Assembly: GCA_003452965.1 (NCBI GenBank)
Contig: DMMW01000084.1
Span: 20-64,019, forward strand
Reading direction: 5' to 3'
Length of the DNA stretch: 64,000 bases
From: Elusimicrobiota bacterium
GTDB taxonomy: Bacteria; Elusimicrobiota; UBA8919
In this document: positions 1-64,000 of the stretch, in pieces
Layout of the letters: every line of letters starts with the position of its first letter
How positions within the stretch are numbered: position 1 is the first letter of the stretch
Notes under the pieces: generated by a model
What the model was told of the DNA's origin: nothing
Databases searched by the model: none
Seen by the model: only the letters and a program-made list of their open reading frames with translations
Program-made: the position numbers and the translations under genes

Positions 1-2
1 TG

Positions 3-30
3 TTGACATATTTGGTAATTTGTGTATAAT
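3..30 (+). promoter_or_regulatory. sigma70-like promoter: TTGACA, 16-bp spacer, extended -10 TGTGTATAAT
   Basis: TTGACA at 3-8 and TATAAT at 25-30 with an upstream TG; about 40 bp before the first CDS. Confidence 0.45.
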
Positions 31-68
31 TTTCACTATAGTTTATTTGTATTTTAGGGGTAATGTAA

Positions 69-1337
69 ATGTTAAAAAAAGTTATTATTGTGATTGGTTG
101 TTTTTTTATTTTTGGATGCACAAGTAAATCAAATTATAACGGTAAAAAAGTTACTATTCGTTTTTCTAACGCGGAAGTAGTGGTAGATCAAATAAAGATA
201 ATGAAAGAAATAGTGAAAGCATTTGAAAAAGAAAATCCGGATATCAAGATTAAAATGGAATGGGGAATAACACCGGAGAAAATTCTTACAGAAGTTGCCG
301 CTGGTGCCGCACCGGATGTTTTTATGTGGTGGATGGGATTGGATGACTTAATAAGACGCGACGCATTGTATCAAATGAGTGATTTTGTGAAAAAGTATAA
401 TATTGATATGAACAAATATTTTTCCTGTATAGTTGATCATTATACATATAACGGTAAATTATATGCATTTCCGCTCCAGGTAAAGACCATGTGTTTGGCG
501 TACAATAAGAATTTTTTTAATAGAAACAACATTCAATATCCTAATGAAAATTGGACATGGAATGATTTTCTTAAAGTTGCCCAGGAACTGACAGATGAAA
601 AAATAGATAATAAAAAGAGGAAGCGGTTCGGGACATTATTACTTTATGTAGATCAATGGATTGGATTGAACGGAGGAAGCATCGTTGATGTTAATAATAA
701 GAAATGTGTTATTGACAGCCATGAAGCAAAGGAAACTCTCGAATTTCTTATTAAACTAAACAAAACAGCATGTCCAACCCAAACCGAGCTGAGTTCATTT
801 AGCGGTAAAGGAGGCGTTGCGCCTTTTTTATCGGGTAATATTGCAATGATACCTGCACCCGCATGGATGCTGGCGCCTATAAGCAATATTAGAAATTTTA
901 AGTGGGACATCGTACCTATGCCCAAGCCGCCCAGAAGTAAAACCAAATATACGTTTGATGATGCAGGTTTGGTTCTTTCAAAAAATTCAAAACATCCTGA
1001 AGAAGCTTTCAGATTTATCAGTTTTTATTGCGGTCCGAAAGGAATGAATATTTTTGCTAAAGGAAGAAACGGTATACCCGCATATAAAAATTCTGCATAT
1101 AACGTATTTATGAAACCTCCACCGCAGGGATTAAAGTATTACCTGGATGTAGCTGAGAAAGCAACCATACCAATAAATCCCAGGTTACTGAAGTTTAACG
1201 AAATGAAAGCTATTTTTATAAAAAATTGGAATAAGGTATTATTTGAAAACAGGAATTTGGATGATACGCTTAAAAATATAAAAAGGGACATAAACGTTAA
1301 GTTTAAAGAGTTAGATAAGGAAAAGAAACATATTTAA
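69..1337 (+). CDS. ABC transporter extracellular solute-binding lipoprotein (sugar-type, family 1)
   Basis: N-terminal lipoprotein signal with lipobox (IFGC); overall SBP-like composition; 422 aa. Confidence 0.75.
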   Translation: MLKKVIIVIGCFFIFGCTSKSNYNGKKVTIRFSNAEVVVDQIKIMKEIVKAFEKENPDIKIKMEWGITPEKILTEVAAGAAPDVFMWWMGLDDLIRRDALYQMSDFVKKYNIDMNKYFSCIVDHYTYNGKLYAFPLQVKTMCLAYNKNFFNRNNIQYPNENWTWNDFLKVAQELTDEKIDNKKRKRFGTLLLYVDQWIGLNGGSIVDVNNKKCVIDSHEAKETLEFLIKLNKTACPTQTELSSFSGKGGVAPFLSGNIAMIPAPAWMLAPISNIRNFKWDIVPMPKPPRSKTKYTFDDAGLVLSKNSKHPEEAFRFISFYCGPKGMNIFAKGRNGIPAYKNSAYNVFMKPPPQGLKYYLDVAEKATIPINPRLLKFNEMKAIFIKNWNKVLFENRNLDDTLKNIKRDINVKFKELDKEKKHI

Positions 1338-1355
1338 ATTTGTATTGGAAATTTT

Positions 1356-2282
1356 ATGTATGATGTAATAATTGTTGGTGGTGGTCCGGCTGGTTTGTCT
1401 GCAGGAATTTATACCGCAAGAGCCAAATTAAAAACATTGTTAATTGACAATTACGGTATTCACGGTCAGATAGCAATGGCAAGTTTGATAGAGAATTATC
1501 CCGGATTTCATGAGGGTATTAACGGTTTGGAATTGTTAGGAAAACTTAAGTCACAGGCAAAAAAATTCGGTATTGAAGAGGCATTTGGCGAAGTAACCGA
1601 TATTGAGCATTTAGATAAGGGATTTAAAATAATAACATCTGAAAATACATATCAGACACTGTCAATAATTATTGCAACCGGCGGAAGACCTAAAATGCTG
1701 AATATTCCTGGAGAGGAAAGATTGAAAGGTTTTGGTATTTCATATTGTGCAACTTGCGATGCCGCTTTGTTCAGGAACAAGTATGTAATTGTTGTCGGCG
1801 GTGGGAACACAGCGATAGGCGACGCGATATTTATTACAAAATTCAGTGAAAAGGTCATGGTTATACATAGGCGGGCTGAATTGAGGGCGAGCAAAATATT
1901 GCAAGAAAAAGCATTTGCGAACGAAAAGATTGAATTTTTATTAAATACTAATGTTTTAGAAATAGGTGGAAAGGATAAAGTGGAAAATATTTTAGTAGAA
2001 AATACACTAACTAAAGAAAAAAGGAAAATGGATTGCGACGGTGTTTTTGTATTCATCGGATACGTTCCAAATACGGAAATGTTAAAAAATACTATTTCAC
2101 TGGACGAATTGGGGTATGTAATCGCGGATGAAGAAATGAAAACTAGCCAGAAAGGTATTTTTGCTTGCGGTGATTGCCGCAAGAAATTATTGAAACAGGT
2201 TATTACTGCAAGCAGCGACGGTGCCGTTGCCGCATATTCCGCTGAGAAATATGTTGAAAATTTAAAAAAGGCTGGTGGATAA
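1356..2282 (+). CDS. trxB: thioredoxin-disulfide reductase
   Basis: FAD motif GGGPAG, redox CATC motif (YCATCDA), second GGGN NAD(P) motif; 308 aa. Confidence 0.9.
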   Translation: MYDVIIVGGGPAGLSAGIYTARAKLKTLLIDNYGIHGQIAMASLIENYPGFHEGINGLELLGKLKSQAKKFGIEEAFGEVTDIEHLDKGFKIITSENTYQTLSIIIATGGRPKMLNIPGEERLKGFGISYCATCDAALFRNKYVIVVGGGNTAIGDAIFITKFSEKVMVIHRRAELRASKILQEKAFANEKIEFLLNTNVLEIGGKDKVENILVENTLTKEKRKMDCDGVFVFIGYVPNTEMLKNTISLDELGYVIADEEMKTSQKGIFACGDCRKKLLKQVITASSDGAVAAYSAEKYVENLKKAGG

Positions 2283-2284
2283 AA

Positions 2285-2518
2285 ATGCCGATATATTCCT
2301 ATGTATGTAATAATTGTAAATGCGAATTTGATTTATTGATTGACAGTACTAATAAAAGTGAGAAAATTAAATGCGAAAAATGTGGAAGCGAAAGTATTTC
2401 AAGAACATTTTCAACTTTTTCGGTGAGTAACTCTGCAAATAATAATATCTGTGAATCAGGTTCCTGCGATATTGCGCGTCAACATGGAGCCTGCTGCCCG
2501 GGATGTAAAATAAAATAG
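2285..2518 (+). CDS. FmdB-family zinc-ribbon protein
   Basis: Starts MPIYSYVCNNC..CEKCG and ends CCPGCK; typical small CxxC...CxxC regulatory ribbon protein. Confidence 0.65.
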   Translation: MPIYSYVCNNCKCEFDLLIDSTNKSEKIKCEKCGSESISRTFSTFSVSNSANNNICESGSCDIARQHGACCPGCKIK

Positions 2519-2614
2519 TATACAGAATACATTACACAGGATTCATCTTTCTAAGATTTTTGACTAGATTTTATGCTGTATTCTGTATCCTGTATTCTGA
2601 GTACTGGAGTAAAT

Positions 2615-3598
2615 ATGCAAATAGGAATTATCGGGCTTCCAAATGTTGGGAAGTCCACACTTTTTAATGCGTTAACAAATGCAAATGCCGTTGTTGCAGA
2701 TTATCCTTTTACAACAATAGAACCGAACATAGGGATAGTTTCGGTTCCGGATACACGGCTTAAAAAACTTGGAGAAATTTATAAACCGGAAAAACTGACA
2801 CCTACTACTATACGTTTTGTTGATATTGCAGGTCTCGTCAAGGGCGCGTCAAAAGGTGAAGGGCTCGGCAATAAATTTCTTTCTCATATACGCGAAATGG
2901 ACGCTCTTGTCCAAGTGGTAAGTTGTTTCAGGGAAAACTGTAATCCTTCAGATGAAATAGAAACAATAAAACTGGAACTATTTTTAGCGGATTTGGAAGT
3001 TGTTGTCCGCAGGATATCTTCTATATCCCCAAAAGCGAAATGTGGTATTAAGGAAGCAAAAGAGGAATTAGAAATTCTTTATACAATAAAAGATTCAATT
3101 GAAAAAGGAAACGTATATAACTTTCGGGTGTCATCCGAATTGCAGCTTCTGACATCAATACCGATATTTTACATTGTCAATGTCAAAGACATAAATTTTC
3201 AAATTCCAAAAAGTAAATATGAATTAGTTCCGATTAATGCCAAACTTGAAAACGAAATTTTGGAACTTTCCGATGCGGAAAAGAAAGAATTGGAAGTAAA
3301 ATCGGATTTAGATAAACTGATTTTAGCGGGCTATAAGATTCTTGATTTAATAACATTTTATACGACAGTCGGAACCGAAATAAGGGCATGGAATATTAAA
3401 AAAGGAACTTCTGCACAGAAAGCTGCGGGCAAGATTCATAGCGATTTTGAAAAGAACTTTATAAGAGCCGAAGTTTTCAATTTTTCTGAACTTGAAAAAT
3501 ACGGTTCCGAAAAAACATTACGTGAAAACGGTCTTATCCGTGTTGAAGGCAAGGAATATGTAGTTAAAGACGGCGATGTAATGAATATAAAAATATGA
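2615..3598 (+). CDS. ychF: ribosome-binding ATPase YchF (Obg-family GTPase)
   Basis: MQIGIIGLPNVGKSTLFNALT G1 motif, TGS-like C-terminus; GGAG RBS before the ATG at 2615 (track ORF starts further upstream at 2573). Confidence 0.9.
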   Translation: MQIGIIGLPNVGKSTLFNALTNANAVVADYPFTTIEPNIGIVSVPDTRLKKLGEIYKPEKLTPTTIRFVDIAGLVKGASKGEGLGNKFLSHIREMDALVQVVSCFRENCNPSDEIETIKLELFLADLEVVVRRISSISPKAKCGIKEAKEELEILYTIKDSIEKGNVYNFRVSSELQLLTSIPIFYIVNVKDINFQIPKSKYELVPINAKLENEILELSDAEKKELEVKSDLDKLILAGYKILDLITFYTTVGTEIRAWNIKKGTSAQKAAGKIHSDFEKNFIRAEVFNFSELEKYGSEKTLRENGLIRVEGKEYVVKDGDVMNIKI

Positions 3599-4386
3599 AA
3601 AATCTTTCAAACTATTTTAATGTTGCAAAAAGTGCTGTTTTTAGTTCAGGGGAAATACTGAAAAAATACTTTTATGGTAATTTTAGGGTTGACTATAAAA
3701 GTGAGAGAAATCCTGTTACGACCGCAGATAAGAAATCCGAGAACAATATTAAGAGGATTTTAAGTGATAATTTTTCTAATATAGGTTTTTTATGTGAAGA
3801 AAGCTGTGACTTAGGAGTAGTCAATGAAAATGAATTGATGTGGATTTTGGACCCGCTAGACGGAACGGTCAATTTTGTACATAGATTACCTGTTTTTTCA
3901 ATTTCACTTGCACTCTACAATGGCAAGGAAGGTTTGTTGGGAATTGTTTATAATCCTATTAGCGGCGAATTTTTTTCTGCAATAAAAAATAAAGGCGCCT
4001 ATCTTAATAATAAAAGAATAGAAGTTTCTAATATAAATAATATTGAGCATTCACTATTGGTAACCGGTTTTCCATACGATTATAAGAAAAAAGAGAAGAA
4101 GGTATTAGGAAATTTCAAAAAATTTGTTTATCATGCGGAAGGTATAAGGCGGTTTGGTTCTGCTGCAATTGATTTGTGTTACGTGGCTTCAGGCCGTTTT
4201 GAAGGTTTTTGGGAAGAAGGATTAAAACCTTGGGATGTGGCTGCCGGTGCGGTTGTTTTGAAGGAATCTGGGGGAAAAATCTCGGATTATAAAGGTACGG
4301 AAGAATATTTATATAGCGGTAATCTTATAGCATCAAATTCAAAAATCCATAAAAAGATGTTTAATATTATCTGGAGGAAAGTATGA
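3595..4386 (+). CDS. inositol monophosphatase family protein (SuhB-like)
   Basis: WILDPLDGTVNF and WDVAAGAVVLKESGG motifs. Confidence 0.85.
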   Translation: MKNLSNYFNVAKSAVFSSGEILKKYFYGNFRVDYKSERNPVTTADKKSENNIKRILSDNFSNIGFLCEESCDLGVVNENELMWILDPLDGTVNFVHRLPVFSISLALYNGKEGLLGIVYNPISGEFFSAIKNKGAYLNNKRIEVSNINNIEHSLLVTGFPYDYKKKEKKVLGNFKKFVYHAEGIRRFGSAAIDLCYVASGRFEGFWEEGLKPWDVAAGAVVLKESGGKISDYKGTEEYLYSGNLIASNSKIHKKMFNIIWRKV

Positions 4387-5435
4387 TTTGCCCAAGTTGC
4401 GGTAATGTTTCCGAACAAAACGATAAGTATTGCAATCGGTGCGGTTTGGTTGTAAGCGTTAAAACACAAAAACTATTTGATAGCGTCGGTACATTGAGTT
4501 GGATTATGCGCCGTGCTTTAGGCGGTATGTTTGCAGGTATTATCGGATGGATACTTTCTATTGCATTGAGCCGTACTATAGGTTCTTCATCATCTATGAT
4601 TGTTCATTTGGTTGTAGGCGGAGCAATCGGTGGAGCGTTTTTAGGAAATGTGGGCGGCATTATTGAGCATTCGTCATATAAGGCATTCTTGGGTGGTATA
4701 TTGGGTTGTATAGGTGGTATATTGGGCGGTTTAATAAATAGACCTCTATATGATTATTTTTCTGCACATACTATGGCATATTCAATATCGCATTCTTTTT
4801 CTTGGTCTATTGCCGGGCTTTTTATCGGTGCTACAAGCGGTCTTATAGAAAAGAATATTAATAAAGTAATAGTAGGGGTGGTAGCCGGTTTTATAGGCGG
4901 AGCAATCGGCGGCGGTTTGGGTTCCGGTTTGTATGTATCTTTGGTGCTGGACATTAGTCGTCCTAATTGGATTACTGCAAGATTTGTTGAAGCGATTGCC
5001 GGTGCAGTTGTTGGAATGAATTTATGGTTCGTATTAGGGCTTGTAGAGAAAATATACATTTTTGACCGAAAGCAATTACGTGATGAGACCGAGAAAATTT
5101 GTGATTTTTGTAACGCACATAATTCGTTAAAAGCTTGGTATTGTAAAAACTGCGGCAAGGCGCTTCAGGTTTCAGCTTCCGTTGAAAAGCTTAAGATTAC
5201 GCCGTATAGGTCACTTGAAAGGATTGCAAATGCATTTAAATTTATTTCATGGCTATCCGCTGTTGCAGGAGTAGTGCTTGTTATAATAATATTCATTTTT
5301 TTATTATTTAAAAATCCGTTTTTTGCAGTATTTGTGTCTATAGCACTGGCTATTTTGGTTTATATAATTTCTGTTTTACTTAACGGGACTTCAGAAGTTA
5401 TTACTAAATTTATAAAATTAAGGGAATTGGAGTAA
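4383..5435 (+). CDS. membrane protein with N- and C-terminal zinc ribbons and glycine-zipper TM helices
   Basis: CPSCG..CNRCG at the N-terminus, CDFCNAHN..CKNCG near the C-terminus, several GxxxG-rich hydrophobic segments. Confidence 0.55.
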   Translation: MICPSCGNVSEQNDKYCNRCGLVVSVKTQKLFDSVGTLSWIMRRALGGMFAGIIGWILSIALSRTIGSSSSMIVHLVVGGAIGGAFLGNVGGIIEHSSYKAFLGGILGCIGGILGGLINRPLYDYFSAHTMAYSISHSFSWSIAGLFIGATSGLIEKNINKVIVGVVAGFIGGAIGGGLGSGLYVSLVLDISRPNWITARFVEAIAGAVVGMNLWFVLGLVEKIYIFDRKQLRDETEKICDFCNAHNSLKAWYCKNCGKALQVSASVEKLKITPYRSLERIANAFKFISWLSAVAGVVLVIIIFIFLLFKNPFFAVFVSIALAILVYIISVLLNGTSEVITKFIKLRELE

Positions 5436-5516
5436 AGGGTTATAGAGTTTTAGAGTTCGTAGAGTTTATAGGGTTAAAAATCCCGTAAACGATTATTTAA
5501 TAGGGAGAATAAGGTT

Positions 5517-6941
5517 ATGATTAAGTTTGGTACATCGGGTTGGAGAGGGATAATAGCAGATGATTTTACATTTGATAATGTTAAAATTGTAACACAGGCG
5601 ATAGCGGATTATGTAAAACAGAATAACAAAAATAATCCTAAAATAATTGTTGGTTATGATCCGCGTTTTCATTCTGAAAATTTTTCAAAATTATCATCGT
5701 CCGTACTTGCAGGAAATGGGATAAAGGTTTTGCTTACAAAAAGGGATTGTCCGACACCCGTTATATCTTACGAAATAATTCGCAGGAAAACGGACGGTGG
5801 CATAAATTTTACTGCAAGTCATAATCCACCTGAATACAACGGATTAAAATTTTCGCCTTCATGGGGCGGACCTGCACTTCCCGAAACAACAAAAGCGATT
5901 GAAAAAAGGTGCGAAGAATTGTTACAGGCATCATCGAAAACGGAAATTAAAGAAATTGATTTTTCAGAAGGGAAAAAGAAAGGATTAATTGAAGAGATTG
6001 AACCTGAAAATCTTTATATTAAACGTTTGCATCAACTGGTAGACTTGAAAGCGATTAAAAAGTCAAATCTGAAGATGATAATAGATCTTCTATACGGTAC
6101 AGGACGCGGATATCTGGATAAGATTCTTGAAGATACGGGATGTAGAGTGAAAGTTTTGCACAATTACAGGGATGTGCTTTTTGGCGGACATCCACCGGAA
6201 CCGTCAAAGGAAAACCTCGGTGAATTACTGAAAATTTTGAAAAAAGAAAAATATAATCTCGGGCTCGGAACGGATGGTGACGCTGATAGATTCGGAATAA
6301 TAGATAGAGATGGTACTTTTATTACTCCTAACGATACGATAGCGCTTCTGCTTAATCATCTTGTGAAAACCAGGAATTGGAAGGGTGTTGTTGCACGTTC
6401 TGTTATGACAACGCACTTGGTTGATGCGGTTGCAAAAAAACATGGTATTGAAGTAAGGGAGACACCAGTCGGTTTTAAATATATAGGCGACGTGATGCTT
6501 AAGGAAGATATGATAATAGGCGGTGAAGAATCAGGCGGACTTACCATATTGGGTCATATACCGGAAAAAGATGGGATTTTGGCTTGTCTTCTGGTAGCTG
6601 AAATGGTGGCTATAAATAAAAAGCCGATTAAAGAGATTTTAAAGCAGATTTACAAAGAAGTAGGAGTGATATTATCAACAAGGCTTAATTTCCGTATGCC
6701 GCAAGAAAAAATGGAACAGGTAAAATCTAAATTGGCGCAGAATCCACCTTCGGAAATAGCTTCACTCAAAGTTAAGGATATAAATAAACTTGACGGCTAC
6801 AAATTTATACTTGAAGACGGTTCTTGGGTAGGATTGCGACTTTCTGGCACGGAGCCGGTTATAAGAATTTATGTTGAAGCGAGCAACAATAAAAAAATAA
6901 ACGCATTAGCGGATGCCTCAAAAAAATTCTTAAGCGACTAA
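5517..6941 (+). CDS. phosphoglucomutase/phosphomannomutase (alpha-D-phosphohexomutase family)
   Basis: GTSGWRG N-terminal motif, TASHNP active-site serine loop, GEESGG sugar-binding loop. Confidence 0.85.
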   Translation: MIKFGTSGWRGIIADDFTFDNVKIVTQAIADYVKQNNKNNPKIIVGYDPRFHSENFSKLSSSVLAGNGIKVLLTKRDCPTPVISYEIIRRKTDGGINFTASHNPPEYNGLKFSPSWGGPALPETTKAIEKRCEELLQASSKTEIKEIDFSEGKKKGLIEEIEPENLYIKRLHQLVDLKAIKKSNLKMIIDLLYGTGRGYLDKILEDTGCRVKVLHNYRDVLFGGHPPEPSKENLGELLKILKKEKYNLGLGTDGDADRFGIIDRDGTFITPNDTIALLLNHLVKTRNWKGVVARSVMTTHLVDAVAKKHGIEVRETPVGFKYIGDVMLKEDMIIGGEESGGLTILGHIPEKDGILACLLVAEMVAINKKPIKEILKQIYKEVGVILSTRLNFRMPQEKMEQVKSKLAQNPPSEIASLKVKDINKLDGYKFILEDGSWVGLRLSGTEPVIRIYVEASNNKKINALADASKKFLSD

Positions 6942-6942
6942 T

Positions 6943-8121
6943 ATGAATTTTAGTAAAATAGTGTTAGTATGCATACAAAGTATTATTATTTTTGTTCCGA
7001 TAATATATTTTATTTTACCCGATAACGGTCATATAATAAGCAAAGTTTTATTCGGGATTTTAGGTATTTTGCTGTTTGTTATGTTATTTTTAAAAGTATA
7101 TTTGAAAAAAATATGGATGCAGAACGCCTACCTTAAAATTCCTCTTTTTCTATATTTATTTACGATACTTATTTCAGTTAAAAACTCCGGAAATGTTAAA
7201 TTGGTGTTTGAATCTGCATTGTTTTTTTTGATATTGATGCTTATCTACTATGTAGTTCTTTTATTTTCTGAAAAAGAACGGTCATCGCTAATAAATGCTT
7301 TTATTGTTTCAGCCGCTGTAATAACATGTTTTGCTTTTTCACAATATTTGAGTATCAACTTTTTTAAGTGGTTGCCGAATTTTATTATTGATTTTAATAT
7401 TAATAATTATTCAGGCTTTTTTTTATTAATGTTTCCGATTATTTTTATTATGATGATACAAACAAGAGGAATATTAAAGCATGTTTTTTTGATGCTATTC
7501 TGTTTTGTTATATGTATCAATTTAATTGTCACAAAAATATGCAGCGTATGGGTTATTTTTCTGGTATCTATGCTTTTATTGGTATATGGACAGGTTATTT
7601 ATCTGAAAAGAAAATTTAGTACAATTAAAAGAATATCAAGAGGCAGCTACTGGATATCACTCATGGTTTTTGCCATATTGCTTTTTTCTATAGATAAATA
7701 CGGTACATTGAAAAAATATATCTGTAGAGATGATGTATTGGTAAATAATAGCGTAACATATTTTATGGCAGCTTGGCAGACAGTGAAAGAGTTCCCTGTT
7801 TTTGGAATCGGTGCGGGCAGTACTCCTAAGTATAATAGCGGAATTTTTATCAAGCATTTTATTGAGACAGGTTTATTGGGGTTAGCGATATATGTCTTGA
7901 TATTTATCCGTTATTTTTATATTTGTATAAGCGGTTTTTTAAAAAACATTGATTTTAAAGAAAGTGATTTTAATATGCTTTTTGGAATATTCATTGGAAT
8001 TACCTCGTTTTTCTTGCATACTTTAACAATTTACTCATTTTTTGCATTCCCAGTGTATATTATTCTTTTTGTTTTTCTCGGTCTTTCCGAATCCTATCTA
8101 AAGAATAGTGCGATAGTGTGA
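6943..8121 (+). CDS. polytopic membrane protein, O-antigen ligase/polymerase (Wzy_C)-like
   Basis: About 10 or more predicted TM segments with the large loop typical of the O-antigen ligase family; weak call. Confidence 0.5.
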   Translation: MNFSKIVLVCIQSIIIFVPIIYFILPDNGHIISKVLFGILGILLFVMLFLKVYLKKIWMQNAYLKIPLFLYLFTILISVKNSGNVKLVFESALFFLILMLIYYVVLLFSEKERSSLINAFIVSAAVITCFAFSQYLSINFFKWLPNFIIDFNINNYSGFFLLMFPIIFIMMIQTRGILKHVFLMLFCFVICINLIVTKICSVWVIFLVSMLLLVYGQVIYLKRKFSTIKRISRGSYWISLMVFAILLFSIDKYGTLKKYICRDDVLVNNSVTYFMAAWQTVKEFPVFGIGAGSTPKYNSGIFIKHFIETGLLGLAIYVLIFIRYFYICISGFLKNIDFKESDFNMLFGIFIGITSFFLHTLTIYSFFAFPVYIILFVFLGLSESYLKNSAIV

Positions 8122-8200
8122 TAGTGCCTGCCCGCCCCCACCACTGAAACGTTGGCGGGCAAGAAAGGTTTAGTGGCGGGCGATAGTGTGTCCGCCGTCC
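8110..8200. repeat. GC-rich hairpin element (MITE/REP-like) flanked by an 11-bp direct repeat GCGATAGTGTG
   Basis: GCGATAGTGTG at 8110-8120 and 8180-8190 flanks CCCACCACTGAAAC...GTTTAGTGGCGGG inverted arms; related copies at 39590-39650 and 45165-45225 (inverted). Confidence 0.6.
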
Positions 8201-8291
8201 AAAGGAGGAAGATTCCATTAACCTATCCTATCCCACAATGCCCCTTTTTCTTATGTTGACAAACAAGTATAAAAAAACTAAAATATAATTA

Positions 8292-8858
8292 ATGAAACCG
8301 GGTATACCAATCGTTATTTCAGCACCTTCAGGTGCAGGTAAAACTACTATAGTTAATCTTATACTTAAAAGAATTAAAGGTCTGAAATATTCCATATCGA
8401 CAACAACTCGGCCGCCTTCAAAAAATGAAAAAAACGGCAGGGACTATTACTTTCTGTCAAAAAAAGAGTTTTTAAATAAAAGGAAAGCAAGGAAATTCAT
8501 TGAAACAGCCATAGTACACGGATATTATTACGGAACACTTAAAGAAAAACTTGATAATAACCTTAAGAAGGGCAAAGATGTAGTATTGAATATTGATGTA
8601 AAAGGTGCATTAAATGTAAAAAAAATATATCCGGAGTCGTTGTTGATTTTCGTTATTCCACCTTCAATGAAAGTGCTTGAAGATAGATTGAGAAAACGCC
8701 ATCGTGATTCCGAACAGGAAATAAAAAAACGGTTAAAGAATGCAAAAATGGAAATGGAATATAGAAAGTATTATGATTATATAGTAGTGAATGATTCGCT
8801 GGAGAAAGCGTTTAACGAAATAAAGAACATTATTAAAGAGAGGATGAAAAATGACTGA
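8292..8858 (+). CDS. gmk: guanylate kinase
   Basis: P-loop SAPSGAGKTT; 188 aa, typical length and family composition. Confidence 0.9.
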   Translation: MKPGIPIVISAPSGAGKTTIVNLILKRIKGLKYSISTTTRPPSKNEKNGRDYYFLSKKEFLNKRKARKFIETAIVHGYYYGTLKEKLDNNLKKGKDVVLNIDVKGALNVKKIYPESLLIFVIPPSMKVLEDRLRKRHRDSEQEIKKRLKNAKMEMEYRKYYDYIVVNDSLEKAFNEIKNIIKERMKND

Positions 8859-9399
8859 TTTAAAAAATAAGAATATCATCATAGGAATTAGCGGTTCAAT
8901 TGCGGCATATAAGTCATGCGAGATTATACGTCTGTTGATTAAATCAGGTGCATCAGTTATCCCTGTTATGACAAAAAATGCATCGGAATTCATAACGCCG
9001 CTTACTATCCAGACATTATCAAGGAATAAAGTATATATCAATATGTTTTCTATAGATTTTGACTGGGAAATTGAGCACGTATCAATAGCGAAAAAATCCG
9101 ATTTATTTTTAATTGCACCTGCAACAGCCAATATTATAGCAAAGATTGCATCCGGGATAGCCGATGACGCCCTCACGACACTTGCACTTTCCGTCAAATG
9201 CCCGATAGTGTTCTGTCCTGCAATGAATTCTGAGATGTATAAGAATCCTATCACACAAAAAAACATCTTATATCTCAAGGGAATCGGTTGCAAATTTATT
9301 GGTCCTGAAAAAGGTGAACTCGCCTGTTGTGATAAAGATATCGGCAGAATGTCCGAGCCAGACAAAATCATATCTGAATTAAATAAATATATAAAATGA
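8851..9399 (+). CDS. coaC: phosphopantothenoylcysteine decarboxylase (flavoprotein, CoaC)
   Basis: IIIGISGSIAAYK flavin-binding N-terminus; separate ORF from coaB. Confidence 0.85.
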   Translation: MTDLKNKNIIIGISGSIAAYKSCEIIRLLIKSGASVIPVMTKNASEFITPLTIQTLSRNKVYINMFSIDFDWEIEHVSIAKKSDLFLIAPATANIIAKIASGIADDALTTLALSVKCPIVFCPAMNSEMYKNPITQKNILYLKGIGCKFIGPEKGELACCDKDIGRMSEPDKIISELNKYIK

Positions 9400-10028
9400 A
9401 AAAGAAAGTTGTTTTGATAACAGCGGGTCCTACAAAGGAATATATTGATCCTATAAGGTTTATTTCTAATGATTCTTCCGGCAAAATGGGTTATCTTTTA
9501 GCGGAGGAATCTAAGAAATTAGGGGATGTAATTTTAATTAGCGGCCCGACCTGTCTAAAACCGCCTAAAGGAATAAAATTTATCAAAGTTATTTCCGCCT
9601 CGGAAATGTTTAATCAGGTTAAAAAATATTTTAACAAATGCGATGTTTTTATTTCTTGTGCCGCGGTAAGCGACTATAAGGTAAAAAATGCATCTAAAGA
9701 TAAGATAAAGAAAACAATCGGGAAACTAAAATTGGAATTGATATCTAATCCGGATATTCTTCTTGAAGTTTCAAAAGAAAAATATAATAATAAAAGGATT
9801 CTTGTTGGTTTTGCACTTGAAACTAATAATTTGATTAAAAATGCGCAAAATAAGTTTATTAAGAAAAAGTTGGATATCATAATTGCAAACGAGCCAAGCA
9901 CAATCAATAGTGACAGAAGCAAAGGCGCTATTATAACCGAAGATAAAATTAAAAAATTCAAAAGCATTTCAAAAAAGTCTTTAGCTGAAATAATTATTGG
10001 TGATATAAGAGGAGTATTAACACGCTGA
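9396..10028 (+). CDS. coaB: phosphopantothenate-cysteine ligase (CoaB)
   Basis: VLITAGPTKEYIDPIRFISNDSSGKMG motif; overlaps the coaC stop. Confidence 0.85.
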   Translation: MKKKVVLITAGPTKEYIDPIRFISNDSSGKMGYLLAEESKKLGDVILISGPTCLKPPKGIKFIKVISASEMFNQVKKYFNKCDVFISCAAVSDYKVKNASKDKIKKTIGKLKLELISNPDILLEVSKEKYNNKRILVGFALETNNLIKNAQNKFIKKKLDIIIANEPSTINSDRSKGAIITEDKIKKFKSISKKSLAEIIIGDIRGVLTR

Positions 10029-10087
10029 ATTTTGATAAATTATCGTTTAAAGCAAAGCTTCTAATAACATTTATTATTGTTAATACT

Positions 10088-11530
10088 GTGATTATTATAT
10101 TCGCAGTGCATATTAAGAACAAGCTATTAAATATAACATTAAAGACCAATATTGCAACTTCAATGGACCATATCGTAGAAACGTTCGGTTATATGATAAT
10201 GAAAGAAGATATAATGTCGGGATTAAACAAGATGCATGAATATGCCAAGAATATTGTTATTGCTCCTGAAACGGAATATATTATTTTTTATGATAAAAAT
10301 GATGATTTTATCACATATAGCGGACGAATAAACTACACAAAAGTCGCTTTAAGAACCGACAATATCTTAAAGTTAAAAAGCGATATATATAATGTACATA
10401 GAGAAATAAAAGGAAAGGAAGGCTTAAAGATAGGTTCTATAAATGTTGGTTTTAACATACGTATTTTTAACGAAATAATAAAGAGCAATTTGACGACCGG
10501 GATAATAATATATTCAGTGTCTTCTTTCATTATAGTAATTATTTTTTATTTTTTACTGAACATTTTTCTTAAACCTTTAAAATCACTATATAATGCAGCA
10601 AGGTGCGTATCAAAAAAGAATTTCAATTGTTTTGTGCCTGTATCAAAAAAAGATGAATTAGGAGAGATATCCGAACAGTTTAATATTATGATAAGTGAAT
10701 TAAATAATTTCTATAATAATCTTGAAGAACAAGTTCAGAACGCCACGGATGATGTCAGAATGCTGAATGCAAAATTAATAGAACGCAGTATGGAATTGGA
10801 TAAAATAAATAAGCAACTAATAGAGCTGGATAAGAAAAAATCCAATTTTATTTCCATTGTTGCCCATGATTTAAGAACACCGCTTACTTCAATAATGGGA
10901 TATGCAGATACCCTTTTGAACAAAAAGTTAAAAATATCCGAACATAACAGAATTGAATATTTGAATATTATTCAAACAGAATCCCACCGACTTTCAAGGT
11001 TGATTTCTGATTTTCTTGACATTTCAAAAATGGAAACCGGAATAATAAAGTTATATAAAGAAGAAGTAGATATTGTGAAAATAACAAAGGAAACTATTGC
11101 CAATATAAATATGATTCTAAAAAGCAACAGTATTATACTTGAATCGGATAAAAACATCGGTTCAGTAGAAATAGACAAGGACAGGATAATTCAGGTTTTA
11201 CAGAATATAATATGGAATGCAATTAAGTTTTCTCCAAAAGGTTCAGTTATAAAGGTCAATATAAGTAATCATATTTACGGTATAAGAGTGGATGTCTTTG
11301 ATAAAGGACCAGGAATAGCTGACGAATTTAAAGAAAAAATATTTGAAAAATTTTTTACTATAGAAGATGATGTGGTGCGTAAAAAAACTGGCACCGGTCT
11401 GGGGTTATCAATAGCTCATACAATAGTAGAGTTGCACGGTGGTAAGATTTGGGTGGAAAATAATATATCTGGAGGCAGTTGTTTTTCGTTTTTAATTCCG
11501 CATAGGAATGAAGATAAACGGGTGAGTTAA
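10088..11530 (+). CDS. sensor histidine kinase
   Basis: H-box VAHDLRTPLTSIMGY, HATPase_c G-boxes (GTGLGLSIAHTIVELHGGKIWVEN), N-terminal TM and coiled-coil. Confidence 0.85.
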   Translation: MIIIFAVHIKNKLLNITLKTNIATSMDHIVETFGYMIMKEDIMSGLNKMHEYAKNIVIAPETEYIIFYDKNDDFITYSGRINYTKVALRTDNILKLKSDIYNVHREIKGKEGLKIGSINVGFNIRIFNEIIKSNLTTGIIIYSVSSFIIVIIFYFLLNIFLKPLKSLYNAARCVSKKNFNCFVPVSKKDELGEISEQFNIMISELNNFYNNLEEQVQNATDDVRMLNAKLIERSMELDKINKQLIELDKKKSNFISIVAHDLRTPLTSIMGYADTLLNKKLKISEHNRIEYLNIIQTESHRLSRLISDFLDISKMETGIIKLYKEEVDIVKITKETIANINMILKSNSIILESDKNIGSVEIDKDRIIQVLQNIIWNAIKFSPKGSVIKVNISNHIYGIRVDVFDKGPGIADEFKEKIFEKFFTIEDDVVRKKTGTGLGLSIAHTIVELHGGKIWVENNISGGSCFSFLIPHRNEDKRVS

Positions 11531-11613
11531 TCCGCGTTTATTAAATTCTGCGGGTGTAAGCTCACAGTTCTTCAATATTCAAGGCAACAGTAAGAATGTA
11601 ATTGGATTAACAT

Positions 11614-11985
11614 ATGTTAAAAAAAGTGTTAATTGTTGAAGATGAGATAAATATCTCAAATCTGCTTAAGGTAAATTTTTTAAGTTCCGGTTTTGAGGTT
11701 GAGGCTGCATATGACGGTGAAGAAGCATTAATAAAAATGGATGAGTTTAATCCCGATGTTTTAATCCTTGATATCGGGATACCAAAAATAAACGGCTGGG
11801 AAATATGTGGAAGAGTAAAAAAGAATCCAAAATATAAAAATGTGTTGATTGTATTTCTGACTGCATATACGCAGAAATCCGATATTGAAAGGGCTTTTGC
11901 GCTTGGTGCAAACATATTCTTTTCAAAACCTTTTGACATACAGGTAATGACAAAAAGAATTGAAGAATCAATCAAGGAACATTAA
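11614..11985 (+). CDS. single-domain response regulator (CheY-like receiver)
   Basis: VLIVEDE, phospho-acceptor region LDIGIP, and a conserved K near FSKPF. Confidence 0.8.
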   Translation: MLKKVLIVEDEINISNLLKVNFLSSGFEVEAAYDGEEALIKMDEFNPDVLILDIGIPKINGWEICGRVKKNPKYKNVLIVFLTAYTQKSDIERAFALGANIFFSKPFDIQVMTKRIEESIKEH

Positions 11986-11999
11986 ACGGAGGTGGAATT

Positions 12000-12401
12000 A
12001 TGAACAAGAAAAAAATACTGATTGCTGATGATGATCCGAATATTTTACAGTTGCTTAATGTGAATCTTAGAAGTGATAAATATGACGTGATTAGTTGCAT
12101 CAACGGGGAAACCGCCTTAGAAAAGATTAAAGAGGAAAGGCCGGATTTAGTAATCCTTGATATAATGATGCCGAGAATAGACGGCTATACATTAGATTTA
12201 GAGCTTAAAGATGAATCTGAGACAAAAGATATACCGGTTATTATTATAACCGGTATGAGTGATACTAAAAGATTATTTGATAATACCGAATCTGCAAGAT
12301 TTATCGCTTGGTTTGAGAAACCATTGGAAATAAATAAATTAGTTGATTGTGTGAATGGATATTTCCATGGTTCAAAAAAATCACAAAAAGGAAAGAAATA
12401 G
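12000..12401 (+). CDS. single-domain response regulator (receiver)
   Basis: ILIADDD, LDIMMP and KP motifs. Confidence 0.8.
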   Translation: MNKKKILIADDDPNILQLLNVNLRSDKYDVISCINGETALEKIKEERPDLVILDIMMPRIDGYTLDLELKDESETKDIPVIIITGMSDTKRLFDNTESARFIAWFEKPLEINKLVDCVNGYFHGSKKSQKGKK

Positions 12402-12404
12402 TAT

Positions 12405-13097
12405 ATGAATAATTTAAATAATCTGATAAATCATACTATAAAATATATTCATCAGTTGAAAGCGGAAGATATGGAGCATGTAATAAAATCAGAGTATAAA
12501 GATAAAATTGAACAGGAACTTGGAAAATTATATGAAGTTGTAAAAAATTGTAAAAAATGTCCGCTTTCTAATTCAAGAAAAAACACCGTATTCGGTGAGG
12601 GTAATCAAAAAGCAAAACTTATGTTTGTTGGTGAGGGACCGGGTTTTGATGAGGATCGTCTTGGTAGACCTTTTGTCGGCAAGGCAGGTAAATTATTGGA
12701 TGATATAATAACCGTCCCAAAGGCTTTAGGTTTAAAAAGAGCGGATGTATATATAGCCAACATAGTTAAGTGTCATCCGATGATAGATCCGTCCCGGCCT
12801 GATAAAAGGGGTAATGATAGAAAGCCGAGTAGAGAAGAGGCATCTGCTTGTTTACCTTATCTTGAAAAACAAATTGAACTAATAAAACCAAAAGTTATTT
12901 GTGCACTTGGCAGTTTTTCTGCAGTAATTTTGACCGGTTTGGATATGCCGATAGGTAAACTTAGAGGCAAATTTTACGATTATAAAGGTATAAAAGTAAT
13001 ACCTACATATCATCCCGCTGCACTTTTACGGAATCCTGGTTGGAAAGTTGATACATGGGAAGACATTAAGAAAATAAAAAAAGAACTGTCATTATAA
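12405..13097 (+). CDS. uracil-DNA glycosylase, family 4
   Basis: GEGPGFDEDRLGRPFVGKAGKLL motif plus a 4Fe-4S cysteine pattern. Confidence 0.85.
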   Translation: MNNLNNLINHTIKYIHQLKAEDMEHVIKSEYKDKIEQELGKLYEVVKNCKKCPLSNSRKNTVFGEGNQKAKLMFVGEGPGFDEDRLGRPFVGKAGKLLDDIITVPKALGLKRADVYIANIVKCHPMIDPSRPDKRGNDRKPSREEASACLPYLEKQIELIKPKVICALGSFSAVILTGLDMPIGKLRGKFYDYKGIKVIPTYHPAALLRNPGWKVDTWEDIKKIKKELSL

Positions 13098-13125
13098 AAC
13101 TTGCCGATTAAAAAAACAATCTAAT

Positions 13126-15060
13126 ATGATTTTAGAAGTGGCGTTACCATTAAATATAAATAGAAATTTTGATTATTTGTCGGATTTTGAGGTGAAAACC
13201 GGCTGTCGTATTATAGTGCCTTTTAACAATAGGAAAATTACCGGGTTTGTAGTTGCAATAAAGAAAAAATCGGATTTGCATCTTAAAAAAATATATAAAG
13301 TTATAGATAGTGAACCTATAATTACGGATGATATTATTAGCCTTGCGTATTGGATTTCCAAGTATTATTTATGCCCGCTTGGTTCCGCTTTGAACCTTAT
13401 TTTGCCAAAAAATGTGAGAATTTCAAAAAAAGTAACCGGACATTTAAACAAACATATAAAAACAATATCCCTGGTAACGCTTACCGATGAGCAAAAAAAT
13501 GCAACTGAAAGGATTGTTGATTCTATTAAAAACCGCAGGCAGGCAAATTTCCTTCTATACGGAATAAATGATTCAGGCAAGACGGAGATTTATATTAAGG
13601 CTATTGAACAATGTATTAATCAGGGCGGTTCAGCTATTTATCTTGTTCCTGATGTTTCGTTAACAAATCAATTCGAAGAATTGTTATACGACCGTTTCGG
13701 CGATAAATTAGGTCTGTGGCACAGTAATTTAAGCCAGAGAGATAAAAGCATTTTTTTTGCAAAATTGAAGCTCGGGATTATTAAAGTTGTTTTAGGCACT
13801 CGTTCAGCTATATTTTTGCCTGTAAGAAATCCGAATCTTTTTATTCTGGATGAAGAAGACGACGAATTCTATAAAAATATTCAAGCGCCGAGATATCATG
13901 CACGAGATATTGCCATAAAAAGGGCGGAAATAGTGAACGGTGTAGTAGTCTTTGGTTCAGCAACTCCGTCAATTGAAACATATAATAAAGTGAAGCATAA
14001 AACCATAGAGATTCTAAAGTTGTCGGAACGGATAGAAAGAAGACCTCTTCCGAAAGTTACGGTAATAAACCTTAAATATACAAAAAGGTTTGCGATATCA
14101 AAACCTTTGCAATTTGCAATCCAATCTGCAATATTAAATAAAAAGCAGATTTTTTTATTTATTAACAGACGCGGTTGGGCAACATCCGTTAAATGTTCTA
14201 ATTGCGAGCAAGTTATAAAATGCCCGAAATGTTTGATACCGTTGATTGCCCATAAGAATCAATCAGTTCTTTTATGCCATTATTGCGGTTATAAGCAGAC
14301 TTTTATCAAAAATTGCCCGGATTGTAACGGTAGTATTATTTATTCGGGTTATGGTACGGAAAAGGTTGAAGAAATAGTAAGGAAATTATTTCCTAATACT
14401 AAAATTATTAGAATGGATTCAGATACAAAAGACACACATTTAAAAATATTCCAGACAATGAAATCAGGATATCCCTGTATTTTAATAGGAACCCAGATAG
14501 CTGCAAAAGGATTTGATTTTTCCAACATAACGTTGGTAGGTGTAATAAATGCCAATTCCGGTTTATATTCGGCTGATTTTCGCGCTGCGGAACGCACATT
14601 TTCTATTTTGACGCATTCCATAGGCCGATGCGGAAGGGGGTCGTCTGAAAGCCAGGTAATTATTCAAGCTGATGAACCGGAACATTATGCTATAAAGCAT
14701 GCTGCCGAGTATGATTATGAGAAATTTTTTAATCATGAACTTGAATTTAGAAAAGAATTTTTATGGCCCCCATATAAAAAATTAATAAATATAACAATCT
14801 TGGGAAAAAAAGAAAAAGATATTATTATTGAATCCGAAAGCATAGTATCGTATCTAAAAGATGAGAAAGATTTAGTTATATTGGGACCGGTACCAAAAAT
14901 TGTTCCTTTTCTCGCAGGTAAGCACAGATGGCAGATTCTGCTGAAAGTGAATGAAAATGATTTTAACGAAATAGCATTAAAACTAATGAGAATCATGGAA
15001 GCATATCCTAAGAAAGGCGTGAATATGGTTCTTGATGTAGATCCAATAGAAACGGTATAA
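13126..15060 (+). CDS. priA: primosomal protein N' (replication restart helicase PriA)
   Basis: 3'BD N-terminus, Walker A GINDSGKT, DEED box (FILDEEDD), Cys-rich zinc-binding insert CxxC x4. Confidence 0.9.
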   Translation: MILEVALPLNINRNFDYLSDFEVKTGCRIIVPFNNRKITGFVVAIKKKSDLHLKKIYKVIDSEPIITDDIISLAYWISKYYLCPLGSALNLILPKNVRISKKVTGHLNKHIKTISLVTLTDEQKNATERIVDSIKNRRQANFLLYGINDSGKTEIYIKAIEQCINQGGSAIYLVPDVSLTNQFEELLYDRFGDKLGLWHSNLSQRDKSIFFAKLKLGIIKVVLGTRSAIFLPVRNPNLFILDEEDDEFYKNIQAPRYHARDIAIKRAEIVNGVVVFGSATPSIETYNKVKHKTIEILKLSERIERRPLPKVTVINLKYTKRFAISKPLQFAIQSAILNKKQIFLFINRRGWATSVKCSNCEQVIKCPKCLIPLIAHKNQSVLLCHYCGYKQTFIKNCPDCNGSIIYSGYGTEKVEEIVRKLFPNTKIIRMDSDTKDTHLKIFQTMKSGYPCILIGTQIAAKGFDFSNITLVGVINANSGLYSADFRAAERTFSILTHSIGRCGRGSSESQVIIQADEPEHYAIKHAAEYDYEKFFNHELEFRKEFLWPPYKKLINITILGKKEKDIIIESESIVSYLKDEKDLVILGPVPKIVPFLAGKHRWQILLKVNENDFNEIALKLMRIMEAYPKKGVNMVLDVDPIETV

Positions 15061-15152
15061 AATATTCTACCTAAAGAGAATAATAAAAGCATTCAAAACT
15101 ATTTTTGATGGAATATGATTTAACAACGAGCTTTAATCTGTACAATCAGTGA

Positions 15153-16223
15153 TTGTTACAGCAATCATATAGTAATATTATGTTAAGTGAATTAGATAAA
15201 ATAACAAATACTGACTTTTTAAATGCCGATTGCAATAAGACAAAAGCAAAACCGCCGAAAATATTAATAATAGATGACGATTCTTCAGTTGTTGAATTGC
15301 TAAAAATTAATCTTGAGAGTTCCGGTTATCAGGTCAATTATATATATGACGGTAAAACAGCATTGGAAATAATAGAAAAGGAAAAATATGACTTAATAAT
15401 TTTAGATATAATGCTTCCGGAAGTAAACGGATATAGGATATGTCAGTATTTAAGAAGGAAAAGGACAAACTTTTTTACTCCTATAATTATATTGTCGGCA
15501 AAGGATAAGTTGTTTGATAAAATGAAGGGATTAAGGTTGGGTGCCGACGATTATATTTCTAAGCCTTTTGATGTTCAAGAATTGGTAATTAAAGTTGATG
15601 CAATCTTGAAGAGGACAATGCATATTCTATCCGCCAATCCATTGACATATTTGCCCGGAAATGCCAGTATCGTACAAGAAGTAAACAGCAGACTGAATAA
15701 CGATGAAAAGTTTGCATTTGCGTATATTGATATAAATAATTTTAAGGCATATAATGATAGATACGGATTTAATAAAGGAGACAGGGTTATTAAATATGTT
15801 GCGGACAGTCTTAGAAGAATTGTGAGATATAATGAATTTATAGGACACATTGGCGGCGATGATTTTGTCCTGATTAGTAAACCGGAATATGCCGAGACAA
15901 ATTGTCGAAAAATAATTGAATTATTTGACAACGTAGTTGAAAAGTTTTACAGCTTAGAAGATGCAAAAAAAGGTTGCATAGTAGAAAAAAACAGACTTGG
16001 CAAGAAACAAAAATTCAAACTAATGTCTTTGTCAATCGGTATTGTTACGAATGAAAATATTAATGTTAGACATTATGGAGAGATTGTGGAATTAGCTACA
16101 GAGACAAAAATGTTCGCAAAATTGGATGGTAAGGGTAGAAAAAGCTGTTACATTTTCAATAGGAGAAAAAATATTAAAGATTTGGAATATGCAAAACAAC
16201 AAACAAAAAATATTAGTAGTTGA
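15153..16223 (+). CDS. response regulator with GGDEF-family domain (variant GGDDF signature)
   Basis: REC domain (ILIIDDD...LDIMLP) fused to a GGDEF-like domain: LTYLPGN, NNFKAYNDRYGFNKGD, HIGGDDF. Confidence 0.8.
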   Translation: MLQQSYSNIMLSELDKITNTDFLNADCNKTKAKPPKILIIDDDSSVVELLKINLESSGYQVNYIYDGKTALEIIEKEKYDLIILDIMLPEVNGYRICQYLRRKRTNFFTPIIILSAKDKLFDKMKGLRLGADDYISKPFDVQELVIKVDAILKRTMHILSANPLTYLPGNASIVQEVNSRLNNDEKFAFAYIDINNFKAYNDRYGFNKGDRVIKYVADSLRRIVRYNEFIGHIGGDDFVLISKPEYAETNCRKIIELFDNVVEKFYSLEDAKKGCIVEKNRLGKKQKFKLMSLSIGIVTNENINVRHYGEIVELATETKMFAKLDGKGRKSCYIFNRRKNIKDLEYAKQQTKNISS

Positions 16224-16953
16224 TGATGATAAAAGCATTTTAAAACTGCTTGAAATAAACCTGAAAATGGAAGGATACGGGGTGTTTACTGCCATGGACG
16301 GGTTGGAAGGTATAGAGAAATTTAGAAAAAATAAACCTGATTTAATTATTGTAGATTTAAAAATGCCTGTTATGGATGGTTACCATTTTTGCTGGAACGT
16401 ATTATATGAAGACGGTTTGTATGTATCTCCAACACCAAAAATCATTATACTTTCAGCAAGAGATGAAAAATTGGATAAGGGAATCTCAAAAAAAATAGGA
16501 GTAAGCGAGTATATAGCTAAACCGTTTGAAATGGAGACGGTTATAAATAAAGTAAAAAGTCTATTGGAGAGTGAAACTATGGAGAATAAGAAAAAAATTA
16601 TTATTATTGATGATGATCCTAATATTGCTGAATTAATAATGGCGAATCTACCTTCGGATAAATATGAATATATCACAGCTTTTGACGGTATTGAGGGTTC
16701 AAAAATAATTGAAACTAAGAAACCGGACCTAATTATATTGGATTTGCTTATGCCGGGAAAGACTGGATATGAAGTCTGTTCGGATATAAAAACAAATCCT
16801 GCTACCCAAAAGATACCGGTAATTTTGCTTACGAAAAAACGCGAGCATAAAGATCGTTACATCGGCACCGTTTTTCTTAAGGCAGATGAATATATTCCCA
16901 AACCTTTCGTTATGGATGAACTGCTGAAAAAAATAGAAAAATTAATAGGATAG
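16189..16953 (+). CDS. tandem double-receiver (REC-REC) response regulator
   Basis: Two CheY-like domains (ILVVDDD...VDLKMP and IIIIDDD...LDLLMP); start chosen at the internal ATG after the upstream stop region, track ORF begins at 16126. Confidence 0.7.
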   Translation: MQNNKQKILVVDDDKSILKLLEINLKMEGYGVFTAMDGLEGIEKFRKNKPDLIIVDLKMPVMDGYHFCWNVLYEDGLYVSPTPKIIILSARDEKLDKGISKKIGVSEYIAKPFEMETVINKVKSLLESETMENKKKIIIIDDDPNIAELIMANLPSDKYEYITAFDGIEGSKIIETKKPDLIILDLLMPGKTGYEVCSDIKTNPATQKIPVILLTKKREHKDRYIGTVFLKADEYIPKPFVMDELLKKIEKLIG

Positions 16954-17012
16954 AGAGGTAACTTAAGATTGCAGATTTTAAGATTGAAACATTTCTTAAA
17001 ACTAATTATTTA

Positions 17013-17040
17013 TTGACATTAATTAGCAATAAAGTATAAT
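17013..17040 (+). promoter_or_regulatory. sigma70-like promoter for the def-fmt operon (TTGACA, 16-bp spacer, TATAAT)
   Basis: TTGACA at 17013-17018 and TATAAT at 17035-17040, just upstream of the def start. Confidence 0.5.
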
Positions 17041-17047
17041 TTGATTT

Positions 17048-17542
17048 ATGGCAATAATGCAAATTAAAAAATATCCAGAAGAAATACTCAGAAAAAAAAC
17101 CGATGAAATAACAAAAATTAACGGGGATATACTTAAATTGGCTAAAGATATGCTTGAGACAATGTATTTTTTCAGCGGGGTGGGTTTGGCGGCTAACCAG
17201 GTTGGCATATCAAAAAGTATTTTTGTGTCGGACATTAAGCCTGAAGGAAAAAAAAATCCGATAATAGTCATAAATCCCAGAATTACATCTTCAAAAGGTG
17301 GTGTTTATTCAGAGGAAGGTTGTTTATCGCTTCCCGGAATAGCGGCGGAAGTCAAACGCTCTAAAACAATAAGATTGCTCGGACTTAATACGGCAGGCAA
17401 AGAGATAGATCTTGAAGTTGAGGGATTGTTGGCTAGGATATTCCAACATGAAATAGACCATCTTAACGGCAACGTATTTATTGACAGAATCAATCCGTTG
17501 AAGAGGTGGAGACTTAAGCGTGAATATTTTAAGAAAAAATGA
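17048..17542 (+). CDS. def: peptide deformylase
   Basis: GVGLAANQVG, EGCLSLPG and HEIDHLNG motifs. Confidence 0.92.
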   Translation: MAIMQIKKYPEEILRKKTDEITKINGDILKLAKDMLETMYFFSGVGLAANQVGISKSIFVSDIKPEGKKNPIIVINPRITSSKGGVYSEEGCLSLPGIAAEVKRSKTIRLLGLNTAGKEIDLEVEGLLARIFQHEIDHLNGNVFIDRINPLKRWRLKREYFKKK

Positions 17543-18492
17543 AAACGATTTTTTTTGGTACTCCCGAATATGTAAATCCGTTATTGGATTATTTAATAGA
17601 TAATGAAAATATTATCGCAGTGGTCACGAGATGTGATAAACCTGCAAAAAGACACCTCCAGTCGTTACCATCCGAAGTGAAACAGAACGCCATAAAAAAA
17701 CTGATTAGGGTATTTAGTGTTGAAAAAATTGATGATGCGGTTTTTATTTCAAACTTGTCCGCAATTAAACCGGATGTCGGTATAGTAGCGGCATTTGGAA
17801 AAATATTACCCAAAAAAGTGCTGGATATATTTTCTATCGGTTGTGTGAACCTTCATTTTTCGCTACTCCCGAAATATCGTGGTGCAGCCCCGATTCAGCG
17901 GGCGTTAATTGATGGAGAAACCGAAACTGGAGTTACCAGCTTTTGGATGAACGAGGGAATGGATACAGGCAGAATAATATTTCAGAAAAAAATTAACATA
18001 GATAAAAATGACGACACAAATACTCTTAGGGAAAAGCTTATTCCGGTTGCATTGGATGTTTTACGAGAGACTGTTGTAAAGATAAAGGAAAATTACAAAG
18101 GTGAAGAACAAGTCGGGAATCCGAGTTTTGCACCGCAGCTGAAAAAAGAAGACGGCAAGATAGACGTAGAAAAAACTGCAGAAACAATATTTAATTTGAT
18201 TCGTGGGACTAAACCTTGGCCGGGGGCATTTATCACAATTCACAATTCACAATTCACAATTCAAAACTTAAGAATACTTGATGCACAAATTATTCAGGAA
18301 CCGAATTATCCCTGTTCAGATTTGCTTCCTATCGGTTCCGTTGTAGCTTTGCATAAAAACATCGGTTTTGTATTAAAATGTGGGAAAGGTTATTTATTAA
18401 TCAAGTCCGTTCACCCCCCGTCAAAAAATGTTATGTCTGCATGGTCTTTTTTACAAGGACACAATCTTAAAATCGGCGATAAATTAGATTGA
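17539..18492 (+). CDS. fmt: methionyl-tRNA formyltransferase
   Basis: Formyl-transferase N-domain (HFSLLPKYRGAAPIQ) and C-terminal domain; contains a CACAATT x4 microsatellite at 18234-18261. Confidence 0.9.
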   Translation: MKTIFFGTPEYVNPLLDYLIDNENIIAVVTRCDKPAKRHLQSLPSEVKQNAIKKLIRVFSVEKIDDAVFISNLSAIKPDVGIVAAFGKILPKKVLDIFSIGCVNLHFSLLPKYRGAAPIQRALIDGETETGVTSFWMNEGMDTGRIIFQKKINIDKNDDTNTLREKLIPVALDVLRETVVKIKENYKGEEQVGNPSFAPQLKKEDGKIDVEKTAETIFNLIRGTKPWPGAFITIHNSQFTIQNLRILDAQIIQEPNYPCSDLLPIGSVVALHKNIGFVLKCGKGYLLIKSVHPPSKNVMSAWSFLQGHNLKIGDKLD

Positions 18493-18532
18493 CAAATAAA
18501 AATAATTATATATAATAATTAAGTTATTCAGG

Positions 18533-19408
18533 ATGAGTTTTATGAATGGTATAAAGACATTTTTATTAATGTTCTCCATGTTGTTACTTTTTATATTTAT
18601 AGGCAATGCAATAGGCGGCCAACAAGGTATGGTAATTGCTTTTATGTTTGCTGCTATTATGAATTTTGTGATGTACTGGTTTTCGGATAAAATCGTGCTT
18701 GCTATGTATGGAGCAAAACCCGTATCGGAAAAAGAAGCGTCCGATATTTATAAAGTTGTTAGAAATTTAACGGTAAAAGCGAAAATTCCTATGCCCAAGA
18801 TATATATTTTGCCAATGGAAATCCCCAATGCTTTTGCCACCGGCAGAAATCCACATCATGCCGCTGTTGCAGTAACTAAAGGTATATTAAACATCTTAGA
18901 TGCCAATGAACTTGAAGGAGTTATAGCACATGAACTTTCGCACATATCCCATAGGGATATTTTAATTGCAACGATTGCAGCAACTATGGCAGGCGCCATT
19001 TCGATGCTGGCAAGGATGGCACAATTTGCCGCTATATTCGGCGGAGGTTCAAGGGATGATAATAATAGGGGTGGCGGTATCGGACTTTTAGCTATGGCAA
19101 TTATTGCGCCGATTGCAGCTCTTTTGATACAGCTGGCTATTTCCAGATCAAGGGAGTATAGTGCGGATGAAGCCGGAGCTAAACTTACAAATAAACCATT
19201 ATCCCTTGCAACGGCGCTCCAAAAACTGGAGAGTTATTCTAAAAAAATACCCAATAAGGTTGAACCGTCTACGGCGCATATGTTTATTGTTAACCCGTTA
19301 AGGGGAGAATCGTTAATGAAGTTGTTTTCAACACATCCGTCTATAAATGAACGTATTAAAAGATTAGAAAAAATGGCAGAAATGAAAGTTCCAACTGTCA
19401 TATATTAA
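18533..19408 (+). CDS. htpX: zinc metalloprotease HtpX
   Basis: [10 protein letters not shown] HExxH motif, 4 TM segments. Confidence 0.9.
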
Positions 19409-19425
19409 GTTTATATTTTTGTGTA

Positions 19426-20172
19426 ATGGTATTGAGAAAAGAAGTGAAGAAAGCGATACAATGGACTTTATTTTTTTTAATAATAGCAATTATTTTTTTT
19501 ACCGGATTAAATCGTTTAATTGATGCTTTAATTCATAGTAAAAAAGATCAGATTGTACCGAATATTATCGGTAAAAATATTGTAGATGCTTTAGACACGT
19601 TATCCTCTTTGAATCTATATTTAAAAAAAACCGGTGAAGTTTTTAATTCAGAACTGCAAGCAGGTTTAGTAATTTCTCAAACTCCGGTGTCGGGCAGTAT
19701 AGTTAAGGAAGGCAGAGCTATTAAAGTAATAGTTTCTGCAGGCGGGGAAGTTATATTTGTGCCGGACCTGACAAATCAGACTGTTCGTTCAGCCCAGTTA
19801 ATTTTAAGGAAGAATAGTCTGGATTTGGGTGAACAGGAAGAAAGATATTCCAATAATATAGCGAAAGGAAATATAATGTCGCAGAATCCGATGCCAAGAA
19901 CCTCTGCAAGAAAGGACGGATTGGTTAATATAATAGTTTCTCACGGACCGCCACCACCGGGCACAATTTTAATGCCGGATTTTAAAGGAAAAAGTTTTTT
20001 TGAAGCTCAAGAGTGGTGCAATAATAATGATATTATCATTCAAAATATAGATATGGTCAATGATCCGACTTTAGAACAGAATTCTATAATTAAACATGTG
20101 CCTGGCACGGATATGGTTATAAGTACAGGGCAACCGGTCAGATTCTGGATAGCGACAAGGCAAGAACAATGA
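19426..20172 (+). CDS. PASTA-domain membrane protein (three PASTA repeats)
   Basis: N-terminal TM followed by three PASTA-like modules of about 65 aa. Confidence 0.65.
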   Translation: MVLRKEVKKAIQWTLFFLIIAIIFFTGLNRLIDALIHSKKDQIVPNIIGKNIVDALDTLSSLNLYLKKTGEVFNSELQAGLVISQTPVSGSIVKEGRAIKVIVSAGGEVIFVPDLTNQTVRSAQLILRKNSLDLGEQEERYSNNIAKGNIMSQNPMPRTSARKDGLVNIIVSHGPPPPGTILMPDFKGKSFFEAQEWCNNNDIIIQNIDMVNDPTLEQNSIIKHVPGTDMVISTGQPVRFWIATRQEQ

Positions 20173-20828
20173 GTATAGAGATTTCACCGTCAATATTATC
20201 TGCGGATTTTTCAAACTTAATATCTGATATCAGCGAATGTGAAAAAGAGAATATCGGTATTTTTCATATTGATGTAATGGATGGTCATTTCGTGCCCAAC
20301 ATAACAATAGGTTCTGTGGTAGTTGAATCAATAAGAAAAAAAACTAAATCTATCTTGGATACACATCTGATGATCGAAAATCCGGAGCGTTATGTAGAAG
20401 CGTTTGCAAAAGCGGGCAGCGACTGGATAACTTTCCATATTGAAACGACAAACAGTCCGTTAGGGATAATAAAAAAAATAAAAGATTTAAATGTAAAAGC
20501 CGGAATTTCATTAAATCCCGGAACCCCGATAGAAAAGATTAAACCGTATCTTGAAGATGTTTTTATGGTTATGGTAATGAGCGTCAATCCCGGTTTTGGC
20601 GGCCAGAAATTCATGCCAACAGTTTTATCAAAAGTAAGCCGGCTTAAGGAATGTAGGGGGAAACTTAAAAATAAATTTAAAATAGGTATTGATGGTGGAA
20701 TAAATTTTGATACGATATCCGAGGTTGTGAAAGCAGGTGCTGAATTGGTTGTGGCCGGTTCCGCAGTATTTAAAACCGAATTAGGGATTAGAAAAAGCAT
20801 AGAAAAACTAAGAGAATTATCAAAATAG
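20169..20828 (+). CDS. rpe: ribulose-phosphate 3-epimerase
   Basis: SILSADF, HIDVMDGHFVPN and MVMSVNPGFGGQKF motifs. Confidence 0.92.
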   Translation: MSIEISPSILSADFSNLISDISECEKENIGIFHIDVMDGHFVPNITIGSVVVESIRKKTKSILDTHLMIENPERYVEAFAKAGSDWITFHIETTNSPLGIIKKIKDLNVKAGISLNPGTPIEKIKPYLEDVFMVMVMSVNPGFGGQKFMPTVLSKVSRLKECRGKLKNKFKIGIDGGINFDTISEVVKAGAELVVAGSAVFKTELGIRKSIEKLRELSK

Positions 20829-20829
20829 T

Positions 20830-20871
20830 TCATCCGCCTACGCTCTATCGAGCTTCGGCGAGACAAGGGGG
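20830..20871 (-). repeat. partial inverted copy of the 114-bp dispersed repeat; its G-run forms the rpsP RBS
   Basis: Reverse complement matches CCCTTGTCTCGCCGAAGCTC.TA.GAGCGTAGGCGGA of the elements at 45231-45344 and 62627-62740. Confidence 0.6.
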
Positions 20872-20876
20872 GAGAA

Positions 20877-21128
20877 ATGGCAGTAGCTATCAAGTTGAAA
20901 AGAATAGGTAAAACGCTTAAACCTGTATATAGGGTAATAGTTATTCATTCCAAAAAGAGATGTCAAGGAACTCCGATAGAAGAATTAGGACATTATAATC
21001 CTCGTAATAAAAAGGATATTTCTTTAAATATAGAGAGAATTAATTACTGGATAAAGACCGGGGCGATAGTATCTGATACTGTGAAGAATTTATTAAAAAA
21101 ACAAACAGAAATTCAGAAAAATATTTGA
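20877..21128 (+). CDS. rpsP: 30S ribosomal protein S16
   Basis: MAVAIKLKRIGKTLKPVYRVIV is the typical S16 N-terminus. Confidence 0.92.
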   Translation: MAVAIKLKRIGKTLKPVYRVIVIHSKKRCQGTPIEELGHYNPRNKKDISLNIERINYWIKTGAIVSDTVKNLLKKQTEIQKNI

Positions 21129-21168
21129 TGTGCATTAACTGTGCGTTATTTTTGCAGTTATTAGGGGT

Positions 21169-21405
21169 ATGATTATGAAAGAGCTTGTTGAATACATTGT
21201 TAAGTCACTTGTGGATAATACAGACAAAGTTGATATATCAATTGTTGATTCTGAGATTGGCAAGGTTGTAAATATCAAAGTTGATGATGCAGATAAGGGC
21301 AGGATAATAGGTAAACAGGGTAGGATAATAAAAGCAATAAGGCAGGTTGTATCGGCTTCGGCAACAAGAAAGAATGAAAAATATAGGGTAGAAGTAGTAG
21401 AATGA
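21169..21405 (+). CDS. KH-domain RNA-binding protein (YlqC/UPF0109-like)
   Basis: GRIIGKQGRIIKAIRQV KH GXXG loop; conserved position after rpsP. Confidence 0.75.
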   Translation: MIMKELVEYIVKSLVDNTDKVDISIVDSEIGKVVNIKVDDADKGRIIGKQGRIIKAIRQVVSASATRKNEKYRVEVVE

Positions 21406-21526
21406 TCCTCGTTAGAGATAAAATTGTTTGTAAATATAATCTATCATGGGAAAAGATAAGAAATATAAAAAGAGTATTCTATGTTACCACGAAAGCATAA
21501 ATGCTTTCTATCTCTAACGGGGTAAA

Positions 21527-22240
21527 ATGCAAATAGATATTTTAACACTTTTTCCTTCGCTCTTTGAATCTGTTTTTTCTGAAAGTTTAATTAAAAAGGC
21601 AGTTGAAAGAAAAATTATAAATATAAGAATTACCAATATCAGGGATTTCGCCGATGGTAAGCATAAAACCGTAGATGATAAAGCGTACGGCGGTGGAGCA
21701 GGAATGATTATGATGGCACCGCCGATAGTAAAGGCGATAAGGGCGGTATTTCGACTTCGCCCAAGACAAAAAAGTTGTAAGGTTATACTTTTATCGCCGC
21801 AAGGCAAAGTTTTAAATCAACAAAAAGCGAAAGAGCTTTCAAAAATTCAACATCTGATATTAATTTGCGGACATTACGGTGGTGTTGATGAACGCGTTCT
21901 AAAATTTATAGATGAAGAAATATCTATCGGTAACTATGTTTTGACAGGCGGCGAAATTCCCGCCATGGTGCTTGTAGATACTATAGGCAGGCTTATACCA
22001 AAAGTTGTCGGCAAAAAAGATTCCTTGGAACAAGATTCTTTATGGAACGGAAAACTGATTAGTCCCGTATATACAAGACCTTATAATTTCTGCGGTATAA
22101 AAGTGCCTAAAGTGCTTCTATCGGGTAATCATAAAAATATTGAAAAATGGAAAAAGGAAAATGCAGTAAAAAACACTATTAAAAAAAGACCGGAATTAAT
22201 AGGGCTTGATAAAATCTGTAAAAACAATAAGCGGAAATAG
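21527..22240 (+). CDS. trmD: tRNA (guanine37-N1)-methyltransferase
   Basis: MQIDILTLFP start and SPOUT knot motifs (GHYGGVDERV, LTGGE). Confidence 0.92.
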   Translation: MQIDILTLFPSLFESVFSESLIKKAVERKIINIRITNIRDFADGKHKTVDDKAYGGGAGMIMMAPPIVKAIRAVFRLRPRQKSCKVILLSPQGKVLNQQKAKELSKIQHLILICGHYGGVDERVLKFIDEEISIGNYVLTGGEIPAMVLVDTIGRLIPKVVGKKDSLEQDSLWNGKLISPVYTRPYNFCGIKVPKVLLSGNHKNIEKWKKENAVKNTIKKRPELIGLDKICKNNKRK

Positions 22241-22253
22241 TAATGAAAAATAA

Positions 22254-22643
22254 ATGGAGGATGAGATGGAAAATCTAATAAGTGTCGTAGAAAGTCAGTA
22301 TGCTAAAAAAAGCATGACGGAAATCAATTCCGGTGATTTAATTAAAGTGTATTATAAAATTATAGAGGGTGATTCCGAAAGGACACAGGTTTTTGAAGGC
22401 ACTGTTTTAAGAATACGCGGTGCAGGCAACAGCAAAACAATGACCGTTAGAAAAATATCTTTTGGGATAGGTGTTGAAAGAGTATTTATGCTAAATTCGC
22501 CGCGATTGGAAAAAATTGAATTGATGAAACATAGAAAAGTCAGAAGAAGTCGTTTATATTATTTAAGAGGACTGTCGGGCAAATCCGCCAGAATGGAAGA
22601 ACGTACCGGAAAAGAACAATCGCAAGGAACAAAAGCACCATAA
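22254..22643 (+). CDS. rplS: 50S ribosomal protein L19 (with short C-terminal extension)
   Basis: L19 core FEGTVLRIRGAGNSKTMTVRKISFGIGVERVF. Confidence 0.9.
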   Translation: MEDEMENLISVVESQYAKKSMTEINSGDLIKVYYKIIEGDSERTQVFEGTVLRIRGAGNSKTMTVRKISFGIGVERVFMLNSPRLEKIELMKHRKVRRSRLYYLRGLSGKSARMEERTGKEQSQGTKAP

Positions 22644-22680
22644 TCTAATCATCAACTATCTTAAGGAATAGATTTTTAAA

Positions 22681-23277
22681 ATGAGAGATTTGTGGGATTT
22701 TGATAGTCTGATTTGCTCTGATAGTATTATAGCGGGTGTTGATGAGGCTGGCAGAGGTCCGTTAGCAGGTCCTGTCGTTTCAGCAGCAGTGATTCTAAAT
22801 AAAGAAATAATAATAGAAAATCTTAACGATTCAAAAAAACTTTCCCCGAAAATACGTCTTGCCGTTTACAAAGAAATAATAAAAAATTGTATTGAATATC
22901 AGGTTGGAATAGTGGATAATTTTACTATAGACAGAATAAATATATTGGAAGCCACTAAACTATCAATGAAAACTGCGATTGAAAAGCTCGATACCTTGCC
23001 TGAACTTGCCATTATTGACGGTAATCAGTATATAGATATAAGTATAAAACAAAAAAATATTATTAGCGGGGATTCAAAAAGCGCATCTATTGCTGCTGCA
23101 TCTGTAATAGCTAAAGTAACACGTGATTTGATGATGGACGAATTTGACAAGAAATATCCGGAATACGGTTTTGCACAGCATAAGGGCTACGGTACGGAAA
23201 AGCATATAGCTGCTATAAAAAAATATGGTCCGTGTGAAATTCACAGAAGAAGTTTTGAACCGGTAAAATCCTATTAG
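22681..23277 (+). CDS. rnhB: ribonuclease HII
   Basis: GVDEAGRGPLAGPVV catalytic motif and DSK motif. Confidence 0.92.
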   Translation: MRDLWDFDSLICSDSIIAGVDEAGRGPLAGPVVSAAVILNKEIIIENLNDSKKLSPKIRLAVYKEIIKNCIEYQVGIVDNFTIDRINILEATKLSMKTAIEKLDTLPELAIIDGNQYIDISIKQKNIISGDSKSASIAAASVIAKVTRDLMMDEFDKKYPEYGFAQHKGYGTEKHIAAIKKYGPCEIHRRSFEPVKSY

Positions 23278-23390
23278 AAAATGAAGTTTTCCAGTCACTT
23301 TCTACCAGCTGGCGGAGTGGATTTATACGGAAATTTAGCAAATGTAGTCTAAGTAATAAGTAATTTTCAATATTTTCTTGGTAAAATTTT

Positions 23391-23750
23391 ATGGAACAAC
23401 CAAATAAAATCGGAAAACACGGCGAAAAAATCGCGGAAGAGTTTCTCGAAAATACCGGATATAAAATTATAAGTAAGAACTACAGGACAATATTCGGTGA
23501 AATAGATATAATTGCAAGAAAAGATAACACGATAATTTTTGTTGAAGTAAAGACAAGAAGTGGTAATAAATACGGTGTTCCACAACTTGCTGTAAATAAA
23601 TATAAACAAAAACATCTTGCTCGCGCAGCGATAGCATTTATTAAAAGGAACTCACTTAATTCGGATTATCGTTTTGACATAATTGCGATTATTAATGATA
23701 AAATAGAGCATATACAAAACGCTTTTGCAGTCTCCGGGTATACTATATAA
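23391..23750 (+). CDS. YraN/UPF0102 family endonuclease-like protein
   Basis: GEIDIIARKDNTIIFVEVKTR restriction-endonuclease-like core. Confidence 0.8.
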   Translation: MEQPNKIGKHGEKIAEEFLENTGYKIISKNYRTIFGEIDIIARKDNTIIFVEVKTRSGNKYGVPQLAVNKYKQKHLARAAIAFIKRNSLNSDYRFDIIAIINDKIEHIQNAFAVSGYTI

Positions 23751-23753
23751 AAA

Positions 23754-25148
23754 ATGATATTTTTTAAAACAAAACAGGACAAAGGTATTGAATTGTTGAA
23801 CAATGGCAGATACGACGACGCTATTAAGGTATTTTCTGATTTGGTTTCCAAAAATCCCCAAAATCCGTCATTATTATATTACCTTGCGGAAGGTTATTAT
23901 AAAAAGAATTTTTTGATTGAGGCAAAGGAGAATTTAATAGAATGCATAAGACAATCGCCGTCACAAGAAATTATTAATAATATAACTAAAATAACGAATT
24001 TTAAAAAAATATCGTCCGATAGATATTATAATTCCTGTCTTAATTTTTCATCCGACGGCAAAAAAATTATATATGTATCAAGAAGACGTGATACAAATGG
24101 TGATGGTTATATTAATTATCTTGATAACGGGTGTGTCTATGTAGTAGGTATTGAGGGAAAGGATGAAAAGCTGATTGTGGAGGATAAATATCATAATTCC
24201 GACTGTTCTTTTTCTTCTGACGGCAAATATGCTTTATATCTTTCCCGCCGTCGCGATACTAACGGGGACGGAAAAATTAATGCGAAGGATTCTGCGGCGA
24301 TATATATCTATGATTTGGAAAAGAACGATGAACGGTTGCTGGTATCGGAAAAGCTATTTTGTCGAAAACCGACATTTTCACCTGATAATAAATCAGTAAT
24401 ATTCTGCAGTTGGCGGCGAATAGGCGGTAATTCCGGCATATATTCAATAAACATAAAAACGAATGTTATAAGCGAAGTAGTATCGGATAAATTTGAAAAT
24501 ACTGCGCCTGCAATATCTAATGATGGACAATATATACTCTACTCTTCATGGCAAAAGGATACGAACGGTGACGGTAAAATAGATTTTAGAGATGCATCTT
24601 CAATATATCTAACGGATATAATGAACAGGACTACAGAAGAAATCACAAAGGATATGTATGATAATTCTTTTCCTTCATTTTCACCCGATGACAGATATGC
24701 TATGTACCTTTCAAAAAGACGGGACACAAATAACGATGGAAAGGTGGATTCTTTGGATTTTAACGGCATTTATATTACCGATTTAATGAGTAAGAAAACG
24801 GAAGAAATAGTATCGGATAATTCATATAATAAATATCCGATATTTACCGAAGACGGTGATTCGGTTGTGTTTTTAGGTTCTACAAGAAGAAATAAAAATA
24901 TCAGAAATATAGAGTTAAAGGATGTTTATCAGAATAAAGCGATTTACATAATAAACATAAAAAATAAAAAGATTGAAACACTTGTAAATAACATATTTTT
25001 TTCGTCGTCGTCACCAAGGGTTTCTAAAACTGGCAAATTAGCATATCTGTCATGGAAAAAGCATACCCGCCGCGGAATATTTGTTAGAGACATATATAAT
25101 CTTCCCGGATTATCCGAATTGGAAGAAATAATTAAAGAAAATTTGTGA
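23754..25148 (+). CDS. TPR plus seven-bladed TolB/PD40-like beta-propeller protein with repeated DTNGDGKI loops
   Basis: N-terminal TPR region followed by about 7 repeats of roughly 50 aa (FSSDGK..Y.S.RRDTNGDGKI..D...IY). Confidence 0.6.
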   Translation: MIFFKTKQDKGIELLNNGRYDDAIKVFSDLVSKNPQNPSLLYYLAEGYYKKNFLIEAKENLIECIRQSPSQEIINNITKITNFKKISSDRYYNSCLNFSSDGKKIIYVSRRRDTNGDGYINYLDNGCVYVVGIEGKDEKLIVEDKYHNSDCSFSSDGKYALYLSRRRDTNGDGKINAKDSAAIYIYDLEKNDERLLVSEKLFCRKPTFSPDNKSVIFCSWRRIGGNSGIYSINIKTNVISEVVSDKFENTAPAISNDGQYILYSSWQKDTNGDGKIDFRDASSIYLTDIMNRTTEEITKDMYDNSFPSFSPDDRYAMYLSKRRDTNNDGKVDSLDFNGIYITDLMSKKTEEIVSDNSYNKYPIFTEDGDSVVFLGSTRRNKNIRNIELKDVYQNKAIYIINIKNKKIETLVNNIFFSSSSPRVSKTGKLAYLSWKKHTRRGIFVRDIYNLPGLSELEEIIKENL

Positions 25149-25175
25149 AAAGGAGTAAGTTCCAGGATAAATTTT

Positions 25176-26720
25176 ATGTTATCACAAGTAAGTTCTGCAG
25201 CTGTTTATGGTATTAACGGTTATATTGTTACTGTTGAAGTTGATATATCCAAAGGTTTGCCTACATTTAATATTGTAGGGCTGCCTGATACAACCGTAAA
25301 AGAATCAAGAGACAGGGTGGTTTCAGCAATAAGAAATTCAGGTTATGATTTTCCTCCAAAAAGAGTTACGGTAAATCTTGCTCCTGCAGGCATAAAAAAA
25401 GAGGGTGCAATATTTGATTTGCCGATTGCAATCGGCATTCTTATTGCTACAGCCCAGATAAAAGCAAATATTAATAAAAAATATTCGCTTATTGGTGAAC
25501 TTTCTCTGGATGGTTCAATAAGAAGGGTAAAAGGCGTTCTTCCGATTGCTATTAAATTAAAGGAGGAATGTTTCGATGGTTTGATTCTTCCGGAAATAAA
25601 TAAAAATGAAGCTGCAATTGTTGAAAAACTCAATATTTATCCCGTAAATAATCTGAAATCAGCAGTAGAAATAATTTCCTCTGAAACGGTACCGGAAAGT
25701 TATAAAATAGACTTGGCAAGCTTTTTTTCTGCAACTTCACATTACGAAGTGGATTTTAGGGATGTCAAGGGGCAATCCTTTGTAAAAAGAGCTGTAGAGA
25801 TCGCTTGTGCAGGCGGTCATAATATTTTATTAATTGGATCTCCCGGCAGTGGAAAAACAATGCTAACCAAAAGAATTCCTACTATTTTACCTCCGATGTC
25901 TTTTGAGGAAGCGATAGAAACCACAAAAATACATTCAATAGCAGGTCTTACTTCATCAAATTCCTCGTTAGTAGCTACCCGAACTTTCAGGTCGCCGCAT
26001 CATACAATATCCGATGTTGCTTTAATCGGCGGCGGTGCTCATCCTAAACCCGGTGAAGTATCGCTTTCCCATAACGGTGTTTTATTCTTGGACGAACTAC
26101 CGGAATTTCACAGAAATGTTCTTGAAGTATTAAGACAACCGCTTGAAGACGGAATTGTCAACATTTCACGGGCGCAGGCAACATTAACATATCCTGCAAG
26201 ATTCATGCTTGTTGCCGCGATGAATCCCTGTCCTTGCGGTTATTACGGTCATTCGACTAAAGAATGTACCTGCACGCCGTTCATAATACAAAAGTATATC
26301 TCAAAAATTTCAGGTCCGTTAATGGACAGGATTGACCTACATATAGATGTCCCTGCGGTAAAATATGATGAACTTTCAGATACGACAACTACTGCTGAAT
26401 CTTCGTTGGATATAAGAAAGAGGATTATAAAAACAAGAAAAATACAAAAACAAAGACTAAAAAAAGAAAAGAATTTATATTGTAATGCACACATGGAATC
26501 CAAACACATAAAAAAATATTGTGAGATTGACGAAGAAAGCAAAAAATTGTTGAAACATGTAATAGAAAAATTAGGTTTTTCTGCTCGTGCACATGATAGG
26601 ATTTTAAAGGTTGCAAGGACGATATCTGACATGGCAGGTTCAAGAAAGATACAATCTCAACACATAGCCGAAGCTATCCAATACAGATCATTGGATAGAA
26701 TAGGGGACGTAGTTAGATAA
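25176..26720 (+). CDS. YifB/ComM family Mg-chelatase-like AAA+ ATPase
   Basis: Lon-like N-domain, Walker A GSPGSGKT, FLDELPEF, C-terminal Mg-chelatase domain. Confidence 0.9.
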   Translation: MLSQVSSAAVYGINGYIVTVEVDISKGLPTFNIVGLPDTTVKESRDRVVSAIRNSGYDFPPKRVTVNLAPAGIKKEGAIFDLPIAIGILIATAQIKANINKKYSLIGELSLDGSIRRVKGVLPIAIKLKEECFDGLILPEINKNEAAIVEKLNIYPVNNLKSAVEIISSETVPESYKIDLASFFSATSHYEVDFRDVKGQSFVKRAVEIACAGGHNILLIGSPGSGKTMLTKRIPTILPPMSFEEAIETTKIHSIAGLTSSNSSLVATRTFRSPHHTISDVALIGGGAHPKPGEVSLSHNGVLFLDELPEFHRNVLEVLRQPLEDGIVNISRAQATLTYPARFMLVAAMNPCPCGYYGHSTKECTCTPFIIQKYISKISGPLMDRIDLHIDVPAVKYDELSDTTTTAESSLDIRKRIIKTRKIQKQRLKKEKNLYCNAHMESKHIKKYCEIDEESKKLLKHVIEKLGFSARAHDRILKVARTISDMAGSRKIQSQHIAEAIQYRSLDRIGDVVR

Positions 26721-26727
26721 TTAGATA

Positions 26728-28701
26728 TTGAAAATAGGCCGCAGAGAGATTAGAAAATATGCAAATTTTCAAGTGGGTCAAATTGTAATGAAAAATTTTA
26801 AATTTTTAAAACAAATGCCAGTAAAAATTGTACTAACAACCATAGTATTTATTTGCTTGGAAATAGGATTATATAAAATTACGAGTAAAGTAAATATTAT
26901 AGGTAATTATCCGATGTATAGTAATATAGGAAAAGTCGATTCAAAATTTAGAATTAATGCTATTGATGAAAAAGAAGGATATCTTGCATTTGGTCCGTAT
27001 ATGGTTTTAGAAAAAGGTAAATATGGGATAAAGTATAAATTATTTTTGCATAATTTAAAACAAATAGAAAGTCAGTTGAAAGCAGTTGCTTGTTGTGACA
27101 TTATCATAGACGGACATCCTGAACTATATTTTTCTGCTATATTAAATGTAAATGATTTTGTTAAGAAAAATCCGCAGGAATTTACATATAATTTTTATAT
27201 TCCCGAAGGTAAACCTAAAATACAATTTCGTGTAAACCAATTTGCCGGGAATCGGTTATCTCTAATGAATTTATCGGTTATATACAAGGATATTCGAAAT
27301 TTTGTTTTCAATAGTGATAATAAAACTTATTTGAAGCATTATTTTGTTTGGGGAACATTATTATTATTGTTAACTTATCTAAATTTTATTTTTGGATTAA
27401 AAAATATTTTTGATAAAGAGCTGATGATATTATGTATTATAACATTATTATTTATTATATATAATTCTTGGTTACAGATGTTGACAAGTCAGGCAAAAGT
27501 ATTTGGGTGGCTAATTATAATTTGGTTTTTGAAAATATTTTTAAAAAAAATTAAATATAAAATATCTTTGCCAAAGTTTTTACTTAATTCTTACTTTATA
27601 GTGTTTATTGCAATAGCAGTGTTTTTATTTACATATTATACATTCCCAGGACATCCGAGTGAAAAATTAGGAAAAGGATGGTTCGTATGGTGTGATCAAG
27701 GATGTTACTTGCAAATAGCCAAGGATTTTTTGAATTTAAAGTTGGTTGTTGAAAATTATGTATTTGGTTTGGGTTATCCAATAATTGGAACTTTATTTTT
27801 AAAGATATATCCGGCTGATCCATTTATGATTCCAAACTTGATATTATTTATTATAACTATATTATTATATTATAAAATATCAAGATATTATTTATCCGAT
27901 AACATGGTTTTATTAACCATTATCCTATTGCTTCTTTGTACGCAATATACAGAATTTTTTGTTATACCTTGGAACAATATTATACCGACAGTTGCTTTGG
28001 GTTTTATAATTTACGTCGCTGTAAAAGCAAATAAAATAAAAATATGGCATTCTGTAATGATGGGATTATTAATAGGATGGACTTTTGCAGCACGTTATGT
28101 CGATATTGTATTTCTAATACCGATAGTTATTTACATTTATTTATATAAAAACAAAAAGGACGAATACAACAAAAAGTATTTTATAATAACCGTATTAACT
28201 GCATTTATTATATTTTTGTTAGTAATTTATAGTCACAAATATGCTTTCGGATCATATTGGAAAACACCGTATCAATTACCAAATAGGACTGTTAAATCCG
28301 AACAATCAATATTAGCCGCATTTGATTTATCTAAAACATTTAAGAATCTCTATGAAGTTGTATTAAATCCCTATCAATTTGGTCAGTTACCAACAAGAGA
28401 GGTTTTTAACATGCCGTTGTTAGGTTATTCGTTTTTCTTTTTATTATCTATAGCAGGGTTTATATATTTAGTATTTATTGATAAGAATATGTTGATGAAA
28501 GTTATTTTTTTTGTCATTATAGCGGCATTAATATTTTATGGTTCTTTTTTTTCAATGAATGCAGGATGTCTTAAATATTATAGTCTTAGATATTTTACTA
28601 TGTTGTATCCAATTTTGACGATAGTCTCTGTATATGGATTAAAAAAAATATTAAAGTATAAAAATGAATATGGGGAAAAGGTACTGTCCAAAACAGTATG
28701 A
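26728..28701 (+). CDS. large polytopic membrane protein, possible GT-C-type glycosyltransferase
   Basis: 657 aa, more than 12 TM helices, soluble N-terminal segment; no catalytic motif confidently identified. Confidence 0.4.
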   Translation: MKIGRREIRKYANFQVGQIVMKNFKFLKQMPVKIVLTTIVFICLEIGLYKITSKVNIIGNYPMYSNIGKVDSKFRINAIDEKEGYLAFGPYMVLEKGKYGIKYKLFLHNLKQIESQLKAVACCDIIIDGHPELYFSAILNVNDFVKKNPQEFTYNFYIPEGKPKIQFRVNQFAGNRLSLMNLSVIYKDIRNFVFNSDNKTYLKHYFVWGTLLLLLTYLNFIFGLKNIFDKELMILCIITLLFIIYNSWLQMLTSQAKVFGWLIIIWFLKIFLKKIKYKISLPKFLLNSYFIVFIAIAVFLFTYYTFPGHPSEKLGKGWFVWCDQGCYLQIAKDFLNLKLVVENYVFGLGYPIIGTLFLKIYPADPFMIPNLILFIITILLYYKISRYYLSDNMVLLTIILLLLCTQYTEFFVIPWNNIIPTVALGFIIYVAVKANKIKIWHSVMMGLLIGWTFAARYVDIVFLIPIVIYIYLYKNKKDEYNKKYFIITVLTAFIIFLLVIYSHKYAFGSYWKTPYQLPNRTVKSEQSILAAFDLSKTFKNLYEVVLNPYQFGQLPTREVFNMPLLGYSFFFLLSIAGFIYLVFIDKNMLMKVIFFVIIAALIFYGSFFSMNAGCLKYYSLRYFTMLYPILTIVSVYGLKKILKYKNEYGEKVLSKTV

Positions 28702-28835
28702 AGGAATATGAAAAGTTAAAATAGCAAGTTATAACGAAGGTTGTTAAAATAATTGGAATAATATAGAGTATGATAATTTAAATGTAGCGGCAAAGCGATA
28801 CCTTTGCTTAAGTGGAAGTATTTGGAGGTTATTTT

Positions 28836-29486
28836 ATGATTAAAAGAATTGGTTTGTTGGTTCGGATATTGTTGATAACAATTTTAATTGTGCCTTCTCT
28901 GGTTTTTGGGCAGGAAAGGAAAGTAATTAAACTACCTAAACCGCAGTTGGAGATTGGAAAACCTTTGATGCAGGTTTTAAAAAACAGAAAATCATCTCGT
29001 GAATTTAGCAATAAAAAATTATCAGAACAAACACTCGCAAATCTGCTTTGGGCGGGATACGGGATAAACCGTTCTGACGGGAAACGGACTGCACCATCAT
29101 CAATGAATATGCAGGAAACCAGTATTTATGTCGCAACCGATGACGGACTTTACCTTTATGATGCGAAAGAAAATGTTTTAAATTTGATTATTAAAGAAGA
29201 TATCCGTGCGTTGACCGGTAAACAATTGTTTGTAAAAGACGCACCTATAAATCTTATTTACGTTTCGGATATTTCAAAGATGGGAAAAATGGCAGAGAAA
29301 GATATTTATCTGAATGCCGGTGCGGATGTTGGGTTTATTGCCCAGAATGTTTATTTGTATTGTGCTTCCGAGGGATTAGCAACAGTGGTTCGCGGATATG
29401 TTGATGTTGCAATGTTATCAAAAAAAATGAATCTAAAAAATAACCAGAAGATAATTCTCGCACAATCAGTCGGGTATCATAAATAA
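28836..29486 (+). CDS. secreted nitroreductase-fold protein (SagB/ThcOx-type dehydrogenase-like)
   Basis: Signal peptide, then a NQLLWAGYGINR-like motif typical of the SagB-type nitroreductase fold; GGAGG RBS before the ATG at 28836. Confidence 0.55.
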   Translation: MIKRIGLLVRILLITILIVPSLVFGQERKVIKLPKPQLEIGKPLMQVLKNRKSSREFSNKKLSEQTLANLLWAGYGINRSDGKRTAPSSMNMQETSIYVATDDGLYLYDAKENVLNLIIKEDIRALTGKQLFVKDAPINLIYVSDISKMGKMAEKDIYLNAGADVGFIAQNVYLYCASEGLATVVRGYVDVAMLSKKMNLKNNQKIILAQSVGYHK

Positions 29487-29558
29487 GAGGTTAGCGTATA
29501 GAGAATAAAGAGTAGTAAAAAACATCCTTATGCGATCTATGCTATACGCTGGTTTTAA

Positions 29559-29957
29559 ATGTATAAAAAACCGATTTTTGTGGTTCATAAACATTCAGCG
29601 AAACATTTGCATTATGATTTTCGGCTTGAACATAGCGGTGTTTTAAAGAGTTGGGCGATTCCAAAAGAACCTGTAAATGATTCAAAGATAAAGAGATTAG
29701 CGATATGGGTAGATGACCATCCTCTTGATTATGCAGATTTTTCAGGCATAATTCCCGAAGGCAAGTACGGTGCAGGAAAAGTTGAAATATGGGATAGGGG
29801 TGAATACACTCCGATAAAGTTTGAAGAAGACGAAGTAATTTTTAATCTTCAGGGAGAAAGATTAAAGGGAAATTTTTGTTTGCTTAAGTTGAAAAAAAAT
29901 AATACCAAAGGTAAAAATTGGCTGTTTTTTAAAATGCATCAAAAAGGCAGCGGATAG
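29559..29957 (+). CDS. stand-alone DNA ligase D 3'-phosphoesterase (PE) domain protein
   Basis: FVVHKHSAKHLHYDFRLE..LKSWAIPK..HPLDYADF..IPEGKYGAG.VEIWDRGEY matches the LigD PE domain signature end to end. Confidence 0.8.
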   Translation: MYKKPIFVVHKHSAKHLHYDFRLEHSGVLKSWAIPKEPVNDSKIKRLAIWVDDHPLDYADFSGIIPEGKYGAGKVEIWDRGEYTPIKFEEDEVIFNLQGERLKGNFCLLKLKKNNTKGKNWLFFKMHQKGSG

Positions 29958-30030
29958 CGTTCCGCCAGCTGGCGGGGAGGTTAGCGTATAGTGAAAAGAG
30001 ATAATAAAAATTAAATACTAACCTCTAACC
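29943..30030 (+). repeat. dispersed repeat with CCGCCAGCTGGCGG palindrome and GAGGTTAG/CTAACCTC inverted termini
   Basis: Near-identical inverted copy at 38741-38830; the first 25 bp also occur as a direct repeat at 29487-29515 on the other side of the PE gene. Confidence 0.65.
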
Positions 30031-30055
30031 CCTGATTTCAAAGAAGGATGTTAAA

Positions 30056-31171
30056 ATGGAAAAATCTTCAGTTAAAAAAGAAAAACCGGAAGTTTATTTT
30101 GCAAGCACTGCCGTGGAATGTCTTGAAGGTGAAGCTACACTACCTGCGAAGTTTAAAAGAATGCTTAAGAAATTCAATCTTCCCAAAAGAGTCGGAAATA
30201 AGAAGGTTGTAATAAAAATGCATTTTGGTCAGGAATTGGGTTATACAACGATACACCCGTTTTTTGTACGGCTTCTTGTTCAGGCTGTAAAGGATGCCGG
30301 GGCAAAGTCGGTAAAAATTATGGATGGTGATGCAAAAAGTGCTGTAGCACGCGGATATACTTTAGAAGTGATAGGATGTCCGGTTGTTTCTTGTTTCGGT
30401 AAAGACGGAAAATACCTTTATACAGAAAAAATCGGATTCAAGAATCTTGACGAGGTATATTTTTCCGGTGAAGCGGTTGATGCTGAATTTTTCATTGATT
30501 TGTCACATCTAAAAGGCCATGGGGACTGCGGATTCGGCGGCGCCCTAAAAAATATAGCAATGGGTATAGTACCGAACGAATCAAGAAGAAGGTTGCATTC
30601 CCTTGAAGGCGGACTAATAGTTGATAAAGGTAAATGCATTTTCTGTCTTAAATGTTTTAAAGCATGCAAAAATGGAGCAATTAAAGCTGATAAAACTAAG
30701 AGAGAGATTGGTTTTTTCTTCCATAACTGTACATACTGCCAGCATTGTTTAATGGTATGTCCTGAAAAAGCAATAAAGATGGAAGACAGGACATTTGAAA
30801 ATTTCTCTGAAGGTATGGCAATAGTGACATCAAAATTTCTGCAGAAATTCAAACCGGAGAACCTGCTTTTTATAAATTTTCTTATGAATATAACTATTTA
30901 CTGTGATTGCTGGGGATTCAGTACGGCGTCATTAGTGCCTGATATAGGTATATTAGGTTCTGATGACATAGGGGCTATAGATACTGCGTCTTTGGATATG
31001 GTTAAAACGGAAAATCTTTTAGTAAACGGATTACCTAAAGGTCGCAAACTTTTAAGTAAAGGCAGGCATCTGTTTGAAAGAATTCATGGCAAAGACCCTT
31101 ATCTAATGTTGAAGTATCTTGAAAAATATTACAATTGTTCTATGAATTATAAACTGGAAGAAATAAAATAA
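30056..31171 (+). CDS. DUF362-family protein with 2x[4Fe-4S] ferredoxin insert
   Basis: CIFCLKCFKACKNG and CTYCQHCLMVCPEKA clusters within a DUF362-like scaffold. Confidence 0.65.
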   Translation: MEKSSVKKEKPEVYFASTAVECLEGEATLPAKFKRMLKKFNLPKRVGNKKVVIKMHFGQELGYTTIHPFFVRLLVQAVKDAGAKSVKIMDGDAKSAVARGYTLEVIGCPVVSCFGKDGKYLYTEKIGFKNLDEVYFSGEAVDAEFFIDLSHLKGHGDCGFGGALKNIAMGIVPNESRRRLHSLEGGLIVDKGKCIFCLKCFKACKNGAIKADKTKREIGFFFHNCTYCQHCLMVCPEKAIKMEDRTFENFSEGMAIVTSKFLQKFKPENLLFINFLMNITIYCDCWGFSTASLVPDIGILGSDDIGAIDTASLDMVKTENLLVNGLPKGRKLLSKGRHLFERIHGKDPYLMLKYLEKYYNCSMNYKLEEIK

Positions 31172-31185
31172 AAAAGTTAATATAT

Positions 31186-31315
31186 ACGACCTCCGTGGTT
31201 TACCCCGATGGATCGGGGTTGTTTACTCGGTCGTTGCAGTAGCTACGACCTCCGTGGTTTACCCCGATGGATCGGGGTTGTTTACTCGGTCGTTGCAGTA
31301 GCTACGACCTCCGTG
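31186..31315. repeat. 59-bp GC-rich structured tandem repeat, 2.2 copies
   Basis: Unit ACGACCTCCGTGGTTTACCCCGATGGATCGGGGTTGTTTACTCGGTCGTTGCAGTAGCT starts at 31186, 31245 and 31304 (partial); nested stems ACGACC/GGTCGT and CCCCGAT/ATCGGGG. Confidence 0.85.
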
Positions 31316-31328
31316 AACAAAAAATATC

Positions 31329-31357
31329 TTGACAAATTTTTATAATTTCTTTATAAT
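31329..31357 (+). promoter_or_regulatory. sigma70-like promoter (TTGACA, 17-bp spacer, TATAAT) with a 118-nt leader
   Basis: TTGACA at 31329-31334, TATAAT at 31352-31357. Confidence 0.45.
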
Positions 31358-31474
31358 TACAGTTACCGTTAATTTTGCATATGATTAAGCAGAGTGCATT
31401 TGTGCAGTTGTGTTCGGCAATATGAAATTATGCGGGAGTGCTTGGTTCACTTCATTAACGGAGTTTTGGTATTT

Positions 31475-31867
31475 ATGAAAATAGAAAAAGCCGTTGCTAT
31501 CGCAGTTGTTGTTGGGGCGATTTATGTTACATGGGATTTTTTTGCTACGGAAAAATTTCAGAATTATATAGATAAAAATTCTGAAAAACCGTGGGCGCAT
31601 AAGGTTCAGTATTATTTAGGCGAGATTAATATGGTAATACATACATCAGATTATTCATATGCAGAGTTTTGTTATAAACGTATGGAAGATAAATATCCTA
31701 AATCCGAATATACTCCCGAGGCATTATATAAGCTGGGAATGATTTATGAAGAAACCAAAAGGTTTGGATTGGCAAAAGTGACTTACAAAAAGATATTAGA
31801 GCAATATCCTAATTATGAGAATTATAAACGAGTTGAAAACAGATATGGCTTAATAATGAATTATTGA
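31475..31867 (+). CDS. small membrane-anchored TPR-like protein
   Basis: N-terminal TM, TPR-like helices (YKLGMIYEETKRFGLAKVTYKKILEQYP); start placed at the ATG with a GGAG RBS, track ORF starts at 31394. Confidence 0.5.
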   Translation: MKIEKAVAIAVVVGAIYVTWDFFATEKFQNYIDKNSEKPWAHKVQYYLGEINMVIHTSDYSYAEFCYKRMEDKYPKSEYTPEALYKLGMIYEETKRFGLAKVTYKKILEQYPNYENYKRVENRYGLIMNY

Positions 31868-31868
31868 G

Positions 31869-32591
31869 GTGATGTTTCACAGGATTATGAAAAAAATTGT
31901 TTTATCGGTTGTTGTTATACTTCATTCTTTTGTGAATATTGTTTATTCTCAATATTATATTCAAACTGGTATTTTTAAGGATAAGGAATCCGCTACTAGT
32001 TTTAGAATATATCTTGCAAGTCGTAATTATCCTACATTGATTGATTTTAGTGATAATTTCAGGATTATAGTCGGTCCGTATGAACAAAAAGAAAAAGCTG
32101 AATTTGTTGTTTCTAAATTGTATTCAGAAGAAAATATTTCTTCAAGTTTAATGGATGAAACAAACTTAAATAAAGCAAATATAGATGAATTAGAAAGTCT
32201 TGAGATTTCCGAAGAGGTTCTCGGTGAATTGATAAATTTTGCATTTGAATTTTTGGGGGTTAAATATAAATATGGCGGTGTGGATCCTGAAAAAGGGATT
32301 GATTGTTCTTACTTTGTCCAGACTGTTTATAAATCATTAGGAACGGTTTTGCCGCGGACATCGCGACTTCAGTTTAAAATCGGTAAAAAAATAGGAAAAG
32401 ATGAACTTATGCCCGGCGATCTCGTATTTTTCAGAAAATATTTGAGCGGTTCAAGAATAAACCATGTCGGGATGTATATAGGTAACGATGAATTTATCCA
32501 CGCTTCATATGGGGCTAAAAAAGTGACCATAAGTTCTTTAAATGAAATATATTATAAAAATAGATTCATGGGTGCTCGTAGGCCGTTATAA
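31869..32591 (+). CDS. SPOR-domain NlpC/P60 peptidoglycan endopeptidase
   Basis: SPOR domain near the N-terminus; NlpC/P60 catalytic Cys (GIDCSYFVQ) and His (HVGMYIG). Confidence 0.8.
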   Translation: MMFHRIMKKIVLSVVVILHSFVNIVYSQYYIQTGIFKDKESATSFRIYLASRNYPTLIDFSDNFRIIVGPYEQKEKAEFVVSKLYSEENISSSLMDETNLNKANIDELESLEISEEVLGELINFAFEFLGVKYKYGGVDPEKGIDCSYFVQTVYKSLGTVLPRTSRLQFKIGKKIGKDELMPGDLVFFRKYLSGSRINHVGMYIGNDEFIHASYGAKKVTISSLNEIYYKNRFMGARRPL

Positions 32592-32625
32592 AAAATAAGT
32601 ATATATTATGATTTGTAAAACAGGT

Positions 32626-32657
32626 AAAAGTCTTGGATTGACTTTTTTTTATTTTTT
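32626..32657 (+). terminator. rho-independent terminator
   Basis: AAAAGTC-TTGGATT-GACTTTT stem-loop followed by a T9AT6 tract. Confidence 0.5.
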
Positions 32658-32701
32658 GATATAAACAATCTACGTGGTATTCTGCAAAAGTAAATAAATT
32701 T

Positions 32702-33811
32702 ATGTCTACCGAATTTGAATCTTGGCTTATATTAAATAGAATATTAAACGATTGTCCTTCTAAGTTTAGAAAACTTGTGGAGTTTTTTGGCACAGCCGAG
32801 AGAGTTTTGTCGGTGTCTGACAACGACCTAATGCTTGTTGAAGGTATAGATGAAAAAGTATCCAAATCTATTTCTAATCAATGTCGCGAAATAGATATCC
32901 AAAAGGAAATAGAAGAAACAAAGAAAAATGGAGTAAAGGTTATCGCCTCGTTCATGGACGAGTATCCCAAAGCATTAAAGAATATATATGATTATCCGCC
33001 TGTTATTTATTTAAAAGGAAGTTTTGAAAAAAGTGATTCGGTTGCGATGGCTGTAGTCGGTACCAGGATGATGACATCATACGGAAAGAATATTTGCGAA
33101 TATATCACCAAAGAACTTGTTAATGCAGGTATTACCGTTGTTAGCGGATTAGCGAGAGGTATTGATACCATATCGCATAGAATGTGTATTGAAGAAAAAG
33201 GACGGACAATTGCGGTTTTAGGAAACGGATTAAATAATCATTATCCACCCGAAAATAGAAAATTGGAAGATAAGATAATCGAAAACGGCGCATTGATTTC
33301 TGAGTTTGCAATGAACGTCAGACCCGACAAAGCAAATTTTCCGAGACGGAACCGTTTAATAAGCGGTCTTTCGATGGGAGTCATTGTAGTTGAAGCTGAT
33401 GAAAAAAGTGGAGCTTTAATTACAGCGAAATTTGCTGTTGAACAGGGAAAGGATGTTTTTGCTGTTCCGGGTAATATTTATTCAAAATATTCAAAGGGAC
33501 CGCACAAATTAATTAAAAATGGAGCGAAACTTGTTGAAACTTTTGATGATATAATAAACGAAATTAATGTGCTTAAAAATTTTGTAAAAAATACTCAAAA
33601 AAATATCAGGATATTAAAGGAAAATAAAAATTTAAATAAAGAATCAAAGATAGTGTTGGAATCAATGGGAAATGAGCCGATTCACATAGATTTATTGGCG
33701 GACAAAACCGAGATGCAGGTTGAAAAATTATCAGTTATTCTTCTTGGGCTTGTTATGGACGGTTTTATTTCAGAATTACACGGCAAAAACTATATAAAGA
33801 AATATAATTAG
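32702..33811 (+). CDS. dprA: DNA processing protein DprA
   Basis: Rossmann-like core GLARGIDT and AVLGNGL, C-terminal wHTH. Confidence 0.9.
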   Translation: MSTEFESWLILNRILNDCPSKFRKLVEFFGTAERVLSVSDNDLMLVEGIDEKVSKSISNQCREIDIQKEIEETKKNGVKVIASFMDEYPKALKNIYDYPPVIYLKGSFEKSDSVAMAVVGTRMMTSYGKNICEYITKELVNAGITVVSGLARGIDTISHRMCIEEKGRTIAVLGNGLNNHYPPENRKLEDKIIENGALISEFAMNVRPDKANFPRRNRLISGLSMGVIVVEADEKSGALITAKFAVEQGKDVFAVPGNIYSKYSKGPHKLIKNGAKLVETFDDIINEINVLKNFVKNTQKNIRILKENKNLNKESKIVLESMGNEPIHIDLLADKTEMQVEKLSVILLGLVMDGFISELHGKNYIKKYN

Positions 33812-33945
33812 GACATCCTAAAAAAGAAAAGATGTCTGATTACATAGATTAGAAAACAGATTACACAGATTTTATTATAGGATTAGGTTCTAATCGGTGT
33901 AATCGATGTTAATAATCTGAGTAATCATTTTATTAAGGAAAATTT

Positions 33946-35973
33946 ATGAAAAATCCATTGGTAATTGTTGAATCGCCTACTAAAGCAAAAATGATAACAA
34001 ATTTTCTTAAAAAAAAATATAAGGTAATCGCATCTAAGGGACATGTATTTGATTTACCGCAGAAACACCTTGGTGTAAATATTAAAAATAACTTCAAGCC
34101 ATCATATAAAATACTTCCAGGTAAAGAAAAAATTATGGAAGAAATAAAGTCTGCTATTATCAAGGCATCAGATATTTATGTGGCAACCGATTATGATAGG
34201 GAAGGAGAGGCAATCGGCTGGCATATAATTGAATCTGCAAAAGTAGATCCAAAGAAGGTTAAAAGGATAGTATTTCATGAGATTACTCAGGCGGCAATTG
34301 AGGATGCAATAAAGAATCCGAGAAGTATGGACGGGAATCTTGTAGATGCTCAACAATCAAGAAGGATTTTGGACCGTTTAGTAGGATATCAGATTAGTCC
34401 GCTTTTAGGAAAAAATGTAAGAAAAGGGCTTTCTGCAGGTAGAGTACAGTCGGTTACACTGCGTTTAATCGTAGAAAGAGAAAATGAAATAAAGGATTTT
34501 AAGTCGCAGGAATATTGGACGATATCAGTGTCGCTTGAAAAAAATCAGGAAAAATTTAATGCGGAACTGGTTTCAAAAAGCGAAAAAAAATACCAAACAA
34601 CAATAAGCCATGAATTATTTGCCGAGAAATATAATATTAAAGTAACGTCCATAAAAACAGAAAAAGAGGCAAATGCAATCCTTGAAGATATTAATAACGG
34701 CGAATTTATAGTGAATTCAGTGGATAGAAGTGAGCGTGTCAGGAATCCGCTGCCGCCTTTTATGACATCAACGTTGCAGAGAGAAGCGATTAATAAACTC
34801 AGCTTTAATTCTGCAAGAACTATGTCAATTGCACAAAGGTTATATGAAAATGGTTTTATTACCTATATGAGAACGGATTCGCTTGATATTTCTGCAGTTG
34901 CACAAAAGCAGGCAAAGGATTATATTTTAAAAAACTTCGGTAAAGAATATCTGCCCCCCAAAACAAGATTTTATAAAACAAAAAGTAAATCGGCACAAGA
35001 AGCGCATGAAGCGATAAGGCCAACAGATGTTTCTAAAAATCCTGAATCACTCAGTCTGGAAAAGGATGAGCAAAAACTATATAAACTGATATGGCTCAGA
35101 TTTATTGCAAGCCAGATGTCGTCTGCCATAGTGAATGCTGTTTCAGTGGATATAAAAGTAAAGGATTATATGTTTCACTCTACCGGTTCTTCTATGAAGT
35201 TTGACGGCTATCTAAAAGTATATCCAGAGGATTTGAAAGATACGATGTTGCCAGATTTGATAGTCGGTGAAAAAGTGAAATCCGAAAACATTGTTCCCAA
35301 GCAACATTTTACGGAACCGCCTCCGCGATATACAGAAGCATCAATTATCAAAACGCTTGAAGAACGGGGGATAGGACGTCCCTCAACATATGCTCCGACA
35401 GTATCGACATTAAAACACAGGGGATATGTAAATATTGAAAAAATGAAATTGATACCCCAGGATGTAAGTTTTACCGTAATAGATATTTTGAAAAAATATT
35501 TTCCGGAAATAATCGATATTAATTTTACTGCAGAGATGGAAGAAAAACTTGATATGATTGCCGAAGGCAAAGTTGAATGGATAAAGATGATTACAGATTT
35601 TTATAATCCGTTTTCCAAAACGCTAGATAATGCAAAGGCGAATATGGAAAATGTAAAAAAAGTGATTGAAACGACAGAGAAATGCGAGAAATGCGGTTCA
35701 ATAATGGTCATTAGAGAAGGGAGATTCGGTAAATTCATGGCATGTTCTAATTTCCCGAAATGCAGAAATACGATGTCTATTGACAAGGAAGGACATAAAA
35801 TCGTGCCTGAGGTTACCAACGAAAAGTGTCCGAAGTGCGGTATGAGTATGGTTGTAAGATCGGGGCGCAGAGGAAAATTCCTTGCATGCAGCGGTTATCC
35901 AAAATGCAAAACAACGAAAAACCTGGATTCTGAGGATAAAAATGGAATACAAAAAGAGCAAAGCACAGAATGA
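33946..35973 (+). CDS. topA: DNA topoisomerase I with C-terminal zinc ribbons
   Basis: TOPRIM N-terminus (LVIVESPTKAK, DREGE), active-site Tyr region, C-terminal CxxC...CxxC ribbons. Confidence 0.95.
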   Translation: MKNPLVIVESPTKAKMITNFLKKKYKVIASKGHVFDLPQKHLGVNIKNNFKPSYKILPGKEKIMEEIKSAIIKASDIYVATDYDREGEAIGWHIIESAKVDPKKVKRIVFHEITQAAIEDAIKNPRSMDGNLVDAQQSRRILDRLVGYQISPLLGKNVRKGLSAGRVQSVTLRLIVERENEIKDFKSQEYWTISVSLEKNQEKFNAELVSKSEKKYQTTISHELFAEKYNIKVTSIKTEKEANAILEDINNGEFIVNSVDRSERVRNPLPPFMTSTLQREAINKLSFNSARTMSIAQRLYENGFITYMRTDSLDISAVAQKQAKDYILKNFGKEYLPPKTRFYKTKSKSAQEAHEAIRPTDVSKNPESLSLEKDEQKLYKLIWLRFIASQMSSAIVNAVSVDIKVKDYMFHSTGSSMKFDGYLKVYPEDLKDTMLPDLIVGEKVKSENIVPKQHFTEPPPRYTEASIIKTLEERGIGRPSTYAPTVSTLKHRGYVNIEKMKLIPQDVSFTVIDILKKYFPEIIDINFTAEMEEKLDMIAEGKVEWIKMITDFYNPFSKTLDNAKANMENVKKVIETTEKCEKCGSIMVIREGRFGKFMACSNFPKCRNTMSIDKEGHKIVPEVTNEKCPKCGMSMVVRSGRRGKFLACSGYPKCKTTKNLDSEDKNGIQKEQSTE

Positions 35974-36832
35974 GAATATAGAGAATTATATAAAGTTTTT
36001 GAAAATACAAAAGAATATTTCTAATAACACAGAGTTGGCGTATAGAAGAGATATTAAACAATTTTATGATTTTCTATCACATAAAGAAATTGGCATCAAG
36101 GATACGGATAAATACATATTAAGGGACTATCTTGTAAATATTCTTAATATATCAAAGAAAAAAACTACGATAATCAGGAAGATTGTTGCATTAAGAGGTT
36201 TTTATAAATTCCTTGTAAAATGCAAAATATTAAAAACATCACCTATGGAATTGATATCAGCACCTAAAAAAGAGAGCCACCTCCCAGATTTTCTTACGAT
36301 TGATGAAACAAAGCTTTTATTATCCGCTCCCGACATAAAAAATATCCTTGGATTGAGAGATAGGGCAATTTTTGAATTGTTTTACTCTTCCGGTCTACGT
36401 ATTTCCGAGCTTACAGGACTTAACAGTGAAGATGTTGATTTTTTTTCAGGTGTTTTGAAGGTTACCGGAAAAGGTTCGAAACAACGGTTAGTGCCTGTCG
36501 GGGATGCCGCACTGGATATTATCAGGAAATATATTAAATCAAGAAAAGACAATTCATCCGCGCTTTTTATTGATTATCGTCAGCAAAGGTTATCGGCGAG
36601 ATGGATACAGAAAATGATTAAGAAATATTTAAGAAAAATAGGGATTACAAAAAAAATAACACCACATTCTTTAAGACATACTTTTGCGACCCATCTTCTT
36701 GATGCCGGTTGTGATATAAGAAGCGTCCAAGAAATGCTGGGACACAAGAATATTGTAACAACGCAGATATATACGCACATAACGGCAACGAAAATGAAAA
36801 AGGTATATGACAAAGTTCATCCAAGGGCATAG
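35942..36832 (+). CDS. tyrosine recombinase XerC/XerD family
   Basis: R..H..R..Y catalytic set (HSLRHTFATHLL, GHKNIVTTQIYTH); start at the internal ATG overlapping the topA end. Confidence 0.85.
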   Translation: MEYKKSKAQNENIENYIKFLKIQKNISNNTELAYRRDIKQFYDFLSHKEIGIKDTDKYILRDYLVNILNISKKKTTIIRKIVALRGFYKFLVKCKILKTSPMELISAPKKESHLPDFLTIDETKLLLSAPDIKNILGLRDRAIFELFYSSGLRISELTGLNSEDVDFFSGVLKVTGKGSKQRLVPVGDAALDIIRKYIKSRKDNSSALFIDYRQQRLSARWIQKMIKKYLRKIGITKKITPHSLRHTFATHLLDAGCDIRSVQEMLGHKNIVTTQIYTHITATKMKKVYDKVHPRA

Positions 36833-36835
36833 ATT

Positions 36836-37819
36836 ATGAGGGATAGTGTCCGTATAGTTATGGAAGAAACAGGTTGCGATGAAGGGCAGGCGATACTAGC
36901 CCTTGAATCATGTAACTATGTTATCTCAAAATCAATATCAAAAATATTTGATTTGCTTAAAAATATAGTTGTAGTAAAAAGCAAATTTTATACTTTTGGC
37001 ACTCATCTTTACGGAATGCTTACCATAATAGTTGATATCAACCATAACAAGCATTTAAGGACAAAAGCTTTGGTAACGTATAATCCGACAACTTATGAAA
37101 TTGACTTATCGCAAAATTGGTATGAATATGAAAAGAAACTATATACTGCAAGATTGATTTCAGGCAGTATTCCGGATATATCTCTTGATATTGAATCAAA
37201 AGTCGTTACTGAAATGCTTGATGAATACAAGAGCAGTTTTTTCTCAGCGGTTAAGGAAAAAAATATTATGGAGGTTGCGGATATTCTTGAAGATATTCTA
37301 AGGGAACCATTAAAAACGCATGCTGTAAATTTTGATATTATATTAGAAGAGCTTAATCTTTCACAATTCAAAAAGATAACGGATAAAAACCTGCCACAGC
37401 AAATGGAACTTGAATTCAACGAATATAATATAAATGTTGCTGAACCGCTTACAATAGATGTAATATGTATATCCGGTAACGGACCTTCGCTTAAAGCGAA
37501 ATCGTTATTGCCGGGTGACGAGATTCTTGTATTAATAAACGATAGCAGGGACATTGCCCAATATCTTAGCGGGCTTTTAGGCGGACGGGATGTTTACAGA
37601 CCGGTTGCAATTCCATCAAAAATCCAAGAAGTGGTGAAATCTAAAAATAAATTATTAATTTATGTGCGGTTAGCTGCTGGTGTAATAGGCAAGTCAATAG
37701 TTTCCGAAAACGAAAAAATCAGGGTATTATACTTAGGAAGGAGAAAGATGTTGATAAATCGTATTTTTTTAAAATTTTACTTGATTTTTTCTAAATTTTT
37801 TGAGATAATAAAAAGATAA
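36836..37819 (+). CDS. hypothetical protein with UBA-like N-terminus
   Basis: 327 aa; the N-terminal 35 aa (IVMEETGCDEGQAILALESCNYVISKSI) resemble NAC/EF-Ts UBA-like helices; remainder unrecognised. Confidence 0.45.
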   Translation: MRDSVRIVMEETGCDEGQAILALESCNYVISKSISKIFDLLKNIVVVKSKFYTFGTHLYGMLTIIVDINHNKHLRTKALVTYNPTTYEIDLSQNWYEYEKKLYTARLISGSIPDISLDIESKVVTEMLDEYKSSFFSAVKEKNIMEVADILEDILREPLKTHAVNFDIILEELNLSQFKKITDKNLPQQMELEFNEYNINVAEPLTIDVICISGNGPSLKAKSLLPGDEILVLINDSRDIAQYLSGLLGGRDVYRPVAIPSKIQEVVKSKNKLLIYVRLAAGVIGKSIVSENEKIRVLYLGRRKMLINRIFLKFYLIFSKFFEIIKR

Positions 37820-37905
37820 CTCTTTAGGGTTATAGGGTTATAAACTCTAAAACTCTATGAACGCTATGAACGTTAAAACTATATAAACGCAATTGGAGGT
37901 AAAAA

Positions 37906-38718
37906 ATGAGTAGTGTATCAATGAAAAGTTTACTTGAAGCAGGAGTCCACTTTGGACATCAAAAGAGCCAGTGGAATCCAAAAATGTCTAAATTTATATT
38001 TGGACATAGAAATAAAGTTCATATTATCGATCTTGCAAAAACAGTCAAAGAACTAAAAAAGGCATGCAAATTTGTGAAGGATGTTGCATCAAGTAACGGT
38101 TCTGTTCTTTTTGTGGGAACTAAACACCAGTCACAGGAAATTGTAAAGAATGAGGCGATACGATGCGGAGCCCATTATATTGTTTCAAGATGGCTTGGCG
38201 GTACTCTAACAAATTTTGATACTATTAGGAAGAATGTGGCAAGACTAAATGAAATTGAGAAAATGAAATCGGATGGGCTGTTTGATAAATTGCCTAAAAA
38301 AGAAATATCGATGCTTACCAAAGAATGGAAGAAATTGGAATTATCATTATCGGGCATAAAAAATATGAAGGATATTCCAAGCGTGGTGTTTATTGTAGAT
38401 CCTGTCAATGAAAAGACAGCAGTTGATGAAGCCCGCAGATTAAAAATTCCTATTGTAGCGATTTGTGATACAAATAGTGACCCCGATGTTGTAGATTATT
38501 GTATCCCGGGCAATGATGATGCAATCAAATCTATAAATTTGCTTGTAACCGTTGTAGCAGATGCTGTTTTGGAAGGTAAATCAGTCGTAAAAGCTGCTGA
38601 TAATCATCAAATTACCGTTGAAGAAAAATATTCGTCTGAAGAAGAAATACCTATGACTGAAGTTGCTGAAAATAAAGAGGTCGTTGAAAATAAGGAAAAT
38701 GTACCTGAGAAACAGTAA
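37906..38718 (+). CDS. rpsB: 30S ribosomal protein S2
   Basis: LLEAGVHFGHQKSQWNPKM N-terminus. Confidence 0.95.
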   Translation: MSSVSMKSLLEAGVHFGHQKSQWNPKMSKFIFGHRNKVHIIDLAKTVKELKKACKFVKDVASSNGSVLFVGTKHQSQEIVKNEAIRCGAHYIVSRWLGGTLTNFDTIRKNVARLNEIEKMKSDGLFDKLPKKEISMLTKEWKKLELSLSGIKNMKDIPSVVFIVDPVNEKTAVDEARRLKIPIVAICDTNSDPDVVDYCIPGNDDAIKSINLLVTVVADAVLEGKSVVKAADNHQITVEEKYSSEEEIPMTEVAENKEVVENKENVPEKQ

Positions 38719-38740
38719 AAGGCAGAGATTAGCGTAGAGC

Positions 38741-38830
38741 GTATAGAGATTAGAGGTTAGTATTTAATTTTTATTATCTCTTTTCAATATACGCTAACCT
38801 CTCCGCCAGCTGGCGGAACGCTATCCGCTG
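38741..38830 (-). repeat. inverted copy of the CCGCCAGCTGGCGG-containing dispersed repeat
   Basis: Reverse complement is about 95% identical to 29943-30030. Confidence 0.65.
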
Positions 38831-38856
38831 AATTATAAAAAAGAAGGAGTAATAAA

Positions 38857-39486
38857 ATGAGTGAAGTAAAATCGGAACAAAATACAAAAATAACGGGTGA
38901 AATGGTTTCAAGATTAAGAGAAAAAACCAGTTGCGGAATGATGGATTGCAAACAAGCACTAATAGAAACAGGCGGTGACGAAGAAAAAGCGATAGCAAAG
39001 TTAAGGGAAAAGGGTATAGCGACCGCACAGAAGAAAGCCACAAGAACAACTAAGGAGGGGATGGTATTTTCTTATATTCATCCGGGCAGCAAATTAGGTG
39101 TGCTTCTGGAAATAAACTGTGAAACGGATTTTGTTGCAAAAACCGAAGATTTCCAGAATCTTGGCAGAGAACTTGCTATGCAAATTGCAGCGGCATCTCC
39201 GACGGTTGTAAGTAAGGAAAATGTTGCTAAAGATGAATTAGAGAAGGAAAAAGAAATATTGAAAGCCCAGGCATTGAAAGAAGGTAAACCCGAAAAAATC
39301 CTTGATAAAATAATTACCGGCCGTTTAGATAAATTTTATGAAAGAATATGTCTATTAGAACAGCCGTATATAAGAGACGCAAGTGGTAAGAAAAAGGTTA
39401 AGGATTTAATAACCGAAGTAGTCGCAAAAATAGGTGAAAATCTTTTAGTAAAAAGGTTTGCAAGATTTAAAGTCGGCGAAGAATGA
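38857..39486 (+). CDS. tsf: elongation factor Ts
   Basis: UBA-like N-terminus (VSRLREKTSCGMMDCKQAL) and a single dimerisation core. Confidence 0.9.
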   Translation: MSEVKSEQNTKITGEMVSRLREKTSCGMMDCKQALIETGGDEEKAIAKLREKGIATAQKKATRTTKEGMVFSYIHPGSKLGVLLEINCETDFVAKTEDFQNLGRELAMQIAAASPTVVSKENVAKDELEKEKEILKAQALKEGKPEKILDKIITGRLDKFYERICLLEQPYIRDASGKKKVKDLITEVVAKIGENLLVKRFARFKVGEE

Positions 39487-39505
39487 TTTTAATAAACTTT
39501 GTTAG

Positions 39506-39570
39506 GTATACAGAGTATACAGAGTATACAGAGTATACAGAGTATACAGAGTATACACATAGTATACTTC
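39506..39570. repeat. tandem 9-mer (GTATACAGA) x6 microsatellite
   Basis: Direct reading of the sequence; degenerate 7th unit. Confidence 0.8.
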
Positions 39571-39711
39571 GTTACTGAATTATAGGGTTTTATAGTTATT
39601 CCGCTATTTCATCCACTAAAACACTGGCGGGCAAGATAGAATCAGTATCGGGATGGATGATCTCTGTAAATTGTAGTGTTGTTTTTTTAATTCCTCAAGT
39701 GATAATTAAAG

Positions 39712-40413
39712 ATGAAATATAAGCGAATTGTAATAAAACTTTCCGGTGAATCGCTTGGTAAGAATGGTGATGGGCTGGATTTTTCTTTTATTGACAAAAT
39801 AATTCAAGAAATCAAAAACGTTTATAAAACAGGTGTTTCAATAGGGATTATAATTGGAGGCGGAAATATTTGGCGCGGTGCCGTGGACGGTACGCAGATT
39901 AATAAAACATCTGCAGATTATATCGGAATATTGGCGACACTGATTAACGGCATGGTCTTATGTGAGAGATTTAAAGCGAAAGGCATTCCTACAGAAGTAT
40001 TTGCACCGTTTAATGTTAATAATTTTATTGAACAGTTTACTTTGGAAAAAATAGAAACTGCATGGAAAAATAAGAAAATAGTTATAATGACCGGCGGCAC
40101 AGGGCGTCCGCATTTTACGACTGATACAGCAAGCGCTATTTTTGCGGTAGAGTCAAAAGCAGATGCTATTTTTAAAGCTACAACTGTCGCGGGTGTATAT
40201 GATGATGATCCTAAAAAAAATAAAAATGCAAGACTTCTTAAAAAAATATCTTTTGATGAAGTAATCAGTAAAAATTTAAAAGTAATGGATATGGCTGCAT
40301 TTTCGCTTTGTCGTCAGCATAAAATTAAAATAATCGTTTTTGATTTCAGTAAAAAGAATAATATTTTAAAAGCTGTATCGGGAGAACCAATAGGTTCCTT
40401 AATACATTGCTAA
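39712..40413 (+). CDS. pyrH: UMP kinase
   Basis: RIVIKLSGE and GGGNIWRG motifs. Confidence 0.92.
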   Translation: MKYKRIVIKLSGESLGKNGDGLDFSFIDKIIQEIKNVYKTGVSIGIIIGGGNIWRGAVDGTQINKTSADYIGILATLINGMVLCERFKAKGIPTEVFAPFNVNNFIEQFTLEKIETAWKNKKIVIMTGGTGRPHFTTDTASAIFAVESKADAIFKATTVAGVYDDDPKKNKNARLLKKISFDEVISKNLKVMDMAAFSLCRQHKIKIIVFDFSKKNNILKAVSGEPIGSLIHC

Positions 40414-40518
40414 ATTGTGACTATCTATAGGTCACTATATAGGTCAGTCGGGCACAATCCCACAGTCCCGCTGTCGCATAATTTTATACATTAATTAAAT
40501 AATGAAAGTGGAGGAAAA

Positions 40519-41076
40519 ATGGTTGGCCAGATTTTATTACAGACAGAAGATAAGATGAAAAAGACAATGGAGCATTTGAGGTTGGAATTGATGATGCTCA
40601 AAACCGGACGTGCCACTCCGACAATATTGGACATTGTAAAAGTAAGATATTATGATTCTGATTTGCCGGTTAATCAGGTGGCGAGTATTTCCATCCCTGA
40701 GCCACGGCTTATAGTTATAACGCCATGGGAAAAAGGGGTATTGCCTGAAATAGAAAAAGCAATACTTAAAGCAGACATCGGCATAACACCGCAAAACGAT
40801 GGTAAGGTAATAAGGCTTCCCATACCTGCCCTAACGGAGGAACGAAGAAAGGATATAATAAAAACAGCTAAAAAAATAACGGAAGACCATAAAGTTGAAA
40901 TGAGAAATGAGAGAAGGGATTCCCAAGAATTGATAAAGAAAAGTTTTAATGATAAAAAAATGACGGAAGATGAAAAATATAAGTTACAAGAAGAATTACA
41001 GAAAATGACAGAAAGTTATATAAAAAAGTTGGATGAAATGTTGTTAATCAAAGAAAAAGAGATAATGACAGTATAA
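40519..41076 (+). CDS. frr: ribosome recycling factor
   Basis: Characteristic RRF length and composition; conserved position after pyrH. Confidence 0.9.
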   Translation: MVGQILLQTEDKMKKTMEHLRLELMMLKTGRATPTILDIVKVRYYDSDLPVNQVASISIPEPRLIVITPWEKGVLPEIEKAILKADIGITPQNDGKVIRLPIPALTEERRKDIIKTAKKITEDHKVEMRNERRDSQELIKKSFNDKKMTEDEKYKLQEELQKMTESYIKKLDEMLLIKEKEIMTV

Positions 41077-41078
41077 TA

Positions 41079-41165
41079 GAGGCAAGTATAAATATAAAGT
41101 TAAAATTAAAATAAAAATAGAATAGAGGCAAGTATAAATATAAAGTTAAAATTAAAATTAAAACC
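41079..41165. repeat. AT-rich direct repeat of about 37 bp x2 plus inverted AT-rich arm
   Basis: ATAGAGGCAAGTATAAATATAAAGTTAAAATTAAAAT at 41079 and 41127; downstream TTAATTTTAACTTT is complementary. Confidence 0.6.
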
Positions 41166-41222
41166 AAGAAACAAAGACTTAATTTTAACTTTAAACCTTT
41201 AACTTTTAACTTGATTTTTTAA

Positions 41223-41903
41223 ATGGTTATTCCAAAGCATATAGCAATAATAATGGATGGTAACGGCCGTTGGGCGGTTAAAAGAGGTTTTTCCAGATTA
41301 ATAGGTCACAGAGAGGGGATTAAATCAGTTGAAGAAATTATCAAAGCTTCAAACGAACTTGGTATTTCAGTTCTGACTTTATATGCATTTTCAACCGAAA
41401 ATTGGGCGAGACCATTAACAGAAGTAAAGGGGTTGTTCAGGTTATTAAAGATATTTTTGAGAAAAAAAATAAAAGAATTAAATAAGAAAAACGTAAAATT
41501 AAAAGTAATAGGTGATATTTCCAAATTGCCTGAGGATGTTATTAAAGAAATTAAATCATCAATAAAAGAGACATCAAATAATACAGGCTTAATATTGAAT
41601 ATTGCTTTAAACTATGGCGGACGTCAGGAAATTATTAATGCAATTAATGGAATTTTGAAATTAAATATTAAGAGCGTTGACGAAAATACATTTGAAAAAT
41701 ATATTTATACTTCAGGACTTCCCAGCCCGGACTTGATTATCAGGACATCGGGAGAGTGTAGGATTTCAAATTTTTTGCTATGGCAGTCGGCTTATTCGGA
41801 ATTTTACACAACTAATGTATTATGGCCTGATTTTAGAAAGAAGGACTTAATGGATGCTATTTCGGAATATAACAGGAGAAACAGGCGGTATGGCGGTATT
41901 TAA
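41223..41903 (+). CDS. uppS: undecaprenyl diphosphate synthase (cis-prenyltransferase)
   Basis: HIAIIMDGNGRWA, FSTENW, RTSGE.R.S.F motifs. Confidence 0.92.
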   Translation: MVIPKHIAIIMDGNGRWAVKRGFSRLIGHREGIKSVEEIIKASNELGISVLTLYAFSTENWARPLTEVKGLFRLLKIFLRKKIKELNKKNVKLKVIGDISKLPEDVIKEIKSSIKETSNNTGLILNIALNYGGRQEIINAINGILKLNIKSVDENTFEKYIYTSGLPSPDLIIRTSGECRISNFLLWQSAYSEFYTTNVLWPDFRKKDLMDAISEYNRRNRRYGGI

Positions 41904-41906
41904 TAT

Positions 41907-42722
41907 ATGTTAAATAGAATTCTTTTATCGGTTATTTTAATTCCAGTTGTTTGTGTTGCAGTTTATTTAGGATTCATTCCTTTTCTTGTTTTTATTTGTG
42001 CTATTTGTTTTTTATCTGCGTACGAATTCTGGACATTGGTTGAAAAAATAGGTTTCTATCCGAGAAAAACATTCGGCAATATTGTTATACTACTTATTGT
42101 AATTTCCATATTTTTTAACGGTTCAAAAATGGCTTCTTTGATTTCTAATGAAGCTACATCTTTAGTATTTACTCTATCGGTTTTATTACTATTTATTTAT
42201 GAAGTTATAAGGTTTGATATACGAACTGCATTACCGTCCTTAGCTATAACTTTTCTCGGTGTGATTTATATAGGTTGGCTGCCGGGTCATTTTATTCTCA
42301 TACGGGATATTATGCCGGATGGTTTTAAATATACAATTGTCTTGCTTGCAACCGTATGGATTGCTGATTCTGTCGCTTATTTTATTGGCACTGCATATGG
42401 TGTTCATCCCCTTTCACGCGTTAGTCCGAAAAAAACTATTGAAGGTTCAATTGCTTCAGTAGTAGCATCCATTTTAACTATTTTAATTGCAAAAATATTT
42501 TTTTTAAAAGGATTAAATCACTCAGATATTTTTTTTATTGGAGTCCTGGTAAGCATTTCTGCGCAATTTGGTGATTTAGCGGAATCCTTGATAAAACGTT
42601 CAGCTGGGGTTAAGGATTCTTCTAAACTGATTAAAAATCATGGCGGCATGTTGGATAAACTTGACAGTTTTATTTTTGCTGCTCCTGTTTACTATTATTA
42701 CCTGAAGTTTTTTGTTCTCTAA
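41907..42722 (+). CDS. cdsA: phosphatidate cytidylyltransferase
   Basis: Multi-TM protein; CTP-transferase signature SxxKRxxxxKDxxxxxPGHGGxxDRxD near the C-terminus. Confidence 0.88.
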   Translation: MLNRILLSVILIPVVCVAVYLGFIPFLVFICAICFLSAYEFWTLVEKIGFYPRKTFGNIVILLIVISIFFNGSKMASLISNEATSLVFTLSVLLLFIYEVIRFDIRTALPSLAITFLGVIYIGWLPGHFILIRDIMPDGFKYTIVLLATVWIADSVAYFIGTAYGVHPLSRVSPKKTIEGSIASVVASILTILIAKIFFLKGLNHSDIFFIGVLVSISAQFGDLAESLIKRSAGVKDSSKLIKNHGGMLDKLDSFIFAAPVYYYYLKFFVL

Positions 42723-42819
42723 CGTGCTTATAAAATTACGGATTAAGTTCATTACCCCGATGTTACGAGATATATTGCAATGAATGAAGGTTTAGGTAGA
42801 AATCATTAGTAAAGTATTT

Positions 42820-43896
42820 ATGAAAATTTCTGTTCTTGGTTCCACAGGTTCAATCGGTAAATCCGCGCTTAATGTAATATCCAATTTTAAAAACTGTACC
42901 GTAATAGGTCTTTCAGCGAATAAGAACAAATCTCTACTCAATAAGCAAGTCAAAAAGTTCAAGCCAAAATATATAGCAGTAGGCATCAATGAATTAAAAA
43001 ATATTTCTCTAATTAAAGAAGCCGATATAGTTCTAATAGCGGTAGTTGGTTCTTCCGGTTTAATACCTCTAATAAATTCTATAAGGTTAAAAAAAAGAAT
43101 TGCACTTGCCAATAAGGAAGCCCTTGTTATTGCAGGCGAATTAATAAGCAGATTATTAAAAAAGTATAAAGCTAAAATTGTTCCTGTTGACAGTGAACAT
43201 TCTGCGATATTTCAGTGTATAAATGATAATGATAAAAGTCAAATATCAAAAATAATTTTAACGGCTTCAGGCGGTCCATTCAGAAATCATTCATATAAAA
43301 ATCTTTCCAAAGTGTGTATTAAAGATGTATTAAGACATCCTACGTGGAGAATGGGTAAAAAGATTACTGTTGATTCTGCTACATTGATGAATAAAGGATT
43401 TGAAGTAATTGAAGCCCATTATCTTTTCGGGATACCATATGATAAGATAGAAGTTGTGGTCCACCCGCAATCAATAGTCCATAGCGGTGTTGAATTTATT
43501 GATGGTTCAATAATTGCACAATTAGGAATTACAGATATGAGATTGCCGATACAATATGCATTGACATATCCAAAAAGGGAATATTCCAGCATTAAAAAAT
43601 TAAATTTAGCGGAAATAGGTAAACTTGAATTTCATAAATTATCAACAAAAAATTTTCCCTGCTTTGAGTTGGCTTTATCGGCAGCAAAAATATCGGGCAG
43701 CATGTTAACCGTTTTGAATGCGGCAAATGAAGTAGCTGTTAAAAAGTTTTTAGATAATAAAATAAGTTTTATAAAAATACCGAAATTGATTGAAAAAGCA
43801 ATGAACAGGCACAAAGTAATAAAAAATCCTGATTTGGAAGATATTTTGAAGGTTGATTTTGAAACAAGAGAATACGTTGAAGAAATTGCTCGTTAG
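42820..43896 (+). CDS. dxr: 1-deoxy-D-xylulose 5-phosphate reductoisomerase
   Basis: ISVLGSTGSIG NADPH motif, ANKE and PVDSEH catalytic motifs. Confidence 0.92.
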   Translation: MKISVLGSTGSIGKSALNVISNFKNCTVIGLSANKNKSLLNKQVKKFKPKYIAVGINELKNISLIKEADIVLIAVVGSSGLIPLINSIRLKKRIALANKEALVIAGELISRLLKKYKAKIVPVDSEHSAIFQCINDNDKSQISKIILTASGGPFRNHSYKNLSKVCIKDVLRHPTWRMGKKITVDSATLMNKGFEVIEAHYLFGIPYDKIEVVVHPQSIVHSGVEFIDGSIIAQLGITDMRLPIQYALTYPKREYSSIKKLNLAEIGKLEFHKLSTKNFPCFELALSAAKISGSMLTVLNAANEVAVKKFLDNKISFIKIPKLIEKAMNRHKVIKNPDLEDILKVDFETREYVEEIAR

Positions 43897-43944
43897 CAGG
43901 TAGATATTTAATATTGCATATAAAAAAGTAAAGTTTTAGTAATA

Positions 43945-44030
43945 TAAAATAACACGGATGTCATCCTGAGCAAAGCGAAGGATCTCGATTTTAACAACGA
44001 GATGCTTCTCCCGATAAATCGGGATCAGCA
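43945..44030 (+). other. structured intergenic element (three nested hairpins), related copy at 62872-62960
   Basis: Outer stem ATGTCATCCTGA/TCAGCATGACAT enclosing hairpins CTCG..CGAG and CCCGAT-AAA-TCGGG; the 62880 region has the same GATGTCAT.CCTG.CAAA start and TCCC..GGGA hairpin. Confidence 0.35.
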
Positions 44031-44078
44031 TGACATAAATGTCATTTTAAATTTTTAATTGACTTTCAAGGAGATGAT

Positions 44079-45155
44079 ATGATGATATTATTAGGTATTG
44101 CAGCTGTCGCTGTAATGTTTGGTTTTGTAATAATGATTCATGAGTTAGGGCATTTTATTGTTGCGAAAAAACAAAAAGTGAAAGTTTTAAATTTTTCCTT
44201 TGGTTTCGGTCCTGAATTATTCGGGTGGACTAAAAATGAAACAAGATATTCGGTAAGGCCTATACCTTTTGGCGGTTTTGTTAAGATGGCAGGCGAGGAT
44301 ATTGAAGAATATAAAGGAGATTCAGGCGATTTTTTTTCCAAAAAATGGTATCAGAGAATAGCAATAGTTGTGGCAGGTCCTATAATGAACTATTTATCGG
44401 CTTTTTTTATATTTCTATTCATTATAGTTGTTTGGGGGATACAATATCAAAGGCCTGTAGTAAAATTGGTGGAAAAAAATTCACCGGCTTTTGATGCTGG
44501 CTTAAAATCTGGTGATGAAATCGTTGCAATTAATAATGATAAAATTCAGGATGCCCAAACAGTTTCAAGAATCGTAAAAACTTCTAGTGGAAAAGAACTG
44601 ACATTTTCGCTGAAAAGAAGCGAGAATATTATAGATTTAAAAATAACGCCTAAATACGACGAAAAATTGAAATCTTCAAGGATTGGAATAGTTTATGATA
44701 TGTCATCTGAACCTGTGGTTGTAAAAGTCGGTTTAAATAAGGCAATAAAGGAATCTTTTAATAACATAGTTTTTTGGACGGTATTACCGCTAAAGTATCT
44801 CTATATGAAACTTGTACTTTTTGAAGCACCCTCTGAAGTCTCCGGTCCCATTGGTATTATGCAAGCCGCGTATTTTGCGGCAAAACTTGGCATTAAAACT
44901 TTTCTTAGTTTTATTGCGATTGTTTCCGTTGCATTAGGGATGTTCAATTTATTTCCGATACCGATAGTTGATGGCGGACATATAGTGTTTTATTTGATTG
45001 AGGGAATAACAGGAAAACCGATAAATAAAAAGGCGATGCAATTAGCTAATTCTATTGGTTTTGCGCTTTTATTAACACTTGCACTTTATGCAACATATCA
45101 GGATATATTAAGGACAAAAGACGGCTTCTGGAAAAAAATAGAACAAACAAAATAG
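44079..45155 (+). CDS. rseP: RIP site-2 zinc metalloprotease RseP
   Basis: HELGHF HExxH motif in TM1, PDZ domain, C-terminal LDG motif (IVDGGHIV). Confidence 0.9.
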   Translation: MMILLGIAAVAVMFGFVIMIHELGHFIVAKKQKVKVLNFSFGFGPELFGWTKNETRYSVRPIPFGGFVKMAGEDIEEYKGDSGDFFSKKWYQRIAIVVAGPIMNYLSAFFIFLFIIVVWGIQYQRPVVKLVEKNSPAFDAGLKSGDEIVAINNDKIQDAQTVSRIVKTSSGKELTFSLKRSENIIDLKITPKYDEKLKSSRIGIVYDMSSEPVVVKVGLNKAIKESFNNIVFWTVLPLKYLYMKLVLFEAPSEVSGPIGIMQAAYFAAKLGIKTFLSFIAIVSVALGMFNLFPIPIVDGGHIVFYLIEGITGKPINKKAMQLANSIGFALLLTLALYATYQDILRTKDGFWKKIEQTK

Positions 45156-45164
45156 AGAAACGAT

Positions 45165-45225
45165 TATTTACCCGCCAATGGTTCCTTGTCCGCCAATGCT
45201 TTAGTGGTGGAAGTGGTGGGCACAG
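45165..45225 (-). repeat. GC-rich hairpin element, inverted copy of the 8127-8200 family
   Basis: Reverse complement reads CCACCACTAAAGCATTGGCGGACAAG, cf. CCACCACTGAAACGTTGGCGGGCAAG at 8138. Confidence 0.55.
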
Positions 45226-45230
45226 ATTAT

Positions 45231-45344
45231 GGAACCCCGTAGAACGGGGTTGTAGCCTTGTTCGGTGCGGTAGGTCCCTTGTCTCGCCGAAGCTCATAAG
45301 AGCGTAGGCGGACGAACTTCGTGTACAAGATTACACAGATTAAG
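45231..45344 (+). repeat. 114-bp dispersed repeat, copy 1
   Basis: About 97% identical to 62627-62740; begins GGAACCCCGTAGAACGGGG and ends ATTACACAGATTAAG. Confidence 0.85.
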
Positions 45345-45473
45345 ACATGATGAAGACAAAGTGAAAAAAGAATCTGATTATTGCAACAAAAGTTACATTT
45401 GAAATTTTGTCTGATAACTCCAGCTTCGTAGGAAGTCTTGCAAAAAATAATTGAAGGTTTAGACAAATAGAAA

Positions 45474-46565
45474 ATGAATATAATAGGTAAAATAACAGGT
45501 ATAAAATATAAAGTAATTCTATCTGAGAACTTAAAGAAAGTTGACATCAAAAATTTTGACATCAACGAAGCACCTTCGTCTTGTGTTATTACAGATAATA
45601 AACATTCTTTTGCTATTTCAAAGTGGGTTTCACCCAAGCGGACACGTTCATATCCATTTGAACGAGTTTTTAACACGCTCAACATTTCAAGGAAAATTAC
45701 TGTTATACCAATCGTAAAAGATGAAGGAGCAAAAGGAGACAGGGATTTCATACAGTGGGACACAGTTTCTTTAATGTCGTTGTTAGACGTGTTTGTAATT
45801 TTTGCTTATTACATAAAAGCGGAAAAAGTAAACCGAAAAATAACCAACCAACAATTTGACAACAAATATGTTCTCTCTAAAATTAAAGAAATTAAACAAT
45901 ATCACAGTTCGGCATTACATTGGAATTTAAACGAAATCAACACTAACTTGCATAACATCATTAACAAAGTAAAATCTTTCTACGCAAAAATTGAAAAATC
46001 AACAAACGTAAAACTTCACGGTTCGAAGGGTACTGGAAATTTTCAAAATAAAATTGGAAAAGATGTTTCATTATTTATGGCATTTTCTAGAGGGAAAGCA
46101 GAAAGAGCTCAATCAATAGAATTTGTAACCCGTCAACCTAAGGAAAGTTTATCGACACTCTCAAAAGCAAAAATTACCATTACAAACTATTTGGGTGGAC
46201 AGTATTTTTTTACTGTAGATGAGATACTTATTACGAAAGAAAAAGTAAGTTTAATAGAAAGTAAACACAGTAAAAATGTAACACTTCCGAGTAAAAGCGA
46301 CATCAAAGATGGTTTGCTGAAAATGATTTTGTATTGCAACTTAACGGATGTAACAGTAAACGGAATAAAAATTAAATGTGAAGCTGTTTTATGTTTGACA
46401 TCTTCAAAACTTAAAGGAGGAATTTCATCCTTCAGTACTAAAAGTGAACTTTCAACGTTTTTTGCGAAAAATAATCTTTCAGAATCACAAATTTTTCTAA
46501 TTGAAACGGTAATAGCAGAAGCGAAACAAAATAAGTTTATAATTAAGGTAAAATATTCAAAATGA
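45474..46565 (+). CDS. putative type II restriction endonuclease (unrecognised family)
   Basis: 363-aa ORF translationally coupled (ATGA overlap) to a Dam-family MTase; candidate PD-(D/E)xK-like residues in TVDEILITKEKVSLIESKHS. Confidence 0.45.
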   Translation: MNIIGKITGIKYKVILSENLKKVDIKNFDINEAPSSCVITDNKHSFAISKWVSPKRTRSYPFERVFNTLNISRKITVIPIVKDEGAKGDRDFIQWDTVSLMSLLDVFVIFAYYIKAEKVNRKITNQQFDNKYVLSKIKEIKQYHSSALHWNLNEINTNLHNIINKVKSFYAKIEKSTNVKLHGSKGTGNFQNKIGKDVSLFMAFSRGKAERAQSIEFVTRQPKESLSTLSKAKITITNYLGGQYFFTVDEILITKEKVSLIESKHSKNVTLPSKSDIKDGLLKMILYCNLTDVTVNGIKIKCEAVLCLTSSKLKGGISSFSTKSELSTFFAKNNLSESQIFLIETVIAEAKQNKFIIKVKYSK

Positions 46566-47491
46566 TAAAAAGCCCACTAAGATATCCTGGAGGCAAAAGT
46601 AGAGCTGTTAAATTGATATCAACTCTTTTGCCAGAATTTGACGAATTTAGAGAACCATTTTTAGGTGGTGGTTCTCTTTTTATTTATGTTAAACAACGAT
46701 TTCCTAATAAGAAATATTGGATTAACGACCTCTATTTAGAACTTTTTAAATTTTGGGAAATGGCACAAAAAGATGTCGATACTTTGATTGACAATATTTA
46801 TGAATGGCGAAATAAATATCCAGTTGGAAAAGAGTTACATAAATTTTTAAATAATAATTTAGAGGGGTTTAACGATTTGGAGAGGGCTGCAGCATTTTTT
46901 ATCTACAATCGTATAACATTTTCAGGAACAAGTTTAAGTGGTGGTTTTAGTGAAGGTGCTTTTACGGGACGTTTTACAAAAAGCAGTATTCAACGACTTA
47001 ACCAATTTGCTAAAGTAATTAATGGCTCAACTATCACTAATCTTGACTACGAAGAATTAGTAAAACAAGAAGGCGAAAATGTATTTATCTTTCTTGATCC
47101 ACCGTATTTTTCTGCGACAAAATCCGCACTATATGGAAAGAATGGGAATATGCATAAGTCGTTTGACCATAAAAAATTTGCAGAAATAATGCGAAATTGC
47201 AAACATAAATGGCTCATAACTTATGATGACAGTGAATATATAAGAGAGCTTTTCTCATTTGCTAACATCATTCCTTGGGATTTAACTTATGGAATGCGGA
47301 ACGTAACCAAGGGTTCAAACCAGAAAGGAAAAGAACTTTTTATATCAAACTATTTAAAACAACTTCCCAGAAAACAACAGATGACTTTATTTGAGCCGAA
47401 AGTGAAATATGTAGCTAAAAAAGAATCATATCACATTTCGTCACCAAGTAAAAAGAGGAATATACATAAAAGTAAAAGAAACGGGTTTTAA
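46562..47491 (+). CDS. N6-adenine DNA methyltransferase, D12 class (Dam family)
   Basis: PLRYPGGKSR N-terminus, FxGxG motif (EPFLGGGSLF), catalytic DPPY (IFLDPPYF). Confidence 0.85.
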   Translation: MIKSPLRYPGGKSRAVKLISTLLPEFDEFREPFLGGGSLFIYVKQRFPNKKYWINDLYLELFKFWEMAQKDVDTLIDNIYEWRNKYPVGKELHKFLNNNLEGFNDLERAAAFFIYNRITFSGTSLSGGFSEGAFTGRFTKSSIQRLNQFAKVINGSTITNLDYEELVKQEGENVFIFLDPPYFSATKSALYGKNGNMHKSFDHKKFAEIMRNCKHKWLITYDDSEYIRELFSFANIIPWDLTYGMRNVTKGSNQKGKELFISNYLKQLPRKQQMTLFEPKVKYVAKKESYHISSPSKKRNIHKSKRNGF

Positions 47492-47706
47492 TTTTTGAAA
47501 CATAACACACAACTGTTATCTTTGTAAGTTTGATTTTTCCACTTTTCATCAGAAGTTTTTATGGAGGATTGGAAACAATAAGTTGCTATTATCTTCTCAA
47601 GTCGGAATCTTATTAAGTAAAGAGATAAAGAGGTAGTTGATAGATTGGTTATCAATGCACAATCGCACAATCCCACTATCACGCTATATCACGAATTTTT
47701 AGTATT

Positions 47707-48858
47707 ATGAAGACAAAGAAAGTTAGAATAGGAAATATATATATAGGTGGTGGTGAGCCTGTCCGTGTTCAGTCAATGACAAAGACAAAAACGGCAGACT
47801 GGAAATCCACTGTTAATCAAATAAGAAAACTGCAGGTCTTGGGTTGTGAGATTATCCGTGTTGCAGTTCCCGATATGAATTCTGCAAAAGTTCTTTCAAA
47901 AATAAAAAAAAACATAAAAATTCCTTTGGTTGCAGATATTCATTTTGATTGGCGGTTAGCGGTTGAAGCGATAAATCAAGGTGTTGATAAAATAAGGATT
48001 AATCCAGGCAATATCGGTTCCCGGGAAAATGTAGAGAAAATCATAATTGCTGCAAAAAAAAAGAAAGTAGCCATCCGTGTAGGTGTAAATGCAGGTTCTT
48101 TAAAAATTCTTAAAAAGTCTGACAGTTGGACGAAGATGTCTACTAAAGAACGTGCTTATCAGATGGTAAAGGAATTACTGGAAAATATTAAAATTATTGA
48201 AGAAATGAATTTTTCCGATATAGTAGTATCATTAAAAGCAAACGATGTTCCGACAACAATTCTGGCAAACGAATTGTACTCAAAAAGAAGAAAATATCCG
48301 ATTCATTTGGGTATTACAGAAGCAGGCACGGAGTTTTCCGGCATCATAAAGTCAGCGGCAGCATTCGGAGTCCTGCTTAATCAAGGGATAGGTGATACTA
48401 TAAGAGTCTCTTTGACCGCTTTGCCGGACGAAGAAATAAAAACCGGGTGGGAAATTTTGAAAACACTTGGTTTAAGAAAAAGAGGGATAGAAATTATTTC
48501 CTGTCCAACTTGTGGCAGATGTCAAACAGATTTAATTAAAATCGTCCATCAGTTAGAAAAACAAATTACAAATTATCCGCCCCGAATCCGCCAGCTGGCG
48601 GATGGGGCGAGACCTCGCCAAAGGTTCAGTGGTGGGCAAATTACAAATTCGCCACTGAAAGTTGCCGTCATGGGTTGTGTCGTAAACGGCCCAGGAGAGG
48701 CAAGAGATGCTGATATAGGAATTGCCGGCGGAAAAGGATTCGGTTTGCTTTTTAAAAAAGGTAAAGTAATAAAGAAAATACCTCAAAATAAATGGGTCGT
48801 TGAAATAATAAAAGAGATTAAAAACAGTCAGTATAAATCAGTTTTAGAATCTGTTTAA
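47707..48858 (+). CDS. ispG: 4-hydroxy-3-methylbut-2-enyl diphosphate synthase (IspG/GcpE)
   Basis: TIM-barrel N-domain; 4Fe-4S Cys motifs CPTCGRC and GCVVNGPGE; carries a repeat-derived insert of about 25 aa between them. Confidence 0.9.
   Translation: MKTKKVRIGNIYIGGGEPVRVQSMTKTKTADWKSTVNQIRKLQVLGCEIIRVAVPDMNSAKVLSKIKKNIKIPLVADIHFDWRLAVEAINQGVDKIRINPGNIGSRENVEKIIIAAKKKKVAIRVGVNAGSLKILKKSDSWTKMSTKERAYQMVKELLENIKIIEEMNFSDIVVSLKANDVPTTILANELYSKRRKYPIHLGITEAGTEFSGIIKSAAAFGVLLNQGIGDTIRVSLTALPDEEIKTGWEILKTLGLRKRGIEIISCPTCGRCQTDLIKIVHQLEKQITNYPPRIRQLADGARPRQRFSGGQITNSPLKVAVMGCVVNGPGEARDADIGIAGGKGFGLLFKKGKVIKKIPQNKWVVEIIKEIKNSQYKSVLESV
48576..48665 (+). repeat. GC-rich palindromic repeat inserted in frame inside ispG
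   Basis: Contains CCGCCAGCTGGCGG and the TTCAGTGGTGGG...CGCCACTGAAA hairpin shared with intergenic repeats; encodes YPPRIRQLADGARPRQRFSGGQITN. Confidence 0.7.
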
Positions 48859-48871
48859 ATCGGAGTTTATA

Positions 48872-50257
48872 ATGTTTAGGAAAAAATTTAAAAATATTCA
48901 TTTCATTGGAATCGGCGGTAGCGGGATGTCGGGGATAGCCGAAGTGCTTCTGAATTTGGAATTTAATGTTAGTGGCTCTGATTTGAAAGTAACCGATGTC
49001 ACAAAACGGCTTTCAAGGCTTGGGGCGGATATTAAAATAGGACATAAAAAAAGTAATATTGAAAATAAGAATATTGATGTTGTTGTTGCTTCCACTGCGG
49101 TAATTAAAGATAATCCGGAAGTTCTTGCTGCAATATCTCAAAAAATTCCTGTTATACCGCGAGCAGAGATGCTGGCTGAATTAATGCGTTTAAAGTATTC
49201 TATAGCAATAGCGGGATGTCACGGAAAGACTACAACAACATCTATGGCTTCATTAATTCTGGCAAATGCCGGATTGGACCCGACGGTTGTTATTGGTGGA
49301 AGATTCAATAATTTCGGTACAGGTGCAAAATTAGGGAAAGGCGAATATTTAGTTGCTGAAGCAGATGAATCAGACGGCTCGTTTTTAAAACTATTTCCTA
49401 CGTTTGCTGTTGTAACTAATATAGATGATGACCATCTTGATTATTATGGTTCTCTTGAAAATATTAAATCAGCTTTTGTTGAGTTTATAAATAAAATCCC
49501 TTTTTACGGATGTGCAATATTATGTAATGATGATGAAAACCTTAAGAGTATAATACACAAAATTTCAAGAAAGTACTATACATATGGTTTTAATGATTCG
49601 GCAGATTTTAAAGCGGAGAATATTAAACCAACCATAATGGGCAGCAGGTTTGACGTTTCTTTTCACAGCAAAAAATTGGGAACAATTGAACTAAAAGTTC
49701 CGGGTAGGCATAATATTTTAAATGCACTTGCAAGTATTATATGCGGATATGAACTTGAAATAAAATTTTCAAAAATTAGGAATGCTTTATTAGAATTCAG
49801 TGGTGTCGGCCGTCGTTTGGAAAAAAGAGGTAGTTATAAAAATGTCTTATTTTTGGACGATTACGGACATCATCCAACCGAAATAAAGGCGACGTTATCG
49901 GCGATTAGGTCAATAAATATGCACAGAAGGCTTTTTGTGCTGTTTCAACCGCATAGATATACAAGAACTCAATTATTGAAAGATAAATTCGGGAAGGTGT
50001 TTGATGATGCAGATGTAATAAGAATACTTGATATTTATGCTGCAAGCGAAAAGCCGATTCCGGGAATTTCATCGCAAACAATAATTGATTCAATCAGGAC
50101 TAATAACGGGAGCAAGGATTTAACTAAATTTAGTGATATAAAAAATACAGTCAAAGAAATAAAAGATGGTGATGTTATAGTTACGCTCGGAGCAGGCGAT
50201 ATTTGGAAGAAGGGCGACGAGATTCTAAAGATTTTAAATGAAAATAAACCGTTTTGA
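48872..50257 (+). CDS. murC: UDP-N-acetylmuramate--L-alanine ligase
   Basis: IHFIGIGGSGMSGIAEVL N-terminus, Mur ligase central and C-terminal domains. Confidence 0.92.
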   Translation: MFRKKFKNIHFIGIGGSGMSGIAEVLLNLEFNVSGSDLKVTDVTKRLSRLGADIKIGHKKSNIENKNIDVVVASTAVIKDNPEVLAAISQKIPVIPRAEMLAELMRLKYSIAIAGCHGKTTTTSMASLILANAGLDPTVVIGGRFNNFGTGAKLGKGEYLVAEADESDGSFLKLFPTFAVVTNIDDDHLDYYGSLENIKSAFVEFINKIPFYGCAILCNDDENLKSIIHKISRKYYTYGFNDSADFKAENIKPTIMGSRFDVSFHSKKLGTIELKVPGRHNILNALASIICGYELEIKFSKIRNALLEFSGVGRRLEKRGSYKNVLFLDDYGHHPTEIKATLSAIRSINMHRRLFVLFQPHRYTRTQLLKDKFGKVFDDADVIRILDIYAASEKPIPGISSQTIIDSIRTNNGSKDLTKFSDIKNTVKEIKDGDVIVTLGAGDIWKKGDEILKILNENKPF

Positions 50258-51137
50258 AATTTCCGAATTTTTAACCGGAAAAATAATCCAAAATGAATCA
50301 ATGAGCAGGCATACTACATTTCGCATAGGCGGATGTTGTGATTTGTATGTAGAAGTTAAAACTGTTGATGAATTAAAAAATCTGATAAAATATATCAGAA
50401 AAAAAAGGATTCCATATTTTATTTTGGGTGCAGGGTCAAATCTATTGGTTAAAGACAATGGGATTAAGGGAATTGTAATTAAATTAGCAGGCGATTTCAG
50501 TAAAGTAGAATTTGATTTTAAGAGAAAGGTAGTGAAAGCAGGTAGCAGCTGTTCATTGCAGGGATTAATTAAAAAATGTCGTGATAATTCTTTGGGCGGA
50601 ATGGAGTTCCTGGCAGGAATACCGGGTACTGTTGGCGGTGCTGTTGTAATGAATGCAGGTACGACGCAGGGCAATATCGGTTCGATAGTCAAATCGGCTG
50701 CATTGATGGACGATAAAGGGAAAATAAGTTTAATTGACAAAAGCAGGCTTAAATTTTCATACAGGAGTTCAAATATTAAGGAAAAAGGAATAGTTTTATT
50801 TGTTGAATTGATGTTGAAAAAAATGAATAAAAGTAATATAATGAAAAATTCAGATGAAGTTAAAATGTATCGTGCAAAAACACAGCCAATAGGCGAGTTT
50901 AATGCCGGATGCATTTTTAAAAATCCGGCAGGCGATTTTGCGGCTAGGCTTATAGATGACGCAGGGTTAAAAGGAATATCTGTAGGCGGTGCCGTTGTTT
51001 CTAATAAGCATGCCAATTATATAAACAACAGCGGGAATGCTTCTGCAAACGATGTTTTAAGGTTAATAAGCAAAATAAGGAAAAAAGTAAAAGAAAAATA
51101 TAATAAAAAATTGGAATTGGAAATAAAAGTAGTATAG
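50238..51137 (+). CDS. murB: UDP-N-acetylenolpyruvoylglucosamine reductase
   Basis: FAD-binding TTFRIGG and ILGAGSNLL motifs. Confidence 0.9.
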   Translation: MKINRFEISEFLTGKIIQNESMSRHTTFRIGGCCDLYVEVKTVDELKNLIKYIRKKRIPYFILGAGSNLLVKDNGIKGIVIKLAGDFSKVEFDFKRKVVKAGSSCSLQGLIKKCRDNSLGGMEFLAGIPGTVGGAVVMNAGTTQGNIGSIVKSAALMDDKGKISLIDKSRLKFSYRSSNIKEKGIVLFVELMLKKMNKSNIMKNSDEVKMYRAKTQPIGEFNAGCIFKNPAGDFAARLIDDAGLKGISVGGAVVSNKHANYINNSGNASANDVLRLISKIRKKVKEKYNKKLELEIKVV

Positions 51138-51139
51138 CT

Positions 51140-52051
51140 ATGAAAATTAAGCGGATAGGTGTCATATACGGTGGAAAATCTTCTGAAAGAGAGATTTCTC
51201 TTAAAACAGGAACTGCAATTGCAAAGGCGTTGAAAGAAGAATATTATTCTGTTATTCTTTTAGATTCCGGTAAAGCTGATTTTGTAAAAAAAATTCTAAA
51301 GTCAAAAATTGATTTTGCTTTTATAGCTTTGCATGGTCCAGGCGGTGAAGACGGTTCTATGCAAGGTTTTCTTGAAACATTGGATATCCCGTATAACGGC
51401 TGCGGGGTTTTGGCATCTGCAGTATCAATGGATAAAATATATTCAAAGAAAATATTTGAATATGAAAATATTCCGACACCGGAATGGTATGTAATATCTT
51501 TGAACACCCCGTTTTTAGATTCTCGCTTTTCGTTTCCAGTTATCGTAAAACCGGCTAGGCAGGGTTCTGCAATAGGTATTAATATTGCAAGAAAAAAAAC
51601 GGAATTAAAAAGGGCTATTAAGGAAGCATTAAAATATGATAGTGAAGTTATTATTGAACAGTATATTGAGGGCAAAGAAGTTACGGTTGCAATTTTGGGT
51701 GATAGGGCACTTACTCCGATAGAAATTATTCCTAAGAATGAATTTTACGATTTTTACTCTAAATATTCTGCAGGCGGTTCCGAGCATCTTGTACCCGCGA
51801 GACTATCGGATAAGATTTCCAAAAAGGCAATGGAAATAGGACTAAGGGCGCACAAATCACTTGGTTGTAAGGCGGTATCCCGCATTGACATGATTATTGA
51901 TAAAAGAAATAATATATATGTTTTAGAAGTTAACACTATTCCTGGAATGACAAATACATCTCTACTTCCGGATGCAGCCAAATATGAGGGAATATCGTTC
52001 GGGAAATTATTAAAAAATATAATTTATTATTCATTAAATGAAAAAATATAG
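51140..52051 (+). CDS. ddl: D-alanine--D-alanine ligase
   Basis: IGVIYGGKSSEREISL N-terminus, ATP-grasp domain. Confidence 0.9.
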   Translation: MKIKRIGVIYGGKSSEREISLKTGTAIAKALKEEYYSVILLDSGKADFVKKILKSKIDFAFIALHGPGGEDGSMQGFLETLDIPYNGCGVLASAVSMDKIYSKKIFEYENIPTPEWYVISLNTPFLDSRFSFPVIVKPARQGSAIGINIARKKTELKRAIKEALKYDSEVIIEQYIEGKEVTVAILGDRALTPIEIIPKNEFYDFYSKYSAGGSEHLVPARLSDKISKKAMEIGLRAHKSLGCKAVSRIDMIIDKRNNIYVLEVNTIPGMTNTSLLPDAAKYEGISFGKLLKNIIYYSLNEKI

Positions 52052-52802
52052 AAGAAGAATACGATTAAAAACAAAGATAGAAAAAGGCAGAAAATATAAA
52101 AATATAGTTGTATGGACAACCTTAATTCTCGGGACATCATTCCTCTTAAGTATTGCCGTCAATAAAACTTCAAAATATTTGTTGACATCTTCATATTTTA
52201 ATGTAAAATCTATAGAGATAAAAGGGAATAATATTATTGAAAAAAATGCAATTCTTGAATATTTGAATCTTTACAATAAAAATATATTTAAATCAAAGTT
52301 GAATAAATATGAATTGCAACTAAAAGAGAAGTTTTTGGCAGTGAAAGACGTTTATATCAGACGGAGGATTCCGAACAGGATTGTTGTAAATATTATTGAA
52401 AGAATACCACTGGCTGAATACAAGGCATTTGATAAAAGGATAGGGATAGACGAGTATTTGAAATTGTTTGTTTTACCGGGAAGTTACGCTATATTGCCGA
52501 AGATTTCGGAAAATTTGAACGAGGAAAACAAAGCAGCATGTATAAGTTTTCTTAAGAATGTAATTGGTTTTCCTATATACAAAAAAATTAAAGCCGTAAC
52601 GTCAACTGCTACGGATGATGTGATTTTTTTTCTTGAGGATAATTGCAAAGTATGTGTCGGTATGCCCGATAATATAGATTTTAAAATAAATTATCTTGAA
52701 AAGGTTTTTTCCGATTTGGAAACAAAAGGGAAAAAAGCGGAATATGTCAATATGAGGGATTTTTCCGAAGATTACAAGGAAATTATTGTTAAAACTAATT
52801 GA
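52038..52802 (+). CDS. ftsQ: cell division protein FtsQ/DivIB-like (POTRA)
   Basis: Single N-terminal TM, POTRA-like region, position between ddl and ftsA. Confidence 0.7.
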   Translation: MKKYRRRIRLKTKIEKGRKYKNIVVWTTLILGTSFLLSIAVNKTSKYLLTSSYFNVKSIEIKGNNIIEKNAILEYLNLYNKNIFKSKLNKYELQLKEKFLAVKDVYIRRRIPNRIVVNIIERIPLAEYKAFDKRIGIDEYLKLFVLPGSYAILPKISENLNEENKAACISFLKNVIGFPIYKKIKAVTSTATDDVIFFLEDNCKVCVGMPDNIDFKINYLEKVFSDLETKGKKAEYVNMRDFSEDYKEIIVKTN

Positions 52803-52930
52803 CCATGCTATAAACGTGGAAAAAATCTATAATTTTGAAGTCAAAGATTATAAAAAATTCAAGTAAAAAGTTTAAAAGAAAATTTAATTTTGGTCGTTAT
52901 TTTACTTTTTCTTCATTTTGAGGTGTTTTT

Positions 52931-54163
52931 ATGGCGAGGGAAAAAATTGTTGCCGGTCTTGATGTAGGTTCATCAAAGGTAACCTGTGCAATTGCAAGAA
53001 AAGACGGTTCAGATATACCGGAAATTATAAGTATTGCCACTGCACAATGCAAAGGTTTAAGGCAGGGTACTGTTGTCAATATTAGAGAAACAGAAACAGC
53101 TATTACTACCGCTGTGGAACAGGCGGAAGAAATTGCAAATGAGAAAATAGATGATGATGAAGTTATAGTAAGTATAAAAGGTCAGCATGTTGAGTCCCTA
53201 AATCATTCAAGTGCTATAGGCGTTACGAGAACAGATAAAGAAATTATTATTGATGATGTTCTACAGGTTATGTCTTCTGCAAAGGCCATACGGCTTGGCA
53301 ATGACAAAGAAATAATACATATTATTCCTCAGGAGTTTATAGTTGACGGTCAGAGAGGCATAATAGATCCCGTTGGTTTAGAGGGTTCGCATTTAGAGGT
53401 TAATGTTCACATAGTGATAGGATTAACTTCCGCAATTAACAATTTGGGGAAATGCGTGAGTAATGCAGGGTTTGTATGTAAAAACTTTGTGTCAAGCATT
53501 CTTGCTTCCGGTGAGGTTATAGTTTCTCCTGAGGAAAAAGATATCGGTTGTGTATTGATTGATATGGGTGCTCAGACGACCGATATTGCAATTTATCTTG
53601 ACGGTTCCAGCAAATGTGTTAAAGAAATATCGCTCGGAGGGGATAGTATAACCATGGATCTAGCAAGGGGGTTAGGTACCTCTTTCCATGTTGCGCAGGA
53701 TTTGAAAGAGCGGTACGGTTCTGCAATTACTTCACTAATAGACGGGAAAGAGGATGTTACATATATCTCTGTAGATGGCAGGACACAGAAGAAAATTACA
53801 AAAAAAGCTATATGTGATATTATAAGACCGAGGCTTGAAGAGATTCTATCGTTTGTCAATGATGCTATAGATAAAACACAGTATCGTGATGTTATATCTG
53901 CAGGTGCGATTATTACCGGCGGTGGTTGTCAGCTTCTGGGTATGAGAGAGGCAGGAGAAGAAGTTCTGCAGATGCAGACGCGGATTGGTATCCCGCAGTA
54001 TATTAGGGGTTCTATAAATGGCATAAATAATCCTTCATATGCTTCGGCATTAGGACTATTAAAGTATTCTTGCATATCCGATTTTGAAAAATCAAGTAGA
54101 TATACTGTAAAAAAATCCGGCGTTGTTACAAAAATCAAAAAGATGTTTGAAGACATGATATGA
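52931..54163 (+). CDS. ftsA: cell division protein FtsA
   Basis: Actin-like ATPase motifs (GLDVGSSKV, DIG at the phosphate-2 loop). Confidence 0.9.
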   Translation: MAREKIVAGLDVGSSKVTCAIARKDGSDIPEIISIATAQCKGLRQGTVVNIRETETAITTAVEQAEEIANEKIDDDEVIVSIKGQHVESLNHSSAIGVTRTDKEIIIDDVLQVMSSAKAIRLGNDKEIIHIIPQEFIVDGQRGIIDPVGLEGSHLEVNVHIVIGLTSAINNLGKCVSNAGFVCKNFVSSILASGEVIVSPEEKDIGCVLIDMGAQTTDIAIYLDGSSKCVKEISLGGDSITMDLARGLGTSFHVAQDLKERYGSAITSLIDGKEDVTYISVDGRTQKKITKKAICDIIRPRLEEILSFVNDAIDKTQYRDVISAGAIITGGGCQLLGMREAGEEVLQMQTRIGIPQYIRGSINGINNPSYASALGLLKYSCISDFEKSSRYTVKKSGVVTKIKKMFEDMI

Positions 54164-54297
54164 TTGTTAAAAAACAATCAATGATTGCACAGATGAACAA
54201 CAAGATTACACAGATTAGAGCATGTAGTTAAATATTTGTAATTGTCTTTAAAAATCTGTGTAATCGCTTTTTGAAATCTGTGTAATCTGGAGTTCAA

Positions 54298-55389
54298 ATG
54301 AAATTTAAGATTATTGATAATCAGCAAACTATGCCTGCAAACATAAAAGTTATCGGTGTCGGTGGCGGCGGAAGTAACGCTGTTAATTTGATGGTAGTTT
54401 CAAATATAAAAGGTGTACAGTTCATAGCTGCTAATACCGATTCCGATGCATTAAAAAAATCTATTGCGGAACATAAAATCCAATTAGGACCGAAGTTGAC
54501 CAAGGGTCAGGGGTCAGGTGCTAAACCCGAAATTGGCAAGCAAGCAACTGAAGAGAGCGCTTCAACTGTAGAACAGATATTGCTCGGAACCGACATGTTG
54601 TTTATTACAGCTGGTATGGGCGGCGGCACAGGCACCGGCGGGGCTCCAGTAGTTGCAAAAGTTGCAAAATCTTTGGGTATACTTACGGTTGGTATAGTTA
54701 CAAAGCCGTTTATGTGGGAAGGCAAAGTTAAAATGGCCATAGCTGAGGAAGGTATAAAAGAACTCAAAGCGTATACGGATGCTCTTATTGAAATACCGAA
54801 TCAAAGATTATTTTCTATAATAGACGAAGATACGCTTGCAACACAGACATTTGAAAAGGCTAATGAAGTCCTTAAAAAAGCTGTACAGTCAATATCCGAT
54901 GTTATTACTTCCCATGGTATGATAAATGTTGATTTTCAAGATGTAAAAACGATAATGAGCAATACCGGTGATGCATTACTCGGTTTTGGTGAAGCATCCG
55001 GTGAAGACAGGGCGATGGTTGCAACAAAGATGGCTATTACAAGTCCGTTATTGGAAGATATAAGTATTGACGGGGCAAAGGGAGTATTGGTCAATATCAC
55101 CGGTAATAGTCAGGATTTAAAAATGTCTGAGATAGATACCGCAATGTCGATAATCCACAGTGCAGTTTCACCTGAGGCGCATCTGATATATGGGCAGGTA
55201 TATGATGATGAATTAGATAATAAATTTAAAATAACGGTTATAGCAACAGGATTTTTGGGCGATAAGAAACTGATTAAACAGAAAAGGGCGGAGTATACGG
55301 AAGAAAAAAAGGTAAATAGTTTTTTACCGGATAAAGAGAATCTTGAAATACCAGCTTATAAAAGAATAAAAGTGCGTAAGTTGAGATAG
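54298..55389 (+). CDS. ftsZ: cell division GTPase FtsZ
   Basis: GVGGGGSNAVN tubulin signature and GGGTGTG. Confidence 0.95.
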   Translation: MKFKIIDNQQTMPANIKVIGVGGGGSNAVNLMVVSNIKGVQFIAANTDSDALKKSIAEHKIQLGPKLTKGQGSGAKPEIGKQATEESASTVEQILLGTDMLFITAGMGGGTGTGGAPVVAKVAKSLGILTVGIVTKPFMWEGKVKMAIAEEGIKELKAYTDALIEIPNQRLFSIIDEDTLATQTFEKANEVLKKAVQSISDVITSHGMINVDFQDVKTIMSNTGDALLGFGEASGEDRAMVATKMAITSPLLEDISIDGAKGVLVNITGNSQDLKMSEIDTAMSIIHSAVSPEAHLIYGQVYDDELDNKFKITVIATGFLGDKKLIKQKRAEYTEEKKVNSFLPDKENLEIPAYKRIKVRKLR

Positions 55390-55497
55390 GATTTTTTAAA
55401 GAGAAGCAATGTAAAATGTAAAATTAAAAATGAAAAATGGATGAATAAAATCTTAATTTTGAATTTTTAATTTTTAATTGTTTTTAAAGGAGTATTT

Positions 55498-56580
55498 ATG
55501 GAAGAACTTGATGAATTACTTAGAAACATGATTAACACGAAGGCATCTGATTTACATGTAAGGTCTGCAACCAGTTCTGTATATCGTATTGAAGGCAAAA
55601 TTAAGCCCATAGCGGATAAGATTTTCAGTTTAGAGCAAGTTGAAAAGATGGCGTATTCTATGATGAATGAAAAACAACGCGAAATATTTTCCAGAAGAGG
55701 CGAATGCGATTTGTCATATTCCATATATGGAGTGGGAAGATTCAGGGGGAATATTTATCGTCAAAGGGGAAGTATTAATATTGCATTGAGGTTTGTTCCG
55801 ACGGATATACCTTCTTTTGAAGCGTTAAATTTACCTACTGTCATAAAAAAAATAGCCGATAATCATAGGGGAATAGTGCTTGTTACCGGTACGACAGGTT
55901 GCGGGAAATCAACAACACTTGCATCAATGATAGATTATATAAATTCAACAAGATCGGTGCACATTATCACTCTTGAAGATCCGATAGAATTTTTGCATAA
56001 AGACAAACTTTCCGTTGTATCGCAAAGAGAACTTGGAATGGATACGACTTCATATCTTGAGGCGTTAAAGCACATTGTAAGGCAGGATCCCGATGTAATT
56101 TTAATTGGTGAAATGCGAGATACTGAAACCATGTCTGCGGCATTAACCGCCGCACAAACGGGGCATCTTGTACTATCAACGATACATACTATTGATGCGA
56201 TACAAACAGTAACAAGAATTGTGGATATGTTTCCACCGCATCATCAGAACCAGATAAGACTACAACTTTCCGATACATTAAAGGGAGTTATATCTCAACG
56301 ACTCCTGCAAAATGTTAAGGGTGGTATGATACCTGCTTGTGAAGTGCTTGTTGTTACGGCATTAATCAAAAAATTTATAGAACAAAATACGATAGGCGAG
56401 ATATTGCAGACAGTAAAACAGGGCGCCTATTATGGCATGCAGACGTTTAATCAGGCGTTATTAAACCTTTATAACGGTGGAAATGTTTCACTTGAAGATG
56501 CTTTATCCGCTGCAACAAATCCAGAAGAATTAATGATGAATATTCGCGGGATAACTACTGAAAGCGGTGCCTTGATATAA
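55498..56580 (+). CDS. pilT: type IV pilus retraction ATPase PilT
   Basis: Walker A GTTGCGKST, Asp box, His box and the AIRNLIRE-like motif of the PilT family. Confidence 0.85.
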   Translation: MEELDELLRNMINTKASDLHVRSATSSVYRIEGKIKPIADKIFSLEQVEKMAYSMMNEKQREIFSRRGECDLSYSIYGVGRFRGNIYRQRGSINIALRFVPTDIPSFEALNLPTVIKKIADNHRGIVLVTGTTGCGKSTTLASMIDYINSTRSVHIITLEDPIEFLHKDKLSVVSQRELGMDTTSYLEALKHIVRQDPDVILIGEMRDTETMSAALTAAQTGHLVLSTIHTIDAIQTVTRIVDMFPPHHQNQIRLQLSDTLKGVISQRLLQNVKGGMIPACEVLVVTALIKKFIEQNTIGEILQTVKQGAYYGMQTFNQALLNLYNGGNVSLEDALSAATNPEELMMNIRGITTESGALI

Positions 56581-56583
56581 TTA

Positions 56584-57222
56584 ATGTGGAATTTAAAAAA
56601 CGGTTTATACATTGAAGAAGAGTTTACGAAAAACAATATATTGAATTTTACTACCACAACTTTGTACGGTGATTTAAAGTTAGAAAAAAATCGCAATGAG
56701 TTTTTGGAAAAACAGTTTGGCATAAAAAATATTGTTTATGGAATTCAAACACATAGCGATAATATAGAAATTGTTTCAGAAAAAGATGTAAATAACAGAT
56801 TTTATGCAGTGGATGGCTTTATAACAGACAAAAAAAATATCCCGATTGCTGTTTTTACCGCGGATTGTTTGCCGGTATTCATTTATGATGAAATAAAAAA
56901 AATAATCGGAATCGTGCATGCCGGGCGATTGGGATTAGAAAAGGGGATAATAGGGAAATCTATCAATATCCTAAAAGAAAAGTTCAATTCTAAAACCAAA
57001 AATATTTTAGTTGCCGTAGGACCGCATATAAAAAAATGTTGTTATAATGTTGATTTACAAGAAATTGCAAAAAAACAAATTATTAAAACAGGTATGAACA
57101 GAATAAGTTTTACAGATGTTTGCACCCATGAAGATGATTTTTTTTCTTATAGAAAAGATAAAACAGAAAAAAGAATGTTATCGTTAATAATGATAGGAGG
57201 TTCGGGCATAAATGATAGATAA
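56584..57222 (+). CDS. YfiH/PgeF (DUF152) purine nucleoside phosphorylase / laccase-domain protein
   Basis: TADCLPV and GIVHAGRLG motifs. Confidence 0.8.
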   Translation: MWNLKNGLYIEEEFTKNNILNFTTTTLYGDLKLEKNRNEFLEKQFGIKNIVYGIQTHSDNIEIVSEKDVNNRFYAVDGFITDKKNIPIAVFTADCLPVFIYDEIKKIIGIVHAGRLGLEKGIIGKSINILKEKFNSKTKNILVAVGPHIKKCCYNVDLQEIAKKQIIKTGMNRISFTDVCTHEDDFFSYRKDKTEKRMLSLIMIGGSGINDR

Positions 57223-58273
57223 AATCAGGAAAAGAATCGACAATATAGACGAAAAAATATTAAATCTTCTTAATGAAAGAATAAAAATGGCTATTGAAGT
57301 AGGAAAAATCAAGTCCAGAAAGAACGAAACGGTATTCGTGCCTGTTAGAGAAAAAGAAATTATTTCAAATTTAATAAAAAATAATAAAGGACCTATGCCT
57401 AATGAATATCTATCGGATGTTTTTCGGGAAATATTGAATGTTTCGCGTACCATGCAAAGAAAAATAAAAATATCATATTTCGGACCGGAAGCGACCTTTA
57501 CACATCTTGCTGCAATTAAAGTATTCGGTAAACATGTTGACTATATTCCCGTAGAATCAATAAAGGATGTCTTTATAGAAATTGAAAAGGGAAGAGCGGA
57601 ATATGGGGTGGTACCCATAGAGAATTCTACAGAAGGGATTGTCAATCATACGCTGGATATGTTTATAGATTCTGATTTGAAAATTACTTCGGAAATATTT
57701 TTGGAAATATCGCATTATTTATTATCCAGAGAATCGGATATAAAAAAAATAACAAAAGTTTATTCTCACCCTCAAGCGATAGCACAGACAAGAAATTGGT
57801 TGGATAAGAATCTTAGGAATATAAAGGTTATTGAAGTCGCGTCCACATCCGAAGCCGCACGTTTAGCTAAGAACGAAAAAAATACCGCTGCTATTGCTTC
57901 AAGTGTAGCTAGTGAAATATACGGACTTAATATCCTTTCAAGAAATATAGAAGACAACAAAAACAACTACACGAGGTTTTTAATTATAAGCAAGAAAAAT
58001 CCGTCTTCTTCGGGAAAGGATAAAACTTCAATTATGTTTTCGGTAAAGGACCGTGTCGGTGCGTTGCACGACATGCTAGTTCCTTTCAAGAAATATAAGT
58101 TGAATTTGACAAAAATTGAATCAAGACCTACAAAAAGAAAAGCATGGGAATATATCTTCTTTGTTGATTTTATAGGGCATATAGATAATACAAATGTTAA
58201 AAAAGCGTTGTCCGAATTGGAAAGAGGTTGTACAATCCTGAAGGTTCTTGGCTCATACCCAATTGGGGAATAA
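57212..58273 (+). CDS. pheA: bifunctional chorismate mutase / prephenate dehydratase (CM-PDT-ACT)
   Basis: CM helix RIDNIDEKILNLLNER, PDT ISYFGPEATFTH, C-terminal ACT. Confidence 0.85.
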   Translation: MIDKIRKRIDNIDEKILNLLNERIKMAIEVGKIKSRKNETVFVPVREKEIISNLIKNNKGPMPNEYLSDVFREILNVSRTMQRKIKISYFGPEATFTHLAAIKVFGKHVDYIPVESIKDVFIEIEKGRAEYGVVPIENSTEGIVNHTLDMFIDSDLKITSEIFLEISHYLLSRESDIKKITKVYSHPQAIAQTRNWLDKNLRNIKVIEVASTSEAARLAKNEKNTAAIASSVASEIYGLNILSRNIEDNKNNYTRFLIISKKNPSSSGKDKTSIMFSVKDRVGALHDMLVPFKKYKLNLTKIESRPTKRKAWEYIFFVDFIGHIDNTNVKKALSELERGCTILKVLGSYPIGE

Positions 58274-58275
58274 AT

Positions 58276-59370
58276 ATGAAAGATTTAGTCAGGAAAAATA
58301 TTTTAAATTTTCAGCCGTATATACCCGGTAAGCCGATTGAAGACGTGAAAAGGGAACTAAAGCTTAAGGAAGTCATAAAACTTGCATCAAACGAAAATTC
58401 TTTAGGTCCGTCTAAAAAAGCGGTTTCTGAGATTAAAAAAATGCTTGATAAAATAAGTATTTATCCGGATGGCTACTGTTTTGAATTAAGGAAGAAAATC
58501 GCAAATATTTACAAAGTATCGGAAAACCAGGTTATATTCGGTAACGGTACCGATGAAATAATAGAGCTTGCCGGTAAAACATTTTTAAATCCGGAAGATG
58601 AAATAGTTGTTTCAGAGCATGCATTTATCAGATATAAAATGGCCGGTGATTTAATGGGTTGTAAAGTAATAGAAGTCCCGATGAGGGATTATAAGCATGA
58701 TTTAGAAGCAATGGCAAATTCCGTAACCAAAAATACTAAGATTGTTTTTATTGCCAATCCGAACAATCCGACAGGGACATATAACAGCGAAAAAGAATTT
58801 GAAAATTATTATTCAATAATTGCATCTAAAAATTCGGGTGTTTTAACTTTCATTGATGAGGCATATGCCGAGTATGTTGGCGAAACGGATTATATTTCAG
58901 GAATTGATTATTTGAAAAATGGTAAGAATGTAATATTTTCAAGAACTTTTTCAAAAATATATGGGCTAGCCGGTTTGAGGATTGGCTATGCTATCGGAAC
59001 TCCCGAGATAATATCTTATATAGAACGGATAAGGCCACCATTTAATGTATCTTCAGTTGCTCAGATGGGAGCTATCGCATCTTTGGACGATAAACGACAT
59101 CTGGGAAAATCCAAGCAATTGGTGTTTGAACAAAAAAAATATCTTTACGGGGAACTTAAAAAAATCGGGTTACAGTATATTTCTTCTTCAGCAAACTTTA
59201 TTCTGATTGATATGAAAAAAGATGGAAAAATTATTTTTCAAGAACTTTTAAACAGAGGAGTCATAGTAAGGGCGATGGGTGAATATGGATTTAGGAATTT
59301 TATAAGAGTCACAATAGGAACTCAAAAAGAAAATAAGAAATTCATCAAGGAGGTCAAAGAAATTTTATGA
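58276..59370 (+). CDS. hisC: histidinol-phosphate / aromatic aminotransferase (class II PLP)
   Basis: Fold-type I PLP lysine context ([17 protein letters not shown]); embedded in the aromatic cluster. Confidence 0.8.
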
Positions 59371-60380
59371 TTCTGACATTAAAACCAAATACATCAAAAA
59401 AAGAAATAGATGTAATCGTCAAAAAAATTGAAGAATTGGGATTTAAGCCCCATATATCCCGTGGTAAAGAGGTTGTAGTTATCGGTGTAGTAGGTCAAAA
59501 TGCTATACTGAAAAAGGATATTTTTGGTGCAATGGATGCTGTTGCGTTTATAACACCTATATCAAAACCATATAAATTAGTAAGTCGTGAATTTAAAAAA
59601 GAAAATACAGTAATCAAAATCAATAATATTAAAATCGGCGGCAAAGAAATACTTATTGCGGCAGGTCCATGCTCAGTTGAAACTAAGGAATTGCTTCTTG
59701 AAATAGCGGAAGATGCAAAAGAATCAGGCGCAAAAATGATAAGAGGTGGTGCATTTAAGCCGCGGACATCACCATACGCTTTTCAGGGATTGGGAGAGCG
59801 GGGACTGAAATACCTTGCTGAAGCAAGAAAAAAAACAGGTCTTTATGTAATTACTGAAGTAATGAATGTAAAACAGGTTGATGTTGTTTCCAAATACGCT
59901 GATATTATACAGATTGGCGCCAGGAATATGCAGAATTATGATTTATTAAAAGAAGTCGGTAAAGTTAAAAAACCGGTATTGCTTAAAAGAGGTTTTTCTG
60001 CAACAATAGAAGAGTTTTTAATGTCAGCCGAATATATAATGTCAAACGGTAATTATAATGTAATTTTATGTGAAAGGGGCATAAGAACATTTGAGACATC
60101 CACAAGATTTACGCTTGATTTGAATGCTATACCAGTAATAAAAAAGCTTTCTCATCTTCCGGTATTTGTTGACCCGTCACATGGCGTAGGTGTAAGAGAG
60201 TATATACCTGCAATGAGCAAGGCTGCGATTGCATGCGGTGCGGACGGTTTATTGATTGAAATCCATCCTCATCCCGAAAAAGCATTTTCAGACGGTCCAC
60301 AATCGTTATTGCCAAAGCAGTTTAGTAATATGATGAAAGAATTAAAATTAGTTGCGGAATCTGTCGGCAGGGGATTATGA
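59367..60380 (+). CDS. aroF: 3-deoxy-7-phosphoheptulonate (DAHP) synthase, type I-beta with N-terminal regulatory domain
   Basis: N-terminal ferredoxin-like domain as in the Thermotoga-type enzyme; catalytic barrel motifs (KPRTSPY, GARN.QN, VDPSH). Confidence 0.8.
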
Positions 60381-61216
60381 TAGTTGCGATATTTGGTGTA
60401 GGATTAATAGGCGGTTCAATAGGACTGGCTTTAAAAAAATCAAGATTTAAAATAAAAAAAATCATAGGTCTGGGTAGAAATATCAAGCGGTTAAAAATTG
60501 CCCAAAAGTTAGGAGCAATAGATGAATTTACCACTAATTTTCAAAAAGCCGTAAGAAACGCTGATATCATATTTATATGTTTTCCAGTAGCGCTTATTCC
60601 GTCAACCGTTAAAAAAATATTGCCGTTTTGTAAAAAAGAAGCTGTTATAACGGATGTCGGTAGTGTTAAACAGTCTATAGTTAAAGAAATTGAAAACTAT
60701 ATATTTTCAAAAAACTCGTCAGGACCTGCCTTTATTGGCGGCCATCCTATAGCCGGTTCCGAAAAAACTTCGGTAAAATACGCGTCTGAAAATCTCTTTA
60801 AAAATGCCGTTGTAGTATTAACACCTACAAAAACATCCGGCAAAAATTCATTAAAAAAGATTAAACAAATATGGGAAAATATGAATGCTAAAGTAAGGAT
60901 AATGTCTCCTGAAAAGCATGACAAGATATTATCGTTTACAAGCCACCTGCCTCATGTAATTGCTTTTTCATTAGTTAATACCGTAGATAATCTTGAATAT
61001 ACGGGTGGTGGTTTTAAAGATACTACCAGAATAGCATCTTCAGATTTTAGAATGTGGGCTGATATAATATGGGAAAATAGAAGTAACATAATATATTCAA
61101 TCAGAAAATTCAAACAAGAACTATTAAAAATTGAAAAATCAAAATCAAAAAGCGAAATGCTAAGGATATTCAGGAAAGCGAAAAATAAAAGGGATACATT
61201 AAGACCATCAAAATAA
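60377..61216 (+). CDS. tyrA: prephenate dehydrogenase
   Basis: [13 protein letters not shown] Rossmann start, HPIAGSE motif. Confidence 0.8.
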
Positions 61217-61340
61217 AGATTACGATATTTTAGAGACAAGATTTAATCAGTGGTGGGTAAATAATTGGTGTTAAAAATTCCTGCCCGACTATCAAAAAAA
61301 CTATGAAGGTCAGGCGGGTGTGTAATCAATAATTTAAATT

Positions 61341-62594
61341 ATGCTAAAGATAACGGGTGAGATAGAAGTATCTCCAGATAAATCAATATCACATAGGGCC
61401 CTTATGATATCCGCGATATCAGAAGGCACTTCCAGAATAAAAAATTTTCTTAATGCTGATGATTGTATATCAACAATGAACTGTCTTAAAAATCTGGGCA
61501 TTGACATAACAAATAAAAAAGACGAGGTCATTGTTAGAGGTAAAGGTTTGAAATTACAAGAGCCGAAAAAGGTATTGGATGCCGGTAATTCCGGGACTAC
61601 AGTGCGGCTTCTTTCCGGTATACTTGCCGGGCAGGAATTTATAACAAAAATTACCGGCGACGAATCACTTTCAAGGCGGCCTATGAAAAGAATAGTAGAA
61701 CCGCTCGAGAGAATGGGTGCGAATATAAATACAAATAACGGATGTCTTCCAATTGAAATAAAAGGTGGTAATCTGAAACCGATAAATTACGAGTCAAAAA
61801 TATCTTCAGCACAGTTAAAGTCATGTGTTTTATTAGCCGGACTTTATGCCGATAACATAACCGGTTTTACCGAACCGGAAAAATCTCGTGATCATACCGA
61901 AAGAATGTTGAAGAATTTCGGTGCTGAAGTTTTCGTTAACTGGAACACCGTTTCAGTCAGGGGTAAGGCAAAACTCCGGGCTACCGATGTTTTTGTCCCG
62001 GGCGATATTTCTTCTGCGGCATTTTTTATCGTTGCAGCTGCGATAGTTAAAAATTCAAAATTAAAAATAAAAAATGTAGGTATAAATTCTACAAGAGTGG
62101 GTATTGTAGATGTATTAAGGAGAATGGGGTCGCATTTATCTATTGAAAATAAAAAAGAAGTAGGAAATGAGCCGATGGGGGATATAATAATTGAATCGTC
62201 AGATTTAATATCAACTGAAATAAAAAAAGAAGAGATTCCTTTTTTAATTGATGAAATACCGGTAATAGCGGTTGCAGCAACACAATCAAACGGAATAACA
62301 AAGATTACCGGTGCCAAAGAACTTCGTGTTAAAGAAACAGATCGTTTAAGTGCAATATCAACGGAACTTAAGAAAATGGGTGCAGATATAACTGAATTAG
62401 AAGACGGGCTGATAATTAAGGGACCTACAAAATTAAAAGGAGCAACTGTTAATTCATACAAAGACCATCGTATTGCAATGTCCTTGGCGATAGCCTCGCT
62501 GGTTGCGGAAGGTAATACTGAAATAATAGACAAGGAGTGTGTTAATATATCATTCCCTGAATTTTGGAACATACTCGGCAAAATAACAAAGTGA
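61341..62594 (+). CDS. aroA: 3-phosphoshikimate 1-carboxyvinyltransferase (EPSP synthase)
   Basis: EPSP synthase motifs (LDAGNSGTTVRLL, RPM.R). Confidence 0.92.
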   Translation: MLKITGEIEVSPDKSISHRALMISAISEGTSRIKNFLNADDCISTMNCLKNLGIDITNKKDEVIVRGKGLKLQEPKKVLDAGNSGTTVRLLSGILAGQEFITKITGDESLSRRPMKRIVEPLERMGANINTNNGCLPIEIKGGNLKPINYESKISSAQLKSCVLLAGLYADNITGFTEPEKSRDHTERMLKNFGAEVFVNWNTVSVRGKAKLRATDVFVPGDISSAAFFIVAAAIVKNSKLKIKNVGINSTRVGIVDVLRRMGSHLSIENKKEVGNEPMGDIIIESSDLISTEIKKEEIPFLIDEIPVIAVAATQSNGITKITGAKELRVKETDRLSAISTELKKMGADITELEDGLIIKGPTKLKGATVNSYKDHRIAMSLAIASLVAEGNTEIIDKECVNISFPEFWNILGKITK

Positions 62595-62626
62595 AGATTG
62601 TTGATAAAATCAACAATCTCTGATTA

Positions 62627-62740
62627 CACGGATTGGGGAACCCCGTAGAACGGGGATGTAGCCTTGTTCGGTGTGGTAGGTCCCTTGTCTCGCCGAAGCT
62701 CATAAGAGCGTAGGCGGACGAACTTCGTGTACAAAATTAC
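62627..62740 (+). repeat. 114-bp dispersed repeat, copy 2
   Basis: About 97% identical to 45231-45344; preceded by TGATTACACGGATT and ends AATTACACAGATTAAG. Confidence 0.85.
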
Positions 62741-63093
62741 ACAGATTAAGGCAAGACGTCAAGACCATTTGAGTTTTTTTTGATAGTCTCAAAGTGAAAA
62801 ATGTTGATTATTACAAAAAATTTTCAAAAACAGTAGAAAAAGATTTTTAATATTATAAGGTTATTGAAAAATCTCGTCAAGATGTCATTCCTGCAAAAGT
62901 AGGAATCTATACTCAGACATGAATGGATTCCCAATAATAATGTTCGGGAATGATGGCAAGGGATTTTTAACGACAAATTTGAAAATGATGATGCTTTTTT
63001 ATAATTCATTTCCAATCAGTCGGACACTGTCTGGACAATCTAAAAAAGATAAGGAAATTGTAATTGGTTGGAAATATTGACAAAATTATATAA

Positions 63094-63128
63094 TCTAATA
63101 TAATAGATATGTGTCTAATATAATAGAT
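63094..63128 (+). promoter_or_regulatory. 15-bp direct repeat TCTAATATAATAGAT x2 overlapping a putative promoter (TTGACA at 63078)
   Basis: Two identical 15-mers separated by 5 bp, directly upstream of a wHTH-NTase gene; candidate autoregulatory operator. Confidence 0.4.
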
Positions 63129-63145
63129 TATAGTTGAATACTTAA

Positions 63146-63679
63146 ATGATTGAAAAAATTATATTTTTTACTAATTGTCAAAAAATACTTTCATTTCTTG
63201 CGCAGAATCCCGATAAAGAATATTTTGATCGGAAGATATCAAATCTTTCAGGTGTAAGCCGCGCTGGAACTAATTTCGCTTTAAGGGATTTAGCAAAAGC
63301 GGGTTTAGTATCAAGAGAAAAACGAGGGAGGATGTATTTTTATAAAGTTTTGGCAGAGGATACGTTTATTAAACATTTTAAGATATTGCAGAATATAATT
63401 ATTATTTATCATTTGGTTCTAAAAATAAAAGAATTATCATTAAAAATAGTTCTTTTTGGGAGTGCCGGAAAAGGTGAAAATACTGATGAAAGCGATGTAG
63501 ATATTTTTATTATGACAAGGAGTCCTGATGAGATTAAAAAAATAATATTTGAAGATAAATTACGAGAGAAAATTCAGTATATTATAAATACGCCTAATGA
63601 ATATATAAAATTAAAAAAAGATAATTCTATATTTTACAAAGAAATAGAAAAAGGCATAACTTTATGGCAAACAAAATAA
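63146..63679 (+). CDS. wHTH-fused minimal nucleotidyltransferase (MntA-like antitoxin candidate)
   Basis: N-terminal winged HTH; NTase motif LFGSAGKGENTDESDVDIF (GS...DxD). Confidence 0.75.
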   Translation: MIEKIIFFTNCQKILSFLAQNPDKEYFDRKISNLSGVSRAGTNFALRDLAKAGLVSREKRGRMYFYKVLAEDTFIKHFKILQNIIIIYHLVLKIKELSLKIVLFGSAGKGENTDESDVDIFIMTRSPDEIKKIIFEDKLREKIQYIINTPNEYIKLKKDNSIFYKEIEKGITLWQTK

Positions 63680-64000
63680 ACTTAGAATTTCAAAAGGCTT
63701 TAGAGAGAAAAAGAATACTTCCATTTTCTAATGGTAAAAAACTTGTTGAGAAAGAGATAAAACAAGCAGAGGATGACTTGATTGAAGCAAAAGACAGAAT
63801 TAAAAATGAAAAGTTTAAGTATGCAACTATTAATGCCTATTATTCAATGTTTCATACTGCAAGAGGGCTTATCTATTCAAAAGGATACAGGGAAAAGAGC
63901 CATTATTACCTACTTGTTGCAATTCAGACATTATTTGTTGAAAACGGATTATTGGAAGAAGAATTGGTAAAAGATTTTCATACAGCAATGGTTCTTAGAG
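63664..64000 (+). CDS. HEPN-domain protein (HepT-like toxin candidate), 3' end truncated by the window
   Basis: ATG overlaps the NTase stop by 16 bp in the +1 frame; translation MANKINLEFQKALERKRILPF...AYYSMFHTARGLIYSKGYREKSHYYLLVAIQ fits HEPN helices; absent from the ORF track because no stop is reached. Confidence 0.6.
   Translation, partial: MANKINLEFQKALERKRILPFSNGKKLVEKEIKQAEDDLIEAKDRIKNEKFKYATINAYYSMFHTARGLIYSKGYREKSHYYLLVAIQTLFVENGLLEEELVKDFHTAMVLR

Follow-up and report, generated by a model that had tools for sequence, protein, structure and literature searches.

The locus examined here raises the question of whether a GC-rich hairpin cluster between a coding sequence (CDS 6943-8121) and gmk is a MITE flanked by a target-site duplication, as a sequence-only reading had proposed. 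The window, by which we mean the whole 64,000-nt stretch of Elusimicrobiota DNA analysed, has a GC content of 34%, against 57% between the two copies of the 11-mer GCGATAGTGTG on which that proposal was built. This 11-mer does occur exactly twice in the 64 kb, around the GC-rich core (8110-8120 and 8180-8190), with no further copy at one mismatch; shuffled controls predict 0.21 matches, and 2 of 100 shuffles reach two. The left copy overlaps the 3' end of the CDS, whose TGA stop occupies 8119-8121, and the hairpin cluster as a whole follows the upstream gene's stop codon and precedes the predicted gmk promoter (Table 1). An intrinsic terminator was rejected, since none was predicted in 7900-8400 and the hairpins face either way with respect to transcription. 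No tRNA or tmRNA was detected by ARAGORN. Across the window no Rfam model reached its gathering threshold, and for 8000-8320 the matches at E-values up to 10 were noise alone (models of lncRNA and miRNA with E above 2), so that a structured RNA was likewise set aside.

Comparison of near-identical strains of groundwater Elusimicrobia (99.6-100% identical across the 12-19 kb compared) revealed three alleles at this site, full, short and empty, with identical flanks over the aligned ~240-bp spacer. The full allele is that of the window and of at least 10 assemblies. The short allele, recovered in three independent assemblies, has one hairpin (CCCGCC-GAAAGTTTAGT-GGCGGGC) with a perfect 11-bp repeat on either side, and the empty allele (...GTGATAGTGCCTGTCCGCC...) carries the repeat (GCGATAGTGTG/GATAGTGCCTG) once, which is the single-copy empty site that the sequence-only reading had suggested seeking in a related strain. 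The 26 nt absent from the short allele (8137-8162) are exactly one inverted unit, and the junctions show no microhomology; together with a 1-nt loop indel and a CC this makes three changes between full and short, which are thus not a simple insertion pair. On the other side of the cluster, CCTG and the degenerate hairpin at 8191-8209 resemble the 5' half of a unit, so that the short allele contains an imperfect direct repeat of 18 nt, GATAGTGCCTGYCCGCCG.

As for polarity, the short and empty haplotypes share a SNP at position 9479 with one of the full haplotypes, a weak hint that the hairpin was lost and not gained. The sister species (65% amino acid identity in a neighbouring gene) was tried as an outgroup, and its gmk spacer is AT-rich and cannot be aligned; the RIFOXYC2_FULL_34_12 strains, closer than the sister species, include both full and short alleles. 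No further polymorphic hairpin site was detected in the other ~55 kb compared across 5-10 strains, nor in the sister-species strains.

Table 1. Features of the hairpin cluster upstream of gmk and of related copies in the window.
Feature	Coordinates	Strand	Remarks
Octamer array AATAGTGC GATAGTGT GATAGTGC	8104-8127	+	Encodes last codons and TGA stop of CDS 6943-8121; contains left 11-mer (8110-8120)
GATAGTGCCTG, the truly duplicated unit	8120-8130	+	Once in empty allele (L006), twice and perfect in short allele (L004, L009, L185)
Long-form hairpin composite; outer unit CCCGCC (8131-8136) ... AAAGGTTTAGT (8164-8174) GGCGGG (8175-8180) C (8181)	8131-8181	+	Loop interrupted by inverted inner unit
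Inner hairpin unit CTTG-CCCGCC-AACGTTTCAGT-GGTGGG (minus-strand reading)	8137-8163	-	Nested in outer unit
Right flank copy GATAGTG--TG	8182-8190	+	CC absent in full allele; with GC of hairpin end (8180-8181) forms second GCGATAGTGTG (8180-8190)
Degenerate hairpin TCCGCC-GTCCAAA-GGAGGA	8191-8209	+	In all alleles, including the "empty" one; read straight from the sequence
Predicted sigma-70-like promoter of gmk, TTGACA-17-TAAAAT	8256-8284	+	11/12 matches
Decayed long-form copy between tsf and pyrH	39600-39653	+	39613-39652 78% identical; without flanking duplication; fixed in all strains compared
Copy 3: TTTA leader, outer unit CCCGCC...AGT-GGTGGG-C, nested same-orientation inner unit CCTTG-TCCGCC-AATGCTTTAGT-GGTGGA (45184-45211)	45167-45221	+	Strain and sister-species comparison
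In-frame ispG insertion: CAAATTACAAATT (48562-48574), 62-nt GC-rich hairpin cluster (48575-48636), CAAATTACAAATT (48637-48649)	48562-48649	+	Adds 25 codons

The alleles also show what is duplicated. The repeat taken for a duplicated flank is real and was placed in the wrong register: the duplicated unit is GATAGTGCCTG, and the left flank is a three-unit octamer array, so that the match between the two 11-mers is partly due to the periodicity of the array. Between the repeats, 8131-8181 reads as one unit with a second, inverted unit in its loop, i.e., as a BIME/REPIN-like doublet. The same long-form composite recurs at 39600-39653 and in the sister species (L150:2193) and thus propagates as a unit, for which reason a nested insertion at the flagged site itself was retained only in part.

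The underlying building block is a 24-nt stem-loop, CCCGCC-(N)AAAGNTTYAGT-GGYGGG-C, which ends in GGGC and is often preceded by a 4-nt leader (the recurrent CCTG, or CTTG, TTTA or NATG); the inverted repeat extends over the 6-7 bp stem alone, in a unit of 24-28 nt. As single-stranded DNA the 24-nt hairpin of the short allele folds better than composition-matched shuffles (z -3.4), whereas the 58-nt core of the window does not (z -0.5 on the plus strand, -1.1 on the minus strand). Changes in the stem are compensatory or yield G-T wobbles on the unit's own strand: among 62 pattern matches, many of which are due to chance, position 4 is G-C in 36, G-T in 17, A-T in 5 and A-C in 3, and at position 1 C-G alternates with T-A. 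Within two mismatches, CCACCACTRAAAC occurs 7 times in the window (1.7 expected) and TGGCGGGCAAGA 9 times (2.3 expected). Units are further arranged as doublets (8131-8181, 45167-45221 and L150:3013) or in clusters (ispG, L155, L153 and L156).

Three related cores had been proposed elsewhere in the window, and each is a real copy: near 39590-39650 (a decayed one, aligned over 39613-39652), at 45165-45225 (45171-45221, an outer unit with a nested inner one, in the same orientation and not as a reverse complement) and inside ispG, where the 3' end of the cluster is a canonical unit, CTCGCC-AAAGGTTCAGT-GGTGGG (48614-48636). Copy 3 is a clean insertion into a pre-existing GATTACACAGATT motif, which it splits after GATTA and before CACAGATT; comparison with two empty sites shows no duplication, and two GATTACACAGATT motifs are ancestral there, as judged from the sister species and strain L013; in both of these the site downstream of rseP is empty of hairpin. 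The sister species also lacks the GC hairpin in its gmk upstream spacer and ispG linker, both of which carry it in the window, and has at another locus (L112/L150) a simple unit with the same junctions as copy 3, GATTA/TTTA-CCCGCC ... GGG/CACAGATTA. For this species and its sister together, the comparisons cover about 85 kb, so that only a few cases inform copy number and target preference.

Some copies are translated. The ispG product has 25 extra residues relative to 3NOY, located between Cys-rich motifs (383 aa against 357-367 aa in close homologues), and the insertion is missing from all close homologues, with the reading frame intact in all strains. A 13-bp perfect direct repeat flanks this cluster, and the frame arithmetic (75 = 62 + 13) fits a true 13-bp duplication. 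Hairpins also lie in frame in lepA (L116; 19 extra residues relative to 2YWE) and in the linker of a GH38 gene (L080). Taken together with the strain alleles and the empty sites at gmk, ispG and downstream of rseP, this shows that hairpins are gained and lost as discrete whole units, whether in intergenic spacers or in those linkers of essential genes that tolerate them. To this extent the suggestion that they are mobile is supported; the duplicated flank as its signature is not.

Across 29 distinct contexts, the longest word shared by the two flanks is 3-6 nt in 28, which is the background level, and only the short allele described here reaches 11; neither copy 3 nor the nested inner unit (8137-8163) has any flanking duplication. 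The repeated motif is likewise common without the element: GATAGTG-type octamer arrays occur away from any hairpin at 47657-47690 and 40452-40475, and GATTACACAGATT is found 15 times where 2.3 are expected. Copies without duplicated flanks and a flank motif independent of the element were the two observations that the sequence-only reading had named as telling against a MITE, and both were largely what we found. Hairpin units show a preference for positions within short arrays of host motifs (octamers of the GATAGTG type, CAAATTA heptamers and GATTACACAGATT), and the flagged cluster behaves as gain-and-loss DNA rather than as a classical miniature transposon with a target-site duplication.

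The explanation that we favour, with confidence slightly better than even, is that the element consists of a few clustered hairpin modules of REP/BIME-like type, and that such modules are copied and lost, each as a unit, where the host has short motif arrays. Copying would take place at or close to replication forks, the unit passing as a single-stranded DNA hairpin from one array to another; its placement would be guided by short array homology (template switching or ectopic conversion) and/or by a putative trans-acting enzyme, and hairpin-stimulated deletion between flanking repeats would remove units again. The supposed 11-bp target-site duplication would then be an extra copy of the local octamer unit and CCTG leader, either brought in with the unit or made by unequal exchange, and not the fixed-length footprint of a transposase. 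Against this explanation stand the shortness of the array homology (7-14 nt) for recombination, the perfect direct repeats of 11 bp at 8120-8190 and 13 bp in ispG, the three changes that separate full from short, the weak hint of loss from the SNP at 9479, and the outcome of our search for a mobilising protein, in which none was found at the loci examined and the one Y1 candidate has an inverted repeat of its own.

The distribution of the unit leads to a broader and more tentative proposal. Identical 24-mers occur in unrelated flanks, among the matches listed, in Elusimicrobia RIFOXYD2_FULL_34_15, Elusimicrobia UBA4817, Omnitrophota and Desantisbacteria, as well as in 23 metagenome contigs, and a CCCACC/GGTGGG variant was listed from the cyanobacterium Scytonema, within a longer GTAGGG...CCCTAC palindrome. 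The pattern used to scan the genome collection was loose (15 fixed bases), so that chance matches in coding DNA dominate and true hairpins make up ~8 of the 119 stretches listed. About two thirds of the metagenome copies lie outside long ORFs, and orientation relative to flanking genes is mixed. It is conceivable, though we would not expect it, that the 24-28 nt stem-loop with its conserved loop is a cross-phylum mobile "nano-element", much smaller than any MITE, which has cyanobacterial relatives and passes by horizontal transfer between groundwater Elusimicrobia, Omnitrophota and Desantisbacteria. Its insertion would follow an undescribed mechanism (a loop-recognising trans-acting enzyme, or microhomology-templated copying between short host motif arrays) that in some cases leaves 11-13 bp of target duplicated and is able to place the unit in frame within essential genes, ispG and lepA among them. 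A phage origin was rejected, as no viral contig matched the unit pattern, and literature searches with the hairpin sequence strings returned unrelated primers only.

Two known kinds of small repeat behave in comparable ways. Rickettsia palindromic elements (RPEs) measure ~100-150 bp, are not known outside Rickettsia and in some cases have CGTC at their end. Like RPEs as described in PMC3733652, the hairpins are palindromes in an AT-rich genome that lie in frame within conserved functional proteins (ispG here; lepA and a GH38 hydrolase in relatives), a likeness in behaviour only, with a unit of 24 nt and unrelated sequence. The hairpins also share a very small size class with small dispersed repeats (SDRs), and in both cases mobility is inferred from insertion into otherwise conserved sequence. 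SDRs of Nostoc and other cyanobacteria are reportedly 21-27 nt long; they are nested in other repeats and associated with heptamer tandem repeats in their host genomes, and we know of no protein that mobilises them. In PMC2884548 the length of SDRs is given as some 20 bp, and they are said to be repeated in tandem and perhaps to be mobile. The likeness to the hairpins is one of size and behaviour, and a close hairpin variant occurs in the cyanobacterium Scytonema; the hosts here are, by contrast, uncultured non-cyanobacterial phyla.

REP, BIME and REPIN sequences are short (20-40 nt), imperfect, GC-rich palindromes that are dispersed over the genome, for the most part in spacers between genes of the same orientation (Bertels and Rainey 2011, PMC3116915; Di Nocera et al. 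2013, PMC3733652). The likeness to our hairpins is close: a 24-nt palindrome, mainly extragenic, present singly, as inverted doublets and in mosaic clusters, with G-T pairs in the stems, some copies in ORFs and a content that varies between strains. We nevertheless consider it unlikely that the hairpins are REP/REPIN proper, i.e., substrates of a cognate RAYT (REP-associated Y1/HUH tyrosine transposase), excised and inserted as single-stranded DNA without duplications. Such a system would account for the strand-specific wobbles and compensatory stem changes, the inverted doublets and clusters and the general lack of duplication, and the identical GATTA/CACAGATTA junctions at two loci suggest site specificity. 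The same genome moreover has a RAYT-like Y1 gene, which lies immediately upstream of the window and at which assemblies break. Its NCBIfam score (NF047646, 67 bits) is, however, below the curated 80-bit cut-off, and it is flanked by AATAAAGGGGACAGCGACCTTTATT, with a conserved inverted repeat, GGGGACAGCG, that differs from the hairpin and recurs with a GGGGACAG core in the flanks of the two homologues examined (L181 and L183; 57-58% identical). A tblastn search of roughly 30 hairpin loci with their available flanks detected no Y1 gene, and no gene-bearing element bounded by the hairpin was found in 188 loci, which cover only a fraction of the genome. We accordingly rejected a link to this RAYT. 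REP super-families also carry a GTAG or CGTC tetranucleotide tag at one palindrome end (PMC3733652), which the Elusimicrobia units lack and of which only the Scytonema variant, within its GTAGGG...CCCTAC palindrome, is reminiscent. Finally, REP families are usually species- or genus-specific, whereas here the loop is conserved and the same 24-mer crosses phyla, and two sites have direct repeats of 11-13 bp.

Less probable again is that nothing moves here, and that a local tandem unit (GATAGTG, CCTG and hairpin) changes in copy number through replication slippage or unequal exchange between the 18-nt repeats, as in E. coli BIME clusters, family resemblance elsewhere reflecting common descent or selection for a structural role. 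The "empty" allele keeps a unit-like relic (CCTG followed by the degenerate hairpin), so that a single repeat unit separates short from empty; copy number also differs among the same strains at other tandem arrays of the window (a 59-mer at 31185, a 9-mer at 39506 and an AT-rich 46-mer at 41075), and the SNP pattern hints at loss. Such local change leaves unexplained the whole inverted unit that separates full from short without junction homology, the clean insertions at sites empty in the sister species and L013, the in-frame insertions in ispG and lepA, and the identical 24-mers in unrelated contexts across phyla.

A classical MITE is, finally, very improbable. MITEs typically measure 100-400 bp or more, share their terminal inverted repeats with a parent IS and are bounded, at practically all copies, by a duplication of fixed length. 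This family has none of these features, although, like Correia/NEMIS, ERIC and Nezha, it is non-coding, hairpin-forming, dispersed and polymorphic for presence, with direct repeats at two copies. A non-autonomous IS derivative, cut and pasted by a DDE transposase whose staggered cuts leave 11-13 bp duplications, would fit the short allele between its 11-bp repeats with one copy at the empty site, the 13-bp repeat of ispG with its frame-preserving total of 75 nt, and the IS30-like and Y1 transposases near the window start in some strains; against it, those transposases have ends unrelated to the hairpin, no IS with hairpin ends was seen, repeat length varies by site, inverted repeats stop at the stem, the duplicated flanks are copies of motifs already present in the arrays, and copy 3 and nested units went in cleanly.

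REP, BIME, RPE and SDR sequences have been known for decades, and how the smallest of them move is still unclear. Here, a three-allele polymorphism in near-identical strains repeatedly sampled from one aquifer is combined with a unit found in several uncultured phyla and with in-frame copies in essential genes, and this combination makes the copying and removal of so small a hairpin directly testable. In practical terms, the units and their neighbouring repeats break assemblies and provide strain markers. Conserved enzymes also gain peptide loops from them, additions that will go unflagged in annotation pipelines.

A single 24-nt stem-loop, CCCGCC-(N)AAAGNTTYAGT-GGYGGG-C, underlies all copies in the window, and a 4-nt leader often precedes it (see table; L-numbers denote fetched contigs of other strains, species or metagenomes). 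Stem pairs change in one of two ways: by compensatory exchange, with T-A replacing C-G at position 1 and A-T replacing G-C at position 4, or by G-T wobble on the unit's own strand. Against shuffled sequences, the hairpin of the short strain allele folded much better (z = −3.4) and the 58-nt composite no better, and the hairpin matched no Rfam family, tRNA or terminator.

Coordinates of the hairpin units, the candidate transposase gene and the genes around the flagged site (window positions unless a contig is named)
Feature	Position	Strand	Remark
Outer unit with inverted inner unit	8131-8181
Decayed copy	39600-39653		Long form, as at 8131-8181
Outer unit with nested inner unit, both in one orientation	45167-45221		Matching architecture in the sister species at L150:3013
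Canonical unit in ispG	48614-48636		Terminates a 62-nt cluster of other GC hairpins
RAYT-like Y1 transposase gene	L006 1022-1770; L001 and L007 689-1675		Perfect 31-nt inverted repeats on either side
Membrane-protein gene, 392 aa	6943-8121	+	Stop codon bounds the flagged region on the left
gmk promoter, TTGACA-17-TAAAAT	8256-8284	+	Bounds the flagged region on the right
gmk start	8292	+

The window is 34% GC, with 62 of 62 long ORFs on the + strand. Exact-protein matches place its host among uncultured groundwater Elusimicrobia (the gmk protein bears the name "Elusimicrobia bacterium RIFOXYD2_FULL_34_30"), and JGI contig Ga0103681_1000061 is 100% identical to it across 29712-50413. Upstream of the flagged site, pgm and the membrane-protein gene abut (6941/6943); the sister species has its own 154-bp GC-rich insert there (L174 5847-6000), with GTTTACAGGTGGAATCTT and GTTTCAGGTGGGAATCTTG.

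The sequence-only reading took 8110-8200 for a MITE-like hairpin within an 11-bp target-site duplication. The 11-mer GCGATAGTGTG does occur at both 8110-8120 and 8180-8190, with no third match in the window even at one mismatch (0.21 matches expected from shuffles vs. 2 seen), and the two copies do enclose 59 nt of GC-rich sequence. However, the left flank is an array of three octamers, AATAGTGC GATAGTGT GATAGTGC (8104-8127), so that this match is partly a register effect; the sequence duplicated in the strain alleles is GATAGTGCCTG (8120-8130).

An identical gmk is encoded by 22 contigs from independent assemblies, of which we fetched 10, plus four with a slightly different gmk variant. These strains are 99.6-100% identical to the window across the 12-19 kb compared, and in the aligned spacer the flagged site is their sole difference, with three alleles. 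The full allele, as in the window, is found in at least 10 assemblies, and its right copy of GATAGTGCCTG lacks CC (8182-8190). The short allele (L004, L009, L185) reads ...GATAGTGCCTG / CCCGCC GAAAGTTTAGT GGCGGGC / GATAGTGCCTG / TCCGCC..., i.e., a single 24-nt hairpin framed by perfect 11-bp direct repeats. The empty allele (...GTGATAGTGCCTGTCCGCC..., L006) has GATAGTGCCTG once, and thus provides the single-copy empty site that had been proposed as a check. Three changes separate the full allele from the short one: one loop G, the CC, and a 26-nt block (8137-8162) which is exactly one extra, inverted unit (CTTG-CCCGCC-AACGTTTCAGT-GGTGGG on the minus strand), without homology at its junctions. 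Even the empty allele keeps a unit-like relic, CCTG-TCCGCC-GTCCAAA-GGAGGA (window 8191-8209), so that one may view the short allele as a tandem pair of units with a common 18-nt imperfect repeat. A SNP at 9479 is common to the short haplotype, the empty haplotype and one full haplotype, and both gmk protein variants occur with full as well as short alleles; together these weakly suggest that the full allele came first and that the polymorphism reflects unit loss or cassette-like replacement.

In other comparisons, units likewise appear as inserted DNA. The syntenic gmk spacer of the sister species (membrane protein 65% identical in amino acids) is an 86-bp AT-rich sequence with neither hairpin nor GATAGTG array. 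Compared with Aquifex IspG (3NOY), the protein in the window has 25 extra residues, encoded by the ispG copy, between its CPTCGR and VAVMGC motifs; it is 383 aa long vs. 357-367 aa in the closest Elusimicrobia homologues, which lack the block, and the ORF is intact in every strain. An in-frame unit encodes PAKGLVAG within a 19-residue insertion (vs. 2YWE) in LepA of Elusimicrobia UBA4817 (L116 7204-7260), and a Desantisbacteria MAG (L080 6790-6890) carries one in a three-hairpin cluster in the linker of a GH38 alpha-mannosidase. Two empty sites, one in the sister species and one in strain L013, where the adjacent restriction-modification island is missing, show the copy at 45167 to have gone in cleanly between GATTA and CACAGATT, adding 54-55 nt and duplicating nothing. 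A simple unit at a different locus in the sister species has matching junctions (GATTA/TTTA-CCCGCC ... GGG/CACAGATTA). The suggestion that these hairpins are or were mobile is thus supported by strain alleles, hairpin-free sister sites, in-frame insertions and the clean insertion at 45167.

The window holds further repeats. A second dispersed repeat of ~105-130 nt, "B" (45221-45350 and 62627-62756, 94% identical; partial reverse copy 20827-20869), carries GTAG motifs and the hairpin CCCCGTAGAACGGGG and has GATTACACAGATT-type motifs at its flanks; we rejected the repeats around 45221-45350 as duplications, since they are pre-existing motif copies. At 45230 it replaces a 9-nt spacer of L013 and the sister species, and several assemblies are interrupted within it, L141 and L144 beginning at 45299, L172 and L173 stopping at 62734 and 62715. 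This hairpin/B-repeat cluster forms the left border of a two-gene island (45474-47491), probably a restriction-modification system, with a 363-aa ORF of no assigned family and a Dam-like methyltransferase (PF02086); L013 and the sister species lack it and have a 103-123 aa ORF instead. Copy number of a perfect 59-nt GC-rich tandem repeat (31185-31315, 2.2 copies) varies by strain (L015, L017 and L020 lack one unit; L014 apparently has an extra one, the insertion being mostly scaffold Ns), and a 9-nt tandem (GTATACAGA x5.8, 39506-39567) and an AT-rich 46-nt tandem (41075-41163) are length-polymorphic. An 86-nt inverted repeat pair (29948-30033/38745-38830, 95% complementary, 8.7 kb apart) contains the palindrome CCGCCAGCTGGCGG, also present within the ispG insertion (48588-48601).

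Scanning species-representative genomes with a loose pattern, which did not demand a complementary 5' arm, listed mostly chance matches; true hairpins among the matches listed came from Elusimicrobia RIFOXYD2_FULL_34_15, UBA4817, two Omnitrophota MAGs and one Desantisbacteria MAG, with a CCCACC/GGTGGG variant in Scytonema. With a specific pattern, the unit turned up in 23 metagenome contigs (32-57% GC), its flanks there being unrelated and other CCGCC/GGCGG hairpins often adjoining it; viral contigs gave no match. In one 154-kb metagenome contig (L163 11872-12181), the canonical hairpin lies inside a 143-bp unit that is present as three tandem copies. In L153/L158 (~980-1290), a tRNA gene is followed 3' by a second partial copy of its anticodon-arm region (CTTGCTTTGGGAGCAAGAGG). 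Two GC hairpins stand between this copy and its 5' part, and more follow, including the canonical unit, as if a duplicated piece of the tRNA had taken up hairpins.

Of the principal rivals, a REP mechanism would have the units mobilised by a RAYT, and REP, RPE and REP-in-ORF behaviour offers a basis for comparison (PMC3733652, PMC3116915). In L001 and L006, a Y1 (PF01797) gene does directly precede the window; four assemblies end inside it, and it scored as a REP-associated tyrosine transposase at 67 bits, below the cut-off of 80. However, this gene is bordered by an inverted repeat of its own (core GGGGACAGCG), which is conserved around its homologues, common in Omnitrophota, and is not dispersed within the window, and no fetched hairpin locus contains a Y1 gene; because of this, the data here do not place the unit in a REP-RAYT system. 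An IS30-like transposase (HTH_38 + rve) adjoins the Y1 gene in some strains.

A true MITE would leave target-site duplications. Among 29 distinct unit contexts, the short allele upstream of gmk is the single one whose flanks have a long word in common, of 11 nt. In the other 28, the longest word common to the 20-nt flanks is 3-6 nt, the level of mismatched flank pairs; the sole other flank-repeat case is the ispG cluster, with CAAATTACAAATT on both sides. The flanking sequences are copies of short motifs which form arrays independently; with the clean copy at 45167, this leaves the model of a MITE with a classical target-site duplication unsupported. GATAGTG-type octamer arrays stand on their own at 47657-47690 and 40452-40475. 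GATTACACAGATT is dispersed through the window, with 15 occurrences at up to 2 mismatches vs. 2.3 expected (33838-33926, 54183-54287, 45329-45341, 62622-62747), and its two copies 22 bp apart downstream of rseP are ancestral, the pair being kept in the sister species. Arrays of two direct and two inverted copies (~21-22 bp spacing) also lie 5' of topA and ftsZ; the motif may be protein-binding or recombinational. In the ispG linker of the sister species (L179 4858-4890), a heptamer array, TTTTAAC x4, sits exactly where CAAATTA units flank the window cluster. The variable IspG linker of this clade consists of short tandem repeats, with peptide repeats in other Elusimicrobia (e.g., LLATRYSLLAT, alignment columns 301-330), which suggests that this position accommodates such repeats in frame. 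Purely local slippage of tandem units, the last rival, would suit the tandem reading of the short allele and fits poorly with a clean insertion.

Most likely, single-stranded hairpin DNA would be copied from motif array to motif array, guided by short homology (template switching or conversion) and/or by a trans-acting enzyme, and units would be removed by hairpin-stimulated deletion between flanking repeats. Elhai's small dispersed repeats (SDR), going by papers that cite them, are reportedly of comparable size. The best-supported description is a new REP/BIME-like family of hairpin modules of SDR size. Its units come and go whole, nest in each other, sit in arrays of short host motifs and now and then lie in frame in essential genes.

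Follow-up and report, generated by a model that had tools for sequence, protein, structure and literature searches.

The interval between rseP and ispG in the analysed stretch of 64,000 nucleotides (the window) very likely harbours a compact two-gene Type IIP restriction-modification (R-M) cassette of GGCC type (45463-47491), acquired from outside the phylum. The acquisition is recent and took place in one strain of an Elusimicrobia bacterium from groundwater, between two housekeeping genes. The cassette encodes a predicted PD-(D/E)XK endonuclease (R) and a DNA methylase (M) which, by its closest characterised relatives, is probably an N4-cytosine enzyme.

All features described below lie on the plus strand unless stated otherwise. 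The left flank is formed by rseP (44079-45155), which codes for an M50 site-2 protease (Pfam Peptidase_M50, E 1.9e-60, and PDZ), and the right flank by ispG (GcpE, 47707-48858; Pfam GcpE, E 1.3e-139). Pfam labels of called genes agree with the conserved upstream run rpsB-tsf-pyrH-frr-uppS-cdsA-dxr-rseP reported in the preliminary description; downstream of the cassette, the order is ispG-murC-murB-ddl-ftsQAZ. The interval between rseP and ispG contains a hairpin element rich in GC, a dispersed repeat of 130 nt and the genes for R (45474-46565, 363 aa; supported by the ORF list, PADLOC and an AlphaFold model) and M (46562-47491, 309 aa). The two are separate adjacent genes on the same strand, as in the Type II gene arrangement, and the overlap by ATGA noticed earlier can be read in the sequence at 46562-46565. 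R is preceded by a spacer (45349-45462) that resembles neither relatives nor other cassette carriers. The spacer between M and ispG (47492-47703) is the right end of the strain-variable block and holds a GCACAATC(G/C)CAC motif, belonging to repeat family D4, which also occurs upstream of frr. A promoter is presumed in the spacer 5' of R; in the promoter scan, counts were not above those of shuffles and no promoter was identified. A strong-looking TTGACA-16-TAAAAT site is located at 45856-45883, inside conserved coding sequence. Two ORFs on the minus strand (45227-45763; 47488-47682), which share sequence with R, the repeat and the spacer, have no support and are regarded as spurious.

The 2.5-kb gap before ispG was said to be unusual, and synteny in relatives confirms this: rseP and ispG are ~50-150 nt apart in ~60 related loci without the cassette. 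Neither R nor M is present at any of 80 ispG loci. A co-occurring strain (L096), which lacks the cassette, is 99.96% identical to the window up to position 45166 (2 mismatches in 5088 nt), and its RseP protein is 100% identical. Groundwater sample JGI 3300009296, for example, carries the cassette, and 3300025088 the L096 allele. After this position, it contains a 421-nt alternative segment with a small ORF, followed by ispG. Both sequences align again from 47704, and the first 165 nt of ispG are only 96.4% identical (blastn). The small ORF is homologous to that of a sister species (L007; 61% at the amino acid level), whose similarity to the window stops at about 45348. The locus is thus strain-variable, with different occupants between the same flanking genes in near-identical genomes. 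Loci L007-L011 have other occupants at the rseP-ispG junction, L010 in particular an unrelated Type IIG system. Together, relatives and the near-identical strain demonstrate insertion of the cassette into the dxr-rseP-ispG run. The block 45167-47703 would have replaced a small ancestral ORF in this variable slot, and exchange from strain to strain would be explained most simply by homologous recombination within the housekeeping genes on either side.

Cassette DNA was compared with copies from other phyla using blastn. It is 85.9% identical over 1997 nt to an Ignavibacteriaceae contig (L087), 79% to a Saprospiraceae copy and 75% to an Acidobacteriota copy. Nucleotide identity with the Ignavibacteriaceae copy is confined to 45463-47458, the horizontally transferred core, which starts 11 nt before R and leaves out the dispersed repeat. 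In 8 other contexts, with unrelated gene surroundings and in several phyla, R and M are likewise paired and overlap by 4 nt. That pairing and overlap are kept across phyla, at 73-87% protein identity, implies selection on both genes. Since the shared DNA comprises the two genes only and the contexts are unrelated, the cassette moves on its own. Its source would lie outside the phylum, the closest copies being in Ignavibacteria and Bacteroidota-type genomes. A tblastn search of 72,556 plasmids and 50,697 phage records returned no match to R. The earlier view of a horizontally acquired defence cassette is borne out by its absence in relatives and L096 and by 86% DNA identity across phyla. The compositional signal expected of an island did not appear. 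Compared with 61 host genes in GC, GC3 and synonymous-codon likelihood, R and M have z scores from -0.5 to -1.4, GC3 skew of R being the sole value outside this range (z -2.0). GC and codon usage are thus inside the host range and do not point to a foreign source.

The strain-variable block opens with the GC-rich hairpin element (45167-45220), which is supported by its fold and, in alignments, is absent from L096 and L007. Two stretches, 8138-8166 and 39601-39635, are weakly similar to it in inverted orientation. The hairpin element is followed by the dispersed repeat (45221-45350), a 99-nt GC-rich structured core (45230-45328) enclosed by two ATTACACAGATT motifs. This repeat had been described as 114 bp long; it is real, but its length is 130 nt. 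The region 45150-45360 folds better than 200 of 200 shuffles (z -2.96). A second full copy, 94% identical, is located 17 kb downstream (62627-62756), unconnected with the island, and no match of that quality occurs in shuffles of the window. An inverted stand-alone copy of a 43-nt conserved module of the repeat lies directly upstream of rpsP (20827-20869, minus strand). The 130-nt repeat is also where five short contigs of the same species break off, and a diverged copy (85%) with the same flanking motifs exists in another organism (L105). When the metagenome was scanned with the conserved 37-nt pattern of the repeat, only three stretches were retrieved, two from the same species and one from L105. 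Rfam identified no credible RNA family in the whole window (gathering thresholds) or in the left spacer (E <= 1).

These elements raise the question whether the repeat-bordered block is a mobile element, a MITE-like or attC-like repeat having mediated insertion of the R-M genes. The block that distinguishes the window from L096 does begin with the hairpin and the 130-nt repeat, and the Saprospiraceae carrier has its cassette flanked by ~90-nt direct repeats near an integron-cassette-type gene. However, the preliminary description, which saw the border of the cassette in the repeat, is matched on the left side only: no repeat, direct or inverted, occurs at the right border. The block contains two ORFs only and neither transposase nor integrase, so that both a recombinase gene and matching repeats at the two ends, as expected of a mobile island or MITE, are missing. 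Homology to other carriers leaves the repeat out (see above), and none of the six other carriers possesses it. L007 and L096 possess the motif pair that frames the repeat core but neither the core nor the R-M genes, and repeats of this sort fill about half of the larger intergenic spacers in the window. Insertion mediated by the repeat is therefore improbable. The GC-rich repeats are resident intergenic elements of the lineage, not the vehicle of the cassette.

M is an alpha-class (D12) DNA amino-methyltransferase, covered over its full length by PF02086 (E 3.4e-39). It contains the SAM-binding motif I of FxGxG type (FLGGG, 46658-46672, residues 33-37) and motif IV of (D/N/S)PP(Y/F) type (DPPY, 47096-47107, residues 179-182), the combination found in Type II methyltransferases. 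DPPY is typical of N6-adenine methylases and the D12 family is labelled "N6 adenine-specific" in Pfam; M had accordingly been placed in the Dam family. On that reading, the locus would be a Dam/DpnII-like system, with M methylating adenine at N6 (e.g. in GATC) and R as its cognate endonuclease. Yet M scores below curated cut-offs of the Dam models (TIGR00571, 88.2 bits against 114.85; NF008152, 42.4 against 441), which leaves it in the D12 class but outside the Dam subfamily. M matches the structures of E. coli Dam and DpnM only weakly (E 1e-4 to 2e-9), whereas the match to the N4-cytosine methylase M.CbeI (PDB 7m6b), its nearest characterised relative, is far stronger (E 4.4e-82). The two align over 275 aa, with 49% of positions identical, 70% similar and 3 gapped. 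This alignment spans the motif I-IV region together with the target-recognition domain. M.CbeI and DmtB are 57% identical to each other, both generate m4C in GGCC and both have DPPY (PMC3425538, PMC8616854); M.CbeI itself was formerly mis-annotated as an adenine methylase (PMC3425538). The product of M.Ssp6803II is GGm4CC (PMC6560206). M is thus probably a GGCC-specific N4-cytosine methylase, as predicted from these relationships, and not Dam, while 49% identity to M.CbeI is no guarantee of identical specificity.

Further, we examined avoidance of the candidate sites. GATC occurs far less often than expected in the window (O/E 0.24), as a Dam-like system might suggest, but relatives without the cassette show depletion to the same extent (0.18). 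Both GATC and TCGA are more depleted in the window than GGCC, which occurs 30 times against 80 expected (O/E 0.38), a depletion not stronger than in some relatives without the cassette at the locus (pooled 0.47). In 85 kb around the cassette in the six carriers from other phyla, 11 GGCC sites were observed against 149 expected (z -14), the strongest depletion among all 16 palindromic 4-mers. GGCC O/E is at most 0.23 in each of the six carriers (pooled 0.07), whereas 72 unselected loci have a median of 0.96 (p 5e-5, Mann-Whitney). GGCC is consistently the most avoided site in carriers, GATC is not. This avoidance, seen in a small sample, agrees with the reading of M as a GGCC m4C methylase. As R also lacks similarity to DpnII/MboI families (no Pfam match), a Dam/DpnII-like system is very unlikely.

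The preliminary description treated the 363-aa ORF of then unknown function as part of an R-M system. This reading is strengthened by PADLOC, where R matches the Type II REase model (REase_II, of unknown provenance) with E 1.7e-78, and by structure prediction. The AlphaFold model (AF2, diverse alignment) has pLDDT 95.2 and pTM 0.92; an earlier run with 44 close homologues (73-87% identity) gave pLDDT 60 overall and was confident in the C-terminal domain only. In the model, a PD-(D/E)XK core is formed by the C-terminal domain, at residues ~232-361. Predicted catalytic residues are D249 (46218-46220), E262 (46257-46259) and K264 (46263-46265). Among 58 homologues (26-58% identity), T97, N151 and E262 never vary and D249 and K264 rarely do, and R of the window has every family-conserved residue. 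R can thus be viewed as a predicted endonuclease, with a recognised nuclease fold in the model and conserved catalytic residues. The fold match to known nucleases is at domain level, with modest Z (5-7.5). Foldseek of R against PDB gave no significant full-length match (best E 0.12), and PDB sequence searches, with R alone or with the 58-sequence profile, gave no match up to E 10; the nuclease assignment thus relies on the modest-Z domain fold and the PADLOC model. Searches of Pfam (E <= 0.1) and NCBIfam assigned R to no family, apart from one chance 14-bit RlmC match.

The R family comprises about 500 clusters at 50% identity, is devoid of Pfam or NCBIfam models and of solved relatives, and its members are all publicly named "hypothetical protein". 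We conclude that R is a predicted PD-(D/E)XK restriction endonuclease of a widespread but unannotated family. The family may be the usual partner of DPPY-type N4-cytosine methylases, unrelated to HaeIII/CbeI, and may pass from phylum to phylum with DNA identity above 85%. Only tentatively do we propose, as one joint claim that is possible rather than likely, that this uncharacterised PD-(D/E)XK family is GGCC-specific and that the rseP-ispG junction of this Elusimicrobiota clade is a recurrent landing site for defence genes.

Solitary DmtB and M.Ssp6803II have regulatory effects (PMC3425538, PMC6560206), M strongly matches the PADLOC orphan-methylase model (E 1.9e-98) and GGCC depletion in the window is only moderate, but that M is likewise an orphan regulatory methylase, with R inactive or in another role, is hardly credible, given that R is an intact gene, conserved at 99-100% in 15 contigs and with all its family-conserved residues, that pairing and overlap persist across phyla, and that GGCC avoidance in carriers is as extreme as expected under restriction pressure.

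In the GGCC-type R-M cassette favoured here, M, of the M.CbeI/DmtB/M.Ssp6803II lineage, would most likely place its methyl group on N4 of the inner cytosine of GGCC, although its motif IV is DPPY. R, with D249 and E262-x-K264, would most likely cut unmethylated GGCC in incoming DNA, presumably as a homodimer. R precedes M, and the ATGA overlap would couple their translation.

The locus illustrates that adenine specificity cannot be concluded from DPPY and the Pfam "N6-adenine" label. For GGCC m4C enzymes of the widespread lineage of M, automated annotation, and with it the reading of metagenome methylomes, would be wrong. The locus is also a clean natural example of an R-M cassette whose presence varies from strain to strain within an uncultured Elusimicrobiota population; with a donor-like copy in another phylum, it is useful for study of cassette spread without recombinases. 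If the R family does cut GGCC, it would represent a structurally distinct family of HaeIII isoschizomers and a possible reagent. General understanding of R-M systems is unchanged; this is an ordinary defence system of known type.

Compared with known systems, R is only 10% identical in sequence to BsmI and other PD-(D/E)XK Type II enzymes. BsmI, of Type IIS, has 667 aa and two catalytic domains, whereas no internal duplication was detected between the N- and C-terminal halves of the 363-aa R (hhalign, probability 0.2%); a BsmI-like two-site monomer is thus unsupported by sequence. E. coli Dam and DpnII M1 share PF02086, fold class and DPPY with M but are distant from it, and predicted base and site differ. 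The closest parallel is CbeI/M.CbeI of Caldicellulosiruptor (Anaerocellum) bescii. M.CbeI is a full-length homologue of M with the same motif order, DPPY and a core of similar length; it likewise has an adjacent endonuclease gene, and target (GGCC) and product (m4C) are predicted to be the same. M differs in its 35-aa C-terminal tail, and its host is a mesophilic groundwater Elusimicrobiota bacterium rather than a thermophilic Firmicute. The CbeI endonuclease is HaeIII-like according to a reference cited in PMC3425538 (reference 24), whereas R forms its own family, with no HaeIII-like match among Pfam (E <= 0.1) and no NCBIfam match of note, as judged from these models. DmtB of Anabaena and M.Ssp6803II (Sll0729) of Synechocystis belong, by literature and via M.CbeI, to the same lineage with GGm4CC product (PMC3425538, PMC6560206); while these two act alone as regulators, M of the window would be translationally coupled to an endonuclease gene.

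The island is preceded by rpsB-tsf-pyrH-frr-uppS-cdsA-dxr-rseP and followed by ispG-murC-murB-ddl-ftsQ-ftsA-ftsZ, as the Pfam labels of genes called on identical public contigs confirm for both sides. Between the end of rseP (45155) and the start of ispG (47707), both on the + strand, ORF calling gives R, of 363 aa (45474-46565, +), and M, a methylase of 309 aa (46562-47491, +), which have 4 nt in common (ATGA, 46562-46565, read in the sequence). The preliminary description was right about coordinates and features. The window (1-64000) has roughly 63 genes, all of them + strand; across its 64 kb no Rfam family attains the gathering score.

A scan of species-representative genomes with ispG assigns the window to groundwater Elusimicrobiota; IspG of the nearest species is 75-78% identical. 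In about 60 of 80 returned loci dxr, rseP and ispG are neighbours, rseP and ispG being separated by roughly 50-150 nt, and an R or M homologue is absent from all 80 loci. Further, among contigs encoding identical RseP protein we found a near-identical strain (L096, JGI 3300025088) that differs from the window at 2 of 5088 nt as far as 45166. Beyond this point it carries 421 nt with a small ORF in place of the R-M block, and it rejoins at 47704, where ispG is just 96.4% identical across 165 nt. The block 45167-47703, comprising hairpin element, 130-nt repeat, R, M and both spacers, is therefore carried by one strain, while another strain of the same species has the ancestral small ORF instead. 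Since this ORF is common to the sister species L007 (61% identity, same location), the R-M state is derived. We infer that the abrupt left edge and the higher divergence in early ispG are the expected trace of homologous recombination in flanking genes.

In the five closest species (L007-L011) rseP-ispG gaps are wider and diverse. L007 has an unknown ORF of 124 aa and L008-L011 a UPF0047 (YjbQ-like) gene, accompanied in L008 by a metallophosphoesterase. L010 (Elusimicrobia bacterium CG06_land_8_20_14_3_00_38_11) has, in addition, a restriction system at 2696-6401: a Type IIG restriction-modification fusion of 1153 aa (PADLOC E 4.6e-51; Pfam N6_Mtase and Eco57I), with a RadC N-terminal fragment 5' of it. 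Such diverse occupants make the site 3' of rseP a variable slot in the clade. Two unrelated restriction systems have reached it independently, suggesting that the junction is a repeated landing site for defence genes.

Database homologues of R number about 4040. Identity is 72-99% for the best 120; those with names stem from Ignavibacteria, Bacteroidota, Chlorobi-type and Acidobacteriota MAGs, every one annotated as "hypothetical protein". Eight further contexts were inspected, each with a 363-aa R ahead of a D12 methylase, the 4-nt overlap being preserved and the surrounding housekeeping or accessory genes unrelated. The window and an Ignavibacteriaceae contig share 85.9% nucleotide identity over 1997 nt, confined to the stretch between 11 nt 5' of the R start and a point 33 nt short of the M stop. 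Such identity, limited to the two genes, strongly indicates that a bare two-gene unit was recently transferred between phyla. A TAnnTTTG-like element 5' of R is common to Bacteroidota-type carriers and missing from the window. No R homologue was found in plasmid and phage collections. The skew in GC content and codon usage that the preliminary description proposed to measure was not seen; R and M are inside the host range, so this test is uninformative here. In a Saprospiraceae MAG (L090) the pair lies between ~90-nt direct repeats (about 4700-4800 and 6950-7048 of L090) with terminal inverted ends CATAGTATT ... AATACTATG; group II intron reverse-transcriptase fragments and a gene bearing an integron-cassette domain (Hfx_Cass5) are nearby, possibly forming an integron-like cassette array. 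The proposal made from the sequence, that an R-M island gained by horizontal transfer breaks a conserved cluster, is directly demonstrated by relatives and a strain that lack it and by the cross-phylum DNA identity.

The island was also thought to be bordered by a dispersed repeat. The repeat is real; its length had been given slightly short. Its two copies of 130 nt (45221-45350 and 62627-62756) are 94% identical, and 45150-45360 folds more stably than 200 of 200 shuffles (z -2.96). Alignment with L007 and L096 reveals an ancestral host spacer 3' of rseP, GAAACGATTACACAGATT-(9 nt)-GATTACA(C/T)AGATT. Compared with these, the window has a 54-nt hairpin element placed within the first spacer motif, and a 99-nt GC-rich core in place of the 9-nt spacer. 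A core framed by the two motifs likewise occurs at 62622-62747 and, with 85% identity, in another organism (L105). The window (45276-45318 and 62682-62724) and this diverged copy (L105 4466-4502) agree perfectly in a GC-rich hairpin module of 43 nt, CCCTTGTCTCGCCGAAGCTC...AGAGCGTAGGCGGA, and the remainder of the repeat has drifted, which suggests a constrained structure or binding site. A lone inverted module lies directly 5' of rpsP (20827-20869); the module has no Rfam match. The 13-nt motif GATTACACAGATT (45221-45229, 45329-45341, 62622-62634, 62735-62747; L105 about 4430-4570) is paired at 21-22 nt spacing in intergenic spacers. Two sites have two direct and two inverted copies. Pairs in direct and inverted orientation are also present in the spacers 33838-33926 and 54183-54287. 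It is kept 3' of rseP in L007 (6455-6490) and L096 (5084-5118), and could be a protein-binding site, terminator or processing signal.

A role of the repeat at the island border is not supported. The right border of the block has no repeat, the other cassette carriers examined do not have this one, and the block contains no recombinase gene; moreover, GATTACACAGATT pairs also lie in other spacers, and other GC-rich repeat families occupy about half of the larger window spacers. Although the strain-variable block includes the repeat, nothing ties it mechanistically to the cassette, and their adjacency is unsurprising in this genome. Among other spacer repeats, a 59-nt GC-rich unit (ACCCCG...CGGGGT hairpin) occurs twice in perfect tandem at 31185-31302; it is related to the 5' half of the 130-nt repeat. 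An 86-nt inverted repeat (29948-30033 and 38745-38830) has one arm in each of two intergenic spacers; the arms are 95% complementary, lie at a distance of 8.7 kb and each contain the palindrome CCGCCAGCTGGCGG. In the spacer 5' of pyrH, GTATACAGA is repeated five and a half times in tandem (39509-39560). The motif GCACAATC(C/G)CAC...ATCAC, located 20-60 nt 5' of frr and ispG (40452-40488 and 47657-47701), may serve the host as promoter or leader; its copy within the block suggests that the block took shape inside an Elusimicrobiota lineage and only afterwards spread from strain to strain.

PF02086 (E 3.4e-39) identifies M as a D12-class (alpha) methyltransferase of full length, which scores below curated Dam-subfamily cut-offs. 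By far its top solved relative is 7M6B (E 4.4e-82, 49% identity, 275 aa); Dam and DpnM reach just E 1e-4 to 2e-9. 7M6B is M.CbeI of C. bescii, an alpha-class N4-cytosine methyltransferase protecting GGCC, which bears DPPY and was formerly mis-annotated as adenine methylase (PMC8616854; PMC3425538). The earlier assignment of M as N6-adenine methylase from its DPPY motif is thus probably wrong.

Palindrome avoidance was scored against a maximal-order Markov expectation. Of the 16 palindromic tetramers, GGCC is avoided most strongly across 85 kb of cassette-flanking DNA from six carriers in other phyla (11 observed vs 149.4 expected, O/E 0.07, z -14.2), and in every carrier it is within the three most avoided. 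Its O/E is at most 0.23 in 6/6 carriers, compared with a median of 0.96 in 72 loci picked regardless of cassette, 4 of which are at or below 0.25 (p 5e-5); this supports GGCC as cassette target, albeit from small samples. The window has 30 GGCC vs 80 expected (0.38) and its closest sister species, L007, 17 vs 19.9; the weaker depletion of the window relative to carriers fits recent arrival. A further caveat is that GATC, TCGA and CTAG are depleted more than GGCC in this clade, cassette present or absent; they stand at 0.2-0.3 of expectation in the window and related species, which points to other restriction systems in the clade.

R has no match in Pfam, NCBIfam or PDB sequence searches. It matches a PADLOC Type II restriction-enzyme model (E 1.7e-78) and, with residues 246-345, a second, shorter one. 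Exhaustive search places 495 clusters at 50% identity in its family. When 58 diverse members (26-58% identity) are aligned, T97, N151 and E262 never vary; among the near-invariant residues are D249, K264 and an N-terminal cluster (W51/K55/R56/R58 and K82-D83-E84-G85). The AlphaFold model from this alignment (pLDDT 95.2, pTM 0.92) consists of a beta-rich N-terminal domain, a helical middle and a C-terminal alpha/beta domain, where D249 and E262-x-K264 are on neighbouring strands. Structure comparison gave the same answer for the C-terminal domain of an earlier low-quality model. Foldseek gave no significant match, hence no close solved relative. We assign R to the PD-(D/E)XK restriction endonucleases, in a family for which no curated model exists. 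No internal duplication is detectable within R, which would act as a homodimer, the default for a palindromic target. In some family members of about 1000 aa (P0129, P0132, P0136), the R-like part is the C-terminal domain, with a von Willebrand factor A domain in addition, implying reuse of the nuclease module in another type of system.

The cassette is a Type II restriction-modification system of known kind. Useful by-products are the corrected base specificity, 86% DNA identity across phyla, within-species polymorphism and the finding that defence genes have entered the rseP-ispG slot more than once. M belongs to the lineage of M.CbeI and DmtB; the latter, 57% identical to M.CbeI, likewise makes m4C in GGCC (PMC3425538), and GGm4CC is also the product of M.Ssp6803II (PMC6560206). 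Unlike the HaeIII-like partner of M.CbeI, R comes from a distinct, unannotated PD-(D/E)XK family.

Follow-up and report, generated by a model that had tools for sequence, protein, structure and literature searches.

How does an essential enzyme come to carry a block of GC-rich palindromic DNA within its reading frame, and what kind of DNA is it? The question is raised by ispG (gcpE), an essential gene of isoprenoid synthesis, in an AT-rich, uncultivated Elusimicrobia bacterium, and is addressed here from the window, i.e. the whole 64-kb stretch of DNA that was analyzed. The in-frame GC-rich palindromic insert that the initial annotation described within ispG is present as quoted, in a single uninterrupted ORF. 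The 383-aa product of this ORF matches GcpE (PF04551) and GcpE_C (PF26540) in Pfam, as well as both domains of PDB entry 3NOY (E = 9e-97), and has the hallmarks of the IspG family, namely a GcpE TIM-barrel and a C-terminal 4Fe-4S domain with three Cys and one Glu ligands. These ligands, C266 (48502-48504), C269 (48511-48513), C324 (48676-48678) and E331 (48697-48699), are invariant in an alignment of 34 IspG sequences. Judging from the integrity of the gene and its conservation, the insert-bearing enzyme seems to tolerate its extra loop.

The GC content of the insert reaches 68.9%, whereas the remainder of ispG has 35.7% and the window as a whole 33.7%. A high-GC segment of 75-90 nt had been proposed at first; the segment is real but is limited to 61 nt (Table 1). 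It is bordered by a 13-nt direct repeat, CAAATTACAAATT, whose copies at 48562-48574 and 48637-48649 are identical at 13/13 positions (blastn-short) and are spaced by 75 nt, i.e. 25 codons. The early figure of about 25 extra residues corresponds to this spacing, but comes down to 23 when the protein is compared with Aquifex IspG and to 18 when it is compared with the closest orthologues. The length of the insert preserves the frame, none of the three forward frames contains a stop codon, and the encoded peptide is strongly basic, with a pI of about 11.8.

Two hairpins shape the segment. The first is built around a perfect 16-nt palindrome, TCCGCCAGCTGGCGGA, hereafter P. The second, initially considered as part of the insert, is so only for its 5′ arm, TTCAGTGGTGGG; its 3′ arm, CGCCACTGAA (48650-48659), is native coding sequence that is also found in relatives, and the native arm of this hairpin codes for S-P-L-K, common to orthologues. 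The predicted folding energy of both hairpins is -43.8 kcal/mol as RNA (z = -4.6) and -24 kcal/mol as DNA (z = -4.3). The arm contributed by the second module, M, is complementary to the native sequence next to it, which could point to a local inverted duplication and is a counterpoint to reading the segment as a neutral repeat.

Table 1. Position in the window of ispG, of the parts of its insert and of the related intergenic repeats
Feature	Position	Strand	Basis or remark
ispG (GcpE), 383 aa, intact	47707-48858	+	single uninterrupted ORF
GC-rich insert, 61 nt, two hairpin modules joined by AGAC	48576-48636	+	composition; absent from orthologues save the same-species variant L081
Left flank, 2 units of heptamer CAAATTA, upstream copy of the 13-nt direct repeat	48562-48575	+	TRF, period 7
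Right flank, downstream copy of CAAATTACAAATT	48637-48649	+	blastn-short
Hairpin 1, CGCCCC-GA-ATCCGCC-AGCT-GGCGGAT-GGGGCG	48578-48609	+	RNA and DNA folds
P, perfect 16-nt palindrome TCCGCCAGCTGGCGGA, translated I-R-Q-L-A-D	48587-48602	.	exact 14-nt core copies elsewhere
M module CCTCGCCAAAGGTTCAGTGGTGGG, stem CGCCA/TGGTG, loop AAGGTTCAG	48613-48636	+	aligned copies
Hairpin 2, inserted arm TTCAGTGGTGGG paired with native arm TTCGCCACTGAA across a heptamer loop	48625-48659	+	RNA and DNA folds
Intergenic repeat R1 copy a, P at 29961-29975	29948-30028	+	81 nt, 97.5% identical to 38830-38750, inverted
Intergenic repeat R1 copy b, P at 38802-38817	38750-38830	-	97.5% identical to copy a
Intergenic inverted pair of M modules within octamer array (GATAGTGN)n	8128-8185	.	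alignment, tandem-repeat search
Intergenic M-type module, nested CCGCCAAT...AGTGGTGG	45185-45225	+	motif and alignment

Library or assembly artefacts can create palindromes, and the authenticity of the segment had been raised as a concern from the outset. The same 383-aa protein and its DNA are found on 10 contigs from at least six assemblies (JGI, ENA, Logan). A strain whose ispG is 98.7% identical at the nucleotide level retains the insert with one substitution, located at the centre of the palindrome and changing Q to R. In a gene other than ispG, alleles with and without P are both documented (JGI, ENA, NCBI), one copy of P having apparently degenerated through point mutation. The notion of an assembly chimera or a contaminating adapter, whose probability is negligible, is rejected on the grounds that independent projects and assemblers yield identical DNA on these 10 contigs and that a diverged strain holds a point-mutated copy. 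The ispG genes of the two strains show 8 non-synonymous and 7 synonymous differences; since these are grouped around a recombination breakpoint at the gene's 5′ end, the comparison is uninformative on selection.

Orthologue alignment bears out the lineage-specificity first suggested: among the best 120 IspG homologues listed, only a 98%-identical strain variant (P0001) carries the segment, and the next relatives (69-82% identity), of 357-367 aa, are devoid of it. A phmmer search with a 30-aa query returns no insert-like peptide among 1.84 billion representative proteins, a negative result that is weak given the short query and a library restricted to one representative per 50% cluster. Neither these representatives nor the best 120 homologues listed include an unrelated IspG with a homologous peptide at the same site.

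The insert is located between the CxxC helix and the strand that bears the third cluster cysteine. Where the window protein counts 25 residues, IspG of Aquifex counts 2 (3NOY alignment), and AlphaFold assigns a pLDDT <50 to residues 291-315, flanked by a confident helix and a confident strand. These data agree with the surface loop anticipated by the initial annotation, in the sense of a variable and probably exposed region, and the 18-25 extra residues are predicted to form a disordered, basic surface loop. The length of the segment preceding the third cluster cysteine varies from 26 to 49 residues among the best 120 homologues listed.

At the DNA level, this loop is filled by a short heptamer tandem array in all low-GC relatives. 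Orthologues display 4-unit arrays at the exact position of the insert, and in the closest of them the array encodes a 10-aa segment. Because relatives already have a heptamer array there, the 13-nt direct repeat that flanks the insert is more likely a split array than a target-site duplication. P alone is found in another Elusimicrobia ispG (L208), inside the array and in a different frame, read SAGWR; the relative L209, which has the CTCTCAA unit in common with L208, has a perfect (CTCTCAA)x4. Tandem arrays of 7-9 nt are abundant throughout the genome, with in-frame examples in ispG orthologues and fmt. Orthologues also keep a hairpin at the same spot, with sequences differing by lineage; a structural role at the nucleic-acid level is possible, and this is another counterpoint to the neutral-repeat reading.

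Both modules of the insert, the P-hairpin and the M-hairpin, are members of repeat families that are dispersed between the genes of this AT-rich Elusimicrobia lineage. The 14-nt core palindrome CCGCCAGCTGGCGG (48588-48601) recurs exactly at 29962 and 38803, and has four matches within 2 mismatches for 0.01 expected. The motif TYAGTGGYGG of the M module has five exact occurrences, at 8138(-), 8170, 45201, 48626 and 61247, for 0.14 expected. M aligns with 8128-8166(-), 8155-8195 and 45185-45230, and with two copies from the related contig L181, under the consensus CCGCCAAnGnTTYAGTGGYGG. In L181, P and M lie at most 150 nt apart within an intergenic heptamer array. Hairpin 1 of the ispG insert matches a terminator-like hairpin of an unrelated contig (L189) at 26/27 aligned positions, with one gap. 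Formal alignment confirms, at the level of modules, the likeness that had been noticed with intergenic repeats at 29957, 38803, 8138 and 45180. A second full-length 61-nt unit is absent from the 64-kb window, in which only 16-25-nt modules recur, and Rfam at gathering thresholds gives no hit across the window, whose GC-rich islands correspond to no known RNA.

P is not confined to this genome. It is present in at least two uncultivated phyla, Elusimicrobiota and Patescibacteria, across genes, RNAs and spacers. Among the matches listed, it is found in more than 120 metagenome stretches and is abundant in low-GC contigs, with a density of ∼1 copy per 20-40 kb in contigs that carry it. A flanking T and A are conserved in 14 of the 16 copies found without selection, and positions outside the 16-mer vary among 129 P sites. 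Its contexts include terminator-like hairpins, the P3 stem of RNase P, a tRNA D-arm and the loops or linkers of Patescibacteria housekeeping proteins. It occupies linkers or tails in MetRS, trigger factor, two GT4 enzymes, MurD and RecO, and a single site of the Patescibacteria CCA-adding enzyme exists without P, with P read as PPAGG or with P read as SASWR. All three frames are used, in different proteins, the proline/glycine-rich frame being the prevailing one in long ORFs (19/28, versus 13/41 in short ORFs).

As regards the spread of P, orthologous sites differ in size by a net +12 or +18 nt, and no fixed-length target duplication abuts P among the 129 sites. Flanking direct repeats of at least 9 nt are enriched (7/129 sites versus 5/2580 shuffled pairs); all seven are explained by tandem arrays or local short repeats, whose distance from P varies. 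When the 1481 ORFs of 120 P-bearing loci are clustered all against all, housekeeping families alone emerge, with no transposase linked to P. Phages have been considered as vectors and rejected: the 16-mer is detected in 55 viral contigs, most of which have a GC content of at least 50% and look like chance matches, only a few low-GC cases being similar to those of bacteria. Known uptake signals are far denser than P, and a role as a DNA-uptake sequence has been set aside at the observed density, which is too sparse. No description of this palindrome was found among the open-access papers and bioRxiv preprints searched. It is conceivable, though put forward tentatively and with more doubt than conviction, that P is the core of an undescribed, very small, cross-phylum palindromic insertion module which would land in apical positions of hairpins such as terminator-like ones, the RNase P P3 stem and the tRNA D-arm, as well as in heptamer arrays and protein loops or linkers, with hot spots in the ispG loop and at the CCA-enzyme site, and would spread without a fixed target duplication or a nearby transposase, the ispG insert being one nested product.

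For the ispG segment itself, the probable explanation, held with reasonable confidence, is that non-coding repeat DNA, either selfish or neutral, became lodged in a permissive loop and is now translated. Intergenic repeat DNA would have entered the short heptamer array of the loop. The frame is kept by the length of the insert, and the residues for catalysis and cluster binding are preserved. The insert would have no function of its own and may persist since its clean removal is rare and its cost small. The favoured routes would be ectopic recombination, repair-mediated copying from an intergenic repeat, or mobilization in trans by a putative hairpin-recognizing enzyme. Classical cut-and-paste transposition is less likely, because other P junctions show no fixed duplication and a net size change of +12 to +18 nt. 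Likewise, the insertion of a ready-made composite in a single event stays putative, as no full-length 61-nt copy is found in the 64-kb window and no matching peptide among the 1.84 billion representatives.

Could the segment have arisen on the spot? Slippage and template switching in the heptamer array might have produced an inverted copy of the native neighbour together with duplicated heptamers, nothing being imported. The complementarity of the inserted arm TTCAGTGGTGGG with native CGCCACTGAA just downstream, the duplicated heptamers forming the loop, fits such a scenario, as do the 7-9-nt tandem arrays that fill the genome, some of them in frame (ispG orthologues, fmt), and the hairpins that recur next to arrays in orthologues. 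It is nevertheless unlikely: the GC-rich 32-nt hairpin 1 has no local template, surroundings with 36% GC cannot template a stretch with 69% GC, and P and M are identical in sequence at unlinked intergenic sites of this and other genomes. A gain of function is a slightly more remote prospect, whereby the hairpin would slow transcription or translation ahead of the synthesis of the third cysteine ligand, or the basic loop would alter the docking of an electron donor. Here, the lack of conservation of the insert beyond one species (among the best 120 homologues listed), the predicted disorder of the loop and the position of the sole substitution that the insert shows between strains, a change of Q to R at the palindrome centre, weigh against a strongly basic peptide (pI 11.8) retained in two strains. 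The same palindrome is found in many unrelated proteins and RNAs, in various frames, which argues against an IspG-specific role. Folding predictions speak in favour of function. In orthologues with an array, a stable hairpin persists across the x-P-L-K-V-A-V codons, its stem sequence differing by lineage; z ranges from roughly -2.2 to -4.9 at 7 of the 13 loci with an array (the window and L081 counted) and lies around -1 at two others, versus values near 0 (-0.9 to +1.3) in 18 array-less IspG, and in the window, where the native hairpin is degenerate, the inserted arm restores a longer one.

A last alternative, highly improbable, regards the 75 nt as an intervening sequence that is either skipped by bypassing between identical Q-I-T-N codons or excised between the 13-nt repeats; it likens the insert to mitochondrial ‘byp’ GC clusters or to phage T4 gene 60. 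The identical 13-nt flanks do supply identical take-off and landing codons around GC-rich hairpins, and a GC cluster in an AT-rich genome recalls the situation in Magnusiomyces (PMC8811140). However, the segment needs no skipping, since it is in frame and contains no stop codon; the would-be take-off codon is not followed by a stop codon, and bypassing is not known from bacteria of such kind.

Lodged repeat DNA, the preferred reading, invites comparison with several known systems. By analogy, the insert behaves like intragenic REPs, Rickettsia RPEs and mitochondrial GC clusters, but by the features compared it does not appear to be a member of any of them. REPs tagged by GTAG or CGTC are small GC-rich hairpins located mostly 3′ of genes; a minority is intragenic, as dimers or grouped units coding for 20-30 amino acids, and is held to be neutral since it is placed in linkers or loops (Di Nocera et al. 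2013, PMC3733652). The ispG insert likewise consists of two grouped hairpin units coding for about 20-25 residues, and hairpin 1 (32 nt) and M (about 24 nt) fall within the 20-40 bp range of REP stem-loops. In contrast to REPs, it has no GTAG or CGTC motif in or beside it, the flanks of P vary freely, P is a perfect and almost loopless 16-nt palindrome, and one identical 16-mer is found in two phyla and within structural RNAs. REPs of the GTAG type also flank a RAYT tyrosine transposase; around P, at the 120 loci clustered, no ORF family of that or another transposase kind is recurrent.

RPEs, in the account of Ogata et al. (2000, 2002) as relayed in PMC10969869, are in-frame palindromic repeats that measure about 100-150 bp, encode a conserved peptide and are described for Rickettsia only; they are inserted without inactivation at fold-compatible sites of unrelated housekeeping genes in an AT-rich genome. 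The resemblance to Rickettsia palindromic elements initially pointed out holds for behaviour, with in-frame insertion in housekeeping genes at fold-compatible sites, but not for membership: the ispG unit is much shorter (61 nt, or 75 nt with one flanking repeat), it is put together from 16-25-nt modules, and its core palindrome uses three frames rather than coding for a fixed-frame peptide (RQLA in the window ispG, SAGWR in the L208 ispG, PPAGG or SASWR in the CCA enzyme). In an Elusimicrobia host, RPE membership would be unexpected.

The GC clusters of yeast mitochondria are short GC-rich palindromes of very AT-rich genomes, mostly intergenic and transcribed, with optional in-frame insertions in var1; they go together with tandem arrays and short repeats at their ends, can fuse and be reshuffled to give new composites, and bear terminal AG or TAG repeats that are interpreted as target duplications (PMC8811140). 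The ispG case shares with them GC-rich palindromes in an AT-rich genome, both intergenic and in frame within coding sequence. This likeness is behavioural only, since the hosts are unrelated, those of GC clusters being organellar and eukaryotic; there is no sequence relationship, and P is without constant flanking duplication. Yin et al. are said to have described in 1981, in Neurospora mitochondria, a GC-rich 18-nt palindrome built on PstI sites; by that description, P is comparable in having a restriction-site-like core, CAGCTG, although the Neurospora host is organellar. P also evokes MITEs in its dispersal, its structure, its lack of autonomy and its occasional in-frame fusion with host ORFs, but it is far smaller than a usual MITE and has no clear terminal inverted repeats, fixed target-site duplication or parent insertion sequence. 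HIP1 of cyanobacteria is another short GC-rich palindrome that is also found within coding regions; it measures 8 nt, against 16 nt for P, and is about a hundred-fold more frequent.

The behaviour of the insert had precedents in Rickettsia RPEs, intragenic REPs and mitochondrial GC clusters, and the present case adds free-living, uncultivated bacteria with small genomes to the hosts in which palindromic repeats have colonized proteins in frame. If truly mobile, P would rank among the smallest self-propagating DNA units known, and would be useful to recognize recent insertions, while also causing misannotations in metagenome-assembled genomes. The link between palindromes and in-frame heptamer arrays suggests that slippage, template switching or repeated insertion shape protein loops in these lineages. 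In ispG, the loop that precedes the third iron-sulfur ligand appears able to absorb 18-25 residues predicted as disordered and would represent a natural permissive site, possibly useful for tagging or engineering IspG.

The in-frame, GC-rich palindromic repeat that the initial annotation proposed within ispG is confirmed: the gene is a single open frame and the hairpin modules of its GC-rich segment recur elsewhere (see table). The product is identified as IspG by Pfam (GcpE + GcpE_C) and by Aquifex IspG (PDB 3NOY, E = 9e-97), and an alignment of 34 sequences shows no variation at the cluster ligands C266, C269, C324 and E331. The insert has a GC content of 68.9%, versus 35.7% for the rest of ispG and 33.7% for the window. 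The bracketing copies of a 13-nt repeat have a spacing of 75 nt, which preserves the frame, and given that the insert has no stop codon in any of the three forward frames, length is the sole requirement for in-frame insertion. Folded as RNA, the region forms two strong hairpins (-43.8 kcal/mol, z = -4.6); folded as DNA, it reaches -24 kcal/mol (z = -4.3). The stem of M, the second hairpin module, is nearly that of the palindrome P (CCGCCA/TGGCGG). The second hairpin originally described stands in part: the inserted M arm does pair with CGCCACTGAA, but the latter is native coding sequence (codons S-P-L-K) common to relatives.

Features of the ispG insert, its repeat modules and associated heptamer arrays
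Feature	Position	Strand	Description
ispG	47707-48858	+	single open frame, 383 codons
GC-rich insert	48576-48636	+	61 nt, between C269 and C324
Flanking repeat CAAATTACAAATT, two copies	48562-48574 and 48637-48649	+	bracket the insert
Module 1	48578-48609	+	32-nt hairpin with perfect 16-nt palindrome TCCGCCAGCTGGCGGA (P) as apex
Module 2 (M)	48613-48636	+	hairpin, 9-nt loop, stem CGCCA/TGGTG
81-nt repeat (R1), two copies	29948-30028 and 38750-38830	inverted	97.5% identical, 8.7 kb apart
M copies	8128-8166(-), 8155-8195, 45185-45230, two in L181		consensus CCGCCAAnGnTTYAGTGGYGG
Heptamer units of ispG loop			CTTTTAA L001; CTACTCA L002; CTTTTCA L003; CTCGCTA L004; CCTTTAA L005; CTCTCAA L208 + L209
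Spacer arrays, examples	5439-5467, 8105-8127, 37825-37888, 39506-39567, 41075-41212, 47653-47680, 54173-54299, 55408-55479

An assembly artefact is refuted by the presence of the identical 383-aa protein on 10 contigs from different samples (JGI, ENA and Logan assemblies), the DNA across the insert being identical in the six that were read, and by a same-species strain (locus L081) whose ispG is 98.7% identical and keeps the insert with one change, CAG to CGG, at the palindrome centre. Among the 120 best IspG homologues listed, this same-species variant alone carries the segment, which is restricted to one species; the next relatives (69-82% identity) have lengths of 357-367 aa. The organism is an AT-rich Elusimicrobia, and its nearest named genome is RIFOXYD2_FULL_34_15 (78% IspG identity). 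Upstream of ispG, window positions 45474-47491 carry an uncharacterized 363-aa ORF and the gene of a Dam-like methyltransferase (PF02086) that are missing in the 98% strain, where L081 1-543 is unrelated sequence. Divergence between the window and this strain is 1.3% in ispG and 0.3% over the following 9 kb which, with the unshared upstream genes, suggests that the 5′ end of ispG is a recombination breakpoint.

Residues 2-288 and 314-375 align with residues 15-296 and 299-360 of the Aquifex chain, so that the 25 residues 289-313 lie opposite a 2-residue turn, located between the post-CxxC helix and the strand bearing the third cysteine. In an AlphaFold2 model (34-row alignment, mean pLDDT 73.5), helix 276-288 and strand 318-322 are modelled, while residues 291-315 have pLDDT < 50. 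Across the 120 best homologues listed, the loop segment preceding the third cluster cysteine is 26-49 residues long. The insert site is a variable loop, probably an exposed one.

The proposed likeness to intergenic repeats holds as well. The 14-nt core of P has exact copies in the window at 29962 and 38803, and four matches at up to two mismatches versus 0.01 expected; the M core motif occurs five times versus 0.14 expected, and the M copies align to one consensus. Both copies of the 81-nt repeat are intergenic, directly 3′ of a stop codon, and carry P together with another stem, GAGGTTAG...CTAACCTC, whose loop is AT-rich. In L181, a contig of 36% GC with the same repeats, P and M lie at most 150 nt apart within an intergenic heptamer array, and a terminator-like hairpin of the unrelated contig L189 agrees with hairpin 1 at 26 of 27 positions in a one-gap alignment. 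The window also contains a 114-nt GC-rich dispersed repeat (45231-45344 and 62637-62750, 97% identity; 43-nt partial copy at 20827-20869(-)) and a 59-nt GC-rich unit in 2.2 tandem copies of 100% identity (31185-31315); both families have CCCCG...CGGGG hairpins and neither matches Rfam.

In every low-GC relative, the ispG loop is encoded by about four tandem heptamers of a lineage-specific unit; arrays also occur in L062 and L075 (loci titled Omnitrophota) and in L068. Units are nearly identical within each array, that of L209 being a perfect (CTCTCAA)x4. The flanking repeat of the window corresponds to two CAAATTA units per side (48562-48575; 48637-48649). On the simplest reading of these sequences, the GC-rich piece would have split an earlier heptamer array, and the flanking repeat would not be a 13-nt target duplication; the net gain relative to array-bearing orthologues is 18 residues. 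A 7-nt period homogenized within lineages is odd in an essential coding region, and implies that arrays turn over three units at a time or are replaced repeatedly. A second housekeeping gene of the window, fmt (methionyl-tRNA formyltransferase, 17539-18492), contains a perfect in-frame (TCACAAT)x4.4 array at 18233-18263, encoding ITIHNSQFTIQ. Many intergenic spacers harbour a short tandem array with a period of 7-9 nt (some longer), often directly 5′ of the following gene. The 64 kb have long ORFs on the + strand only.

Beyond this genome, a metagenome scan for TCCGCCAGCTGGCGGRKRGG returned at least 120 stretches. Among the matches listed, 98 of 129 distinct P sites are in loci below 50% GC, where chance matches to a 75%-GC palindrome should be rare. 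In 16 further copies from the matched loci, unselected by the search pattern, 14 retain the flanking T and A and positions outside these are variable, so the repeat unit is the 16-mer. Extended palindromes around P have locus-specific outer arms with A and T runs at their edges, as in intrinsic terminators. P also makes up the P3 stem-loop in an RNase P RNA of class A (L183 2110-2493 (-)) and is part of the D-arm in a predicted tRNA-Cys of 78 nt (L173 2019-2096 (-)). In L178 (about 1500-1624) and L201 (about 1640-1888), the 5′ half of tRNA-Cys is partially duplicated, P replacing the D-loop, directly upstream of the intact tRNA. Five contigs (L097, L102, L164, L169 and L099) conserve about 90 nt around P (consensus gcgttaggga..agcgg.aaccccgca-P-gagagg..agc..cccgaccc..gggaacgcccaaaag), a stretch that resembles a structured RNA but is matched by no Rfam family at gathering score.

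Among the matches listed, 58 of 138 P copies fall in open frames 150 codons or longer. They are found in inter-domain linkers (MetRS, trigger factor, two GT4 glycosyltransferases), near domain ends (MurD, RecO), in C-terminal tails (e.g. DnaK) and in loops that align with gaps in homologues of solved structure (a clean 6-residue insertion in CCA-adding enzyme, 3 residues in NDH-2, a variable loop in AlaRS). The proline/glycine-rich frame PPAGG is used in 19 of 28 long ORFs versus 13 of 41 short ORFs, a bias that selection filtering random insertions would give. In L185 (34% GC), paralogous GT4 glycosyltransferases (822-1928 (-) and 3744-5063 (-)) carry P at the equivalent inter-domain linker in one frame (RQLAD), one copy lying inside a (CAAATCC)n heptamer array similar to the CAAATTA unit of the window.

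Alleles with and without P can be compared directly. The ispG array of L208 (Elusimicrobia MAG GCA_016928195.1) contains TCCGCCGGCTGGCGGA, read as SAGWR, while L209, with the same heptamer unit and a 75% identical IspG, shows a clean 4-residue gap exactly at the place of P; from this comparison, the ispG loop has gained P at least twice, or else has lost it precisely elsewhere. The CCA-adding enzyme on L177 is from Patescibacteria (named relatives Candidatus Nealsonbacteria), which places P in at least two phyla. Among the 109 scorable of its 120 closest homologues listed (P0121-P0240), the site has three states: no P (LGFEIE or LGEGWKIE), PPAGG and SASWR. This hot spot follows the motif RAVRF..L (L177 6959-7080; L210, L211, L212); other alleles have further unrelated inserts such as ERCSSLSEPCDSKARWE, and point mutation appears to have eroded one P copy (SAAGG).

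The insert consists of repeat DNA modules that are in frame and stably inherited in a permissive loop, and its core behaves alike at many other sites. P junctions show no fixed-length duplication, net size changes at orthologous P sites are +12 or +18 nt, no ORF family was found to recur near P, and the occurrence of P on viral contigs is chance-like. These observations favour a scenario in which the insert would have been copied from another repeat through recombination or repair, or one in which it would have been mobilized in trans by a hairpin-recognizing enzyme. Flanking direct repeats of at least 9 nt occur at 7 of 129 P sites versus 5 of 2580 shuffled pairs, all of them within tandem arrays or short repeats of the locality. 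Template switching, as a purely local origin, accounts for the complementarity of the M arm to native sequence and for the duplicated heptamers, but explains neither hairpin 1 nor why P and M are identical to unlinked copies, and is not favoured over copying or trans mobilization.

The insert may, with lower probability, have a functional role. Array-bearing ispG genes keep a stable hairpin over codons x-P-L-K-V-A-V, as measured on the 33 nt ending with the Met codon that precedes the third cluster Cys (window equivalent 48648-48680). It reaches -5.9 to -15 kcal/mol (z about -2.2 to -4.9) in L001, L002, L005, L208, L209, L062 and L068, with stems unlike between lineages (e.g. CGGCAACT/AGTTGCCG, GCCACT/AGTGGC and TGCGACCT/AGGTCGCA), whereas 18 IspG genes without arrays have z near 0 at these codons. 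The L068 stem, CCGCCA/TGGCGG, is that of P and M. In the window, the native version of this hairpin is degenerate, its place being taken by the inserted arm.

The nearest bacterial precedent is intragenic REPs, whose dimers or groups encode 20-30 residues and have been argued to be neutral because they are in linkers or loops (Di Nocera et al., PMC3733652). REP super-families are defined by a GTAG or CGTC tag; P and M have neither and are therefore not assigned to them. Rickettsia palindromic elements, to which the insert had been likened, behave similarly in being in frame and tolerated but, as far as PMC10969869 describes them, measure about 100-150 bp and encode a conserved peptide, neither of which applies here. 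Yeast mitochondrial GC clusters (PMC8811140) have in common with the insert an AT-rich setting, optional in-frame insertion (var1 for the clusters), links to short repeats and to tandem arrays, and a tendency to form merged composites. In the open-access and bioRxiv literature, no paper was found on the palindrome string or on such elements in Elusimicrobia or Patescibacteria. The initial reading of a palindromic repeat tolerated in frame is supported, and the ispG insert alone is a new example of this known behaviour. It is nevertheless set apart, with P, from every described family, because the unit is very small and lacks both a tag and a fixed duplication, the 16-mer is shared by two phyla and also found within structural RNAs, the ispG loop serves as a recurrent hot spot, and the palindrome is tied to in-frame heptamer arrays.

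Follow-up and report, generated by a model that had tools for sequence, protein, structure and literature searches.

The window, as we call the whole stretch of 64,000 nucleotides analysed here, contains behind aroA a short repeat of which a second copy is found behind rseP and an inverted fragment in front of rpsP. The question that this locus raises is what kind of element the repeat is, how it came to these sites and what it may do there. The preliminary description took it for a MITE-like element with hundreds of copies in the genome, one of which would have created a ribosome-binding site. We arrived at a more ordinary picture, in which recombination seems to have carried GC-rich hairpin modules to AT-rich spacers that close operons or border accessory insertions, and once into the coding sequence of ispG.

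The window DNA (34% G+C) belongs to a groundwater Elusimicrobia bacterium that is uncultured: the sequences of AroA and RseP agree at 100% with those of proteins labelled "MAG TPA: Elusimicrobia bacterium", and several metagenomes from groundwater contain identical contigs. All long ORFs with Pfam or homologue support are encoded on the + strand, and the GC skew is positive across the window. ARAGORN recovered no tRNA or tmRNA gene in the window and Rfam, at gathering thresholds, gave no match anywhere in it; when E-values up to 10 were allowed for the rseP-side copy, only chance-level matches outside the element were obtained. The contig 'RIFOXYC2_FULL_34_12' (L086) belongs to the same population as the window genome and was dropped as an independent relative because it is 100% identical to that genome outside a divergent patch within aroA. 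This patch of 600 nt (L086 10401-11000) is 85-92% identical to L056, which points to recombination at this place or to a chimeric assembly.

The 114-bp repeat is real, and comprises two co-oriented full copies, after rseP (copy 1) and after aroA (copy 2), and one inverted partial copy of 43 nt. The reported identity of about 97% was recovered for 45231-45344 against 62637-62750 (111/114, 97.4%), but not the pairing with 62627-62740, which is 10 nt out of register. The gap-free repeat measures 130 nt (45221-45350 against 62627-62756, 94%), and beyond an indel (13 versus 41 nt) some 40 nt more are homologous (45356-45395 against 62790-62826; score 37 versus a shuffle mean of 19.2, sd 2.6, reached by 0 of 300 shuffles). 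The partial copy has the inverted orientation ascribed to it, with bounds that had to be shifted from 20830-20871 (42 bp) to 20827-20869 (43 nt), and is identical to both full copies at 39/43 positions (91%); chance can be excluded, the number of matches expected being 0 for the 27-mer and 0.02 for the 18-mer. The hairpin CCCCGTAGAACGGGG is present in both full copies (45235-49 and 62641-55), and the terminal ATTACACAGATT is present as well. Domain matches agree with the gene names given before, RseP (Peptidase_M50/PDZ) and AroA (EPSP_synthase) lying upstream of the full copies and the partial copy lying between Rpe and S16. Every copy is intergenic, and the true unit is larger than first described, and modular.

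A full copy consists of a GC-rich core of about 100 nt, formed by two hairpins (modules A and B), between two direct copies of the AT-rich 13-mer GATTACACAGATT. The features of the window are the following:

20827..20869, - strand: solo module B, inverted, between the rpe stop (20826-20828) and the rpsP Shine-Dalgarno sequence and ATG (20877); 48.2 bits
31185..31302, + strand: two exact tandem 59-nt homologues of module A, without module B, and a 13-nt partial unit that runs on to 31315
45171..45220, + strand: module C, a GC-rich nested hairpin (CCCGCCA...UGGUGGG, with G-U pairs) in the left 13-mer of copy 1
45221..45229, + strand: CACAGATTA, right half of the left 13-mer of copy 1, which is split by module C (intact in the relative L096 as GATTACACAGATTA)
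45230..45328, + strand: core of copy 1, 99 nt, with the module A hairpin at 45235-45249 and module B at 45276-45318
45329..45341, + strand: right 13-mer of copy 1, GATTACACAGATT
45356..45384, + strand: 29-nt fragment of the aroA-stop/cmk-start junction at the rseP locus, identical at 26/29 positions to L056 12761-12789
62594..62620, + strand: perfect AT-rich hairpin AGATTGTTGAT-AAA-ATCAACAATCT, starting from the aroA stop codon, within the aroA-cmk insertion
62622..62634, + strand: left 13-mer of copy 2, GATTACACGGATT, which belongs to the separate GATTACACAGATT family
62635..62734, + strand: core of copy 2, about 100 nt, GC-rich
about 62635-62681, + strand: module A of copy 2, with the hairpin CCCCG-UAGAA-CGGGG at 62641-62655
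62682..62724, + strand: module B hairpin of copy 2, 43 nt, with a 24-nt core at 62692-62715; model score 46.9 bits
62735..62747, + strand: right 13-mer of copy 2, AATTACACAGATT
62790..62826, + strand: decayed duplicate (J') of the aroA-stop/cmk-start junction, common to the downstream flank of copy 1

Module B has the form UUGUC-U-CGCC / GAA / GCUC-AUAA-GAGC / GUA / GGCG-GACGA; the internal loop is 3x3 (GAA/GUA) and the hairpin is capped by a tetraloop. Module B is sequence-identical in the two full copies, where it folds at -20.2 kcal/mol (z -4.2). The folding is strand-asymmetric, the GAA/GUA strand ranging from -18.5 to -20.2 kcal/mol (z -3.4 to -4.2) and the complement reaching -12.8 (z -1.3). 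Modules A and B are separable, since each occurs alone elsewhere in the window, module B in the inverted copy and module A in the tandem at 31185-31302, which resembles most clearly the version of module A found at a distant locus, L082 (see below). The tandem is flanked by a DUF362/ferredoxin gene on one side and by a perfect TTGACA-17-TATAAT promoter (31329-31357) on the other. Module C is unrelated to the core and has the general form CCGCCA...UGGYGG; a relative of it lies downstream of aroA in L087, and it is also found inside ispG. Altogether, some eight of the spacers between co-directional genes contain GC-rich structured islands.

Some further repeats were encountered in the same spacers and genes. 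The ispG gene (47707-48858) carries an in-frame insertion of 78 nt at 48560-48649, which adds 26 aa (YPPRIRQLADGARPRQRFSGGQITN) and is composed of a 66-nt GC-rich hairpin module (containing AUCCGCCAGCUGGCGGAU) and a second copy of CAAATTACAAAT; neither the Aquifex IspG structure 3NOY nor the IspG proteins of 357 and 361 aa from two relatives contain it, the relatives having different 7-nt tandem repeats at that spot. Tandem repeats of 7-9 nt (GATAGTGT, CACAATT, five units of GTATACAGA, and CACAATCC) are found in many spacers (8114-8211, 18229-18255, 39506-39566, 40442-40488 and 47657-47701; L097 12270-12345), where they often flank GC-rich hairpins, and relatives have other units at the same sites. 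A pair of 86-nt inverted repeats (29948-30033 and 38745-38830; 95% complementary, 8.7 kb apart) lies in the spacers after a gene with a LigD_N domain (29559-29957) and before the ORF at 38857-39486, and each arm carries a palindrome of the module-C type, CCGCCAGCTGGCGG.

The 13-mer GATTACACAGATT is a separate, lineage-specific repeat family, independent of the core; at up to 2 mismatches the window holds 15 matches, versus 2.3 expected. It also occurs in clusters of two forward and two reverse copies around a loop (13-8-13 / loop / 13-9-13), at topA (33838-33926) and ftsZ (54183-54287), which end 10-20 nt before the start codons. The ftsA-ftsZ cluster is found in the relative L087 as well (84-88% identity; 3002-3088), with the 13-mers kept and the spacers and loop different, and the relative L089 (64-81%) has no motif of this type in 21 kb and an ftsA-ftsZ spacer of only 22 nt. 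At 76% identity, a relative lacks the clustered arrangement, which at 88% identity is still recognised.

Comparison with orthologous sites indicates that the core is an insertion, which would have come secondarily to places where 13-mers already stood. In L096 (84% identical), the rseP flank reads AGAGAAAC-GATTACACAGATT-ATTAAAGGCA-GATTACATAGATT-AAGACAT, with both 13-mers, a 10-nt spacer and no core; in the window, module C lies within the first 13-mer and the 99-nt core replaces the 10-nt spacer. As both 13-mers are already there at the empty site, the flanking repeats pre-existed and do not represent a target-site duplication. Downstream of aroA, the core is again missing in L087, where a module C, a single degenerate 13-mer and a duplicated aroA/cmk junction are found, and in L089 there is no spacer at all, aroA and cmk overlapping; the AT-rich hairpin after the aroA stop is missing from both relatives. 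In the window genome this ancestrally overlapping pair is split by an insertion of 1,516 nt, which comprises the AT-rich hairpin, the element, a promoter and the MNT and HEPN genes and is bracketed by a 15-nt direct repeat, AAAATAACAAAGTGA (window 62580-62594; L056 12756-12770, just past the window end). An 88% relative has different cargo at this junction, encoding a 163-aa protein and an NHL-repeat protein.

The segment that the full copies have in common further downstream (45356-45384 and 62790-62826) matches the overlap of the aroA stop and the cmk start, ACAAAGTGAGAAAAAAGCTGATTATTGC, of the same genome, and the score of the rseP-side fragment was reached by 0 of 500 shuffles. Since the rseP-side copy carries a piece of the aroA-cmk locus, it would have arisen, probably from that locus, by an ectopic, recombination-type duplication of at least 175 nt and not by the cut-and-paste movement of a discrete transposon; at least one of the two full copies would have this origin. 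A duplicate of the rseP end was looked for at the far side of the cargo between rseP and ispG, and none was found there. This cargo (45474-47491) encodes a 363-aa protein without a Pfam match and a D12-class N6-adenine DNA methyltransferase, a possible restriction-modification pair; relatives hold a 123-aa ORF or an MFS transporter between rseP and ispG instead.

The partial copy had been credited with donating the ribosome-binding site of rpsP, a claim that had to be given up, as in relatives without the hairpin the ATG is preceded, at an equal distance, by AAGGAGG or GGAGG. The spacer between rpe and rpsP measures 48 nt in the window versus 28 and 20 nt in the 64-65% relatives L091 and L092, which read AAAGGAGGATAGAAA-ATG and GAGGAGGGTAAAG-ATG at this place, and only the first three G of the run GGGGGGAG (20867-20869) are homologous to the full copies, the following GGGAG (20870-20874) not being so. 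The hairpin was inserted between the rpe stop and a pre-existing Shine-Dalgarno sequence, with an overlap of three G only, and the solo module B would at most have reshaped AAGGAGG into AAGGGGGG. The strand transcribed at rpsP is the weaker-folding complement of module B (-12.8 kcal/mol, z -1.3), and the fold of the rpsP leader as a whole is not significant (z -0.66).

The accessible sequence of the window genome amounts to about 73 kb and holds three copies of module B and two full copies. A covariance model of module B (R1), run with its filters off, recovered from the 64 kb window the three copies already known and no other, and none from about 90 kb of two closer relatives; the whole element, compared by BLAST with every locus retrieved, yielded nothing new. 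When metagenomes were scanned with a 19-mer that all three copies have in common, the matches were the two known full copies and a single new locus, L082; the collection, which covers the window genome incompletely, missed the copy at rpsP. Viral contigs contained no match to module B and one chance-like match to module A, in a GC-rich phage contig, and plasmid and phage BLAST gave no match. Two short assemblies (L059 and L060) stop inside the element; others read through, and the full copies were assembled through in several metagenomes. The hundreds of copies that had been anticipated were thus not encountered; with respect to the genome as a whole these scans, which cover the window, about 90 kb of relatives and metagenomes of incomplete coverage, are suggestive only.

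L082 is a contig of a distant Elusimicrobia relative (29% G+C), in which a core of 85% identity has a 13-mer on each side. This copy is non-syntenic: it lies between genes of a glycosyltransferase cluster, co-oriented with them, and is followed by TTGACA-16-TAAAAT. The proteins of L082 and the window are only some 25-70% identical (tblastx segments, mostly 35-57%). Given such a copy at a non-syntenic site, the repeat appears to be more than a purely local duplicate. With only three full-length sequences the covariation over the full core is minimal (2 pairs) and uninformative; by eye, a compensatory change from GUUCG/CGAAC to GCUCG/CGAGC can be seen among the three.

What the element may do is suggested by where it lies. 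The full copies were correctly placed downstream of operons; they are found 0-30 nt past the stop codon of the last gene of a conserved operon, in sense orientation. Copy 1 is followed by the genes for the 363-aa protein and the D12 methyltransferase, copy 2 by MNT/HEPN, and the L082 copy by a predicted transferase-like gene with only a weak Pfam match (CoA_binding_3). Recognisable promoters lie downstream of the element, copy 2 being followed by a perfect TTGACA-16-TATAAT (63077-63104), and no promoter-like site was found upstream of either full copy. There was no terminator-like site on the + strand at either full copy, and no U-tract after the hairpins; in a loose terminator scan only the module-A homologue passed (at 31202 and 31261). 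Canonical intrinsic terminators were not enriched in 40 kb (16 versus 10.3, and 13 versus 11.4, in comparison with shuffles), which makes the modules the most obvious candidates for operon-end signals. The sense position after operon ends, the unenriched canonical terminators and the GC-rich islands in the spacers together favour, with moderate confidence, a role of the REP/BIME type as a barrier in the 3'-UTR. In such a role, the core, having reached sites that already held 13-mers, would be transcribed as a 3'-UTR at the end of a conserved operon, before the promoter region of the accessory cassette that follows, and its strand-specific hairpins might act as a 3'-end barrier by non-canonical termination, by protection from exonucleases or by insulation from the downstream unit. 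Contrary to such a role, the solo copy at rpsP has the weaker-folding orientation. In sum, the anatomy and modularity of the element, its insertion relative to relatives, the lack of terminal inverted repeats, target-site duplication and transposase, and the strand asymmetry of folding are observed, and the RNA-level function and the mode of spread of the core are inferred. We give an even chance to the reading that this is a low-copy, lineage-restricted mosaic intergenic repeat of hairpin modules between 13-mers, of which at least one copy originated by ectopic duplication and which is a candidate 3'-UTR barrier.

Other explanations were weighed against this one. A simple local segmental duplication, immobile and functionless, in which some 175-200 nt were copied once from the aroA-cmk spacer into the rseP-ispG spacer, was the finding that the preliminary description had named as speaking against a mobile family, and it is in part borne out. 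It agrees with the homology that passes the end of the element into the aroA/cmk junction fragment, a flank that both full copies indeed share, and with the presence of only two full copies in about 73 kb of genome and the metagenome scan. It does not agree with the 85% core that stands, with nothing but its 13-mers, at the unrelated, non-syntenic L082 locus of a distant relative, with the solo inverted module B at rpe/rpsP and the solo module A at 31185, or with the recurrence of the module B core across phyla (see below), and we regard it as unlikely. Slightly less likely again is a family of small structured RNA genes, either trans-acting sRNAs or cis-acting leaders of the downstream accessory genes: the core is 85% conserved between the window and L082 versus a much lower protein identity, the three full copies are co-oriented with the flanking genes, the fold is significantly stable (z -3.55) and an accessory cassette follows each copy, but at either window copy there is neither a promoter-like site upstream nor a terminator after it, the recognisable promoters come after the element, no Rfam family fits, and the modules separate and occur in both orientations.

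That the element is a recombination or attachment site, a functional analogue of attC that marks the upstream junction of integrated cassettes, would explain the position of the full copies at the left edge of lineage-specific cargo in conserved arrays (rseP/ispG and aroA/cmk), the different cargo of relatives at these same two sites and the 15-nt direct repeat around the aroA/cmk insertion. We hold it for improbable, given that the inverse core sites R''/R' (RYYYAAC...GTTRRRY) are missing, that an XerC-like gene is the sole integrase of the window, that no matching element occurs at the right-hand junctions and that the cargo of relatives at these sites comes without the core. Most improbable of all appears a MITE/REP family of the classical high-copy kind, which a transposase elsewhere in the genome would mobilise in trans; the three copies in 64 kb, the short assemblies that end inside the element, as they do at repeats, and the GTAG motifs within the hairpins would fit, but terminal inverted repeats are lacking, the empty site already has the flanking repeats, both copies were assembled through in several metagenomes, the scans returned no further copies, and the 5' foot of the hairpin, where REPs have their GTAG, is without this motif. 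The reading as a low-copy mosaic repeat with a candidate role at 3' ends is thus the one we prefer.

The search for module B outside the Elusimicrobia gave a by-product that is more valuable than the repeat and merits its own follow-up. The pattern GCCGAAGCTCNNNNGAGCGTAGGC has 20 fixed bases, for which about one chance match is expected in 596 Gb (both strands, equal base frequencies assumed), and the scan of species-representative genomes recovered 55 matches, in CPR/Patescibacteria, Rickettsiales-like and other alphaproteobacterial MAGs, Verrucomicrobiota, Desulfobacterota, Bacteroidota, Gammaproteobacteria and Planctomycetes; none of the 55 was labelled Elusimicrobia. In these sequences pairing is seen in 84% of the outer-stem cells and falls to 35-47% on sliding of the 3' partners, and the outer-stem covariation score was reached by 0 of 500 shuffles, both values being inflated by kinship among the 55. 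At positions 4-5 of the outer stem, G-U pairs outnumber A-C pairs (33 versus 7), GNRA loops occur in 16/55, and looser patterns recovered GAA/GAA and GAA/GGA variants and second copies nearby, in either orientation. About 22 of the 55 lie within 200 nt of a tRNA gene; ten directly adjoin the reverse complement of a tRNA 3' end, three overlap tRNA-Gly 5' ends in CPR/Patescibacteria MAGs (two in one genome) and one follows a 5S rRNA. Module B takes both orientations to the adjacent genes (9 sense and 11 antisense in tandem contexts), so that a role of the sense strand as RNA is not established and a strand-specific hairpin of single-stranded DNA is possible, which the G-U/A-C asymmetry could equally reflect.

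In AT-rich alphaproteobacterial/Rickettsiales-like MAGs, module B lies on the strand opposite to many different tRNA genes and starts exactly where their encoded CCA ends (L003, L004, L010, L022, L028, L031, L032, L047, L050 and L055). A GCCTACGCTCT some 60-110 nt upstream can pair with the 3' arm of module B, giving mutually exclusive structures; this partner is found in L004, L028, L031, L050 and L055 and is degraded in L047. In L025 and L037/L042 (the latter two from one genome), module B overlaps the tRNA-Gly 5' end by 2 nt, and L027 has the same flank at the end of the locus. A module-B-like hairpin lies in frame in the TatD gene of L074, an ambiguous case with just a 6-aa difference from 1J6O. 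An origin from rRNA was rejected for want of any rRNA similarity, and one from tRNA because the likeness of the GCUC/GAGC stem to a tRNA D-stem was judged coincidental; for a K-turn, the sarcin-ricin loop, a hammerhead core, the RfaH ops site (GGCGGTAG) and attC, either the conserved positions did not fit or the likeness was absent from the second copy or L082. Rfam, applied to 19 module B loci, returned tRNA and rRNA only, and module B is absent from Rfam; literal sequence strings matched nothing but primers in the literature, and the RepRanger and TnpA-REP papers contain no matching consensus. Module B (YYUGYC-CGCC GAA GCUC NNNN GAGC GUA GGCG-GRCARR) could be an uncatalogued cross-phylum hairpin, perhaps the recognition hairpin of an unrecognised, widespread mobilisation or RNA-processing system of which the Elusimicrobia mosaic would be one local host, a proposal that we consider doubtful. 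If it is a genuinely shared motif and not the outcome of convergence, module B points to a common recognising enzyme or process.

How does the element compare with known systems? It was rightly described as non-autonomous, intergenic and hairpin-rich, and as having no transposase nearby: Pfam identified among the window ORFs no transposase, no Y1/RAYT and, save the XerC-like gene, no integrase. MITEs, such as Correia, ERIC and RUP, are likewise non-autonomous, about 100-130 bp long, intergenic and structured, and absent from orthologous sites in relatives. The proposed membership among them is nevertheless contradicted by the ends, which are direct 13-mers (62622-34 and 62735-47, both +) and not terminal inverted repeats, by the L096 rseP site, which has both 13-mers 10 nt apart and no core, so that no target-site duplication is seen, by the host flank that the copies share, and by the lack of a known parent IS. 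Instead of many dispersed copies with precise ends, the accessible sequence has two full copies, with homology that runs into the host junction. The attC motifs R'' (RYYYAAC) and R' (GTTRRRY) are not recognised either, inspection revealing no GTTRRRY at the 3' end and no ends complementary in this way, and the combination of GC-rich stem-loop and U-tract that defines Rho-independent terminators is absent from the full copies.

The BOX elements of Streptococcus pneumoniae are modular (boxA-boxB-boxC) and have a high copy number. Like these, the element has separable sub-elements in varied combinations and in tandem, but its sequence is unrelated and its modules stand as GC-rich islands against a genome of 34% GC. 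Rickettsia palindromic elements (RPE) are hairpin repeats inserted in frame in housekeeping genes, and it is module C, and not the core, that is reminiscent of them, being in frame and adding 26 aa to IspG; it differs in its unrelated sequence and in the short tandem heptamers that flank the insertion. Excerpts of two accounts of mitochondrial GC clusters or repetitive hairpin elements (PMC4478555, PMC2800124) describe GC-rich hairpins that invade AT-rich intergenic DNA, often by tRNA genes, with a mobilising enzyme that is unknown. As far as these excerpts go, the GC-rich hairpins in AT-rich spacers and the proximity to tRNA genes are alike, but these clusters are organellar, not bacterial, and bear no sequence relation to the element.

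The closest likeness is to the REP/BIME elements of Enterobacteria and Pseudomonas. Both are short GC-rich imperfect palindromes between co-directional genes, just past stop codons; both form mosaics with other motifs, in both orientations, fold in a strand-asymmetric manner and presumably give 3'-UTR hairpins, and the modes of action considered above for the 3'-end barrier are those proposed for REP/BIME elements. The 43-nt module B, in combination with modules A and C and the 13-mers, is a short extragenic imperfect palindrome in mosaics as this class is defined, so that the term BIME-like suits its build. REPs have a conserved GTAG immediately 5' of the palindrome (PMC8266576), whereas in the element GAGC-GUAG-GC sits in the 3' arm and internal loop of module B and no GTAG stands at the 5' foot. 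The element further differs in its apparently very low copy number (three copies of module B in 73 kb and none in about 90 kb of two relatives) and in that no cognate RAYT (Y1 HUH) gene was seen by Pfam among the window ORFs, and the conservation of the module B core across phyla contrasts with REPs, which are each tied to one species and its RAYT. On balance, the element would best be filed as a mosaic variant of the REP/BIME type rather than as a MITE, with its function as a candidate one.
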